Source of the DNA: Candidatus Auribacterota bacterium
GTDB taxonomy: Bacteria > Auribacterota > UBA6266
DNA: 32,000 nucleotides
Reading direction: 5' to 3'
NCBI GenBank assembly: GCA_023136205.1
Contig: JAGLRQ010000063.1
Location: 1 to 32,000 of the forward strand
The notes beneath the pieces were generated by a model. It did not search any database, was not told the origin of the DNA, and saw only the letters and a program-made list of their open reading frames with translations. A program made the translations under genes and the position numbers. Below are positions 1 to 32,000 of the stretch, one piece after another (within the stretch, counting starts at the first letter, position 1; each line of letters opens with the position of its first letter).

Positions 1-605
1 TGAAGATGTACGGAGAGTTTCTCGGTGTGGACTATAAAAGCCTCATATCCGAATATACCATCAGATATGGCGATGCGCTAAAAAAGACAAATAAGAGTGA
101 GAAAAAGGTTGGGCGTTTAAAAGCAATGAATGCCGGAAGAAACTCTCTTAAGCTTTCCAGGCCGGGTACCTTTGTTATAATTTGTGTAGTAGTTTTAATT
201 GGTGTTTTTGTTATTAAATTAGTATTTTTTAGCGGGAGAAGCGAAGACCAGTATTATAAAGATGTTACCTCTCCCATGCCTGCCCAATACCTGGATATCA
301 AGACTGCGTCGGTTAAGCTTCCTGTTGTTCCTTCCCGGGGCGATGCTCAGCATGAAGTGGAAGTGACTGCCTCCGAAGATGTCTGGATAGCCGTGTGGCT
401 GGACGGGAAAGAATTTCCCGCGGGAATACTATCTGCCGGGCAGGGAGAAAAATGGCTTGGCGGAAAAATTCATTTAAAAATCGGCAATGCCGGCGGTCTG
501 AAAGTCAAAGTTGACGGTAAAGCCCTAAAGCCCCTTGGCAAAACAGGCGAAGTCATCCATCTCTACATTGACGATATCGGAGTAAAGACAAAAAAAGCAA
601 ACTAA
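1..605 (+). CDS. rodZ: RodZ-like cytoskeleton/morphogenesis protein, C-terminal part (5' end outside window)
   Basis: The frame is open to the window edge. It shows a basic linker, one hydrophobic TM segment (FVIICVVVLIGVFVIKLVFF) and a DUF4115-like C-terminal domain (VWIAVWLDGK...LKIGNAGGLKVKVDGK), which is the RodZ layout. Confidence 0.6.
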   Translation, partial: KMYGEFLGVDYKSLISEYTIRYGDALKKTNKSEKKVGRLKAMNAGRNSLKLSRPGTFVIICVVVLIGVFVIKLVFFSGRSEDQYYKDVTSPMPAQYLDIKTASVKLPVVPSRGDAQHEVEVTASEDVWIAVWLDGKEFPAGILSAGQGEKWLGGKIHLKIGNAGGLKVKVDGKALKPLGKTGEVIHLYIDDIGVKTKKAN

Positions 606-1736
606 ATGAAACTAATAAATATATCTGTAATTTTTTTAACGGCGGCCCTATTATTTATCCCTCTGAGCTCTTACTCCATCAATTATAATGGGGTCGATAT
701 AAAATTCCGTGGAAGCGCGTCTGAAACCTACGATGATAATATCACTTTCGTTAACGATGATAAGAAAAATGATTTTATAACAAACTTAACCCTTGGGCTA
801 AGCGCCAAATACGAAGGCAAAACTACAACTTTAGAACTTGGCGGCGGCATAACTCAGCAAATCTTTGCCGCTAACCATAATTACAATAATCTCTCAGAAA
901 ACCTGACTTTAAATTTTCAACAGGAATTTTCAAAATATGACAGAATCAGCATAAACAATATTTTTACCCATACTTATGAACCGCGAAGTTTCGAAGATGA
1001 ATTTGGCAGGACAAGCGGCAGGTACGGCTATTACAGAAACAAATTTAATTTTGATTATACAAGGGATATCACCAAACAGTTTTCTGTTACCGCGAAATAC
1101 GCTAACGAAATAGATTATATTTCAAGAGAAGACATGAAAGATTCATATCTGAATAGGGCTGGTATTGAAGCGGATTATTCTTTAAGTTCAACTACTATCC
1201 TGTTTGTTTCATATGATTTTATGAACAGAAAATTTGTCCATGACGATGATTCATCTACAAACTCTATTGCCTCCGGTATAAGGCACTACTTAACCAAACA
1301 AATCTATTTTGACGGTAGAATCGGAGTAGATTTTATAAGGTCTTACAATGATGAAAATTACACCAGGCCGCTTATTTCTGCTTCGATTACTGATGAACTG
1401 GATGAAAACACCCGCCTGAGCATTTCCTTTAAAAAAGAAGATTACACAAGTTCTTATGAGGAAGACCTTTTTAACCACTGGCGGGCATCAGTTCTTTTTA
1501 CCAGACAGTTGGCAGAAAGGCTAAGCTGTTCCCTTTCAGGTTTTTATGGCGAAGGTAAATATGTTTTATTAGACATAAAAGATAAACTTCTGGGAGCAAG
1601 CATCGCCTGCTCTTACGATTTCAGAGAAAACTTAAAAGGAAATTTAAAATACACCTATTCAGATGTAAATTCCACCATTGAATCCCGAAAATATACAAAA
1701 AACACAGTAACTCTTGGATTATCCATAGATTTTTGA
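606..1736 (+). CDS. EPS-locus outer-membrane beta-barrel protein
   Basis: Signal peptide (MKLINISVIFLTAALLFIPLSSYS), alternating Y/G/N/D/T-rich beta-strand pattern and a C-terminal ...LGLSIDF ending in Phe. The ATG directly abuts the rodZ stop, and the gene lies upstream of the Wza-like exporter. Confidence 0.55.
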   Translation: MKLINISVIFLTAALLFIPLSSYSINYNGVDIKFRGSASETYDDNITFVNDDKKNDFITNLTLGLSAKYEGKTTTLELGGGITQQIFAANHNYNNLSENLTLNFQQEFSKYDRISINNIFTHTYEPRSFEDEFGRTSGRYGYYRNKFNFDYTRDITKQFSVTAKYANEIDYISREDMKDSYLNRAGIEADYSLSSTTILFVSYDFMNRKFVHDDDSSTNSIASGIRHYLTKQIYFDGRIGVDFIRSYNDENYTRPLISASITDELDENTRLSISFKKEDYTSSYEEDLFNHWRASVLFTRQLAERLSCSLSGFYGEGKYVLLDIKDKLLGASIACSYDFRENLKGNLKYTYSDVNSTIESRKYTKNTVTLGLSIDF

Positions 1737-1780
1737 TATATTGTATAACCTTTTGATAATTTGTTTTGAACAAGATAGTT

Positions 1781-1901
1781 GCAAAGCGAGCGGTCGTCCT
1801 TCGTCCAAGCGAGCAAAGCGAGCGATCGTCCCTCGTCCGAGCGAGCAAAGCGAGCGATCGTCCTTCGTCCAAGCGAGCAAAGCGAGCGGTCGTCCCTCGT
1901 C
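1781..1901. repeat. Family A tandem array A1 (about 3.8 units of 32 bp: GCAAAGCGAGCGRTCGTCCYTCGTCCRAGCGA)
   Basis: Read directly: head-to-tail units with a strict 32-bp period. The ORF-track N-terminal extension of the next gene (from 1741) is only a translation of this array. Confidence 0.9.
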
Positions 1902-1926
1902 TTTACGTAAAAATGGGAGAAAAGAT

Positions 1927-3018
1927 ATGATAAAGTACACTTTCGCGATTTTACTTACGGCACTTAACTTGGCGCTTCCAACATCGGTTAATGCTGAATA
2001 TGTTATCGGCATAGATGATGTGCTGGAAATAAGCGTGCTTGAGTACGATAATCTCCACACTGTGGCGACAGTTCCGGCAGACGGATTAATATCTTTCCCG
2101 TATATCGGCAATGTCCAGGCTGAAGGCAAGACATTAGATGAGATAAAAGCAGAGATATCAAATAAGCTGTCTGACAGCTATATAAAATATCCGGTTGTTT
2201 CAATCTCTCTTATAAAGTCCCGGAGCAAGAACTTCTTTGTTTATGGCGCGGTCAGTAATCCTAATGCCTACCCGATATCCGATGATATGACTGTTTTAAA
2301 GGCGATATCCGTAGCCGGGGGGCTTACTCCGGATAGCCTCTATGGCAAGATAAATGTCAGGCGTCCGGGAAGAAAAGATGAGCCTGAATATCAAAGCATA
2401 AGCATAGATATAAGAAGTACCATGGAAGGGAAGAGCAAGACAGGTGATATGCTTCTTTTACCCGGAGACATAGTGGTTGTTGAACCGAGCGAAAAGTTTT
2501 TTGTTTACGGCGAAGTTGCCAGGCCCGGGCGGTATTTTCTGGAAGATAACATGACAGTTTTAAGAGCTATTTCAGTATCCGGAGGCCTTACGCCGGGCGG
2601 CCTTTACGGCAGGGTGAATGTCAGGCGTTTACAGAATGATAAACCGGGGTACGAAGATATAGAGATAGATATCAGAGGTACCGCGGGAGGGGCCGGCAAG
2701 ACAGGTGATATGCCTCTTCTGCCCGGAGACATAGTAGTTATTAAACCGAATGAAAAGTTTTTTGTCTATGGCGAAGTTGCCAGGCCCGGACGGTATTTAC
2801 TGGAAGATAACACAACAGTTTTAAAAGCCATATCCATGGCCGGTGGTTTTTCCAAATACGGCTCCTCAAGCCGGATCAAGGTTTTAAAACCAAAAAAAGA
2901 AGAAGCCGGTTACGAAACCATAAAAATAGACATCAAATCCGCCATGAACGGCAGCCCCGAATCAGACATGTTACTCCACCCGGAAGACATTGTAGTAGTA
3001 TCAGAGGGAATTTTTTAG
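1927..3018 (+). CDS. Polysaccharide export protein (Wza/EpsE-like: Poly_export domain plus three SLBB repeats)
   Basis: ATG at 1927 preceded by GGGAGA. Signal peptide MIKYTFAILLTALNLALPTSVNA, a Poly_export-like segment (YVIGIDDVLEISV...ISFPYIGNVQAEGKTLDEIK), then three copies of FFVYGxV..PG.Y......TVL.AIS.AGG... Confidence 0.85.
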   Translation: MIKYTFAILLTALNLALPTSVNAEYVIGIDDVLEISVLEYDNLHTVATVPADGLISFPYIGNVQAEGKTLDEIKAEISNKLSDSYIKYPVVSISLIKSRSKNFFVYGAVSNPNAYPISDDMTVLKAISVAGGLTPDSLYGKINVRRPGRKDEPEYQSISIDIRSTMEGKSKTGDMLLLPGDIVVVEPSEKFFVYGEVARPGRYFLEDNMTVLRAISVSGGLTPGGLYGRVNVRRLQNDKPGYEDIEIDIRGTAGGAGKTGDMPLLPGDIVVIKPNEKFFVYGEVARPGRYLLEDNTTVLKAISMAGGFSKYGSSSRIKVLKPKKEEAGYETIKIDIKSAMNGSPESDMLLHPEDIVVVSEGIF

Positions 3019-3032
3019 TGGGTGATAGTTTG

Positions 3033-3404
3033 ATGAGAAAAGTAAAAAGCGTAAGAGATTTAGAGGTTTATAGAATTGCTTTTGACGTAGCAATGGAGAT
3101 ATATAATCTTTCAAAGGATTTTCCGAAAGAAGAAAAATATTCATTAACTGATCAAATGCGCAGATCTTCCAGATCAATCTGTGCAAATCTTGCGGAAGGT
3201 TGGCGTAAACGAAAATATAAAAAAGTCTTTATAAATAAATTGTCAGATGCGGCACAAGAAGCAGCAGAAACACAGACCTGGTTGGAATTTACCTTAAAAT
3301 GTAACTATATTGATAAAAAGACATTTGAAAAATTAGATGAAAAATACGAACACATATTTGCAATGCTTATAACAATGGAGCGAAAAGCAGATATGTTCTG
3401 TTAA
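3033..3404 (+). CDS. Four-helix-bundle protein (23S rRNA intervening-sequence protein family)
   Basis: Family hallmarks: VRDLEVYRIAFDVAMEIYNLSKDFPKEEKYSLTDQMRRSSRSICANLAEGW. About 120 aa. ATG at 3033 is preferred to the GTG at 3018 that overlaps the upstream stop. Confidence 0.8.
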   Translation: MRKVKSVRDLEVYRIAFDVAMEIYNLSKDFPKEEKYSLTDQMRRSSRSICANLAEGWRKRKYKKVFINKLSDAAQEAAETQTWLEFTLKCNYIDKKTFEKLDEKYEHIFAMLITMERKADMFC

Positions 3405-3592
3405 GCGAGCAAAGCGAGCGGTCGTCCCTCGTCCAAACGAGCAAAGCGAGTAAACGTCCCTCGTCCGAGCGAATGAAATGAGTGGTCGTCCCTCGTCCAA
3501 GCGAGCAAAGCGAGTAAACGTCCCTCGTCCGAGCGAATGAAATGAGTGGTCGTCCCTCGTCCAAGCGAGCAAAGCGAGCGATCGTCCTTCGT
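3404..3592. repeat. Family A tandem array A2 (about 6 units of 32 bp, including an exact 64-bp tandem duplication 3441-3504 = 3505-3568)
   Basis: Read directly. The array begins at the last base of the four-helix-bundle stop codon (TAA 3402-3404) and ends about 20 nt before the next start codon. Confidence 0.9.
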
Positions 3593-3613
3593 AACGAAAG
3601 AGAGGTTAATAAC

Positions 3614-5260
3614 ATGGATACTTATCCCAATTCGAGTGTAGACACCACCACCACATTCCGCGACTACCTGCGCGTGCTTTTCCGGCACAAAGCAGTAATC
3701 GCCATCACTTTTATCACTGTCATGGTAACTGTTTTCATCGGCCTGAAACTTAAAACACCGGTTTATGAGGCCCAGGTTAAAATGCTTATCTCAGCACAAA
3801 AACAGGTCGAAGCGCCCTACTACAGGGAGTTAGGTGGTTATGGCAAAGTTGAAATGGCCCTTACCCAGAGTGAGATTGTGAAGTCAAATCCTGTAATTGA
3901 GCGTAGTGTCAAAGCTCTTAGGCTATACGGTCGTCCGCTTGATTATGAAAAAAACTTTTGCTCTCCGCTTAAAAAGCGTTTGGTAGACTGGCGGACAAAA
4001 ACGCTTGAAGCCAAACTCGAAACTCTTCCCACACAACAAAAGCAAACTCTTCTATTTCGTAAAGCGGTAGAAGATTTAAAAGCAAGCACAGAAGTCGCGC
4101 CGATAAGAGATACTAACTTATTTACCATAAGCGTCAGTGATTTCAGCCCTGTTGGCTCAGCTATAACCGCTAATGTGGTAAGCCGTTCATATATTATATT
4201 TGACCTTGAACAGCAGCTTGCTGAGCTTCAGATAAAATATGGCGAAAAACATCTCGCGGTCAAACAGTTAAAGGACAATATTGAGAAGATGACCGCGAAC
4301 CTTAATGGCGAACCGATTTCTGCTATAGAAGCAATCGGCCCTGCGAGCGTTAAAATTATTGAGCAGGCGCAGGTTCCTATTAAGCCGACCGGAACCCCTA
4401 AACTTCTTACGCTTGTCCTTGCTTTTTTTATGAGTTGGTTTTTAGGCGTTATGCTTGCCTTCGGATTTGAGTATATGGATCATACTTTCAAATCGCCTCA
4501 GGACGTGGAAACATTCCTTAATCTTCCGCTTCTGGGCTCTATCCCGAAGAAAAAGGTTAAAGAAAAAAGATTAGTTCAGGATGCGAAGGTGATAACCCCT
4601 TATACCTCTTCTTATCAGACGATTTCAGACCAGATACAGTTGCTTATAAAAGAGAAGAACTTAAAATCTATTTTGATGACTTCTGCCTTAGAGCAGGAGG
4701 GAACTAGCACTATTATTGCTAATCTTGGCATTTGTTTAACTCACAAAGCAGGCTGTAAAGTGCTTATCATTGATGCCAATTTGAGGAATCCCTCTATGCA
4801 TACCGCTTTTAAAGTTTCTAATAATCAGGGGCTGAGTGATATTCTTGAGGGCAAGAGTTCTTTTGAAGAGGCTGTTAAAGCAGTAGATATTTATCCAATT
4901 CGTGATAATTCGAGTGCGGTTCGTGAAAATTCGTGCCTGAATGTTCTAACTGCCGGTTCTACCGGGCTTAATCCTATTACGCTTTTAGACTCTTCAAAAA
5001 TGGTTGATGTAATTAAAAAAGCCGGGAAAAAATATGAAATAATCCTGATTGACTGTACCAATTTGAGAAATTTCCGAGATGCCTCTGCAATTTCTTCACT
5101 TAACGACGGTATTGTTCTGGTAGTAAACGAAGGTAAAACCAGGCGCCAGGTAGTCAAATCAGCCTTAATACCCCTGGAGAAAAAGAAAGCCAACCTCATT
5201 GGTGTTATTTTGAATAACCGCACTTTTCCTATACCAAAAGGAATTTACAACCGTGTATAA
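3614..5260 (+). CDS. Polysaccharide co-polymerase (Wzz/GumC-like chain-length determinant) fused to a BY-kinase-like P-loop domain with a degenerate Walker A
   Basis: ATG at 3614 after AAAGAGAGG. Two TM segments flank a long coiled periplasmic region. The C-terminal domain aligns to the Wzc kinase core (VLIIDANLRNP, YEIILIDCTN, GVILNN), but Walker A reads EGTST rather than GK(S/T). Confidence 0.8.
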   Translation: MDTYPNSSVDTTTTFRDYLRVLFRHKAVIAITFITVMVTVFIGLKLKTPVYEAQVKMLISAQKQVEAPYYRELGGYGKVEMALTQSEIVKSNPVIERSVKALRLYGRPLDYEKNFCSPLKKRLVDWRTKTLEAKLETLPTQQKQTLLFRKAVEDLKASTEVAPIRDTNLFTISVSDFSPVGSAITANVVSRSYIIFDLEQQLAELQIKYGEKHLAVKQLKDNIEKMTANLNGEPISAIEAIGPASVKIIEQAQVPIKPTGTPKLLTLVLAFFMSWFLGVMLAFGFEYMDHTFKSPQDVETFLNLPLLGSIPKKKVKEKRLVQDAKVITPYTSSYQTISDQIQLLIKEKNLKSILMTSALEQEGTSTIIANLGICLTHKAGCKVLIIDANLRNPSMHTAFKVSNNQGLSDILEGKSSFEEAVKAVDIYPIRDNSSAVRENSCLNVLTAGSTGLNPITLLDSSKMVDVIKKAGKKYEIILIDCTNLRNFRDASAISSLNDGIVLVVNEGKTRRQVVKSALIPLEKKKANLIGVILNNRTFPIPKGIYNRV

Positions 5261-5282
5261 CTCTTAATTTTTAAGAAATAGT

Positions 5283-5479
5283 GCGTAGCCGTAACCTCCC
5301 CCGAGAGGACGATTCACGAGATACGGCTTCTAAGCTACTGCTTTTTTAATTTGTCCGAGCGAGTGAAACGAGCGGTCGTCCTACGTCCCAGCGAACAAAG
5401 TGAGCGATCGTCCTTCGTCTATCGTTTCTGGTGACTTGCAATTGGTGACTTTTTATCTTGGTGACTTGACAGTGTGGCC
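5283..5479. repeat. Composite junction module C1-A3-B1
   Basis: C1 (5283-5347): GCGTAGCC..CCTCCCCCGAGAGGACGA..CGAGATACGGCTTCTAAGCT. A3 (5353-5419): two family A units. B1 (5428-5479): CTGGTGACTTGCAATTGGTGACTTTTTATCTTGGTGACTTGACA. The same parts recur at 9877-10132 and 10896-11390. Confidence 0.8.
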
Positions 5480-5494
5480 ATTTCCGTATATAAT
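5466..5494 (+). promoter_or_regulatory. Sigma70-type promoter for the AbiEi/AbiEii/PLD operon
   Basis: TTGACA (5466-5471), a 17-nt spacer, then TATAAT (5489-5494), 30 nt upstream of the ATG at 5524. The -35 box is the end of the third TGGTGACTT repeat of module B1. Confidence 0.6.
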
Positions 5495-5523
5495 CATTAT
5501 TGATTATATAGAGAAACAATACT

Positions 5524-6162
5524 ATGGACTATGCAGAATTCAAAAAGAGGTTTTCGAAACTTCCGCTTATCGTCGGAAGAGACGCTGTCCAGCTTGAAAA
5601 AGCCGGGCAGGCGATGCGTAACCAGCTCAATCGCTGGCAGTCGAAGGGGCTTATTGTCAGGCTCAAAAAAGGCATCTATATGCTTAACAGGGACGACAGG
5701 AGGGTAGAACCAAGCAGAATCTTCCTTGCGAACCGGCTTTATGGCCCGTCATATGTCAGCTTAGAGTTTGTGTTAAATTTTTACGGGCTTATCCCTGAGC
5801 GCGCGGCTGATGTGACTTGTGTCACGACAAAAAAAACCGCGCGATTTATAAATGAATTCGGGACTTTTATCTACCAGCATATCAAGCCGGATGCCTTCAG
5901 GGGATTTAAGTCGGCGAAGGATGAGGCTGGTTTGCCGGTATTCATTGCCGAGCCGGAAAAAGCGGTTGTGGATTTTATCTATTTGAATTTATCAAAATTC
6001 GCGAAGCCGGAAAAAGAGCAGTTCGCGCAGTCTTTTCGGTTCCAGAATATGGAAAAATTAAGCGCGAAGAAGATTATGTTTTACGCGAGCCTTTTCAGTA
6101 ACCGGAAACTTCTCTCTGCCGCTAAGGAATTTTGCGTGTTTATTAAGGAAAACAAGAGATGA
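5524..6162 (+). CDS. abiEi: AbiEi-family antitoxin / wHTH transcriptional regulator (type IV TA)
   Basis: N-terminal wHTH pattern (...QLNRWQSKGLIVRLKKGIYML), about 210 aa. A 4-nt ATGA overlap links it to a downstream AbiEii-type gene. Confidence 0.75.
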   Translation: MDYAEFKKRFSKLPLIVGRDAVQLEKAGQAMRNQLNRWQSKGLIVRLKKGIYMLNRDDRRVEPSRIFLANRLYGPSYVSLEFVLNFYGLIPERAADVTCVTTKKTARFINEFGTFIYQHIKPDAFRGFKSAKDEAGLPVFIAEPEKAVVDFIYLNLSKFAKPEKEQFAQSFRFQNMEKLSAKKIMFYASLFSNRKLLSAAKEFCVFIKENKR

Positions 6163-6962
6163 TCGAAGTATTAAGACAGCAGTATAAAGATGAAATGTCC
6201 GCCGAGGATAAGGTCAACCGTGTCCGCGAGTTCCTCCAGATTATCGTGCTAAAGGCTCTGTACGAAAAGGATTATTTTGAGAAAGTCGCTTTTACCGGTG
6301 GAACGGCGCTCAGGGTGCTTTACGGCCTCAGGAGGTTTTCTGAGGATCTTGACTTTTCGCTTGTCTCCAGGAGCGGTTATGACTTTAAGCTGTTGAATGA
6401 GGAATTGCTCCGCGAGTTTAAGTTAAACGGGCTCCACGCCAATTCAAAACCAAAAGCCGAAAAAACTGTCCACAGCATGATGATCAAATTTCCGGGGCTG
6501 TTAAACGAATTAGGGCTTTCCGCTTTTAAAGAGCAGAACCTTTCCGTAAAATTTGAGGTAGACACAAATCCGCCAAAGGGAGGTAAGCTTGAGAATACGG
6601 TTGTCAACAAGGCGTTTATCCTGAATATTAAGCATTTTGATCTGTCGTCGCTCCTGGCGACGAAACTGCATGCGTGCTTTTTCAGGAAATATACAAAGGG
6701 CAGGGATTTTTATGACCTTCTCTGGTATGCGGGTAAGGGCATCAAACCGAATTTGCCGCTGTTTAATAATGCGATAGAACAAACGCAAGGCCGTTCGTCG
6801 GCCATCACAAAGGATAATTTGAAGGCATTTATCACGGATAGGATCGAAAAGGTTGATTTTGAGGCCGCGAAAAAAGACGTCGAGCGGTTTCTCGAGGACA
6901 AGAGCGAACTCAAGCTTTTTAAAAAAGAGGTATTTGAGGCCGCTGTTTCTGGAGTTTGCTAA
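6159..6962 (+). CDS. abiEii: AbiEii/AbiGii-family nucleotidyltransferase toxin (DUF1814)
   Basis: Motif FTGGTALRVLYGLRRFSEDLDF (GGTAL...R.S.D.DF) and a downstream KGRDFYDL motif. Confidence 0.8.
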   Translation: MIEVLRQQYKDEMSAEDKVNRVREFLQIIVLKALYEKDYFEKVAFTGGTALRVLYGLRRFSEDLDFSLVSRSGYDFKLLNEELLREFKLNGLHANSKPKAEKTVHSMMIKFPGLLNELGLSAFKEQNLSVKFEVDTNPPKGGKLENTVVNKAFILNIKHFDLSSLLATKLHACFFRKYTKGRDFYDLLWYAGKGIKPNLPLFNNAIEQTQGRSSAITKDNLKAFITDRIEKVDFEAAKKDVERFLEDKSELKLFKKEVFEAAVSGVC

Positions 6963-8140
6963 TAAGGGTGTCTTCCTTGTTTAAAAAATTATTTTTAACG
7001 TATATTATTTGTTTTTTATTTTCATCTTCTCCTCTTTTTGCCGATATTCTTTGCGGCAAAACATATCAGCAAACCCTTCATGAATATATAGCCCGGGCTA
7101 AAAGCTCAATTGTAGTCGCGATGTACTTCATTATTTTGGAGCCGGGAGGCAAAGGCCCAATCAATGAATTGGTTGATGATCTTGTAGATGCTGAAAAGCG
7201 CGGTGTTGATGTCAGGGTGATTTTGGAAGATTCAAAGTTTAAAGAAAATCGTCTTGCTTATCAAAAATTAAAAGAAAACGGTGTTAATGTATATTTTGAT
7301 ACTCCCGAACATCTTTTACATGTAAAGGGTGTTGTTGTTGATGACAGGTATGTCTTTATAGGCAGTGCAAACTGGTCAAGGGCGGCAATAGAAGATAATT
7401 ATGAAGTTACATATTTTGAGGATTCTTCTCGCGATGCTATTGCTTTTAAGCAGTATGTCGAGAAAATCCCGTTTCAGGATAAAGATATGTTTCTACCTTC
7501 ATTTGAAGGTGTGGTTATTTCTTCGGATTTCCTTCTTTTGCCTGAAACAGGCCGCAGTCTTCTTAAGAGCCGGGCTGTAAAGCAGTTAGATCTTTATTTG
7601 TTGTTACGCAAGATACAGTATGAGAACGGAGAGGTTAGTTTTAGTGTTGATTATGATGTTTTGGCTAAAGCAATGGGTTATACCGTTCGCGGTAAGTTAG
7701 GTAAATACCGTAATCAGCATCATTACTTCTACGAAAGGATACATCGCTCATTAGCTCGTCTCAGGCGTTATGGCCTTATTGATTATAAAAAAGGGGTAGT
7801 TTCCTTAAATCTTAAAGATAATCTCTCTATAGTAATTCCCTTTGAATACTGGGATTATCCCGGGAAGCTCTCTATGCGGGCTAAGTATATGTATTTGATT
7901 TGTCTGTACGAAGCCGGCCGTTCCAGCCGGTATCCCTGCTGGTTTCGCAGCCAGAAGGATATGGCAAAACTTTATGGTATAAGTGATACTACCATTTCTT
8001 TAGGCCTTCTGGAGCTTGAGGAGAAGGGTATAATCGAGGTTTTGAGGGACAGGCCAACTCCCCCCGACTTTTCCAACAGGAAAGCCAATGTATATAAAAT
8101 GCTCGGTTTGCCTCAAAAAACAACTGATGTCCCCATTTAA
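6956..8140 (+). CDS. Secreted or membrane-anchored PLD-family (single HKD, Nuc-like) protein with two C-terminal winged-helix domains
   Basis: HKD motif HVKGVVVDDRYVFIGSANWS (7329-7388). N-terminal hydrophobic leader FKKLFLTYIICFLFSSSPLFA. The C-terminal half has two Rep/DnaD-like wH units (LDLYLLLRKIQ...LARLRRYGLI and KYMYLICLYEA...MAKLYGISDTTISLGLLELEEKGII). There is no ATG start; TTG at 6956 or TTG at 6977 after AAGGG. Confidence 0.65.
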   Translation: MLIRVSSLFKKLFLTYIICFLFSSSPLFADILCGKTYQQTLHEYIARAKSSIVVAMYFIILEPGGKGPINELVDDLVDAEKRGVDVRVILEDSKFKENRLAYQKLKENGVNVYFDTPEHLLHVKGVVVDDRYVFIGSANWSRAAIEDNYEVTYFEDSSRDAIAFKQYVEKIPFQDKDMFLPSFEGVVISSDFLLLPETGRSLLKSRAVKQLDLYLLLRKIQYENGEVSFSVDYDVLAKAMGYTVRGKLGKYRNQHHYFYERIHRSLARLRRYGLIDYKKGVVSLNLKDNLSIVIPFEYWDYPGKLSMRAKYMYLICLYEAGRSSRYPCWFRSQKDMAKLYGISDTTISLGLLELEEKGIIEVLRDRPTPPDFSNRKANVYKMLGLPQKTTDVPI

Positions 8141-8277
8141 CTCGTCCCCACGTCCCACGTCCAAGCGAGTGCAACGAGCGATCGTCCCACGTCCTTCGTC
8201 CCTCGCGTCCCACGTCCAAGCGAGTGAAACGAGCGCTCGTCCCTCGTCCCCACGTCCCACGTCTTTCCGTCCCTCGT
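8141..8277. repeat. Family A array A4 (heptad-expanded variant)
   Basis: Starts 1 nt after the PLD stop codon: CTCGTCC CCACGTCC CACGTCC AAGCGAGTGCAACGAGCGAT CGTCC CACGTCC TTCGTCC ..., in the same orientation as A1-A3. Confidence 0.85.
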
Positions 8278-8305
8278 TTCTGTGGTCTAACTCATTTTTT
8301 ATGTA

Positions 8306-8334
8306 TTGCAATTTAGTTATAACTAAGTTATACT
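8306..8334 (+). promoter_or_regulatory. Sigma70-type promoter with a palindromic operator; predicts a leaderless transcript for the second AbiE pair
   Basis: TTGCAA (8306-8311), a 17-nt spacer, then TATACT (8329-8334). The ATG at 8341 lies only 6 nt after the -10 box, with no SD. The spacer contains the perfect 12-bp palindrome TAGTTATAACTA (8314-8325). Confidence 0.5.
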
Positions 8335-8340
8335 TCATAT

Positions 8341-9129
8341 ATGAATAAAGAAATTTACAGCATATTGCAAGTAAGGGAGCTGTTCCATCTTGAGTTCTTA
8401 CGCTGGCTAAGTCGTAAAATTAAGTCCGAATTCTATGCTCTCAAAGGGGGAACGAACCTGAGATTTTTCTTTAAAAGCTTCCGTTATTCAGAAGATATGG
8501 ATCTGGATGTGAATACGATTCCCGTAGAAAAGCTAAAAGACATTGTCATGGAAATCTTAAACGCCAGGTCATTTATAGACAATCTGAGGACACTTAATAT
8601 TGTCCAAATCATTCCGCCTAATATCGCAAAGGCCAAGCAGACGCAAACAACCCAGCGTTTCAAGATTCATCTTATTACATGTTCAGGGGAAGATCTTTTT
8701 ACTAAGGTTGAGTTTTCACGGCGAGGGAGGAGAGGCTCAGTTGCCGTTCATCCCATATCTGATACAATCCTGCGGTTATATAAGCTGGCGCCGCTGGTGG
8801 TTCCGCATTATGACATTCATTCCGCGGTGTCACAAAAGATCGATGCCCTTGCCGCCCGCGCGGTGACCCAGCCCCGCGATATTTTTGACCTATTTATATT
8901 AAGTTCTCAATATGATGCTCCGGAAGGTAAGCAAACTAAGTATACAGCTCAAATAGCCAAGGCTCACGAAAACATATTCACAATCTCGTTTGAACAATTT
9001 CGAGACACGGTTGTTTCATATCTGTCAGCTGAAGATCAAGCGGCCTATGGCAATCCTCCTATGTGGGATGAAATAAAATTGAAAACAGCGCAATTTTTAG
9101 AAGAAATAAGGGACTGCAAACATGTCTAG
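8341..9129 (+). CDS. abiEii: AbiEii-family nucleotidyltransferase toxin (second copy, divergent)
   Basis: LKGGTNLRFFFKSFRYSEDMDLDV motif and a later PRDIFDL motif. Confidence 0.75.
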   Translation: MNKEIYSILQVRELFHLEFLRWLSRKIKSEFYALKGGTNLRFFFKSFRYSEDMDLDVNTIPVEKLKDIVMEILNARSFIDNLRTLNIVQIIPPNIAKAKQTQTTQRFKIHLITCSGEDLFTKVEFSRRGRRGSVAVHPISDTILRLYKLAPLVVPHYDIHSAVSQKIDALAARAVTQPRDIFDLFILSSQYDAPEGKQTKYTAQIAKAHENIFTISFEQFRDTVVSYLSAEDQAAYGNPPMWDEIKLKTAQFLEEIRDCKHV

Positions 9130-9730
9130 ACAGAATATATTGGTTTATATAAAACAGTTAAACCGCCCGGTTTTTACGACGAGTGAAGTTATGGCCTTGT
9201 CCGGGAAATCACCGTCCACCATCACGCAATCTCTGAATTATCTGCAAAAACAGGGATTGCTTATCAAAGTTCAGCGGGGAATATGGGCCGAGGCCGACAG
9301 CCGGATTAGCCCGTACAGCATCATCCCTTTTTTAACGCCTCGGCACCGGGCTTATGTTTCATTTGTCAGTGCTTTGCATCTGCATGGGATGATTGAACAG
9401 ATTCCTCAGGTGATTACCCTGGCCTCAACGTCTCATACCAGGACCGTTTATACAAAAATGGGGACGTTTGCAATCCATCAGATAGCGCCGCAATTCTTTA
9501 AGGGGTTTGATTGGTATCACGGGGATGGGAATTTTCTGATTGCCCAACCGGAAAAGGCCCTGGTGGACAGCCTATATCTCTCAGCGCACAAAAAAAAGCA
9601 ATTCGGCTTTTTCCCGGAAATGTCCTTTCCAAAGTCGTTTAGCTTCGCCAGAGCACGGAAGTGGGTGAAATGTATTTCCATTCCGAGTGTGAGGCTATAT
9701 GTTGAGAAAAAGTTAATTGAGTTAAGTTAG
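9122..9730 (+). CDS. abiEi: AbiEi-family antitoxin / wHTH regulator (second copy, downstream of its toxin)
   Basis: N-terminal wHTH (FTTSEVMALSGKSPSTITQSLNYLQKQGLLIKVQRGIWA), about 200 aa, with an 8-nt overlap onto the upstream AbiEii gene. Confidence 0.7.
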   Translation: MSRQNILVYIKQLNRPVFTTSEVMALSGKSPSTITQSLNYLQKQGLLIKVQRGIWAEADSRISPYSIIPFLTPRHRAYVSFVSALHLHGMIEQIPQVITLASTSHTRTVYTKMGTFAIHQIAPQFFKGFDWYHGDGNFLIAQPEKALVDSLYLSAHKKKQFGFFPEMSFPKSFSFARARKWVKCISIPSVRLYVEKKLIELS

Positions 9731-9876
9731 CCCGCGAACAAGGGTAAAGCCTGATTGTAGATACTGCCGCTCCATGGATAAATCTGCGGCTTACCCACAG
9801 AGCTTGGATAACCCTTTGGGTTAACCACACTATCCACAATTCTACTACCACTATTTTTTGCTTTCTTCTTCTTAAC

Positions 9877-10132
9877 GAGATAGTTCGAAGCGAAGCGTAG
9901 CCTCCCCCGAGGGGACGAGATACTAACAACGAGATACGGCTTCTAAGCTTTTTGTTTTTTTTGCTTCTAACGAGATACGATTCACGAGCTACGAGATACG
10001 GCTCTTAAACGAGATACGGCTTTTAGGATACTGTTTTTAATTCGTCCAAGCGAGTAAAACGAGCAATCGTCCCACGTCTTCCCGTCCCACGTCCCAGCGA
10101 GTGAAACGAGCGGCCGTCCTTCGTCCCTCGTC
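9877..10132. repeat. Composite junction module C2-A5
   Basis: C2 (9877-10040): GCGTAGCCTCCCCCGAGGGGACGAGATAC, then four ACGAGATACGGCTYYTAR units. A5 (10041-10132): family A units in the same orientation as the others. Confidence 0.8.
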
Positions 10133-10259
10133 TCTTCCCAACACCTATCTTTCCTATAGACTATAAGCTCATAAATATGCTTTAATTTCTCTCAGTTTAC
10201 TATATACTACAACGAAGGTATATCGTCTTATTCTATGTGTAAAATTGAGGAGGTGTCAA

Positions 10260-10553
10260 ATGAGAAATAAATCAATATATGTTCAATTGAAAGATGCTAA
10301 GTTTAAGAGTTTGCTTGGACTTTACAAAGTCGACAGAATAGCCATTTTTGGCTCGTATGCTAAAAGTAAACAGCGGCGAAAGAGTGATATTGACTTCTTA
10401 GTCGAATTTAAAAAAGGAGCAGATCTTTTAGACCAGGTAGGATTAAAGCTCGATTTAGAAAAGTTGTTGTCTAAAAAGGTTGATGTTGTAACACCTAAAT
10501 CTTTGAGTAAATATATTAAAAAGAAAGTAATAAAAGAGGCGGTGTATTTATGA
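10260..10553 (+). CDS. mntA: MNT-type nucleotidyltransferase antitoxin
   Basis: ATG at 10260 after GAGGAGG. Motif IFGSYAKSKQRRKSDIDFLVEF (GS...SDxD). ATGA overlap with the downstream HEPN gene. Confidence 0.8.
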   Translation: MRNKSIYVQLKDAKFKSLLGLYKVDRIAIFGSYAKSKQRRKSDIDFLVEFKKGADLLDQVGLKLDLEKLLSKKVDVVTPKSLSKYIKKKVIKEAVYL

Positions 10554-10891
10554 GTAAAGATTATAAGGTATATTTACATCATATTCTTGATGCAATTAAA
10601 ACTATAGAGAAATACATCAAAGGACTCAGTGAAAATGACTTTTATAAAAATAAGCTTATTCAAGATGGGGTGATCAGAAATCTTGAAATAATAGGAGAAG
10701 CTGCTAAAAATGTGCCTAAAGAGATACAGAATGAATATTCCCACATTGAGTGGAAGGCAATATCAGGCATGAGGGATGTTCTTATTCATGATTATTTTGG
10801 TGTTGATCTGGAACGAGTTTGGGGAGTTTTGGTAAATAGAATTTCACAATTAAAAAAAGATATATCAGGGATTATTAAAAATAAGAGTTAG
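10550..10891 (+). CDS. hepT: HepT (DUF86/HEPN) toxin
   Basis: HEPN Rx4-6H motif (MRDVLIHDY) plus RNLEIIGEAAKN. About 113 aa, paired with MNT. Confidence 0.8.
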   Translation: MSKDYKVYLHHILDAIKTIEKYIKGLSENDFYKNKLIQDGVIRNLEIIGEAAKNVPKEIQNEYSHIEWKAISGMRDVLIHDYFGVDLERVWGVLVNRISQLKKDISGIIKNKS

Positions 10892-10895
10892 ATTT

Positions 10896-11219
10896 AAACG
10901 AGATACTGCTTTTTACTCTTTTTCTATCTGGTGACGTGGTGACTTGCAACTGATGACTTTTTATCTTGGCAACTATTTCTATCTTTTAAACTGGTGACCT
11001 GGCAACTTTTCCACCTTGCAACTGTGGACTAATTTATTCGTCCCACATCCGAGCGAGTGAAACGAGCGCTCGTCCTTCGTCCCCACGTCCCACGTCCAAG
11101 CGAGTGAAACGAGCGGTCGTCCTTCCATCCCTCACGTCCCACGTCCAAGCGAGTAAAACGAGCGATCGTCCTTACGTCCCACGTCCTTCCGTCCATCACG
11201 TCCCACGTCCTCCCGTCCC
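10896..11219. repeat. Composite junction module C3-B2-A6
   Basis: C3 fragment AAACGAGATACTGC (10896-10909). B2 (10921-11030) carries the core GGTGACTTGCAACTGATGACTTTTTATCTTGG. A6 (11038-11219) is the longest heptad-expanded family A array. Confidence 0.85.
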
Positions 11220-11312
11220 TTGACTTTCGCCGATAAATATGGTCTAATTTCCCTTTGATTATTTACGAGATAGTGTCTTAAAGTGGTAAATAAATAGGCC
11301 GTGGCTCTATTT

Positions 11313-11390
11313 ATTCTATCTGGTGCCTTGGTGACTGGTGACGTGGTAACTGTTCTATCTTGTGACGTGGTGACTTGCAACTGGTGACTT
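11313..11390. repeat. Family B module B3
   Basis: TTCTATCTGGTGCCTTGGTGACTGGTGACGTGGTAACTGTTCTATCTTGTGACGTGGTGACTTGCAACTGGTGACTT. The 22-nt core GGTGACTTGCAAYTGRTGACTT is shared with B1 and B2. Confidence 0.8.
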
Positions 11391-11445
11391 GAATAAATCA
11401 GACCTGTCCCCATTTATTCTGATTTATCAAAAAGAGGTTTTACCG

Positions 11446-12462
11446 ATGTTCTCAATACTACTACTACCCCTATTCGCGGCGATGTTCCTGGCCATTAACA
11501 TGGGCGGGAGCGGGACAGCTCCGGCTTTTTCTTCCGCCTATGGAGCGAACCTAATCCGTAAAGATTTGATCCCCGGATTATTCGGAGCTTTTGTTCTATT
11601 AGGTGCAATCATGGCCGGTAAAGAAGTTACCTTAACAATTGGAAAGGGGATTTTGCCGGATAGTTCAATGACTTTAACTTTGACCACTATTATATTGCTG
11701 TCCATTGCCTTATCAATGCTATTCGCGAACATACTAAGAGTTCCTCAGTCAACAAGCCAGTCAACGGTATTTGCTTTAGTCGCGGTTGCTGTATACCAAA
11801 ACAATTTACAAACTAAAAAATTGCTCTTTGAAATTATCCCTGCCTGGTTTATACTTCCAATTATTTCTTTTTTTCTGACTTTAATCCTGGGCAAATATAT
11901 CTATCGTCCGCTAAAGAAGAAAAAGCTGATAAATTTCAAACAACTAAAGGTACATCCGGCATTGCGCCTGGGCGTAATTTTTTCATCCTGTTACGTAGCG
12001 TTTTCTATCGGTGCCAATAACGTTGCTAATGCCTCCGGCCCGATTCACAGCCTGCTGGTTAACCAGTTAAATATTCAAGATAGCGAAACTAATTATTTGA
12101 TATGTATGATAGTCTCGACTTTAATCATCGCGCCCTGTTTTGCTCTGGGCAGTTCAATATTCGGCTCCCGCATCCTTAAAACAACCGGAAAAGAAATAAT
12201 CGAATTTGGGCCTATAGGCGCCTTAGCCATCTCTCTTGTAACCGGAAGCTTATTACTCCTGGCTTCAGTTACTCGAGGAATTCCAACTGCTCTTGCTCAG
12301 CTTAATGTAGGGGCAATAATTGGCCTGGGCGCGTATAAAGTCGGTATAAAAGAAATAATGACCCGAACATCGGTGAAGAAAATTTTTATGGTCTGGGTTA
12401 TATCGCCGGCTATCTCGTTTTGTATAGCATTGTTGTTGGCGTTTTTGATGGTCAAGAAATAA
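11446..12462 (+). CDS. PiT-family (PHO4) inorganic anion permease, phosphate or possibly sulfate
   Basis: ATG at 11446 after AAAGAGG. Polytopic membrane protein. The second-half signature [13 protein letters not shown] is present; the first-half signature is divergent ([17 protein letters not shown]). Confidence 0.7.
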
Positions 12463-12494
12463 CAGGGAAAATATTAAAAGATGGAGAAAATAGA

Positions 12495-13532
<1,038 letters not shown>

Positions 13533-13535
13533 TAC

Positions 13536-13621
13536 GGTAATCGTCAATCGGTGACGGCTAAAAAGACGTAACCGAAAAACGATAACCGATACGGGCATCG
13601 TAACCGAAAAACGATAAACGA
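13536..13621. repeat. Left direct repeat of the four-helix-bundle cassette (family D; a 32-nt-period array continues to 13653)
   Basis: GGTAATCGTCAATCGGTGACGGCTAAAAAGACGTAACCGAAAAACGATAACCGATACGGGCATCGTAACCGAAAAACGATAAACGA. CGTAACCG recurs at 13567, 13599 and 13631. Confidence 0.9.
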
Positions 13622-13653
13622 TACGGGTTGCGTAACCGAAAGACGAATAAATA

Positions 13654-14043
13654 GTGGAAAAAAAGATCACAAGTTTCAGAGACTTAGATGTTTATCAAGG
13701 AACTTATGCTTCAATGTTAAAAGTAATGAAGGAAATCGTTCCAAAGTTACCGGAACGTGAGAAATATGATTTAAAAGATCAGCTTAGTAGATCAAGTAAA
13801 TCCATTCCAAGGCTAATAGCTGAAGGATATGCAAAGAAACATCAAAAAGCAGGTTTTCAAAAATATATTGATGATGCAATGGCTGAATGTAATGAGACTG
13901 TAGTGAGTCTTTGTCAATCAAGAGATATTTATCCTGAAAATGTTGATATTAATTTGTGTGAAGAGTTAATAGATGATTACGATAAAGCTGGCCGTCAATT
14001 ATACAAGCTAGGTCAGGCATGGAATACATTTAAGAAAAGGTAA
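13654..14043 (+). CDS. Four-helix-bundle protein (23S rRNA intervening-sequence protein family), second divergent copy
   Basis: GTG start. FRDLDVYQGTYASMLKVMKEIVPKLPEREKYDLKDQLSRSSKSIPRLIAEGY matches the family pattern. Confidence 0.75.
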   Translation: MEKKITSFRDLDVYQGTYASMLKVMKEIVPKLPEREKYDLKDQLSRSSKSIPRLIAEGYAKKHQKAGFQKYIDDAMAECNETVVSLCQSRDIYPENVDINLCEELIDDYDKAGRQLYKLGQAWNTFKKR

Positions 14044-14130
14044 TCGTCAATCGGTGACGGTGACGGCCAAATAGACGTAACCGAAAAACGATAACCGATA
14101 CGGGCATCGTAACCGAAAAACGATAAACGA
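14039..14130. repeat. Right direct repeat of the four-helix-bundle cassette (family D)
   Basis: Near-identical to 13536-13621, with an extra TGACGG hexamer. It starts 2 nt upstream of the cassette stop codon TAA (14041-14043), which lies within the repeat. CGTAACCG occurs at 14076 and 14108 (32-nt spacing). Confidence 0.9.
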
Positions 14131-14147
14131 AAAACCTAGGAGCTTAT

Positions 14148-15206
14148 ATGGAAAAAAATTCTAAAATATACATAGCCGGCCACGATGGCCTGGTCGGTTC
14201 CGCCCTTACAAGAAAATTAAAAGCATCTGGTTATCAGAATATAACTACAAGAACCCTTAAAGAGCTTGATCTTACACGACAGAAAGACGCCGAAGATTTT
14301 TTTGAGAAAGAAAAACCCGAATATGTATTCTTAGCCGCGGCTAAAGTAGGCGGCATACTCGCCAACAGCACCTATAAAGCGGAATTCATATACCAGAATA
14401 TAATGATTGCCGCGAATGTAATACATTCAAGCTATAAATTTGGTGTTAAAAAACTGCTTAATATGGGTTCATCCTGTATATATCCAAAATTAGCGCCGCA
14501 ACCGTTAAAAGAAGAATATCTTTTGACCGGAGAGTTAGAACCTACAAACGAACCTTATGCGATTGCCAAGATTTCAGCAATAAAACTGTGCGGATATTAT
14601 AATGAGCAATATGGAACAAATTTTATCTCCGTTATGCCCACTAACCAATATGGCCCAAATGATAATTTTAACCTGAAAACATCACATGTTTTACCCTCTA
14701 TGTTAAGGAAGTTTCACTTAGCAAAATTATTATCAGAAGGCAAGTATGATGATATACTCAGCGATTTAAATCTTCCCCCTGAATCTCAAATCTCAAATCT
14801 CAAATCCGTTGACAGTTTGCTTGCTGATGTTGGCATAGCTGCTCAATCTATTACTCTATGGGGAAGCGGGAGCCCCTACAGAGAATTTCTCTACGTTGAT
14901 GATACTGCAGAAGCATGTGTTTTTTTAATGCAAAAATATGACGCCAAAGAAATTGGCGAATTTGTGAACATTGGGTCAGGTAAGGATATTCAACTTAAAG
15001 AACTTGCTAATTTAATAAAACAAATTGTGGGATTTAAAGGTGAAATACAATGGGATACTGCAAAGCCCGATGGTACGCCGAAGAAGCTTTTGGATGTTGA
15101 GAGAATGAATAAATTGGGGTGGAAGGCAAAGGTTAGGTTGGAGGATGGGATTCGGATGGTGTATGAGGGTTACGTGACAAAAAGTACTGAACTCCGACGA
15201 AATTAA
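14148..15206 (+). CDS. fcl: GDP-L-fucose synthase (GDP-4-keto-6-deoxymannose 3,5-epimerase/4-reductase)
   Basis: KIYIAGHDGLVGSAL, GSSCIYPK, YAIAKIS and KPDGTPKKLLD. It carries an extra segment between HVLPSMLRKFHLAK and ITLWGSG. Confidence 0.85.
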   Translation: MEKNSKIYIAGHDGLVGSALTRKLKASGYQNITTRTLKELDLTRQKDAEDFFEKEKPEYVFLAAAKVGGILANSTYKAEFIYQNIMIAANVIHSSYKFGVKKLLNMGSSCIYPKLAPQPLKEEYLLTGELEPTNEPYAIAKISAIKLCGYYNEQYGTNFISVMPTNQYGPNDNFNLKTSHVLPSMLRKFHLAKLLSEGKYDDILSDLNLPPESQISNLKSVDSLLADVGIAAQSITLWGSGSPYREFLYVDDTAEACVFLMQKYDAKEIGEFVNIGSGKDIQLKELANLIKQIVGFKGEIQWDTAKPDGTPKKLLDVERMNKLGWKAKVRLEDGIRMVYEGYVTKSTELRRN

Positions 15207-15296
15207 AAAAATTAGGGAAATGACAGAAAATTTAGAAAAACAGTGTTATTCAAATGAAGATTGGTAACCATAACCTAAAATTAGCGAATATTTCTT

Positions 15297-16637
15297 ATGT
15301 CTATAATTAACTTTGTCAAAAAGAAACTTAACAATCTGATTAGTGACAAGAAATTTGAAGAGATTTTACACGGTGGAGCTTTGAGTCTAAGCGCAAAAGT
15401 TCTCGGAGTAACAATTGGAATATTTTCTAATATAATTGTTGCCAGATACTACGGCCCTGAAATAATGGGAATAGTCGCTATTTTAAATTCTTTTTTTGCA
15501 ATTGCCGTACTTTTTAGCTTGATGGGAATGAATGTATCGCTATTGAGATTGATACCCGAGTACATAGCTAAATTTTCATATTTTTCAGCGTATAATGTTT
15601 ATAAAAAAATCCTAAAAACTGCTGTTTTTTTATCGTTAATAGTTGCGGCATTGCTGTTTTTTTCTTCTGATTTTATAGCGTCTAATATCTTTAATAAAAG
15701 TCATTTATCTATTTTGTTTGCAGTTGCTGCTATTTTTTTAATCGGGAAAACTCTTGTGCAGATAAATACTAATACGATTAGAGCTTTAAAAAACATAAAA
15801 CTTTATGCTTTTGCTCAAATTTTACCAAACTTGGTGAATTTCTTTTTTTTGGCCCTGTTAACTTCCTTGTTTTACCAAAAATATAACCCGATATATATAC
15901 AATTCTTAATAATTATTGTTGGTACTTTGGCGACTGCGTATATGGTAAAAAAACTTTTCTGTTCGAAAATTGAAAACGGAAAACCGGCAGAAAAAATTTC
16001 TTACCATAAAATTTTCAGCATATCTTCCCCTATGTTTTTAACCGCAACAATGCATTTAGTGATTTCGCAAACCGATATAGTTATGCTGGGAATCATGAAA
16101 AGTGAAGCTGATGTGGGAGTTTATAGCGTTGCGGTTAAGCTTGCTTTATTAACAAGTGCTATTTTAATTGCCTTTAATACTATCATCGCGCCCAAGTTTT
16201 CTGAATTATATCATTCCGAAAAAATAGATGAATTAGCGCATGTTGCCAAAAAATCCGCGAAATTAATATTCTGGATAACTGCTCCAATTTTAATTGTTCT
16301 TATGGCCTTTGGCAAGGGGATATTAAGCGTATTTGGAGATAAGTTCGTAGTCGCATATTGGGCGTTATTTTTTTTAATAATAGGGCAATTTGTAAATTCA
16401 GCGGCTGGTTCTGTAGGATACTTGCTTAATATGACCGGCCATCAAATAGCATTTAGAAATATAGTTTTTGCCGCGGGAATTTTAAATATTATGTTAAATT
16501 ACTTTTTAATTCCTGTTTATGGAATATACGGAGCGGCTATTGCCAGTATGATTTGTATAAGTTTATGGAATATAGCTGCCTCGATTTATGTAAAAATAAA
16601 GTTTGGATTTAGGATAGCGTATGTGCCATTTTGTTGA
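15297..16637 (+). CDS. wzx: Wzx-type polysaccharide flippase (MOP superfamily)
   Basis: About 12 predicted TM segments, typical length (446 aa) and position in a Wzx/Wzy-type locus. Confidence 0.7.
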   Translation: MSIINFVKKKLNNLISDKKFEEILHGGALSLSAKVLGVTIGIFSNIIVARYYGPEIMGIVAILNSFFAIAVLFSLMGMNVSLLRLIPEYIAKFSYFSAYNVYKKILKTAVFLSLIVAALLFFSSDFIASNIFNKSHLSILFAVAAIFLIGKTLVQINTNTIRALKNIKLYAFAQILPNLVNFFFLALLTSLFYQKYNPIYIQFLIIIVGTLATAYMVKKLFCSKIENGKPAEKISYHKIFSISSPMFLTATMHLVISQTDIVMLGIMKSEADVGVYSVAVKLALLTSAILIAFNTIIAPKFSELYHSEKIDELAHVAKKSAKLIFWITAPILIVLMAFGKGILSVFGDKFVVAYWALFFLIIGQFVNSAAGSVGYLLNMTGHQIAFRNIVFAAGILNIMLNYFLIPVYGIYGAAIASMICISLWNIAASIYVKIKFGFRIAYVPFC

Positions 16638-16669
16638 AATAAGGCAGACAAAACCAGGAAATAGCTTAG

Positions 16670-17494
16670 ATGAATAAAGCATTTAATCTCTTGAAAACAG
16701 AAATTAAAAAAGTGACAGGACTTGGCACAGTTCCGGGCAGATATCTTACAATTTTTCCTGACGACGTCTTTCTTGTTTCCTATCCAAGATCGGGAAATAC
16801 ATGGACAATATTTTTGTTGGGAAATTACTTGTTTAATACGCAAATAAATTTTTATAACTATAACAAAGTTTTTCCCAGCATATACAAATTTAATGCTGCT
16901 CAGTTATCGCAAATGAAAAGGCCGCGTATAATAAAAAGTCATGAAGGATTAAATAAAAAATATCCGAAAGTGATTTATTTATTAAGAGACCCTAGAGATG
17001 TTTGTATTTCATATTATTTTTATCAGAAAAAAAATAAAGAAATAACTATTCCTCTTGAAACCTATGTCGAAAAATTTATCCATGGCACTAATTCTCCATA
17101 TGGAGAATGGAAAAAACATGTATATGGTTGGATAAATAATAGAAATAAGATTAAAAAAGGTTTTATGTTTTTTAGATATGAAGATTTAAAAAAGAATACA
17201 TCTAATGAATTGAAGAAAATGATTAAGTTTTTAGGGTATGAAATTGATGAAAAAAAAATAAATGATGCAGTAGTAAACTCAAGTTTTGACAGTATGAGAA
17301 GGTTGGAAACAAAGCAAGAAGAAGAGGTTAGTTTTCTAAAAAAATCAGATAAGGAGATAAAGTTTATAAGAAGTGGCAAGAGTGATTTTATGGAATATTT
17401 TAAGAATTTTGATACAAGAATAGTAGAAAAGTTTAAAACCGCTTTTGATGAGTCTTTATTAAAGTTGGGGTATGAAAATGATGCAACTTGGTAA
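16670..17494 (+). CDS. PAPS-dependent sulfotransferase
   Basis: 5'-PSB loop SYPRSGNTW and 3'-PB motif LLRDPRDVCISYY. Confidence 0.75.
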   Translation: MNKAFNLLKTEIKKVTGLGTVPGRYLTIFPDDVFLVSYPRSGNTWTIFLLGNYLFNTQINFYNYNKVFPSIYKFNAAQLSQMKRPRIIKSHEGLNKKYPKVIYLLRDPRDVCISYYFYQKKNKEITIPLETYVEKFIHGTNSPYGEWKKHVYGWINNRNKIKKGFMFFRYEDLKKNTSNELKKMIKFLGYEIDEKKINDAVVNSSFDSMRRLETKQEEEVSFLKKSDKEIKFIRSGKSDFMEYFKNFDTRIVEKFKTAFDESLLKLGYENDATW

Positions 17495-18281
17495 ATTTTT
17501 TTTACGGAACACATCTTGGTATTATTTATACAGATATTTAAAGTATTTACAAGAATTTGGAGTTTCCAATAGGTGTATAAATTGCCCAGAAAAAGACATT
17601 GTTGTATGCGGCATGCCTCGATCCGGATCCACTCTTTTGTACAATATATTAAAAATAATCTTAACAAAAACATTAGAAATGGAAGACGGGTTTTGTTTTG
17701 TCGAAAAAGAATATACAAACAAAATGAATAATCAAAATATTTACCACCTAAGGAAGATACATATATTCTCGTTTTTGTTGGCTAAAAGAATAAAAACAGA
17801 TAAAACAATAGGCTTTTTTACGCATCGAGACATACGAGATGTTATTGTTTCTTTAATACAGAAAAAGTGGATTACCGATTTTGACGAGTTTATAGAAAGT
17901 GGAAGATTGCATAGAATTGTTTACACTTCCTTGCTATATGCAAAGACTAAAAATATGCATGTTTTTAGCTATGATGAATTGTTGCATAATAAAGAGGAAG
18001 CTATGAGACGCGTCTTAAGAATATTAAATCTCGAACTGGATACTACATTAATTGAGCATCTAATAAAAGAAACCTCAATAGGAAATACTCAACGTAAGAT
18101 AGCTCAAAATAAATATATTATAAAATCGGATAAAGTTATTTACAATCCGGCAACAGGCTTACATAAAAATCATATCCAAGATCCTCGTACAGGAAAATGG
18201 AAAGAATTTCTTTCACGAGAACAAATAAAAATAGTAAATAAAATTGCAAAAGAATATATATATTTTTTTAATTATGAGTAA
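17472..18281 (+). CDS. Sulfotransferase-family protein (second, divergent)
   Basis: P-loop-like PSB motif CGMPRSGSTLLYNIL and THRDIRDVIVSL. Start is ambiguous (ATG at 17472, 17478 or 17481). Confidence 0.6.
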   Translation: MKMMQLGKFFLRNTSWYYLYRYLKYLQEFGVSNRCINCPEKDIVVCGMPRSGSTLLYNILKIILTKTLEMEDGFCFVEKEYTNKMNNQNIYHLRKIHIFSFLLAKRIKTDKTIGFFTHRDIRDVIVSLIQKKWITDFDEFIESGRLHRIVYTSLLYAKTKNMHVFSYDELLHNKEEAMRRVLRILNLELDTTLIEHLIKETSIGNTQRKIAQNKYIIKSDKVIYNPATGLHKNHIQDPRTGKWKEFLSREQIKIVNKIAKEYIYFFNYE

Positions 18282-18303
18282 TTAACTTATCTGTGGAGAT
18301 AAA

Positions 18304-19770
18304 TTGTTAAAATTATTTTTGTCAACTGCAATGGCATTCTTTTTTGGGTTTTTATTTACGGCAAATTACTATTACGCAATAGTAATACTGGCGTTAGGTG
18401 CTTTAGCTTTATTATCTTTTTCCAAAAAGAATTATTTTTTAGTGCTGCTACCGTTTATAATTAGTTCAAGTTTTTTTGGATTTTTGCCTCGCCCTTTTGC
18501 CATACGAGGTCTATTTCAACAAGATGACATTGCTTTGCTTTGTCTATTATTGGGGGCAATATTTCTTTATGTTTTTTCCCAACAACAAGACGATAGAAGT
18601 GGTATTGTTTTTCCCGCGACACCATTTATTCAAAAAAATAAGTTTTTAGTTATGTTTTTTTTGGCATTTTTAATTTTTGTTTTATTTTTTTCATGGATTA
18701 AATATGGTCAAATTATTCAATCTTTTAAGGTTTTTCGAGGAATTTTTAGGTATCTCTCCATTCTGCCGTTTATGTATATACTTTTTCGAATAAGGCATAA
18801 AAATATAGAAAAATTAATCAATTGTATTGAAGTTATAACAATAATTTTATCCGTATGTTATATTTTGGATTTTGGTTTTGGAATAAAAATATTTAACATA
18901 CAGTCCCATATAGAAACTTCATTTTATGGGGTGGATATTACTCGAAACTTCTTGGCAAGACCTTATTTTTTATATTTTGTGCTATTGAGATTAATATTAA
19001 GGGGAAAATACAAAAAGTATCATATTATAGGAATATTTTCTATAGTGCTTGTTTTTTTTCTTTCTTATACTAGAAATAGAATTTTTTCATTAATATTATT
19101 TTCTACGGTAGCAATGATTATTTGCAATAGGAAGTATACAAAAAATATCTTAAGTCTTGTGAAAACCAGTGTAATGACTTCTGTCTCCATTTTAATATTA
19201 GGAGGTGTCATTTACACTGTTTTTAATACACAGTTAGGCTATTTAAGCCGCCGCTTTGATAAGGGTTTTTCTGCCTCTTCAATCAGCGAAGACTCAAACC
19301 TTCTATTACGGAAAAATATTATTTTAAGCAGGGCGAAAAAGGTTTTAGCAGTAAACCCTATCACTGGCTTAGGATATTTACACCCTGAGACAGGGGGGGG
19401 TTTTTATCCAGGCTTGTTTGTTAGAAAATCGGATGACTATGGTAGTGCTTTAGTAGGGGACCAATCTTGGGGTAATCTTATTGTAATGATTGGGTTTGGA
19501 GGAAGTTTTTTGTTCTTATTGATGTTGTTTTTCCCGATTATAATGCTAATCCGGAAAAAGTGTTTTTTAAAACAAAATATTACGTTAATTGCTGTATTTT
19601 TGGCATTGCTTGATATGGTTTTGCTAAATGCTTTCTTTAGTAACGTTTTTCTTAAGGAAGTTCTAAAAATTAGCTTTTATTATGCATTAATTATTTATTA
19701 TGCCAATTCTTATCTTTTGGGAAGCAACAATCGTAGTAATACTTATTTGTTAATAAGGAATGAAGAATGA
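18304..19770 (+). CDS. Wzy-like polysaccharide polymerase / O-antigen ligase-family membrane protein
   Basis: Polytopic, very hydrophobic and AT-rich. Has a Wzy_C-like SYTRNRIFSL segment and a large loop. Start is uncertain (TTG at 18304 after GGAGA, or ATG at 18328). Confidence 0.55.
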   Translation: MLKLFLSTAMAFFFGFLFTANYYYAIVILALGALALLSFSKKNYFLVLLPFIISSSFFGFLPRPFAIRGLFQQDDIALLCLLLGAIFLYVFSQQQDDRSGIVFPATPFIQKNKFLVMFFLAFLIFVLFFSWIKYGQIIQSFKVFRGIFRYLSILPFMYILFRIRHKNIEKLINCIEVITIILSVCYILDFGFGIKIFNIQSHIETSFYGVDITRNFLARPYFLYFVLLRLILRGKYKKYHIIGIFSIVLVFFLSYTRNRIFSLILFSTVAMIICNRKYTKNILSLVKTSVMTSVSILILGGVIYTVFNTQLGYLSRRFDKGFSASSISEDSNLLLRKNIILSRAKKVLAVNPITGLGYLHPETGGGFYPGLFVRKSDDYGSALVGDQSWGNLIVMIGFGGSFLFLLMLFFPIIMLIRKKCFLKQNITLIAVFLALLDMVLLNAFFSNVFLKEVLKISFYYALIIYYANSYLLGSNNRSNTYLLIRNEE

Positions 19771-20615
19771 AAAACATATTAATATCAATAATAACCCCTT
19801 CATATAACCAGGCGAAGTTTATTAGAAGAACTCTTGATAGTGTTTTACTTCATCAAAATCATGTAAACATAGAGCATATTGTTGTTGATGGTTATTCTTC
19901 TGACGGGACATTAGAAATTTTAAAAGAGTATAAAAACAGATATCCTGACAAATTTTCTTATATATACGAAAAAGATTCAGGGCAGTCAAATGCTATAAAT
20001 AAAGGGTTTAAAAGGGCTACGGGCGATATTATTGGATGGATAAATTCTGATGATTACTACGAAAAACATATTTTTATAGACGTAGTAAAAGAATTTAATG
20101 ATCCTTCTGTTGCGTGGATTATTGGAAATGTTATCTCAACGTATGAAGGCATTAACAAAATGGAAAAAATAGTATCCCGTAAGATAACGTATCAGAATTT
20201 ATTAAAAAATCCTGATATTGTAGCACAGCAAGGGGTATTTTTTAGGAGGGGTATTTTAGAGGCCGTTGGCGGATGGGATGATAGTTTCTATATGGTTATG
20301 GATTATGATTTGTGGATTCGTTTATCAAAGGTTGCAGATCCTAAAATGATAAATAAATATTGGGGATATTTTACGCATCATTCCAATTCCAAAACATTAG
20401 GAAAAACGAAACGTATACAAATGGAAGAGATTATGCACATCCTTAAACGAGAAAATGTTAAATATTTGCAGCGGCAAATGGCTTTGTCTAAAAAGAGATT
20501 TTATTATTATAAACAAAAACTGAAACATTTGCTTATCAAGTTGCGAATAATAGATAAAAAGTATTATTCTTATCCATGTTCTTCGAAGCGATGGGAAATA
20601 TGGAAAAACAAATGA
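19767..20615 (+). CDS. Family 2 glycosyltransferase
   Basis: ISIITPSYNQAKFIRRTLDSVL, HIVVDGYSSDGT and WINSDDYY (DxD-type). Confidence 0.8.
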   Translation: MKNILISIITPSYNQAKFIRRTLDSVLLHQNHVNIEHIVVDGYSSDGTLEILKEYKNRYPDKFSYIYEKDSGQSNAINKGFKRATGDIIGWINSDDYYEKHIFIDVVKEFNDPSVAWIIGNVISTYEGINKMEKIVSRKITYQNLLKNPDIVAQQGVFFRRGILEAVGGWDDSFYMVMDYDLWIRLSKVADPKMINKYWGYFTHHSNSKTLGKTKRIQMEEIMHILKRENVKYLQRQMALSKKRFYYYKQKLKHLLIKLRIIDKKYYSYPCSSKRWEIWKNK

Positions 20616-20640
20616 TTGGTTTGAAAGAAATGTATTGTAT

Positions 20641-21777
20641 ATGAAAGAAAATAAAAAAAATATTTTGTTTATTATTCATGACATATCGAATGCAGGCATA
20701 GAACGAGTATGTTTGAATATATCAAGAGGAGTTAATAAAGAAAAATACGGTTTGTTTGTATTTCTTTATCAGCCGAAAGGACAAAACACTTTTGATATTA
20801 ATCTGCCGGAGAATGTTATATATTTCAAGAGAGATATTCAAAAAGTAAGGAATAAAATATGGCGGGCAATGTGTTTGTTTTTTCAAATTGTGATGAGTAT
20901 AAAAAAATCGAATGCTGATCTTGTTGTTTCGTTTATTCCTTTTGTTAATTCGATTGTTTTTATTATATGTGCTTTTATGCGTTGTAAACATATTGCTACT
21001 CAACATAATTTACTATCTCGTGATATTACGTTGTTAAAAGGAAAAGCTATTCTATATAACTCGTTATTGTGGAAGTTTGTTTATAAGAGGTTACAGTATT
21101 TGGTTGTGGTCTCGAATTCAATAAAAGAAGATTTGGTCTCGAATTTTGGAGTTAAGGAGAATAAGGTTAAGGTTATATACAATGGAATTGATTTAGGACA
21201 AATAAAGCAATCTACTAAAAATAAACCGAACATTACTATTGCTAAATATATAATTTATGTAGGACGGATAGAGTATCAGAAGTCAGTTGGTACGCTTATT
21301 CAGGCTTTTTCAATAGTAAGAAAACAAGCGAATGATTTGAATCTAATTATTATGGGGGAAGGGTCGCTTTTAGGGGAAATAAAAAAAATGGCAAAAAATA
21401 TAGGATGTATGCAAACTATACATTTTATAGGTTTTCAATCAAATCCATATATTTACATGAAGAACGCCCTATGTTTAGTATTACCGTCATTGTTTGAGGG
21501 TTTTGGATGTGTAATAACGGAAGCTATGGCTTGCGGTACTCCTGTCATTGCAACAAATATTGAAGGGCCAAAAGAAATTATTACACATGGTCACAATGGG
21601 TTACTTTTTACGCCTAAAAATTATGAAGAATTAGCAACCGAGATAGAGGAAGTTATTAACAATAAAGATTTAAGAAAAACTTTAATATCTAATGGGCTAA
21701 TGACAGTGAAGAAATATACAAATATGCACGAACAATACGATGAGTTATTTGATTCAATAATAAAAAATAAAATTTAG
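20641..21777 (+). CDS. GT4-type (Glycos_transf_1) glycosyltransferase
   Basis: EX7E region LPSLFEGFGCVITEAMACGTPVIATNIEGPKEII. ATG at 20641 is preferred to TTG at 20635. Confidence 0.8.
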   Translation: MKENKKNILFIIHDISNAGIERVCLNISRGVNKEKYGLFVFLYQPKGQNTFDINLPENVIYFKRDIQKVRNKIWRAMCLFFQIVMSIKKSNADLVVSFIPFVNSIVFIICAFMRCKHIATQHNLLSRDITLLKGKAILYNSLLWKFVYKRLQYLVVVSNSIKEDLVSNFGVKENKVKVIYNGIDLGQIKQSTKNKPNITIAKYIIYVGRIEYQKSVGTLIQAFSIVRKQANDLNLIIMGEGSLLGEIKKMAKNIGCMQTIHFIGFQSNPYIYMKNALCLVLPSLFEGFGCVITEAMACGTPVIATNIEGPKEIITHGHNGLLFTPKNYEELATEIEEVINNKDLRKTLISNGLMTVKKYTNMHEQYDELFDSIIKNKI

Positions 21778-21787
21778 GAGTAATGAT

Positions 21788-22663
21788 ATGAATATAAAAA
21801 TAATTGCAGAAACTGGATGCAATCATAAAGGAAGCATGGAAATAGCGAAAGAGATGATTAATGTGGCAAGTATTTTTTGTAAAGCGGATTGCGTGAAATT
21901 TCAAAAACGTAATTTGCGGGAATTATTGTCTGAAGAGGAATATAATTCACCACATCCAAATGTGAACAATTCATATGGAAAGACATATGGCGAGCATCGG
22001 GAGGTATTAGAGCTAGATTTGGATCAGCATCGCCAATTGAAGAAGTGGTGTGATGAAATGAACATTATGTATTCGTGTTCAGTCTGGGATTTGACATCAA
22101 CAAAGGAAATTGTTTCATTGCAACCAAAATTAATTAAGATTCCCTCAGCATGTAATTTAAATAAAGATATTCTGGAATATTTGTGTGAATACTATGAGGG
22201 GGAAATTCATGTTTCTTTTGGAATGACATCACAAGAGGAAGAAAAGAAGATCATTGATTTTTTCAAAGAGCGAAAAAGAAATACTGATTTGGTTATTTAT
22301 AGTTGTACATCCGGATACCCAGTACCTTTTGAGGATGTTTGCCTTTTAGAAATTAGGAGATTGTTACGTGATTATTCTCAGGATGTGAAGTCGATAGGTT
22401 TCTCGGGGCATCATTTAGGGATTGCTGTTGATGTAGCAGCTATTACATTAGGCGCTTGCTGGGTGGAGCGGCATTTTACACTAGATCGGACATGGAAAGG
22501 AACAGACCATGCGGCTTCTCTTGAGCCCGAGGGAATAAGACGCCTTGTTAGAAATGCAAAAGCTGTTAGTTTAGCTTTGACAAATAAGAGATCAGAAATC
22601 TTAGATATTGAAAATGTACAACGTAAAAAGCTAAAAGAGGGACAAATAAAATGGGAAAAATAG
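21788..22663 (+). CDS. NeuB-like nonulosonate (sialic acid / Kdn) synthase, TIM-barrel domain only
   Basis: IIAETGCNHKGSMEIAKEMI, KFQKR, and SGHHLGIAVDVAAITLGACWVERHFTLDR. At 291 aa it ends without the SAF/antifreeze-like C-terminal domain. Confidence 0.7.
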   Translation: MNIKIIAETGCNHKGSMEIAKEMINVASIFCKADCVKFQKRNLRELLSEEEYNSPHPNVNNSYGKTYGEHREVLELDLDQHRQLKKWCDEMNIMYSCSVWDLTSTKEIVSLQPKLIKIPSACNLNKDILEYLCEYYEGEIHVSFGMTSQEEEKKIIDFFKERKRNTDLVIYSCTSGYPVPFEDVCLLEIRRLLRDYSQDVKSIGFSGHHLGIAVDVAAITLGACWVERHFTLDRTWKGTDHAASLEPEGIRRLVRNAKAVSLALTNKRSEILDIENVQRKKLKEGQIKWEK

Positions 22664-23808
22664 TGGCATTTATACCTGCTCGTGCTGGTAGTAAAGGTAT
22701 ACCTAATAAGAATATAAGGTTGTTGAATAAGAAACCTCTTATTTATTGGGTAATTGAGGCTGCGTTAGGTTGTAATGGAATTGATGAGGTTTATGTTTCA
22801 ACAGATAGTAGTGAAATAGCCGATAAAATTAATTTTTTCCAAGACAATAGACTGCATGTGATTAGTCGTAGTCGGGAAACAGCAACAGACCAAGCGACGA
22901 CAGAGAGCGCTATGCTTGAATTTGCCGAACAGTATGAATTTGATAAAATTATATTAATCCAGGCAACGTCGCCACTTTTAGAGTCAAAAGATTTAGAGGG
23001 CGCCTTAATTTCATTGATGAAATCAAAGGCTGATAGTCTGTTGTCCGGGGTTAGACAAAAGCGATTTCTTTGGGAATCGAAAAATGTTTATGCAAATCCT
23101 GTTAATTATGATTATTTATTACGTCCCAGGCGACAAGGTTTTGAAGGTTATTGTGTTGAAAATGGGGCATTGTATATAACTTCAAGAGATCTTTTGCTTA
23201 AAAGTAAATGTAGAATATCGGGTAATATTTTTATGTATGAAATGCCTGAAAATACGTATTATGAGCTTGATGAGTCAGATGACTGGATTGTTGTAGAGCA
23301 ATTTTTAAAAAACCGGATTACAAAAGAAAAAGCAAAAAAAAGGAGGGAAATTAAATTGTTGGCAACAGATGTTGATGGTGTATTAACGGATGCAGGTATG
23401 TACTATGCCAATGATGGTGAAGAGGTGAAGAAGTTTAACACAAAAGATGGAAAAGGAATTGAGCTTTTGCGAAAGAAAGGGGTAATAACTGCTATTATAA
23501 CATCGGAAAATACTAATATTGTTGAGCGACGTGCAAAAAAATTAAAAATAGATGATCTTTATCAAGGTATTAACGATAAGTTGTGTATAATAAAAAAATT
23601 AATGGAAAAGTACAATATTGAACTTGATGAAATATGTTATATCGGAGATGATCTCAATGATCTTGAAGTGCTTCAAGCTGTGGGGTTTTCATCTTGCCCA
23701 AATGATGCCGCTGAAGAAGTGAAAAATGTTGTCGATTATATTTGTGCAAAGAAAGGCGGAGATGGTTGTGTAAGAGAGGTATGTGATTATCTTCTCCGGA
23801 AAAACTAA
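22651..23808 (+). CDS. CMP-nonulosonate synthetase (NeuA-like cytidylyltransferase) fused to a KdsC-type C0 HAD phosphatase
   Basis: N-terminal AFIPARAGSKGIPNKNI and LIQATSPL. C-terminal LLATDVDGVLTD, ITSENT and YIGDDLNDL (HAD motifs I-IV, KdsC-like). Confidence 0.75.
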   Translation: MGKIVAFIPARAGSKGIPNKNIRLLNKKPLIYWVIEAALGCNGIDEVYVSTDSSEIADKINFFQDNRLHVISRSRETATDQATTESAMLEFAEQYEFDKIILIQATSPLLESKDLEGALISLMKSKADSLLSGVRQKRFLWESKNVYANPVNYDYLLRPRRQGFEGYCVENGALYITSRDLLLKSKCRISGNIFMYEMPENTYYELDESDDWIVVEQFLKNRITKEKAKKRREIKLLATDVDGVLTDAGMYYANDGEEVKKFNTKDGKGIELLRKKGVITAIITSENTNIVERRAKKLKIDDLYQGINDKLCIIKKLMEKYNIELDEICYIGDDLNDLEVLQAVGFSSCPNDAAEEVKNVVDYICAKKGGDGCVREVCDYLLRKN

Positions 23809-23811
23809 GAA

Positions 23812-25020
23812 ATGAGAACGATTTTTTTCTATGTTAAACACATTTCAATGTTGAAGAGTTGGGTTAATCCGATAGCCTTTTTTTTGAAGAAAAAAGGGTA
23901 CAATCTTGTTGTGCTTCATGTTACGAATCTTAATCGTGAAATTGCATCTGTTGGTACAAATATTACAAAAGACTATGAGTTGATAGATATTAGTTATAAG
24001 AGTTCAAAAGCTATCCTGAGAATATTTCAAGAGCATAAACCTATTGGAATGATTGTGCTTACCTTTAGGTCTTTATTTGATCTATTAATAAACAGAATAG
24101 CACAGCAGTGTAATGTGAAAACATTATATTTAGAGCATGGGTTTTTCGCTGATATTACTGCTTTACGCTTTGGGATGGCCAATAAAAAAGCAAGTATTAG
24201 GAGATATTTGCACTTTATCGGAAAATATGTATATTTCATTTTTTTTATTGCTCGAAATATTTTTTTTGAATTGCATATTATATATAGAGCAATGAAGAGA
24301 AACGACTACTCTAAGACACAATACGATTATGCGCTTTTTTATGCCAACTATGGGTTTCAAAAGACAAATAAATTGTTTAAATATGACTCAAAGAAGGTGT
24401 TTTTTTCAGGTTATCCAACAACGAAAAATAAAAGTGATATTAATTGTTTTAAAAAGAATTTGTGTGTGAGTCAACCAAATATAAAGAAAAAAATATTATT
24501 TATTCAGCAACCTTTGCTATTGGATAAGTTATCAAATATTAGTTATGCGGAAGAAGCTCAGTACTTGAGGAAAATTGCTAATATTTCTGCAGAAGCAGGA
24601 TATGAGTTTGTTTTTCAGGTACATCCTAGAGAAAATTCAGATAGGTATGCAGCTGTTTTTAAAGAGTGTGATGGGATTGTTGTAAAAAGCAGTTCTGTTG
24701 AAAAATCAGTTGCTGAAAGTGAAATTGTTTTAGGGCATTTTAGTACCGCTTTATTTTTTGGCGTTGTATTATCTAAGCCAATAATACTTTTATATTATCC
24801 AGGATTAGATGGGCAGTATTTAGACTACTTTAAAATGGTTGGAGTTAAAGCAAGTAATATTAAAGAATTAAGTCAAATTTTGTCTAATCCGAGTATTTAT
24901 TTTAATAAGTCTCAAGAATATGAAGAATTTATCAAAGAATATATAGGGCAAAATAATAGCTTTGAAAATCAGGCACAAATTATTGATGAGATAGTCTGTT
25001 GTTCAACGATTCGCAAATAA
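23812..25020 (+). CDS. Putative CMP-sugar-dependent glycosyltransferase (sialyltransferase/KpsS/TagF-like GT-B)
   Basis: Weak evidence: size, a FQVHPRE (HP) motif in the C-terminal half, ILFIQQP preceding it, and position directly after the CMP-sugar synthetase. Confidence 0.35.
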   Translation: MRTIFFYVKHISMLKSWVNPIAFFLKKKGYNLVVLHVTNLNREIASVGTNITKDYELIDISYKSSKAILRIFQEHKPIGMIVLTFRSLFDLLINRIAQQCNVKTLYLEHGFFADITALRFGMANKKASIRRYLHFIGKYVYFIFFIARNIFFELHIIYRAMKRNDYSKTQYDYALFYANYGFQKTNKLFKYDSKKVFFSGYPTTKNKSDINCFKKNLCVSQPNIKKKILFIQQPLLLDKLSNISYAEEAQYLRKIANISAEAGYEFVFQVHPRENSDRYAAVFKECDGIVVKSSSVEKSVAESEIVLGHFSTALFFGVVLSKPIILLYYPGLDGQYLDYFKMVGVKASNIKELSQILSNPSIYFNKSQEYEEFIKEYIGQNNSFENQAQIIDEIVCCSTIRK

Positions 25021-25098
25021 ACGAATCTTTTTTTCCATCAATTGGCAAGTATTAATATTTGTGCTTGTTTTGTTTTTCTATGTAGGGGGGAATGTGAA

Positions 25099-26076
25099 AT
25101 GAATGTTCTTGTTACCGGTGGAGCCGGAATGATAGGCTCAAATTTAGTTAAAAGGCTTGTTAGCCTTGGATATAACGTTAGGGTTGTTGATAATTTATGG
25201 AGAGGGAAATTAGAGTATCTAAATGGCGAAGATGGAAATCCTATTATAGATTTAGATAAAGATTTTTATAATAGGGATTTATCTATTCCTAATTGTTGCG
25301 ATAATTTATTTGAAAATGTTGATTATGTTTTTCATCTTGCCGATATTGTTGCCGGTATTGGATATGTTTTTAATAACCAGGGGAGCATATTTCGTCAAAA
25401 TATGCTTATAAACTCAAATGTAATTAATGCTGTTCGCAACTATCCTATCAAAGGGCTTATTTATGTTGGCACAGCGTGTAGTTTCCCTGCTAAGCTGCAA
25501 TCAGGTGTTGAAGCGCGTCCGCTTAAAGAAGAAGATCAATATCCTGCTGCGCCTGAATCTGCCTACGGGTGGAGCAAGTTAATGGGAGAGTATGAGGCGC
25601 TTTTAATGGAACAGGAAACACATATCCCTGTTTCAATTCTTGTGCTCCATAATGTTTATGGTACCCCTTGCGATTATGGGAAAGAGAAAAGTCAGGTTAT
25701 TCCTTCGCTTGTACGGAAAGCAATCCGCTGTCCGGAAGAACCCTTTATTGTGTGGGGAAGCGGAGAACAGGGCAGAGCGTTTGTTCATGTGGATGACGTG
25801 GTTGATGCCCTAATTTTAACGATGCAAAAAGGGTTAGGGCGTGGAGTTATTCAAATCGGGCCGGATGTTTGCACTTCTATCAAAACGATAGCTGAAACCA
25901 TTGTTGAAATTTCTGGAAAAAACATTGATATTATATATGATACGAGTAAGCCTGAAGGAGATAAAGGGCGTTGCGCGGATTACGGCAAAGCCAGGGATAT
26001 TTTAGGATGGAGCCCAAAAGTTGAATTTCGAGTTGGGCTGGAAAGGTTATACAATTGGATTGAAAAGCGAATGTAA
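25099..26076 (+). CDS. Extended-SDR NDP-sugar epimerase (Fcl/GME-like)
   Basis: ATG at 25099 after GGGGGG. VLVTGGAGMIGSNL, GTACSFPAK (a Cys-containing motif as in Fcl GSSCIYPK) and YGWSK (YxxxK). Confidence 0.7.
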   Translation: MNVLVTGGAGMIGSNLVKRLVSLGYNVRVVDNLWRGKLEYLNGEDGNPIIDLDKDFYNRDLSIPNCCDNLFENVDYVFHLADIVAGIGYVFNNQGSIFRQNMLINSNVINAVRNYPIKGLIYVGTACSFPAKLQSGVEARPLKEEDQYPAAPESAYGWSKLMGEYEALLMEQETHIPVSILVLHNVYGTPCDYGKEKSQVIPSLVRKAIRCPEEPFIVWGSGEQGRAFVHVDDVVDALILTMQKGLGRGVIQIGPDVCTSIKTIAETIVEISGKNIDIIYDTSKPEGDKGRCADYGKARDILGWSPKVEFRVGLERLYNWIEKRM

Positions 26077-26081
26077 AAATT

Positions 26082-26897
26082 ATGGCTCAAAATAGAAAGT
26101 TCAAAAGTTTTAATTTTTTAGGAGTAGATGTTTGCGCTCTTACTTATGGTGATCTATTTAAGTCAGTTGATACATGGCTAAAAGATAAAGAATCAAGGTC
26201 TCACCATATATCTATAATTAATGCCTACTGCTCGACGTTGGCTTTTAAAAATCTTAGACTTGCGGAAATATATAACAAAGCGGATTTAATTGGTCCGGAC
26301 GGTATGCCGTTTGTTTATTGGTTAAAGTTGTTCCTGGGAAAGCCATGTGATCAGTTTGATGCTTCCAGTATACTTATTAAACTCGCTGAAAAAGCGAAAA
26401 AAACGAATTATACATTTTATCTTTATGGCGGATATCCTGTAGTTTTGGAGAATATGAAGAAAAATATAGAAACCCAATATCCCTATATTAAAATTGTAGG
26501 ATGTATGTCGCCCCCTTTTCGGGTATTGACGGAGGGCGAAGACAGAAAAATATGTGAAGAAATCAACAGATTAAAACCGGATATTATTTGCGTAGGGCTG
26601 GGAACCCCGAAACAAGATTATTGGATCAATGAGCATATTACGAAGATAAAAGGATCTGTAATGGTTCCCTGTGGTGCGATATTTGATTTTTTTGGCGGTA
26701 GGATAAAGCGCGCGCCTGGTTTTATAAGTAAAATGGGGATAGAATGGCTGTATCGGTTATTTAGCAAAGATTTTAAAAGATTATGGTATCGATATACAGT
26801 GCTGAATATCGTTTTTTTGTGGAATTTTTTTCTTCAATTGAGCGGGATTAAAAGAATTAAGGAAAAAACTAAAAAGGTAGATAAGGGTGGCCTGTAG
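26082..26897 (+). CDS. WecG/TagA/CpsF-family (GT26) glycosyltransferase
   Basis: IINAYCSTLA..., LIGPDGMPFVYW, GLGTPKQDYW and EWLYRL. Confidence 0.8.
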   Translation: MAQNRKFKSFNFLGVDVCALTYGDLFKSVDTWLKDKESRSHHISIINAYCSTLAFKNLRLAEIYNKADLIGPDGMPFVYWLKLFLGKPCDQFDASSILIKLAEKAKKTNYTFYLYGGYPVVLENMKKNIETQYPYIKIVGCMSPPFRVLTEGEDRKICEEINRLKPDIICVGLGTPKQDYWINEHITKIKGSVMVPCGAIFDFFGGRIKRAPGFISKMGIEWLYRLFSKDFKRLWYRYTVLNIVFLWNFFLQLSGIKRIKEKTKKVDKGGL

Positions 26898-26907
26898 TTC
26901 ATTGCGA

Positions 26908-29319
26908 TTATTGAAAGTTGATTTCAAACCAGGGTGTGTTTGAGTTTTTTGTAGAGAATGTAAGTGTGTTACCCTCTATGTGAGTTTCTATTTGTCTGCT
27001 TTTATTTCCTTGTTGATCAATTTCATAAATTTTGCAGTTTTTATTTACAAGCAAAGAGATCGTTATGTCCATCTTTTTTAGCAGTATTGGATTTTTCCCC
27101 CAATTAAACCTTTCGTTTTTCCAGCCACTGTCTTTGTTTTTTATTTCACTTATGGTAATAACAATTAGTTGTTTTGATTTCTGGATGAGTTTGTTTTCGG
27201 GAGAATATAAAAAGACAGCACCGTCTTGTTTGGAAGTTATGGTAATAGGTCCCAACCGGTAGGTTTTATTTTTAATGAAGCCGCTTACCCCTTTTATTTG
27301 AGGAGAAGTAAGTTTAAAAACACTGTTTTTAACAGATGTTTCTGATTGTGCGTTATGAAAAATAAGGCTGCCAACTGAATAAAGGATTAATTGTTGTGGG
27401 TTGGCGATAATGTCAAAATATCTTTGAATATCATCAAATTTAGGATTAAATTTCCAACCATGGCTGTAAGAATATTGGAATAGGCCATCCCAGTTGTTTT
27501 CTGCGGCATAGGTAGCAACAAGAGCAGGAGTTTCGTAGGCATATTGGTTGGGGTAGCAATGGTTCCATTCGGTGATTGTATAGGGCTGTGAGTTGTGACC
27601 TATGAGTTGTGGGCTTCTTCGCAAAATGTTTCCAATTATTCCTAAGTTCTTGTCTTTAATTATTGATTTATTGTGGATTCTAAAGTCATTTCTATCCCAG
27701 CGTTTGTTAGGAAATCGAGGATGATCCCAGTAAGCGTGGGTATCAATAAAATCACAAGCTTCTTGTGTTGATATGTCTGCTGGCCTTGTATATCCACCAA
27801 TACCGGTAATGGGAATTTTTACGTTAAGAGTGCTCTTTAAATAATTTGTCATATCATCAATGTAGTGTTTTTGAAGGCTAATATAAAATAATTCAATATC
27901 TTTGGTTCTTTTTTTTGAATATATGAATTTTTGTGTATAAGATGGGCGGATAAAGTTAAATTTAGTAAGTTTTTTTTCCTCTTTGGTAATGCCGATTGCT
28001 GATTTTTTTCTAAGTTGTATCTTTTCTAAAAAGATATTTCCTTTTGTTTTTCCCAGAGCAAAGGTAAAGCGGCTCTTTTGAAAATTTTGGTTAGATCTAA
28101 AAAAGAATTGAAACTTTTTCCATTCATCAGTCAATATAATTTCTTCGGCAAATCCTAAATTTTTATAAGGTAAGACATTTTGAATAATCCAAAGCGCGGC
28201 TTCAGCTTTTTGATTAGTTTTTGCTTTAAAACTGATTTCATATAGTGCATCTTTTTCTAAGGGGAAATTTATTTGTTTAAATTGAAGATGCCAGCGAAGA
28301 TCAGAGTTTGTTGGTATCTGAAGATGAAAGACATTTTCAGACTTCACAGCAGAAAACTCTGTATCCTGGTGTTTTTCTAAGATCCACGAATTTAAATCAT
28401 CGGAATTCTTAAGAAGGTTTTCGCGGGAGATAATTTCTTTGATTTGTATTTTCCATTCTTCTTTTATTTGCTCAATAGTTTTATACTTTTCTTTTAACCA
28501 TTGATTCCATTTTTTATCCAACATTTTTAAATAATATACAGGTAAGGACTTTTCATTCCCATAATCCAAAATCCCCTTTTTCCATGATTGAATTATAGAA
28601 TTTTCATTGGTAACTTCTATCAAAGCAATTGCAGGATCATCGCAATATCTTAATTTTGTATAAGGATTGTAATGGGTTAGCAAGTCCTTGGCGTATTTTT
28701 TTTGAAGCTCTATTAATTTGGGATCAAACATTGACACAGGTTTTGTGGACATTCCAAAGCTTTTAGCATCTATCAGTCCGTCAGCTTCGGTAAAATGCCT
28801 TGAAACAAGCAGGTTCATGTCTATATAAATACCTTGTTGTTTTAATTGATAGATTAGATAATCGAGCCTGTCTAATTGGTTTTCGCTTAAATGTCCGGTT
28901 TCTTTCAGTTGGGGGTTTTTGTAAGCAGGGCAGATATCTTCAAATATGCCCCGTGGTTCAAAAGCGGAATCCATATGATGAAAACGGACAGCGTTAAAGC
29001 CGAAAAAGGCAAGGCGTTCAGCCATCAGTTCTGCCTGTTTTTTAGATGGGAAGCAGGCGTTGAAAGTGAGATTTGTTCCCCAGAATCTGGCTCGTGTACC
29101 GTCCTCAAAATAAAAATGGCTGTCTTTAACCGTAACAAAGCCATGTTTGCCGGCAGGTCGATCCAGAACGAGTTTACCTATATTAGCTGGAGAGTTAGGG
29201 CCTAATTTTTCTGAAAGGACAAAAGGAAACCACTCAGCGTTATCATTTTGTTCGCATTTAGATACTGATGGAATGAAAAAGAGGAGTAATAGGATAAAAA
29301 GTAAGCGGTTGATTTTCAT
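26908..29319 (-). CDS. Secreted clan GH-A (GH5-like TIM barrel) glycoside hydrolase with an internal CBM4/9-like module
   Basis: Signal peptide MKINRLLFILLLLFFIPSVSKC. FWGTNLTF...FGFNAVRFHHMD, acid/base-type VTNENS, nucleophile-type ITEWNH, and a central beta-sandwich-like segment (NLLKNSDDLNSW...WHLQF...). Confidence 0.65.
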   Translation of the reverse strand: MKINRLLFILLLLFFIPSVSKCEQNDNAEWFPFVLSEKLGPNSPANIGKLVLDRPAGKHGFVTVKDSHFYFEDGTRARFWGTNLTFNACFPSKKQAELMAERLAFFGFNAVRFHHMDSAFEPRGIFEDICPAYKNPQLKETGHLSENQLDRLDYLIYQLKQQGIYIDMNLLVSRHFTEADGLIDAKSFGMSTKPVSMFDPKLIELQKKYAKDLLTHYNPYTKLRYCDDPAIALIEVTNENSIIQSWKKGILDYGNEKSLPVYYLKMLDKKWNQWLKEKYKTIEQIKEEWKIQIKEIISRENLLKNSDDLNSWILEKHQDTEFSAVKSENVFHLQIPTNSDLRWHLQFKQINFPLEKDALYEISFKAKTNQKAEAALWIIQNVLPYKNLGFAEEIILTDEWKKFQFFFRSNQNFQKSRFTFALGKTKGNIFLEKIQLRKKSAIGITKEEKKLTKFNFIRPSYTQKFIYSKKRTKDIELFYISLQKHYIDDMTNYLKSTLNVKIPITGIGGYTRPADISTQEACDFIDTHAYWDHPRFPNKRWDRNDFRIHNKSIIKDKNLGIIGNILRRSPQLIGHNSQPYTITEWNHCYPNQYAYETPALVATYAAENNWDGLFQYSYSHGWKFNPKFDDIQRYFDIIANPQQLILYSVGSLIFHNAQSETSVKNSVFKLTSPQIKGVSGFIKNKTYRLGPITITSKQDGAVFLYSPENKLIQKSKQLIVITISEIKNKDSGWKNERFNWGKNPILLKKMDITISLLVNKNCKIYEIDQQGNKSRQIETHIEGNTLTFSTKNSNTPWFEINFQ

Positions 29320-29393
29320 TATATTTTACTATAACATACACAATATTATTATGCCATGAATTGATATCAACATTAATTTTCAGAGAAGTGGAT

Positions 29394-30284
29394 ATGAATT
29401 TCAAAGAGACAATTAAAAATATGAGGAAGGTTAATCGATTTGACTGGGTGCTTTTTTTAGCTATGGTAATAATGTTTTCTCGTGTGTTTTACCGTTTAGC
29501 TGCTATAGGATGGAAAACCGCTGATTATACCCACGCTTATTTTATTTTACCGATTTCACTCTGGTTTATCTTTAAGAAGAGAAATGCATTAGTTAAAGCT
29601 GAAGGGGTTAGTAAAAGTGGCGCAACCCTTTTTATTTTAGGAGTTGCATCATATCTTTTTGCCGCGCTTAATGAATTTATGTTTTTAGAAGGGTTTTCTT
29701 TTGTTCTTATGATGTGGGCAGTATTTAGATTAAGATTCACAAAAGAGTCTTTCCAGAAAATATTATTTCCTCTTGCTTATCTCTTGTTTCTTGTTCCGCC
29801 GCCCTCACTTGCCATTGATACAGTAACACTTCCTTTAAAGAAAATAAGCACTTACGGAAGTTATTTTTTATTTAAACTGTTCCGGTTTTCGGTTGAAGTT
29901 CATGGAGCTATATTAAAAGTAGGAGAACATGAGCTTTTTATAGCTGATGCCTGCAGTGGTTTCCGTTCAATGGTAACTTTGCTTGCCCTAGGTGCAGTAT
30001 ATGCCTATGTTCAGAATACGTCTTTGTTGAAAAAATGGATAATCTTTCTTTCCGTTATCCCCTTGGGAATTATGGGCAATATTTTAAGAATTACTATTAC
30101 AGGCTGTCTTTCTTATTTTTGCGATCCTAAATACGCGGAAGGATTTTTCCACAATTTTTCAGGAATGGTGCTTTTTGTTTTCACGACAATAGGGCTTATG
30201 ATACTAACTGAATTAATTTGCAAAAAACAGCCGCCGAATACACCGAAAGATATCGAGAAAAGAGTAAAAACTACAAATAAATAG
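29394..30284 (+). CDS. Exosortase (EpsH/Xrt family)
   Basis: Polytopic membrane protein with the catalytic motif ADACSGFRSM, the Arg motif GNILRI and FHNFSGM. ATG at 29394 is preferred to TTG at 29361. Confidence 0.85.
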   Translation: MNFKETIKNMRKVNRFDWVLFLAMVIMFSRVFYRLAAIGWKTADYTHAYFILPISLWFIFKKRNALVKAEGVSKSGATLFILGVASYLFAALNEFMFLEGFSFVLMMWAVFRLRFTKESFQKILFPLAYLLFLVPPPSLAIDTVTLPLKKISTYGSYFLFKLFRFSVEVHGAILKVGEHELFIADACSGFRSMVTLLALGAVYAYVQNTSLLKKWIIFLSVIPLGIMGNILRITITGCLSYFCDPKYAEGFFHNFSGMVLFVFTTIGLMILTELICKKQPPNTPKDIEKRVKTTNK

Positions 30285-30285
30285 T
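30229..30285. repeat. 57-bp direct repeat, copy 1 (the 3' end of the exosortase CDS including its stop)
   Basis: AGCCGCCGAATACACCGAAAGATATCGAGAAAAGAGTAAAAACTACAAATAAATAGT. It recurs at 31110-31166 with 3 substitutions. Confidence 0.9.
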
Positions 30286-30331
30286 GATAATAGGGACAGA
30301 TCAGATTTATTGGCGCGCAAAGATAATTTAT

Positions 30332-30354
30332 GACCTGTAATTAATAAACAGGTC
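30332..30354 (+). terminator. Weak hairpin downstream of the exosortase gene
   Basis: GACCTGT / ACAGGTC 7-bp stem with a 9-nt loop, followed by TTTCCT. The T-tract is poor. Confidence 0.3.
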
Positions 30355-30361
30355 TTTCCTG

Positions 30362-30390
30362 TTGACAAAGTTGTATCTAATAAATAAAAT
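30362..30390 (+). promoter_or_regulatory. Sigma70-type promoter for the PEP-CTERM gene
   Basis: TTGACA (30362-30367), a 17-nt spacer, then TAAAAT (30385-30390). The ATG at 30431 is preceded by AAGAGGATGGGG. Confidence 0.5.
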
Positions 30391-30430
30391 TAATTTTTTA
30401 AAACTAACTTTTAAAAGAGGATGGGGTATT

Positions 30431-30991
30431 ATGAAAAGCATTAAATGGGCTATGGTTTTACTTACAGTATTAGTTTTGAGTACTCCTAATGCTAATGCGG
30501 GTACATACAGTGATAGAGTAAATTTTACCCCTGGTACATATCTTGGCTGGCCTGCTCCTTGGGAACATACTATATCAGAAATTCCGTCGGGTGAAGTTGT
30601 GGTTTCAGCAAATATTGAATTGGAAGCAAAAGTTTGGGATTGGGGCTCCGCGTACGGAGGGTTTCCTTTGCTTGCCAGTGACTCGAATGTTTTTGTTTTG
30701 AATAATGAGCATGGCGTTTCAGCGTTAACTACATGGACACATCCAAGCTCGAGCTCTTTTTACACCATTACTGCCGCTTTAAAGCCTAATCAAGTCGATT
30801 GGCTGGCCAATGATAACAATATACATTTTGAAGTGTATCCGTGGAATGGTGCTTATTATTTAGATCACGCAACTTTAAACGTAATAACAACCCCCGAACC
30901 CATATCGATGGTACTATTTCCTGTCGGCGCCGCTGTTTTGGGATTTTTCAAAAGAAGAAAAATCAAAGAGAAATTTTTTAGGAAGAAATAA
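30431..30991 (+). CDS. PEP-CTERM sorting-domain protein (exosortase substrate)
   Basis: Signal peptide MKSIKWAMVLLTVLVLSTPNANA. C-terminal TTPEPISMVLFPVGAAVLGFFKRRK, which is a PEP motif, a TM helix and a basic cluster. Confidence 0.85.
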   Translation: MKSIKWAMVLLTVLVLSTPNANAGTYSDRVNFTPGTYLGWPAPWEHTISEIPSGEVVVSANIELEAKVWDWGSAYGGFPLLASDSNVFVLNNEHGVSALTTWTHPSSSSFYTITAALKPNQVDWLANDNNIHFEVYPWNGAYYLDHATLNVITTPEPISMVLFPVGAAVLGFFKRRKIKEKFFRKK

Positions 30992-31109
30992 CCTGATTTA
31001 CATCTTGCCGCGGCCGGTTTACTTCTGGAAATGGTTTGATCAAAACTGTCTTCTTATGGTGTTGGGCGAATACAGGCCCTTTTAAAATAACGGGGCAATA
31101 GAGATTGTG

Positions 31110-31166
31110 AGCCGCCAAATACACCGAAAGACACCGAGAAAAGAGTAAAAACTACAAATAAATAGT
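31110..31166. repeat. 57-bp direct repeat, copy 2 (orphan copy of the exosortase 3' end)
   Basis: AGCCGCCAAATACACCGAAAGACACCGAGAAAAGAGTAAAAACTACAAATAAATAGT. An in-frame stop lies just upstream, so it is not part of a live ORF. Confidence 0.9.
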
Positions 31167-31193
31167 ATTAAATATTTTCAAAAAATATAATAA

Positions 31194-31263
31194 TTTTTCG
31201 GTGCAATTCGGTGTATTCGGTGGCTAAAAGAAGGTTTGTATCTGTATCAGTGCAATTTAGCAT
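31194..31263. repeat. Left direct repeat of the GxxExxY cassette (family E)
   Basis: TTTTTCGGTGCAATTCGGTGTATTCGGTGGCTAAAAGAAGGTTTGTATCTGTATCAGTGCAATTTAGCAT, with internal approximately 9-nt ATTCGGYG units. Confidence 0.85.
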
Positions 31264-31283
31264 ATTCGGCGGCTAAAAAAACA

Positions 31284-31676
31284 ATGAGAATTGCCCAAAA
31301 GAATATTTTGAATAAAGATCTAAGCGATAAAATTATTGGGGCCGCTCTTAATGTATATAACATATTGGGGCGTGGCTTCTTAGAGAAAGTGTATGAAAAC
31401 GCGTTATGTCTTGAGTTAAAAAGATCCAATATTCCCTATGAATGTCAGAAGCAAATAAAAGTGTTGTACCGGGAACAAATGGTAGGAGATTATATTTCTG
31501 ATATTGTTGTCGATAATAAAATTATTTTAGAAGTTAAAGCAACGCTTGAAACCCCGGGTTACCATGAAGCTCAGATACTCAATTATCTAAAAGCAACAGG
31601 GTTTAATTTGGGATATTTGTTAAACTTTGGGAGTAAAGACAAACTGTATTTTAAACGATTTGTTTTTTCGGTGTAA
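31284..31676 (+). CDS. GxxExxY protein (PD-(D/E)XK-like small protein family)
   Basis: ATG at 31284. The motif GFLEKVY fits GxxExxY, then DIVVDNKIILEVKA (a D..E.K nuclease-like core). About 130 aa. Confidence 0.8.
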   Translation: MRIAQKNILNKDLSDKIIGAALNVYNILGRGFLEKVYENALCLELKRSNIPYECQKQIKVLYREQMVGDYISDIVVDNKIILEVKATLETPGYHEAQILNYLKATGFNLGYLLNFGSKDKLYFKRFVFSV

Positions 31677-31730
31677 TTCGGCGTATTCGGAGGCTAAAAA
31701 AGTTTGTATCTGTATCGGTACTTTCAGCAT
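31664..31730. repeat. Right direct repeat of the GxxExxY cassette (family E)
   Basis: TTTTTCGGTGTAATTCGGCGTATTCGGAGGCTAAAAAAGTTTGTATCTGTATCGGTACTTTCAGCAT, offset 470 bp from the left copy. It overlaps the last codons and the stop of the GxxExxY CDS. Confidence 0.85.
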
Positions 31731-31748
31731 CTAAAAAGGTATCTATCA

Positions 31749-32000
31749 ATGGATAAAAAATCTTTAATTCGAGATATAATAATGGTTCTACTAATGCTTG
31801 GCGCGGCATTGTATGTATTTACTCACCCGGCGGAGAAACAATCACCGGAAGAAAAAATAAACCTGTCTTCCCTTATCCCTGCTGCATTCAATGATTGGAT
31901 AAGCAAAACCTATGACACCTCTGATTACAAAGATAAATGGCAGTCCATAAACGAGCTTCTTGTAAGAGATTATTATGAAAAAGGCAAAGGAAGAAGATTG
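31749..32000 (+). CDS. EpsI-family exosortase-associated protein, N-terminal part (3' end outside window)
   Basis: Not in the ORF track because it runs off the window. The ATG at 31749 opens 84 codons to the edge. It has one TM segment (IIMVLLMLGAALYVF), then ...IPAAFNDWISKTYD...LLVRDYY, the EpsI-like pattern. Confidence 0.55.
   Translation, partial: MDKKSLIRDIIMVLLMLGAALYVFTHPAEKQSPEEKINLSSLIPAAFNDWISKTYDTSDYKDKWQSINELLVRDYYEKGKGRRL

Follow-up and report, generated by a model that had tools for sequence, protein, structure and literature searches.

Six intergenic tandem arrays (A1-A6) were found in the window, by which we mean the whole 32,000-nt stretch of Candidatus Auribacterota DNA that was analysed. 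They are best explained as a structured repeat, REP-like or derived from an IVS arm, that has grown by slippage and forms recombination-prone junctions in a small island of defence cassettes, a reading to which we give a probability of about 0.55. The repeated module also forms an arm of widespread, IVS-like selfish elements and part of attC sites, and so resembles a signal folded from a single strand more than plain satellite DNA. The arrays and their neighbours are listed below.

1781..1901, + strand: A1, 3.8 units of 32 nt with 92% matches (TRF)
3033..3404, + strand: four-helix-bundle gene (S23p/IVP; PF05635 9e-37, TIGR02436 2e-33)
3403..3592, + strand: A2, about 6 units, period 32/64 (TRF)
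5281..5345, + strand: X module (ACGAGAT/ACGGCTT heptad-like) upstream of A3, with more copies at 9890-10040 and 10894-10913
5353..5419, + strand: A3, 2 units, between the ACGAGAT-type module (5281-5345) and the GGTGACTT module with the abiEi promoter
5420..5494, + strand: G module of GGTGACTTGCAA repeats; its last part is a perfect TTGACA-17-TATAAT abiEi promoter
5524..10891, + strand: accessory cassettes abiEi-abiEii-PLD/HTH (DrmC-like), abiEii-abiEi and MNT-HepT, with arrays between them
8141..8277, + strand: A4, 2 hairpins with expanded CGTCCCA-type heptads between them, period 55 (TRF)
10041..10132, + strand: A5, heptads with 2 hairpins, downstream of ACGAGAT heptad modules (9890-10040)
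10920-11030 and 11314-11400: related G modules
11038..11219, + strand: A6, with 3 hairpins and extensive runs of heptads; periods 47/49 and 7-8 (TRF)

The pattern GTCCRAGCGAGYRAARCGAGC (at most 3 mismatches) identified 17 units in the window, every one of them on + and located within 1803-11163, and none in shuffles, while a relaxed hairpin regex matched 17 times on + and 0 times on -. The motif CGTCC occurs 61 times on the + strand of the window, 54 of them within arrays, and GGACG occurs 10 times on the same strand and never within an array. The unit was absent from the rest of the window and from 2.9 kb upstream and 7.3 kb downstream on the same contig; in terms of REP-type dispersal, 17 units lie in 9.4 kb and 0 in the other ~33 kb of contig examined. 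The sequence-only reading, which had described one co-oriented, intergenic family with no member past 11.3 kb, was thus borne out. Between the porin gene and wza, A1 takes up the spacer, stopping 25 nt short of the wza ATG; its unit consists of CGTCC-YT-CGTCC-RA, the hairpin GCGAGC-AAA-GCGAGC and G-RT. A2 overlaps the four-helix-bundle gene's TAA (3402-3404) and stops 21 nt short of the wzc ATG, and A4 begins 1 nt past the TAA (8138-8140) of the PLD-HTH gene, as had been claimed for both stop codons. The hairpins of A2 are of two alternating variants, C:G/AAA and A:T+T:A/GAA, and its perfect 64-nt periodicity spans 3438 to 3578, including the 64-bp duplication reported earlier, which is exact (3441-3504 = 3505-3568). 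The strict 32-bp period proposed earlier holds for A1-A3 but not for A4-A6, where periods of 47-55 were found; TRF placed A4 at 8142-8277 and A6 at 11039-11219, and a separate TRF call falls within A5 (10068-10096). A6 is bordered by GGTGACTTGCAA modules on both sides. The X module may be a diverged analogue of a 5' arm, but its complementarity to the arrays is not significant. The arrays had been said to contain no credible ORF; public annotation does have an ORF of 55 aa spanning A6 on the - strand, and this ORF, whose product is repeat-derived, is most likely spurious. No Rfam family or rRNA was found in the window.

One module comprises two single-stranded CGTCC heptads and a 6-bp mini-hairpin, in which the AGCGAG and CGAGCG halves pair as GCGAGY-RAA-RCGAGC. 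The pairs are G:C, C:G, G·A, A·G, G:C (or A:T) and Y:R around a RAA/GCA triloop; the central tandem G·A/A·G is invariant within the window's units and the triloop is purine. Among the 17 window units, pair 12:16 is C:G in 7, T:A in 10 and mixed in 0, pair 11:17 changes from G:C to A:T in three, and pair 7:21 does so in one. Compensatory changes were observed at 4 stem pairs, and the stem is a 6-bp imperfect palindrome like that of REP. When 30 different sequences anchored by their flanks were compared, pairing was seen in 86.7% of cells vs 66% in shuffles, and double-change cells number 23 vs 6.4 expected, a value reached by 0 of 500 shuffles; slid controls paired at 17-59%. In some variants the G·A positions become Watson-Crick pairs. 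The two halves, taken earlier as a direct repeat alone, are therefore the inverted halves of a covarying mini-hairpin. By nearest-neighbour energies the isolated hairpin reaches -0.7 kcal/mol as DNA and -1.8 to -3.5 as RNA, which is no better than shuffles, so the argument for its stability comes from textbook knowledge: GNA triloops and tandem G·A pairs stabilise hairpins. We infer that the active strand is the hairpin (CGTCC) strand and not its complement, because the other strand turns G·A into C·T and the purine-rich triloop is always on the CGTCC strand. As a DNA or RNA oligonucleotide, the hairpin strand reads d/r(AGCGAGYRAARCGAGCG).

The family is not unique to this genome. A core pattern scan of species-representative genomes gave at least 118 stretches, and the 21-22-nt core (GTCC-N-hairpin) recurs in three settings, namely heptad elements, BIME-like blocks and attC sites. 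In Omnitrophota, Nitrospirota, Planctomycetota and others, the core makes up the 3' arm of heptad elements that are palindromic, have (GGACGAN)n as their 5' arm and often enclose a four-helix-bundle (S23p/IVP) gene; complete two-arm elements were found in Nitrospirota, Omnitrophota and Planctomycetia. As RNA, four complete elements gave z = -1.9 to -5.9, all with the same predicted Y shape, an apical hairpin above an outer stem, with the mini-hairpin branching off to the side. BIME-like inverted blocks of the form 'CGTCCTAG + GNA-loop hairpin' are present in Betaproteobacteria and Gemmatimonadaceae. In six gamma-proteobacterial matches IntI genes lie inside the same 8-kb loci as the core (tblastn), and in 5/5 loci checked (Pseudomonas-type integrons) the core is antisense to the cassette ORFs and corresponds to the attC bottom strand. 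Strand-locking to the flanking genes, claimed earlier, applies to 17/17 units here but is not a general rule, since among 27 other loci the module is sense in ~11 and antisense in ~9. Of ~37 modules dispersed in other genomes, only 1 adjoins an IVP gene and the neighbours are housekeeping genes, so that the association with cassettes is local to the window. Direct tandem arrays are almost unique to this lineage (1 unrelated match in a metagenome scan), so the array form may itself be neutral.

The arrays had not been recognised as REP/BIME, ERIC, MITE, CRISPR or a classical iteron set. They are indeed not CRISPR, nor classical attC, but the family is related to IVS-type and REP/BIME-like elements. 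CRISPR was rejected: the units are head-to-tail and the DNA between hairpins consists of repeated heptads, not unique spacers. Chromosomal attC sites of Pseudomonas/Stutzerimonas share the identical GTCCC-AGCGAG-Y-GAA-R-CGAGCG core and the same Y:R covariation; there the folded bottom strand is predicted to carry the core as a side branch, with the same predicted Y fold as complete heptad elements. Those sites lie between co-oriented cassettes, as A3-A6 part the AbiE, PLD-HTH and MNT-HepT cassettes here. Unlike attC, the arrays have no RYYYAAC/GTTRRRY boxes, overall palindrome or IntI, and the core is sense to the cassettes here, whereas it is antisense in integrons. With an R''/R' regex, the only match was a chance pair inside abiEi, the arrays having none; tblastn with an IntI1 query gave no integron integrase match in the window (best E = 0.5). 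Classical attC identity was thus rejected for want of R''/R' boxes, IntI and a complementary arm.

Like REP/BIME/REPIN sequences, the module combines a short imperfect hairpin with a conserved single-stranded motif beside the stem and is strand-asymmetric; in other genomes it is dispersed between housekeeping genes in either orientation, and in Betaproteobacteria and Gemmatimonadaceae it forms blocks, including inverted ones. It differs in that the 5' flank is GTCC-N-A (CTAG in Betaproteobacteria) and never GTAG, no RAYT gene was seen among the window ORFs, 17/17 window copies are direct with no alternation (inverted blocks being found only in distant relatives), and the stem has just 6 bp, two of the pairs non-canonical. 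The cyanobacterial STRR and Beggiatoaceae TAACTGA repeats are intergenic tandem heptamers of several phyla with unknown function (PMC4679880). A4-A6, which are intergenic and consist mostly of CGTCCCA-type heptad runs, resemble these repeats but differ from them in sequence and in the joining of heptads and a conserved hairpin into a 32-nt higher-order unit.

The IVP gene at 3033-3404, distantly related to the DGR protein Avd, has A2 as its 3' flank, and the other five arrays (A1, A3-A6) have no such gene. Four further independent IVP genes (L127, L130, L132 and L135) are preceded by (GGACGAN)n and followed by (NTCGTCC)n, the latter accompanied by the hairpin or not, and in L099 the hairpin module lies directly 3' of the IVP gene. 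Flank complementarity around IVP was z = -4.8 in L127, -6.3 in L132 and -2.4 in L135, and not significant in L130 (z = -0.7). In the window, complementarity between the sequence upstream of the IVP gene and A2 was z = -0.16, with no stem around the ORF; no complementary partner arm for the arrays was found there and duplex z-scores were not significant. An IVS-like stem cannot form here because the arrays have no partner arm. The arrangement resembles the 23S rRNA IVS of the Coxiella and Leptospira type, in which a PF05635/TIGR02436 ORF lies within the loop of a terminal-inverted-repeat stem, and both relatives of the locus and unrelated operons place IVP between (GGACGAN)n and (NTCGTCC)n. To our knowledge, a GA mini-hairpin branch is not a described IVS feature. 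In the Coxiella IVS, RNase III cuts the stem formed by the terminal inverted repeats, and the S23p ORF has beside it tandem heptamers whose number differs between strains (PMC4990558). The window arrays differ in lying in intergenic spacers of protein-coding operons, not as a helix 25/45 insertion in 23S rRNA, and in having the 3' arm only, in direct tandem.

Recombination at the arrays was assessed from four relatives. L137 (~90% identical) is without A1 and has 2.5 units at A2 (vs ~6), in agreement with the earlier view that the arrays are still changing. In strain L138 the match to the window sequence breaks off 13 nt ahead of the IVP stop. In L125 a GxxExxY gene replaces IVP and A2, and the L125 wzc-abiEi spacer is a mosaic with the crossover inside a unit. 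L127 is without the accessory cassettes, and a gene fragment of the GDP-mannose dehydratase family (gmd-like) comes immediately after wzc. No array-length polymorphism was seen among the six assemblies of one and the same strain, which are not independent samples. By comparison, breakpoints fall at arrays and one mosaic joint has its crossover within a unit; the cassette swap, the strain breakpoint and the mosaic joint lend comparative support to the earlier suggestion of recombination hot spots.

Other explanations were weighed against the same observations. An intercistronic RNA element transcribed with the operon, which we consider unlikely, would let adjacent cistrons differ in stability, in the manner of REP elements and IVS stems; by analogy, the array hairpins, or dsRNA formed with a GGACGAN run elsewhere, would be RNase III sites or 3'-end/exonuclease barriers. 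The 17 units, all sense to co-directional genes, fill stop-to-RBS spacers, and IVP-bearing and most two-arm elements elsewhere are likewise sense inside operons; IVS stems are RNase III substrates (PMC4990558), and + strand RNA of A1, A4 and A6 folds better than shuffles (z = -2.1 to -3.2). The RNA processing or stability role raised earlier is plausible by analogy with such stems, but its partner arm is absent from the window along with GGACG from the arrays, single hairpins are weak as RNA, no terminator-like sites were found at the arrays, and the module is antisense to flanking genes in ~9/27 other loci and to cassette ORFs in integrons. It is more doubtful that CGTCC plus hairpin is a site-specific or HUH-type ssDNA recombination site in an integron-like array without canonical attC, at which a tyrosine recombinase, a RAYT-like Y1 transposase or an IVP-protein complex would insert and excise cassettes. 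The identical 22-nt core on the recombinogenic bottom strand of real attC, the Y fold predicted for both attC and complete heptad elements, and the direct module copies between co-oriented cassettes are consistent with it, as are the 97%-identical direct repeats of ~73-90 bp around a second IVP gene, as after Campbell-type integration, and the inverted arms around IVP genes, as REPs around RAYT genes. Nevertheless, no integrase, Y1 transposase (Y1_Tnp) or other recombinase was found among the window ORFs, the arrays have no R''/R' boxes, relative to the cassette genes the core faces the other way in integrons, and modules elsewhere are mostly between housekeeping genes.

It is very unlikely that the C-rich, G-poor A4-A6 are Rho-dependent terminator or insulator tracts, acting as rut sites that stop transcription of each defence cassette, with A1-A3 as by-products of the same repeat. 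The case is one of composition, (G-C)/(G+C) being -0.36 in A4, -0.25 in A5 and -0.35 in A6 over 92-182 nt and about 0 in A1-A3, and of the position of A4-A6 after stop codons and before promoter-like sites of the next cassette; yet the same modules are antisense elsewhere, termination at A1 and A2 within an operon would be harmful, and the conserved hairpin is left unexplained. Phased dsDNA protein-binding sites, or an antisense GGACG-rich RNA titrating CsrA/Rsm, both proposed earlier, now seem highly improbable. Phasing agrees with the 32-bp period of A1-A3 but is weakened because the period differs between arrays (32, 47, 49, 55), and the covariation indicates selection on intrastrand pairing, not duplex sequence. 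The CsrA sponge has in its favour one promoter-like site on the - strand (10259-10230, 11/12 matches) directed into A5; the other arrays gave no antisense promoter, - strand RNA of A1, A2 and A6 folds no better than shuffles, and a canonical G4 motif occurs just once.

Under the preferred explanation, a REP-like or IVS-arm-derived repeat, the module would be the 3' arm of small structured elements that form a widespread extragenic family; their complete form has a complementary GGACGAN 5' arm, a predicted Y fold and often an S23p/IVP gene in the loop, as in 23S rRNA IVS. Here the 5' arms are absent and the 3'-arm module is amplified head-to-tail. Head-to-tail amplification itself is shown by the exact 64-bp duplication and by the differing unit numbers in close relatives, and slipped-strand or unequal recombination is its probable mechanism. 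No evidence was seen for a dedicated host function of the tandem form; the module may act as folded ssDNA, as in attC bottom strands with the identical core, or as RNA in the operon transcript. The arrays lie at junctions at which small selfish or defence cassettes (IVP, GxxExxY, AbiE, MNT-HepT) have been gained, swapped or reshuffled, and would provide portable homology for cassette recombination.

The repeat unit of the six intergenic arrays (A1-A6) is made up of CGTCC heptads and a GCGAGY-RAA-RCGAGC core, and a degenerate 21-mer for the unit core was searched for in the whole window with at most 3 mismatches. A total of 17 matches were obtained, all on the + strand and all within 1803-11163, versus none in shuffled sequence. 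Of the 61 CGTCC pentamers on the + strand, 54 lie in arrays; the complement is present 10 times and never in an array. The arrays delimited by TRF were as follows.

Repeat arrays in the window
1781-1901, + strand: array A1, period 32, 3.8 copies
3403-3592, + strand: array A2, period 32/64
8142-8277, + strand: array A4, period 55
~10041-10132, + strand: array A5
11039-11219, + strand: array A6, periods 47/49 plus heptads

The other 20 kb of the window yielded no unit, and neither did the same contig over 2.9 kb upstream and 7.3 kb downstream of the window. The sequence-only reading, which described a single + strand family confined to 1781-11219 with nothing past 11.3 kb, was therefore right on both points. 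The exact 64-bp tandem duplication that it reported in A2 was recovered as well, with perfect 64-nt periodicity over 3438-3578, and so was the placement at stop codons: the start of A2 overlaps the stop codon of the preceding gene and A4 begins 1 nt past a stop. From the array end to the next start codon there are 25 nt at A1 and 21 nt at A2. The arrays had also been said to hold no credible ORF; a public gene call does place a 55-aa ORF over A6 (11029-11196, - strand), but its translation is repeat-derived and rich in arginine and glycine, and the call is most likely spurious. Rfam at gathering thresholds returned no family across the whole window, a permissive Rfam scan of 1-15000 gave nothing at the arrays and no model for the core, and a literature search with the core sequence in both orientations retrieved no papers.

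Alignment of the 17 units revealed that AGCGAG-Y-RAA-R-CGAGCG is self-complementary, with the pairs G7:C21, C8:G20, G9·A19, A10·G18, G11:C17 and Y12:R16 closing a loop of 3 nt (AAA, GAA and once GCA). Pair 12:16 is C:G in 7 of the 17 units and T:A in the other 10, never mixed; three units have A:T at pair 11:17, and one has it at pair 7:21. The core is a hairpin: these changes are complementary and do not occupy matching sites of a direct repeat. The halves AGCGAG and CGAGCG noticed earlier are thus real, but they pair, with compensatory changes, in a way that goes beyond a direct repeat. Covariation was then measured on all sequences in the retrieved loci bounded only by the flanks GTCY-N-A ... 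G-N1-2-CGTC, a selection made on the flanks alone to avoid circularity. Among the 30 distinct sequences, 86.7% of cells paired versus 66.0% in shuffles, and 23 double-sided changes were counted versus 6.4 expected; none of 500 shuffles matched the observed pairing and covariation, and slid controls gave 17-59%. The two G·A positions are Watson-Crick in some variants, e.g. GGTCGC-AAA-GCGACC. The unit therefore consists of heptads plus a selected hairpin, and the conserved strand, that of CGTCC, is the one bearing the G·A pairs and the purine-rich loops. GNA triloops and tandem G·A pairs have established special stability. Nearest-neighbour energies of the isolated hairpin (-0.7 kcal/mol as DNA, -1.8 to -3.5 kcal/mol as RNA) were no better than those of shuffles, so stability is not arguable from these parameters. 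A second, overlapping hairpin, ACGA-GCGR-TCGT, was dropped by eye, since neither A2 nor other lineages conserve it.

The genes of the window make up a polysaccharide locus of the exosortase type (porin, wza, wzc, gmd, fcl, EpsH, a flippase and glycosyltransferases) broken up by small accessory genes, in the order [A1] wza-IVP [A2] wzc [A3] abiE-PLD [A4] abiE [A5] mnt-hepT [A6] pho4, where IVP denotes the S23p/four-helix-bundle gene (PF05635, TIGR02436).

Accessory genes in the window
3033-3404: four-helix-bundle S23p/IVP gene (IVP1)
6956-8140: NucT/DrmC-like PLD nuclease fused to a C-terminal HTH_36, after an AbiE pair and directly upstream of A4; may act in defence or in DNA processing at repeats
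13654-14043: second IVP gene, between gmd and fcl
31284-31676: GxxExxY gene (PDDEXK_3, TIGR04256)
Within the array region: two AbiE pairs and one MNT-HepT pair

Several other repeats were recorded in the same locus. The second IVP gene is flanked (13537-14135) by direct repeats of another 32-bp-period family, CGTAACCGAAAAACGATAAACGATACGGGCAG, with 97% identity across 73 nt and a full extent of about 90 bp; they run in the same direction and are not inverted, the arrangement that a circle would be expected to leave on integrating through recombination inside the repeat. The GxxExxY gene is preceded by a 32-nt inverted repeat of ~10-bp units (31110-31141 / 31194-31225), and an unannotated ORF at 30362-30991 lies between the two copies of a 62-bp direct repeat (30229-30290, 31110-31171; 92% identity). 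The arrays are accompanied by ACGAGAT/ACGGCTT heptads (X modules; 5281-5345, 9890-10040 and 10894-10913) and by GGTGACTTGCAA repeats (G modules; 5420-5494, 10920-11030 and 11314-11400), the latter containing repeated -35-like hexamers and ending in a perfect TTGACA-17-TATAAT promoter at 5466-5494. A promoter-like TTGACA-18-TAGAAT (11/12 matches, 10230-10259, - strand) overlaps the MNT gene start and points leftward into A5. A perfect AATCTCA heptad is present in 3.6 copies at 14782-14806 within the fcl-like epimerase ORF (14148-15206), where a different number of copies would alter the frame, which makes a slippage switch or a recent insertion possible. In related Omnitrophota, intergenic DNA is likewise a patchwork of many heptad families.

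Comparison with loci of other genomes showed that close relatives differ at the arrays both in copy number and in the genes alongside. L137, 88-91% identical in nucleotides over porin-wza-IVP, lacks A1 and has 2.5 units at A2 versus 6 in the window, which bears out the earlier view that array copy number is still changing; no length polymorphism was found among six same-strain assemblies, all from one study. In L138, identity is 99.6% over 810 nt and breaks off 13 nt short of the IVP stop codon; other heptads (ACGTCT) and another downstream gene follow. In L125 (Wzc 86% identical) the place of IVP and A2 is taken by a GxxExxY gene with AATTTGTG repeats, and four segments of the window are combined in its wzc-abiEi spacer, a mosaic with a crossover inside a unit.

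Window segments in the L125 spacer
9868-10078: X region
End of A5
11015-11083: G/A6 start, 95.7% identical
5376-5600: A3 end and promoter

L127 (Wzc 64% identical) has an empty element with two arms, 5' (GGACGAN)n and 3' (NTCGTCC)n, upstream of wza at the site of A1, and an IVP pseudogene between two such arms; its wzc is followed at once by part of a gmd-like gene (GDP-mannose dehydratase family), and defence cassettes are absent from that junction. Neither IVP nor arrays were found in L126 (Wzc 68% identical).

In species-representative genomes the core pattern (GTCC-N-hairpin) was found in at least 118 stretches, which were grouped by their flanks. The first group comprises integron attC sites of Pseudomonas, Stutzerimonas, Shewanella, Marinospirillum and others, with the pattern CTAAC...GGGGCCGGC-TTC-GCCGGTCCC-AGCGAGTGAAACGAGCG-...GTTAG. 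Integron integrases, 45-68% identical to IntI1, lie in six 8-kb loci of this type, and cassette ORFs are antisense to the core motif in all five loci checked; the sites are therefore genuine attC, and the core occupies their recombinogenic bottom strand. The conserved GA mini-hairpin stands beside the apical stem on that strand in chromosomal-integron attC sites of L008, L017, L058, L068, L087, L104, L109, L110 and other gamma-proteobacteria, and in L058 and L068 T..A and C..G hairpin variants coexist in one locus. In the second group the core lies between TCGTCC-type heptads (Omnitrophota, Nitrospirota, Planctomycetia, Desantisbacteria, Saganbacteria and deltaproteobacterial MAGs), and among the matches listed a complementary GGACGAN run stands just 5' of it in 11 of 37 loci. 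The third, from Betaproteobacteria, Casimicrobium and Gemmatimonadaceae, has tandem CGTCCTAG units plus a variable perfect hairpin (loop GAA, GCA, GTA or AAA) with an inverted block upstream, a BIME-like layout. The last contains long Atopobiaceae palindromes and scattered single matches, which may be due to chance. Four complete two-arm elements gave RNA fold z values of -1.9 to -5.9 and a Pseudomonas attC -3.7, and a common Y shape is predicted for both: an apical hairpin with GTCC(C) at the end of its 3' strand sits on an outer stem, and the mini-hairpin branches off on the 3' side. The module thus belongs to a cross-phylum family including IVS-like elements (IVS, intervening sequence) and attC sites. 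Direct tandem arrays of the unit are rare, a tandem pattern matching one contig, of the Gemmatimonadaceae type, in JGI metagenomes. The neighbours of dispersed modules are ordinary genes (e.g. RecJ, PolX, NAD synthase, PriA), in mixed orientation. In the Acidimicrobiia L010, L036, L043 and L116, a stem ending in GTCCC plus AGCGAGCGAAGCGAGCG lies directly upstream of rplK and rpmG.

IVP homologues are very numerous (~8000 matches scored); each of the best 120 has an identity of 75% or more, and most lie on 1-2-kb contigs, such short contigs arising because repeats flank these genes. In every additional context examined the gene is co-oriented within a housekeeping or polysaccharide operon. In L127, L130, L132 and L135/L136, (GGACGAN)n precedes the IVP gene, overlapping its start region, and (NTCGTCC)n follows it, usually broken by a GCGAAGC-type mini-hairpin. 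Flank complementarity was significant in L127 (z = -4.8), L132 (z = -6.3) and L135 (z = -2.4) and not in L130 (z = -0.7). [quoted passage not shown] Among the matches listed, an IVP gene stands beside the module in 1 of the 118 genome loci (L099, hairpin module just 3' of the gene). The association is therefore one-way, IVP genes bearing arms and most arms having no IVP gene, and most elements are "empty", like ORF-less IVSs or REPINs. The window itself holds the 3'-arm module only, in direct orientation throughout; the region upstream of IVP1 showed no complementarity to A2 (z = -0.16). The X modules before A3, A5 and A6 were considered as the absent 5' arm and rejected (duplex z of +0.24, -1.4 and -1.8, not significant).

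We classify the arrays as kin to structured extragenic repeats and IVS-like elements. They differ from REP/BIME in having no GTAG, no alternating orientation and no RAYT seen among the ORFs of the window, from rRNA IVSs in lying outside rRNA with no stem in the window, and from integron attC in the lack of R boxes and IntI, on which ground they were rejected as attC sites; each of these nevertheless shares defining sub-features with them. An orphan 3' arm would have been amplified into arrays by slippage or unequal exchange, and the arrays may serve as portable homology where cassettes are gained, swapped and permuted.

Different observations speak for RNA and for single-stranded DNA as the active form. 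The sense orientation in the window and in the two-arm and IVP elements, together with the RNase III precedent, points to RNA; the core on the attC bottom strand, the triloop type, the mixed orientation to genes elsewhere and a positive GC skew, a weak hint that the lagging strand is templated by the + strand, point to single-stranded DNA. The phased binding sites on duplex DNA proposed from the sequence alone were not borne out, because the period varies from 32 to 55. The C-rich A4-A6 could additionally be Rho-utilisation tracts, as their composition would allow, and a G-quadruplex on the - strand was discarded, a single canonical motif being present. Less certain than the classification, and more interesting, is the possibility of a common single-strand signal linking IVSs, REP-like blocks and attC. 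In its full form, to which we give a probability of only about 15%, GTCC-N-(GA mini-hairpin) would be a cross-phylum, strand-specific single-stranded DNA signal that the bottom strands of attC share with BIME-like blocks and with heptad elements of the IVS-like kind, and the S23p/IVP proteins (Avd relatives) between inverted arms would be its cognate binding or mobility factor, a pairing parallel to that of RAYT and REPIN.

For annotation, the repeat arrays account for spurious ORF calls over them. The presence of the 22-nt core on the bottom strand of real attC sites ties together IVS, REP/BIME-like and attC elements, which are normally treated apart, and the link provides a short nucleic-acid motif open to binding and structure experiments. 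To our knowledge, how S23p/IVP genes and rRNA IVSs move and what the protein does have been unknown for about 30 years. The window and its relatives suggest that IVS-like elements reside mainly outside rRNA, as heptad-armed hairpin elements in operons with a conserved mini-hairpin, and a single-stranded signal with an IVP factor, if true, would explain the spread of IVS-type elements and their ORFs into rRNA genes and operons.

Follow-up and report, generated by a model that had tools for sequence, protein, structure and literature searches.

Tandem repeats beside two four-helix-bundle genes of an Auribacterota genome as probable arms of hairpin cassettes resembling ORF-bearing 23S rRNA intervening sequences

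The four-helix-bundle (4HB) proteins of PF05635/TIGR02436 rank among the most abundant small-protein families without a known function. Members are also encoded by intervening sequences (IVSs) of 23S rRNA, and the origin of these ORF-bearing IVSs has been debated since the early 1990s. A mobile-element origin was proposed by Ralph and McClelland, as related in a study on the Coxiella IVS (PMC4990558). That study describes an S23p ORF lying between terminal inverted repeats, with a 28-bp stem that is cut by RNase III, and it also covers ORF-less versions and a patchy distribution suggesting horizontal transfer, both of which recall the loci reported here (PMC4990558). We analysed a 32,000-nt stretch of an Auribacterota genome (the window), in which two 4HB genes stand in operon spacers. 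The original prediction held that each gene is followed from its stop codon by an array of 32-nt period, and that gene and array could form a self-contained module analogous to an ORF-bearing IVS, with RNA processing, protein docking, or recombination as possible roles of the arrays. The module idea agrees with our data, in that the flanking repeats are enriched, specific to the gene subfamily, and apparently travelling with the gene. The ORF-bearing 23S rRNA IVS (Leptospira, Coxiella burnetii S23p) is the closest known architecture, here found in protein-coding operons: both involve the same family, and in both a small ORF is enclosed by terminal inverted repeats forming a long stem. Unlike the IVSs, which occupy helix 25 or 45, the cassettes described here lie between protein-coding operon genes; their arms are usually 7-8-nt tandem arrays, sometimes much longer, and a role of RNase III is suggested for them by analogy. 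A further difference is that the two window copies have no stem, the paired arms being found in relatives instead.

Gene 1 (3033..3404, plus strand) encodes 123 amino acids between the Wza and Wzz protein-coding genes and exceeded the curated cut-offs of both PF05635 (E = 8e-37; 126.1 bits, cut-off 33.8) and TIGR02436 (E = 2.4e-33; 114.6 bits, cut-off 24). A GTG at 3018 offers an alternative start and overlaps the Wza-like gene's stop codon. Solved four-helix-bundle relatives matched it over nearly the full length (PDB 2RLD, E = 1.5e-11; 2GSC, E = 3.5e-9), and the family motif R-x3-S-x3-N-x2-E, given as GxxRxxxSxxxNxxE in PMC3936711, is present as RRSSRSICANLAE, with R, S, N, and E all in register. 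As predicted, its TAA codon at 3402-3404 leads directly into a repeat array, A2, which Tandem Repeats Finder (TRF) placed at 3403..3592 (plus strand), beginning within the stop codon. The units take the form TCC-AAGCGAGCAAAGCGAGCGA-TCGTCC-CTCGTCC. Although the array is real, its description as 32-bp units required revision: TRF called it with a period of 32 (5.9 copies, 73% match) and with a period of 64 (2.8 copies, 94% match, score 312), and the better fit of the latter indicates that the real unit is 64 nt, made of two diverged 32-mers. A relative (L007) has one 64-nt unit fewer, with assembly collapse possible there, and another (L089) carries three A-type units after an orthologous gene 1 that has lost its stop codon; 3′-arm units homologous to A2 follow gene-1 relatives in L089, L013, and L036. 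On the other side of gene 1, no 5′ arm was found, the gap to the upstream gene being only 14 nt, and the search for inverted flanks returned a score of 17.5, below the control median of 21.5. Three minus-strand open frames running through A2 were dismissed as products of a stop-free repeat lacking other support.

Gene 2 (13654..14043, plus strand; GTG start, 129 amino acids) is located between the genes for GDP-mannose dehydratase (GMD) and fucose synthase. It also scored above both cut-offs (PF05635, E = 1.5e-17, 64.1 bits; TIGR02436, E = 1.4e-14, 54.2 bits), and its motif region reads SRSSKSIPRLIAE, in which L replaces N, so the family motif is only partly kept. Its TAA codon (14041-14043) falls inside the first bases of a downstream repeat block (14040..14135, plus strand), and this position, together with the five positions given for CGTAACCG (13567, 13599, 13631, 14076, and 14108), was matched exactly. 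A repeat does follow gene 2, as had been claimed, whereas its 32-nt periodicity fared less well: only one 32-nt interval occurs there, and TRF reported a single period-14 array (score 45) without calling period 32. The downstream block contains two copies of CGTAACCG and a 3′ core at 14096 and carries the 3′ arm that is conserved in the gene-2 subfamily. An upstream block (13537..13653, plus strand) consists of the 5′-arm remnant GGTAATCGTCAATCGGTGACGG followed by 3′-arm units, CGTAACCG...CGATACGGGCAT, with three copies of CGTAACCG and with 3′ cores at 13587 and 13619. These two D blocks are 97% identical in direct orientation (13549-13621 versus 14058-14130); the downstream block thus copies the upstream one, and gene 2 is flanked on both sides rather than merely followed. 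Its flanks scored 42 in inverted versus 151.5 in direct alignment. The upstream block aligns with an intact gene-less hairpin of a relative (L172), except that it lacks 25-31 nt of the 5′ arm, and appears to be a gene-less hairpin of the gene-2 cassette kind in truncated form. A2 and the D blocks share no sequence, as originally stated.

Across relatives of the two genes, the defining feature was not a 3′ array but complementary arms, one on each side of the gene. For each gene, we surveyed 80 relatives drawn from genomes and metagenomes; those of gene 1 came from GTDB genomes (54-77% identity) and span Planctomycetota, Omnitrophota, Nitrospirota, Desulfobacterota, Cyanobacteria, Bacteroidota, Chloroflexota, and others. 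Among species-representative genomes, 590 stretches encode a gene-1 relative; nearly all of the 8000 candidates scored were gene-1 matches, and 239 gene-2 relatives were confirmed in metagenomes. An inverted-flank alignment score of at least 30 was reached by 60 of 75 gene-1 relatives, compared with 20 of 231 control genes from the same loci (odds ratio 42, p = 7e-32), the loci being mostly metagenome assemblies in which repeats may be misassembled and the controls being called by a crude ORF rule. Inverted flanks were likewise found in 49 of 74 gene-2 loci (controls, 20/231), and in 63 of 75 gene-1 relatives versus 61 of 218 controls, the upstream flank had at least five 7-mers in common with the reverse-complemented downstream flank. 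Purine fractions around the gene-1 relatives were 0.65 upstream and 0.46 downstream (controls, 0.53 and 0.52), and the mean duplex energy of their flanks was -81.7 kcal/mol, as opposed to -58.3 kcal/mol for controls (p = 8e-13). The anticipated enrichment of tandem repeats 3′ of family members was borne out, with repeats within 100 nt past the stop codon in 22 of 78 gene-1 loci; within 130 nt upstream, they occurred in 36 of 77, and the figure for other genes in these loci was approximately 12%. The expected clustering of periods near 32 was contradicted, because only 4 of 75 arrays had that period, the base periods being 7 and 8 plus their multiples. Eleven more distant 4HB genes in the survey loci displayed the same arm design with unrelated arm sequences.

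The arms of the gene-1 subfamily carry GGACGA (5′) and TCGTCC (3′), and those of the gene-2 subfamily carry GCCCGTATCG and CGATACGGGC, respectively. In the 40 closest gene-1 relatives, GGACGA upstream plus TCGTCC downstream averaged 1.44 per 150 nt, against a background of 0.04; the density fell to about 0.2 for relatives at 54-66% identity, and in the gene-2 set it was about 0. Of 75 gene-2 loci, 48 have the 5′ core GCCCGTATCG near -42 and 44 have the 3′ core CGATACGGGC at +8/+14 past the stop codon, with about 5% expected by chance. As judged from these sequences, each gene subfamily has arms of its own, which accompany the gene across phyla. Since arms are found with their own subfamily in many phyla, gene and arms would make up one horizontally moving, apparently selfish unit, and from this distribution, we infer that the cassettes are mobile. 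An intact cassette would consist of a 5′ arm, a start codon, a gene of about 125 codons, a stop codon, and a 3′ arm, placed in a spacer between co-oriented genes; its arms, purine-rich on the 5′ side and pyrimidine-rich on the 3′ side, would be complementary over a median of about 37 paired bases and usually built from 7-8-nt tandem repeats. Gene-less hairpins, in which both arms are kept and the gene is gone, are likely to be common derivatives; about 20 were found in the gene-2 loci, and the loop of one gene-less unit (L101) resembles an internal deletion of the ORF. We therefore favor, with moderate confidence, the reading that the window arrays are the 3′ arms of two distinct 4HB hairpin cassettes, both copies being degenerate relics. 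At gene 1, the 5′ arm would be absent and A2 would be the expanded 3′ arm, grown by unit duplication with varying copy number, and the same arm family may have colonised five other spacers of the window. Gene 2, set between two truncated gene-less hairpins, would represent the expected outcome of recombination between arm copies.

Units of the A2 family recur in five further spacers, at 1781-1901, 5350-5434, 8142-8277, 10041-10140, and 11039-11220. The first of these, A1 (1781..1901, plus strand), comprises 3.8 units of the 32-nt family (TRF period 32, 92% match; families D1/D3) and is a solo array between porin-like and Wza-like genes without an adjoining 4HB gene. The second belongs to a composite spacer repeat (5290..5451, plus strand) in which a purine-rich GGACGA/ACGAGATACGG segment, two A-type units, and a GGTGAC/TTGCAA segment are joined. 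After the PLD-HTH gene, A-type units are mixed with CGTCCCA heptamers (8142..8277, plus strand; TRF period 55, score 179; families D2, D7). Purine-rich ACGAGATACGG(CTTCT) repeats at 9895-10030 precede the fourth set of units (9895..10140 in all, plus strand), and a composite spacer before the PHO4 gene (10894..11390, plus strand) holds GGTGAC/TTGCAAC repeats at 10922-11030 and 11314-11390 on either side of the fifth; at this position, L172 has a different, complete 4HB cassette. The A-type units all share one orientation, with TCGTCC occurring 33 times and GGACGA 3 times on the plus strand. With TRF scores of up to 312, and with such repeats taking up just 2.2% of the comparison loci (556 kb), these arrays are far beyond chance.

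Such a dispersal raises the alternative that the arrays belong to generic intergenic tandem repeats of the MIRU or STRR kind, lineage-specific and spreading by themselves, and that they adjoin 4HB genes by coincidence. MIRU and similar intercistronic VNTRs consist of tandem units tens of bases long inside operons, and cyanobacterial STRR are heptamer tandem arrays in intergenic DNA. Like MIRU, which abut or overlap the upstream stop codon and vary in copy number between strains, A2 lies in an operon, starts in a stop codon, and has a variable copy number (L007, L089), the features by which intercistronic VNTRs are recognized. The original association had been expected to fail if 3′ repeats were not enriched beside family members or if period-32 arrays were equally common next to unrelated genes; enrichment was found, and within the window, five of the six A-type arrays adjoin non-4HB genes. 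Furthermore, A1 is missing from the corresponding spacer of L089, which suggests that arrays spread independently of the gene, and the exact A-unit pattern GAGCGNTCGTCCNNCGTCCNAGCGA had no match in 185,579 species-representative genomes (a collection without the source genome), pointing to a lineage-restricted exact form. However, L089 retained the A array after gene 1 while lacking the porin-Wza array; A-like units and TCGTCC occur strand-specifically, at 36 times the background, beside gene-1 relatives of other phyla; in dozens of metagenomes, members of the gene-2 subfamily have the D block as their conserved 3′ arm at a fixed position; and flank repeats are enriched over control genes. Unlike MIRU, to which they bear no sequence relationship, the window units probably derive from the arms of gene-carrying cassettes. 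We regard generic repeats as quite an unlikely explanation. STRR resemble the cyanobacterial 4HB cassettes in being heptamer or octamer arrays, and such arms were present in L067, L085, and L088; the literature searched contained no link between STRR and 4HB genes.

Relatives at the orthologous loci bear on how cassettes are gained and lost. A close empty site was sought through fucose-synthase homologues, the nearest of which was only 78% identical, and this search led to L171 and L172. In L171, the same core genes abut without a 4HB gene and without arrays, which marks both as accessory. In L172, the orthologous spacer between GMD and fucose synthase contains just one gene-less hairpin where the window has gene 2 between D blocks, and identity shifts at that hairpin from 91% (PHO4, GMD) to 78% (fucose synthase). 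A third locus, L090, is identical to the window through Wza and gene 1 and diverges in the last codons of gene 1, beyond which both the array and the next gene differ. These mosaic breakpoints at the arms lend some support to the idea that arms act as recombination handles, whereby cassettes are gained or lost by Campbell-type or unequal recombination between arm copies and the arrays mark exchange points of the polysaccharide locus. The nearly identical direct hairpin copies around gene 2 are the expected product of integration or unequal exchange, and the 3′ core also occurs upstream of the gene in 12 of 75 gene-2 relatives. The breakpoint cases are nevertheless only two, both on metagenome contigs; mosaic polysaccharide loci are expected to break at spacers anyway; and the complementarity of the arms and the purine-rich 5′ arms are left unexplained. 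We consider the recombination-handle reading somewhat unlikely, and it could hold alongside the cassette explanation.

Folding was predicted for intact cassettes and for the window copies. Whole-cassette folds paired the arms across the gene, with a 31-bp stem in L081 (z = -8.5) and arms paired in both the MFE and centroid structures of L095, and the intact gene-less hairpin of L172 folded with z = -4.9. A consensus stem of 16 pairs was predicted for the gene-2 arms; according to RNAalifold, it was mostly invariant, with compensatory changes in 2 of the 16 pairs. In intact cassettes, the arms may pair in the transcript, forming a substrate for RNase III and looping the gene out of the operon mRNA. 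A plus-strand RNA signature was absent from the arm mismatches, in which G.U-type and A.C-type occurred at 181:174 and 117:125; lacking a G.U excess, selection on RNA pairing is unsupported, and the complementarity of the arms could reflect a DNA-level origin only. In the window, the duplex energies of the flanks were -44.0 and -54.5 kcal/mol, weaker than the control median of -58.0, and the A arrays folded little better than shuffles (z = -1.7 to -1.9). Only the D blocks (z of about -3.5) and the spacer at 8141-8340 (z = -3.6) stood out. A proposal that the spacers mixing purine and pyrimidine segments are gene-less hairpins of the gene-1 type was unsupported, the 9860-10150 spacer folding with z = +0.7. 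Without a matching 5′ arm, the window copies cannot form an IVS-like stem, and the arrays are thus most likely relics, serving at most as substrates of slippage or recombination.

This bears directly on whether the window arrays might be present-day RNA processing sites. The analogy to the RNase III excision of ORF-bearing IVSs would favor it, as would the fixed orientation of the arrays relative to transcription; no intrinsic terminators were found within the window arrays, which are therefore probably transcribed through. Gene 1, by contrast, has no complementary partner arm, the arrays fold weakly, and Rfam at the gathering threshold matched no RNA family, rRNA included, either in the window or in 16 intact-cassette loci. 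A present-day processing role seems very improbable for the window copies.

Another possible function is suggested by Avd, the accessory protein of diversity-generating retroelements (DGRs). Avd binds nucleic acid. Its four-helix-bundle fold is distantly related to that of gene 1, and both window genes showed sub-threshold similarity to it; for gene 1, the scores were 27.1 bits with NF033474 (cut-off 80) and 28 with PF22296 bAvd (cut-off 40). The arrays might accordingly be docking sites of the 4HB protein, a basic, pentameric, Avd-like binder of its own arm motif in RNA or DNA that regulates or mobilises the cassette. Arm motifs that are subfamily-specific and repeated in tandem with a short period would be expected of a multimeric binder, and the 2RLD and 2GSC entries each contain five chains. 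Yet plain linkage suffices to explain the co-variation of arms and protein, gene-less hairpins persist without a local gene, and the Coxiella study found no evidence of S23p made in vivo (PMC4990558). We consider docking unlikely. A DGR itself was rejected for the window, which has no reverse transcriptase and no template/variable repeat pair, in addition to the Avd scores below cut-off.

Returning to the cassette explanation, we tentatively extend it, with low confidence, to the suggestion that 4HB cassettes form an unrecognised class of mobile elements: hairpin-bounded, about 0.5-0.6 kb long, without a transposase, moving between operon spacers (and rRNA helices) across phyla, with an Avd-like protein that would recognise its own arms. 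Their decay would leave gene-less hairpins and solo arrays, with STRR-type repeats of cyanobacteria possibly among these remains. Domain searches of the window genes revealed no transposase, integrase, or reverse transcriptase. Similar to MITEs and other deletion derivatives, gene-less hairpins keep the arms, have lost the gene, and outnumber or accompany full copies; unlike MITEs, their 4HB parent element has no known transposase and no defined target-site duplication. Gene 2 also recalls integron cassettes, which are small, co-oriented, promoterless genes (including toxin-antitoxin pairs) separated by imperfect hairpins (attC), whereas intact 4HB cassettes have an arm on each side of the gene instead of a hairpin after it. 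An integron was rejected, because the window encodes no integrase domain and the D block has no GTT and hence no GTTRRRY core; CRISPR was rejected as well, the units being head-to-tail without spacers and the window being free of cas domains. In the open-access literature searched, we came across no account of 4HB genes outside rRNA being enclosed by inverted tandem-repeat arms. If a gene within a hairpin is the normal state in operon spacers, the rRNA inserts would be a special case of a larger element family, and many unexplained intergenic tandem repeats and hairpins would gain a source. The arms probably also break metagenome assemblies, as most homologues lie on contigs of 1-2 kb. Gene callers were misled by the arms as well, producing N-terminal 'DEGRKTKR' extensions and read-through into the arrays.

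A four-helix-bundle (4HB) gene (PF05635/TIGR02436) together with complementary arms on its two sides forms a conserved unit, of which both copies in the window are degenerate examples. The window sequence (37% G+C) is also contained in contig DAOWCX010000001.1 of assembly GCA_030639325.1, and its population is present in several ZHAN22-2 metagenome assemblies. Its plus strand encodes a polysaccharide export and synthesis operon, in which a RodZ-like protein, a beta-barrel porin and a Wza-like exporter (1927-3018) are followed by 4HB gene 1 (3033-3404), a Wzz/kinase-like protein (3615-5260), three toxin-antitoxin or defence modules (5524-10891), a PHO4 transporter and GDP-mannose dehydratase (to 13532), 4HB gene 2 (13654-14043), GDP-fucose synthase (14148-15206) and, beyond it, a flippase, sulfotransferases, glycosyltransferases, NeuB and an exosortase, all on the plus strand. 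Both 4HB genes matched PF05635 and TIGR02436 well above the cut-offs, and gene 1 is similar to the solved pentameric proteins 2RLD and 2GSC.

Thousands of gene-1 homologues exist at 75-83% identity, and a scan with one genome per species yielded 590 confirmed relatives, of which the best 80 (54-77% identity) were surveyed. These best 80 came from Planctomycetota, Omnitrophota, Nitrospirota, Desulfobacterota, Proteobacteria, Margulisiibacteriota, Cyanobacteria, Bacteroidota, Chloroflexota and other phyla; this spread of a 123-residue protein therefore indicates horizontal transfer. Tandem repeats lay within 130 nt upstream of 36 of 77 relatives versus 38 of 319 other genes in the same loci (p = 1e-10), and within 100 nt of the stop codon in 22 of 78 versus 40 of 343 (p = 6e-4), which bears out the 3' enrichment that the original prediction had proposed to look for; only 2.2% of all bases in these loci fell under such repeats. 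What that prediction overlooked is that the unit has two complementary arms: per locus, the upstream repeat is the reverse complement of the downstream one, as exemplified by GAGGAGCAGAGG.../CCTCTGCGCCTC... in L076, AGACAGGG/CCCTGTCT in L081 and GGAGATGGGG/CCCCCTCTCC in L067. At least five 7-mers were shared between the upstream flank and the reverse complement of the downstream flank in 63/75 relatives and 61/218 controls (other genes in the same loci), and the inverted-flank alignment score reached at least 30 in 60/75 and 20/231, respectively (odds ratio 42, p = 7e-32). The flank duplex energy was -81.7 kcal/mol for relatives and -58.3 kcal/mol for controls (p = 8e-13), with a median of about 37 Watson-Crick pairs in the aligned stem, and folding of whole cassettes (5' arm, gene and 3' arm) paired the arms across the gene, with 31 consecutive pairs in L081 (z -8.5). 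Eleven further, more distant 4HB genes in the surveyed loci had the same layout with quite different arm sequences. Most gene-1 homologues (P0001-P0120) sit on contigs of about 1-2 kb, and in many of them the called protein is extended at the N-terminus (for example by DEGRKTKR) or reads through at the C-terminus (P0004, QANKVSDRPTS), the extra residues being translated arm repeats; assemblies seem to break, and gene callers to go wrong, at the arms.

The unit crosses phyla, and its arms are specific to the gene subfamily. Among the 40 closest gene-1 relatives, GGACGA upstream and TCGTCC downstream each averaged 1.44 per 150 nt, against 0.04 in the background and 0.05 on the wrong strand; relatives of 54-66% identity had a rate of only about 0.2, and the gene-2 subfamily had one of about 0. 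Units resembling those after gene 1 (A units), TCC-[AG]AGCG...AGCGA-TCGTCC, follow the 4HB gene with period 32 in L013, a Betaproteobacteria MAG, and occur downstream of the gene, with their reverse complement upstream, in L036, a Desulfobacterota MAG. Scanning metagenomes for gene 2 yielded 239 confirmed relatives; in the best 80 of them (65-79% identity) the flanks were conserved in both sequence and position. In 48/75 loci the 5' core GCCCGTATCG preceded the gene by about 42 nt, in 44/75 the 3' core CGATACGGGC followed the stop by 8 or 14 nt, and 35/75 had both, where about 5% would be expected by chance for each core; the stop codon often lay within ACGTAACC, the first bases of the 3' arm. 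RNAalifold on 20 gene-2 arm pairs predicted a nearly invariant 16-pair stem with two compensatory pairs and recurrent A.A mismatches, the latter at fixed positions (GGTAACGAAGCCCGTATCG against CGAAACGGGCATCGTAACC, L091-L152). The D block of the window (CGTAACCGAAAAACGATAACCGATACGGGCATCGTAACCG) is the conserved 3' arm of this subfamily, and in both subfamilies the arms go with the 4HB gene.

The arrays of the window are homologous to arms. Gene 1 begins 14 nt after the Wza stop without a 5' arm, its inverted-flank score is 17.5 (control median 21.5), and the flank duplexes of genes 1 and 2 (energies of -44.0 and -54.5) do not reach the stability of the median control (-58.0). The original prediction, exact in both stop-codon positions and in all CGTAACCG positions, had placed a tandem array of 32-nt period after each gene. 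The array after gene 1 is real (TRF, 3403-3592), and a 64-nt unit (2.8 copies, 94% match) describes it better than a 32-nt one (5.9 copies, 73% match). Behind gene 2 a single 32-nt interval holds and TRF reported no period of 32; the block there is a 97% direct copy of the block 5' of the gene. A period of 32 occurred in only 4/75 arrays, base periods being 7 and 8, and the period-32 link between the two genes is incidental. Arrays beside unrelated genes, which the original prediction had named as refuting it, do occur within the window, since A units occupy six spacers (1781-1901, 3403-3592, 5350-5434, 8142-8277, 10041-10140 and 11039-11220); on its own this would count as a refutation, but the comparison with relatives changes this picture. 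All A copies share one orientation (33 TCGTCC and 3 GGACGA on the plus strand). The A arrays fold hardly better than shuffles, the arrays contain no promoter-like or terminator-like sites of note, and every spacer between 14148 and 26897 is short and array-free. Functionally or formally, the arrays have parallels in MIRU-like intercistronic VNTRs and in the STRR arrays of cyanobacteria. In L089, whose 4HB protein is 93% identical to gene 1 within the same porin-Wza-4HB-Wzz order, three A units follow the gene, its stop codon is lost into the array and the porin-Wza spacer has none; the gene-1 array is therefore ancestral at its site, and the other window copies are secondary.

Gene-less derivatives of the unit also exist. 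In L172, from a related population with the same gene order and PHO4 and dehydratase genes each 91% identical to the window, the dehydratase-fucose synthase spacer has 126 nt and no 4HB gene, and consists of a single two-armed hairpin (MFE -41.8 kcal/mol, z -4.9). Both D blocks align to this hairpin minus 25-31 nt of its 5' arm. Gene 2 thus has on either side a copy of a gene-less hairpin that had already been truncated, which suggests duplication, or recombination of one arm copy with another. About 20 gene-less hairpins with both cores 54-64 nt apart were found in gene-2 loci, and 12/75 loci had an extra 3' core upstream of the gene. In L101 (2700-3700), four gene-less hairpins with a unit of about 120 nt form a tandem series in which a gene-2-type cassette is embedded; the loop of the gene-less unit looks like an internal ORF deletion. 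The gene-1 array of the L007 assembly differs by exactly one 64-nt unit, which may also be assembly collapse. In L090 (98% protein identity), the match to the window covers Wza and extends nearly to the end of gene 1; within the last codons (800-880) the sequence changes, and the C-terminus, the pyrimidine-rich array and the downstream gene are all different ones. The identity of L172 to the window falls from 91% to 78% at the hairpin (2870-3000). Two mosaic junctions between conserved and divergent parts of the polysaccharide locus therefore coincide exactly with a 4HB 3' end or arm. In the more distant variant L171, Wza, Wzz, dehydratase and synthase abut, with neither 4HB gene nor arrays.

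Among known systems, ORF-bearing intervening sequences of 23S rRNA come closest, a likeness the original prediction had guessed correctly; the 4HB units differ from them in location, and the window copies also in having no stem. In such sequences, terminal inverted repeats enclose a gene of this protein family, and RNase III cuts their stem (PMC4990558). If the analogy holds, transcripts of the operon would have intact arms paired with each other, the 4HB gene looped out and the arm stem processed. A strand-specific role agrees with the purine asymmetry of the arms (0.65 upstream and 0.46 downstream in relatives, 0.53 and 0.52 in controls) and with co-orientation with the upstream neighbour (64/71 4HB genes vs 207/272 control pairs, p = 0.009). 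Equal numbers of G.U-type and A.C-type arm mismatches (181:174 and 117:125) and minimal covariation within a subfamily speak against an RNA-specific role. The arms may instead act in DNA, as terminal inverted repeats of a mobile element or as recombination handles; genes for a transposase, an integrase or a reverse transcriptase are absent from the window. As their defining parts are missing, DGR Avd, integron cassettes and CRISPR were rejected. No Rfam family covers the arms, and a full-text literature search of incomplete coverage returned no description of complementary arms around non-rRNA 4HB genes, the nearest remark being that 4HB genes occur between cas genes (PMC3936711).

Several minor features accompany these elements. 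Upstream of PHO4, at a position that holds arrays only in the window, L172 (1-660) carries another 4HB gene (133 aa), bordered on one side by a perfect inverted repeat of 20 nt (GAATATGCTTTGCGAAATA-type/TATTTCGCAAAGCATATTTC) and on the other by a long array of ATTTCAA. A gene-free repeat family, CTGGTGAC/TTGCAAC (5430-5470, 10922-11030 and 11314-11390), resembles the purine-type 5' arm of another 4HB cassette, found in L054 (GTGACGAGTGACAAG). Repeats of ACGAGATACGGCTTCT at 5290-5330 and 9895-10030, each after CCTCCCCCGAG(A/G)GGACGA, hold two of the three plus-strand GGACGA motifs and are followed by A-type units within their spacers, which showed no hairpin fold. The modules at 5524-10891 (AbiEi/AbiEii with a PLD-HTH protein, a second AbiEii/AbiEi pair in reversed order, and MNT/HepT) stand between the Wzz-like gene and PHO4/GDP-mannose dehydratase with composite repeat spacers between them, and the whole segment is missing from L171. 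A perfect sigma-70 consensus (5466-5494; TTGACA, 17 nt, TATAAT; 12/12) occupies the repeat-rich spacer just 5' of the first AbiEi gene, and about 160 nt after the second AbiEi gene (9731-9890) are non-repetitive and non-coding, with no ORF call or Rfam match. The PHO4-family phosphate transporter gene (11446-12462), 91% conserved in L172, lies inside the polysaccharide locus. Near the exosortase gene, a 62-nt direct repeat (30229-30290 and 31110-31171; 92% identical, 881 nt apart) ends in ...AAATAAATAG in both copies.

What the first reader, a model, noticed from the sequence alone, without database searches (positions are those of the whole stretch)
13536..14130. Direct-repeat-bracketed four-helix-bundle cassette splits the gmd-fcl pair
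gmd (ending 13532) and fcl (starting 14148) are normally adjacent or overlapping. Here they are separated by a 503-bp unit made of the four-helix-bundle ORF plus one copy of an 84-90 bp repeat. The repeat copies are at 13536-13621 and 14039-14130, and differ mainly by an extra TGACGG.

Both copies start GGTAATCG.... The TAA in the right copy is the live stop codon. The left copy looks like the tail of a previous cassette or the original target. This is the footprint expected from insertion by recombination at the repeat, or from tandem amplification. No recombinase gene is present in the window.
Basis: seen in the sequence. Interest (0 to 1): 0.65.

Follow-up and report, generated by a model that had tools for sequence, protein, structure and literature searches.

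The report
IVS-like four-helix-bundle cassette inside gmd–fcl operon
A small gene of the family found inside ribosomal-RNA "intervening sequences" sits between two sugar-synthesis genes, flanked by two copies of a hairpin-forming repeat; relatives show this element comes and goes, which points to an undescribed class of mobile hairpin cassettes living inside ordinary operons.

Summary
Copies at 13536-13621 and 14039-14130 are about 97% identical, 503 bp apart, and bracket a 129-aa ORF between gmd and fcl.

The ORF is a PF05635/TIGR02436 "23S rRNA intervening-sequence" four-helix-bundle protein under strong purifying selection.

The repeat is not a passive target. Each copy is a self-folding hairpin built from two complementary arm types. 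In 47 of 71 related loci these arms instead lie one on each side of the ORF and form a long stem enclosing it. That stem shows covariation: 95.6% of cells paired, 7 pairs with compensatory changes, 0/500 shuffles as high.

The arms travel with the ORF into many unrelated operons, about 90% co-oriented with the host genes. None lies in rRNA.

My best reading is an IVS-like cassette and its ORF-less derivatives, rearranged by recombination between modules. The stems probably act as double-stranded RNA in the operon transcript, with RNase III the likely processor. That step is inferred, and the mobility mechanism is unknown. DGR, integron, REP/RAYT and assembly artefact were tested and rejected.

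The parts
12495..13532 (+). gmd (GDP-mannose 4,6-dehydratase), upstream host gene; stop TAA at 13530-13532
   Evidence: PF16363 E 1.8e-158; gene called 345 aa in the source contig
13536..13557 (+). Left module, UP-type (G/T-rich) arm GGTAATCGTCAATCGGTGACGG; the CCCGTAT core has been deleted relative to relatives
   Evidence: Alignment to the L103/L105/L006 modules; pairs with 13567-13588 in the MFE fold
13535..13588 (+). Left ORF-less hairpin (UP arm, 9-nt loop CTAAAAAGA, DN arm)
   Evidence: strand folding of 13533-13653: -34.9 kcal/mol, z -3.94, 0/200 shuffles as stable
13567..13653 (+). Left DN-type (C/A-rich) array: 32-nt units at 13567-13598, 13599-13630 and partial 13631-13653, with DN cores GATACGGGCATC (13588-13599) and GATACGGGTTGC (13620-13631)
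   Evidence: TRF period 32, 2.6 copies; cores match the conserved DN core of 47 related loci
13654..14043 (+). Four-helix-bundle gene (129 aa, GTG start; the ancestral ATG is mutated to ATA; no Shine-Dalgarno)
   Evidence: PF05635 E 1.5e-17, TIGR02436 E 1.4e-14; AF2 pLDDT 89 with four helices, best PDB 2RLD TM 0.72-0.85; dN/dS 0.03-0.10
14039..14066 (+). Right module, UP-type arm GGTAATCGTCAATCGGTGACGGTGACGG (contains the ORF's stop codon; carries the extra TGACGG)
   Evidence: can pair either with 14076-14096 (local hairpin) or with the upstream DN units across the ORF, all at -22 to -23 kcal/mol
14076..14130 (+). Right DN-type array: unit 14076-14107 (core GATACGGGCATC at 14097-14108) and partial unit 14108-14130
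   Evidence: fold of 14036-14147: -26.7 kcal/mol, z -2.69
14138..15206 (+). Shine-Dalgarno AGGAG (14138-14142) and fcl (GDP-L-fucose synthase, 14148-15206), downstream host gene
   Evidence: PF01370 E 1.6e-61; homologues named GDP-L-fucose synthase

Best explanation
The 503-bp unit is a member of a large, apparently undescribed family of IVS-like cassettes in Omnitrophota-type bacteria. Each cassette is a PF05635 four-helix-bundle gene that travels with two complementary arm sequences. One is a G/T-rich 'UP' arm (core GAAGCCCGTATCG). The other is a C/A-rich 'DN' arm (core CGATACGGGCATC). In the canonical form the order is UP-ORF-DN, and the arms form a stem of 15 to 40 bp that encloses the ORF, as in ORF-bearing 23S rRNA intervening sequences. 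Loss of the ORF leaves UP-loop-DN hairpins of 75-130 nt, which also populate operon spacers. In the window lineage the ORF lies between two such ORF-less hairpins. That is why the flanks read as an 85-92-nt direct repeat. The two copies were recently homogenised or duplicated, since they share a private deletion. Recombination between them would give the solo-hairpin allele seen in L103, and unequal exchange would give the expanded arrays seen in L105. The cassette has no promoter or terminator of its own and is read as part of the gmd-fcl transcript. There the arms can form either two local hairpins or two nested stems that bracket the ORF. I infer that these double-stranded RNA stems are the functional part. 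RNase III is the likely processor, which would segment or tune the polycistronic mRNA and limit translation of the SD-less 4HB ORF. SHOWN: family identity, the arm complementarity and covariation, co-orientation, purifying selection on the ORF, and site polymorphism. INFERRED: action at the RNA level, RNase III cleavage, and what moves the element.
For: Family and fold. The flanks of homologues are complementary and enclose the ORF in whole-cassette MFE folds (L010 -42, L013 -57, L019 -37 kcal/mol). Across 71-74 loci the median flank duplex is -45 kcal/mol against -32 for control genes in the same contigs (Mann-Whitney p 1.9e-7), and 34/74 have z<-3. 47/71 loci have both cores in the canonical order with fixed geometry. 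RNAalifold independently finds the 15-bp core stem, with 7 pairs showing compensatory changes. Pair counting gives 95.6% paired against 22-41% when slid, and 0/500 shuffles reach the observed value on any of the five measures. The arms are conserved across unrelated insertion contexts: mlaF|mlaD, leuC|leuD-like, histidine kinase|sigma54 regulator, T2SSF|T2SSF, GT4|GT2 and others. Neighbours are co-oriented in 53/58 (upstream) and 45/54 (downstream) cases, p 3e-11 and 7e-7. Each window copy is a hairpin, z -3.9 and -2.7. Site polymorphism among relatives is shown. Window-type 'module-ORF-module' layouts recur in L105 and L077, with a 39-nt DN-left:UP-right stem in L105. dN/dS is 0.03-0.10. The spacers hold no plus-strand promoter-like or terminator-like site; the only hit there is a weak minus-strand terminator-like match at 14059-14045. 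A distant 4HB subfamily has its own perfectly complementary 20-nt arms. The precedent is S23p-ORF IVSs, which have a 28-bp terminal stem cut by RNase III (PMC4990558).
Against: No RNA data exist, so RNase III cleavage is purely by analogy. Evidence that selection acts on the sense RNA rather than on DNA is weak. Sense duplexes are only slightly more stable than antisense (Wilcoxon p 0.02). G.U outnumbers A.C by 27 to 13 in the core, but they are 57 vs 53 in a wider ungapped register. The loci used for the covariation test were chosen for resemblance to two mutually complementary consensus cores. This inflates the percentage paired, though not the compensatory counts. The window element itself has lost the UP core, so its own ORF-bracketing stem is short (-22 kcal/mol), and it may be a decaying or rearranged copy. 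Some core positions (A/T at UP 10 / DN 4, and the A.A at UP 3 / DN 11) are often mismatched. 24 of 71 loci lack recognisable cores. No enzyme for mobility was identified.
Confidence: 0.6

Rival explanations
1. A DNA-level mobile element. The arms are hairpin or cruciform recombination sites recognised in trans by a transposase or recombinase encoded elsewhere (REP/RAYT-like, IS200/IS605-like, or hairpin-targeting IS110-like). The 85-92-bp duplication is a target duplication made by staggered cleavage at the base of a hairpin. The RNA structure is incidental.
For: Presence, absence and expansion all occur at one site among relatives. ORF-less derivatives resemble MITE/REP biology. The sense-versus-antisense asymmetry is weak, so a DNA structure is not excluded. 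The 4HB gene's dS (0.32) is well below that of the adjacent gmd (0.82), which suggests exchange of the cassette between strains.
Against: No transposase, integrase or HUH nuclease is in the window or in the flanks of about 100 loci examined by ORF/Pfam sampling. Strong co-orientation with host transcription (p 3e-11) is not expected for a purely DNA-level element unless selection imposes it. No target-site duplication or fixed target motif was identified. In L105 the two flanking modules are not near-identical.
Confidence: 0.2
2. No element at all. The 4HB gene is an ordinary resident gene, and the flanks are fast-evolving low-complexity intergenic repeats that duplicate by slippage or unequal crossing-over, without function.
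For: The window has many other 32-nt-period arrays in spacers not next to 4HB genes: 1781-1901, 3403-3592, 8142-8277, 11039-11390. The exact family D sequence is absent from 185k species-representative genomes. Arrays vary in copy number between relatives.
Against: The same two arm cores accompany 65-79%-identical 4HB genes in dozens of unrelated operons with fixed geometry and compensatory changes. Slippage does not produce conserved inverted complementarity across an ORF.
Confidence: 0.1
3. A remnant of a diversity-generating retroelement. The two repeat copies would be VR and TR, and the 4HB protein would be the accessory protein Avd.
For: The layout of repeat, Avd-like 4HB gene, repeat superficially resembles VR-avd-TR. 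PF05635 is related to bAvd, and the window's other 4HB gene hits Avd models weakly.
Against: No reverse transcriptase is in the window. The left copy lies outside any ORF, starting 3 nt after the gmd stop. The differences between copies are one 6-nt indel, one T/C and one A/T, not adenine-specific. This 4HB does not hit Avd models. Relatives show hairpin modules, not VR/TR pairs.
Confidence: 0.02
4. A metagenome assembly artefact that created a false tandem duplication.
For: Two contigs end inside the right copy.
Against: Five contigs from five samples give identical sequence, three of them reading through both copies into fcl. Diverged relatives L105, L006 and L077 have the same architecture with different sequence.
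Confidence: 0.02

Closest known systems
ORF-containing 23S rRNA intervening sequences (Leptospira, Coxiella, Xanthomonas, Brucella type)
   Same: They share the protein family (S23p / PF05635 four-helix bundle). The ORF is in sense orientation within a host transcript. It is enclosed by complementary termini that form a long stem (28 bp in Coxiella). The ORF has a poor or absent Shine-Dalgarno. Short tandem repeats lie next to the ORF. ORF-less short versions exist, and distribution is sporadic, suggesting mobility (PMC4990558).
   Different: The host transcript here is a protein-coding operon, not 23S rRNA. None of about 100 loci shows rRNA similarity. The elements fill intergenic spacers between coupled genes. 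ORF-less hairpins are dispersed and tandemly amplified. In the window lineage the ORF lies between two hairpins instead of inside one. The ORF here is under strong purifying selection (dN/dS 0.03-0.10), whereas the Coxiella ORF is reported to be decaying.
REP/BIME elements and their RAYT genes (REPtrons) in proteobacteria (from my own knowledge of the literature)
   Same: Short palindromic repeats sit in operon spacers and are co-transcribed. A small gene is flanked by the repeats it is associated with. Many gene-less copies exist.
   Different: RAYT is a Y1 HUH transposase, whereas the protein here is a small helical bundle with no nuclease motifs. The arms are 40-60 nt and imperfect, not 20-40-nt REPs. 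No RAYT-like gene was found.
Correia (Neisseria) and ERIC/IRU-type MITEs (from my own knowledge; no supporting paper retrieved)
   Same: Hairpins of 100-150 nt bounded by inverted repeats, inserted in intergenic regions, co-transcribed with neighbours. Correia elements are reported to be cut by RNase III, with effects on mRNA level.
   Different: Those elements have no associated 4HB gene, have defined TA target duplications, and occur in unrelated phyla. Here an ORF-bearing parent form is abundant.
DGR accessory protein Avd
   Same: A homologous four-helix-bundle fold, and a gene situated between two direct repeats.
   Different: There is no RT, no VR/TR logic, and no hit of this protein to Avd models.
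Integron gene cassettes (promoterless ORF plus hairpin-forming attC)
   Same: A promoterless small ORF is associated with an imperfect hairpin-forming repeat. It is co-oriented with external transcription, and cassettes can be gained or lost.
   Different: There is no intI. Cassettes are scattered singly in many operons rather than in one array. The arms flank the ORF on both sides and pair across it.

Membership tests
PF05635 / TIGR02436 four-helix-bundle (S23p, '23S rRNA intervening sequence protein') family | Protein scores above the curated family threshold | tested here: met
   PF05635 64.1 bits against a cut-off of 33.8; TIGR02436 54.2 bits against 24
PF05635 / TIGR02436 four-helix-bundle (S23p, '23S rRNA intervening sequence protein') family | Four-helix-bundle fold like the solved members 2RLD and 2GSC | tested here: met
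   AF2 pLDDT 89, helices 12-31, 40-60, 65-92, 99-128; top Foldseek hit 2RLD, TM 0.72-0.85; phmmer hit 2GSC, E 1e-3
PF05635 / TIGR02436 four-helix-bundle (S23p, '23S rRNA intervening sequence protein') family | Homopentameric ring assembly | not tested
   Only a monomer was modelled
Bacterial rRNA intervening sequence (IVS) | Inserted in a 23S (or 16S) rRNA helix | tested here: not met
   It lies between gmd and fcl. blastn of an E. coli rrn operon against all loci gave no hits, and there is no Rfam rRNA hit in the window
Bacterial rRNA intervening sequence (IVS) | Complementary termini forming a stem that encloses the element or ORF | tested here: met
   Met for the clade. In the window only a truncated version remains: DN-left:UP-right at -22 kcal/mol, isoenergetic with the local hairpins. 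The full 39-nt version is present in its relative L105
Bacterial rRNA intervening sequence (IVS) | Excised from the host transcript by RNase III | not testable with these tools
   Needs RNA end-mapping or an in-vitro cleavage assay
Diversity-generating retroelement | Reverse transcriptase adjacent to the TR | tested here: not met
   No RVT-family hit among the window ORFs
Diversity-generating retroelement | VR at the 3' end of a target gene, differing from TR at adenines | tested here: not met
   The left copy starts 3 nt after the gmd stop. The differences are a 6-nt indel, T/C and A/T
Integron cassette array | intI integrase and attI next to a tandem array of ORF-attC cassettes | tested here: not met
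   No integrase in the 32-kb window. Homologous cassettes are dispersed in unrelated operons
Integron cassette array | attC core sites (RYYYAAC ... GTTRRRY) with extrahelical bases | not tested
   No attC model was run
REP/RAYT (REPtron) | Y1 HUH transposase gene flanked by inverted REPs | tested here: not met
   The flanked gene is PF05635, not a Y1 transposase; none was found in the window

The most novel reading that the evidence does not exclude
PF05635 four-helix-bundle proteins are the dedicated partner of their own flanking arms. They would bind the cognate stem, as RNA or as a DNA hairpin, and promote spread or maintenance of the cassette and of its ORF-less derivatives. That would define a new class of bacterial mobile element that has no conventional transposase, lives in the spacers of operons, and includes the classical rRNA IVSs as a special case. 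The GxxExxY cassette in the same window (31284-31676), with its own hairpin repeat, would be a parallel lineage.
Probability: 0.15. Interest if true: 0.9.

Novelty: new variant of a known kind. Interest (0 to 1): 0.62.

Why it matters
Bacterial rRNA intervening sequences and their conserved S23p ORF have been known for about 30 years, yet there is no accepted function for the protein and no mechanism for their spread. This locus belongs to a very abundant extra-ribosomal relative. It has dozens of independent insertions into recognisable operons, naturally occurring empty, solo-hairpin, occupied and expanded alleles at one site, and a protein under strong purifying selection. That turns an old puzzle into something testable by comparative genomics, metatranscriptomics and simple biochemistry (RNase III cleavage, protein-arm binding). 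It also matters practically. These hairpin arrays break metagenome assemblies, confuse gene callers (spurious ORFs at 10979-11413; the 4HB gene called from an internal ATG), and insert potential RNA-processing sites between translationally coupled genes such as gmd/fcl, mlaF/mlaD and kinase/regulator pairs.

Tried and rejected
1. The genome-contig scan for the 19-mer CGTAACCGAAAAACGATAA found only 3 isolated matches in unrelated taxa, about the chance expectation. So the source species is not among the representatives, and a genome-wide census of family D was impossible.
2. Rfam gave no match, either at gathering thresholds over the whole window or at E<=1 over 13400-14250.
3. The DGR reading was rejected: no RT, no VR in a gene, no A-specific differences.
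4. PADLOC and PHROGs gave nothing for this 4HB, so there is no link to a known defence system or phage family.
5. rRNA context: none of the loci resembles rRNA.
6. The first covariation attempt, anchored on my start-codon calls, was abandoned because mis-called starts shifted the arms. I re-anchored on the cores.
7. The wobble (G.U vs A.C) and sense/antisense stability tests for RNA-level versus DNA-level selection gave only weak signals. I do not lean on them.
8. Mononucleotide shuffles are a conservative control, because the arms are compositionally complementary (G/T-rich against C/A-rich). I therefore added control genes from the same contigs.
9. Ralph & McClelland 1993 (PMC47033) could not be read, so what is said about it comes via PMC4990558.
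10. A literature search for Correia/RNase III retrieved nothing useful, so that comparison rests on my own knowledge.

Full report
OBSERVATION. That gap holds a 129-aa ORF (13654-14043, GTG start) and two copies of an 85-92-nt repeat at 13536-13621 and 14039-14130. The copies differ by a 6-nt indel and two substitutions and lie 503 bp apart. The ORF's TAA stop is inside the right copy. The repeat core occurs 5 times in the window against 0.02 expected by chance. The repeat also has an internal 32-nt period. The window comes from contig DAOWCX010000001.1 of MAG GCA_030639325.1. The closest named homologues of the ORF are from Candidatus Omnitrophica MAGs. The same arrangement was assembled identically in five samples. 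Two contigs break inside the right copy. No recombinase or reverse transcriptase is encoded in the window.

WHAT THE ORF IS. It is a PF05635 / TIGR02436 protein, the "23S rRNA intervening sequence protein" (S23p) four-helix-bundle family. AlphaFold gives a confident four-helix bundle (pLDDT 89). Its best structural match is the S23p-family protein 2RLD (TM 0.72-0.85), and the only PDB sequence hit is the Xanthomonas S23p 2GSC. It belongs to a very large, tight clade. The search returned 2,748 proteins, hundreds of them 70-79% identical, and at least 392 loci were confirmed in one metagenome scan. Comparison with its nearest relatives gives dN/dS of 0.03 (L006) and 0.10 (L105), like gmd at 0.06, so the protein is functional. 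In the window the ancestral ATG has become ATA and the next codon, GTG, is the first possible start. There is no Shine-Dalgarno, whereas gmd and fcl have GGAG/AGGAG.

WHAT THE REPEAT IS. In homologous loci the 4HB gene sits, co-directionally, between coupled operon partners. Examples are mlaF|mlaD, the large and small aconitase-type subunits, histidine kinase|sigma54 regulator, two T2SSF genes, and GT4|GT2. There the two flanks are not direct repeats. They are complementary. A G/T-rich upstream arm has core GAAGCCCGTATCG, and a C/A-rich downstream arm has core CGATACGGGCATC. In minimum-energy folds of whole cassettes they pair across the ORF.

Across 74 loci the flank-to-flank duplex is far more stable than for control genes in the same contigs (median -45 vs -32 kcal/mol, p 1.9e-7). 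47 of 71 distinct loci carry both cores in the same order and geometry: the UP core ends about 20-24 nt before the start, and the DN core begins about 8-14 nt after the stop.

RNAalifold recovers a 15-bp core stem, with 7 pairs showing compensatory changes. Explicit pair counting gives 95.6% pairing against 22-41% when the partner is slid, and 0/500 shuffles reach the observed value on any measure. One caveat applies. The loci were picked by resemblance to complementary consensus cores, which inflates the pairing percentage but not the compensatory changes.

The window's "family D" 32-nt unit is the DN arm, with the core GATACGGGCATC present three times. The GGTAATCGTCAATCGGTGACGG that opens both copies is a UP arm. 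Each copy is therefore UP-loop-DN, a self-contained hairpin (-34.9 kcal/mol, z -3.9; -26.7 kcal/mol, z -2.7). Such ORF-less hairpins are common in related contigs, for example in the mlaE|mlaF spacer of L010. Their loops appear to retain the last codons of the ORF (AAAAGACG), which suggests they are deletion derivatives of full cassettes; this is read by eye from the sequences, not from a formal alignment.

THE EMPTY-SITE TEST. The nearest fcl relatives come from the same study.
- L102 (more distant; gmd 64% aa identical): gmd and fcl abut, with a 2-nt gap.
- L103/L104 (gmd 91% aa identical): a 126-nt spacer that is exactly one ORF-less module. It has a UP arm with core GAGACCCGTATCG, the loop TAAAAAAAG and a DN arm, and folds at -39 kcal/mol.
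- L105 (gmd 92%, 4HB 93%): hairpin - 4HB - hairpin plus three or four more tandem modules.
- L006 (4HB 98%): DN arm - 4HB - UP arm with an intact core, then a second hairpin, then fcl.

Both window copies share a deletion of the UP core that L103, L105 and L006 lack. They are therefore copies of each other, by duplication or gene conversion. The "module-ORF-module" layout recurs in an unrelated locus (L077). 11 of 74 loci show direct-repeat flanks of various module orders.

HOW IT PROBABLY WORKS. The cassette has no plus-strand promoter-like or terminator-like site; the only spacer hit is a weak minus-strand terminator-like match at 14059-14045. Across the family it is co-oriented with both neighbours (53/58 and 45/54; p 3e-11 and 7e-7). 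It must therefore be read as part of the host operon transcript.

By homology and architecture the closest precedent is the ORF-bearing 23S rRNA IVS. Its terminal stem (28 bp in Coxiella) is cut by RNase III, and its S23p ORF has a poor ribosome-binding site (PMC4990558). I therefore infer that the arms act as double-stranded RNA in the gmd-4HB-fcl transcript. In the window, two local hairpins and two nested ORF-bracketing stems are isoenergetic at -22 to -23 kcal/mol.

The steps that are shown are family identity, the conserved covarying stem, co-orientation, selection on the protein, and gain, loss and expansion at this site. The steps that are inferred are RNase III processing, any effect on gmd/fcl expression, and the agent of mobility.

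Direct evidence for RNA-level rather than DNA-level selection is weak. The sense-over-antisense stability difference has p 0.02. Core G.U outnumbers A.C by 27 to 13, but there is no bias in a wider register. A DNA-level hairpin element mobilised in trans therefore remains a serious rival.

One further observation supports mobility. Synonymous divergence of the 4HB gene between the window and L105 (0.32) is much lower than that of the adjacent gmd (0.82). L006 shares a left array and ORF that are 96% identical overall (the 87-nt array has no mismatches) but an fcl that is only 81% identical. This suggests the cassette is exchanged between strains, although synonymous constraint or a chimeric short contig cannot be excluded.

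COMPARISON WITH KNOWN SYSTEMS. It works like an IVS but is not one by location. None of about 100 loci has rRNA similarity. It is not a DGR: there is no RT, no VR in a gene, no adenine-specific differences, and no Avd-model hit. It is not an integron array or a REP/RAYT unit. It matches no Rfam family and no PADLOC defence model. Full-text searches found no description of PF05635 cassettes with complementary arms inside protein-coding operons, nor any paper linking them to Omnitrophota. The library does not cover subscription journals.

VERDICT. I classify this as a new variant of a known kind: an IVS-type S23p element living extra-ribosomally in operons, with ORF-less hairpin derivatives. Interest is moderate to high, because it offers many natural insertion and deletion events with which to attack the old question of what IVS elements and S23p proteins do.

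Noticed in passing
window 3033-3404 (+), with arrays at 1781-1901 and 3403-3592: A second PF05635/TIGR02436 gene (E 9e-37; only about 30% identical to the first; weak Avd hits) lies between wza-like and wzz-like genes. It is followed by a different 32-nt-period array (GCAAAGCGAGCGATCGTCCCTCGTCCAAGCGA). The same array also sits upstream of wza, so a direct repeat brackets wza plus the 4HB gene. No complementary upstream arm was found.
   Followed up: partly
window 31284-31676 (+), repeats at 31194-31251 and 31664-31719, complementary arm at 31110-31141: A GxxExxY / PD-(D/E)XK_3 gene (TIGR04256, E 7e-39) is also bracketed by a direct repeat of about 55 nt (88-92% identical). An upstream arm is 81% complementary over 32 nt, forming a hairpin module. 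The same 'small ORF between hairpin-repeat copies' design thus recurs with an unrelated protein family.
   Followed up: partly
window 10892-11388: The 500-nt gap between HepT and the PHO4 transporter is filled with C-rich arrays (CGTCCCACGTCC...) flanked by G/T-rich GGTGACGTGG arrays. It yields spurious minus-strand ORFs (10979-11413; a 55-aa gene was called there in the source record). In relative L103 the equivalent position upstream of PHO4 holds a distant 4HB gene with its own perfectly complementary 20-nt AT-rich arms, and a further arm copy lies after PHO4.
   Followed up: partly
window 5524-10891: A block of abortive-infection and toxin-antitoxin genes interrupts the polysaccharide locus between wzz and PHO4/gmd. 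It comprises AbiEi/AbiEii twice, a PLD-like nuclease with an HTH, and MNT/HepT. Repeat arrays lie in its spacers (8142-8277, 9970-10100).
   Followed up: no
window 13654-14043 vs L105 2269-2661 and L006 88-477: Synonymous divergence of the 4HB gene (dS 0.32 to L105, 0.20 to L006) is much lower than that of the flanking genes (gmd dS 0.82; fcl only 81% nt identical in L006). This hints at recent exchange of the cassette between strains or at constraint on synonymous sites.
   Followed up: partly
window 13651-13656: The ATG start seen in L105 is ATA here and in L006, so the gene must start at the following GTG without a Shine-Dalgarno. One public gene call instead starts at an internal ATG (109 aa, P0002), which would remove part of helix 1.
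   Followed up: yes
L010 3037-3108; L095 4597-4670; L030 2220-3155: ORF-less UP-loop-DN modules occupy other spacers of the same operons that carry a full cassette (for example mlaE|mlaF next to mlaF|4HB|mlaD). They can form tandem series that alternate with ORF-bearing units.
   Followed up: partly
alignment A2 columns 27/108 and 34/101: Two positions inside the conserved stem are habitually unpaired or variable: A.A at UP 3 / DN 11, and A/T combinations at UP 10 / DN 4. These could be conserved internal mismatches, a possible recognition feature, rather than noise.
   Followed up: no
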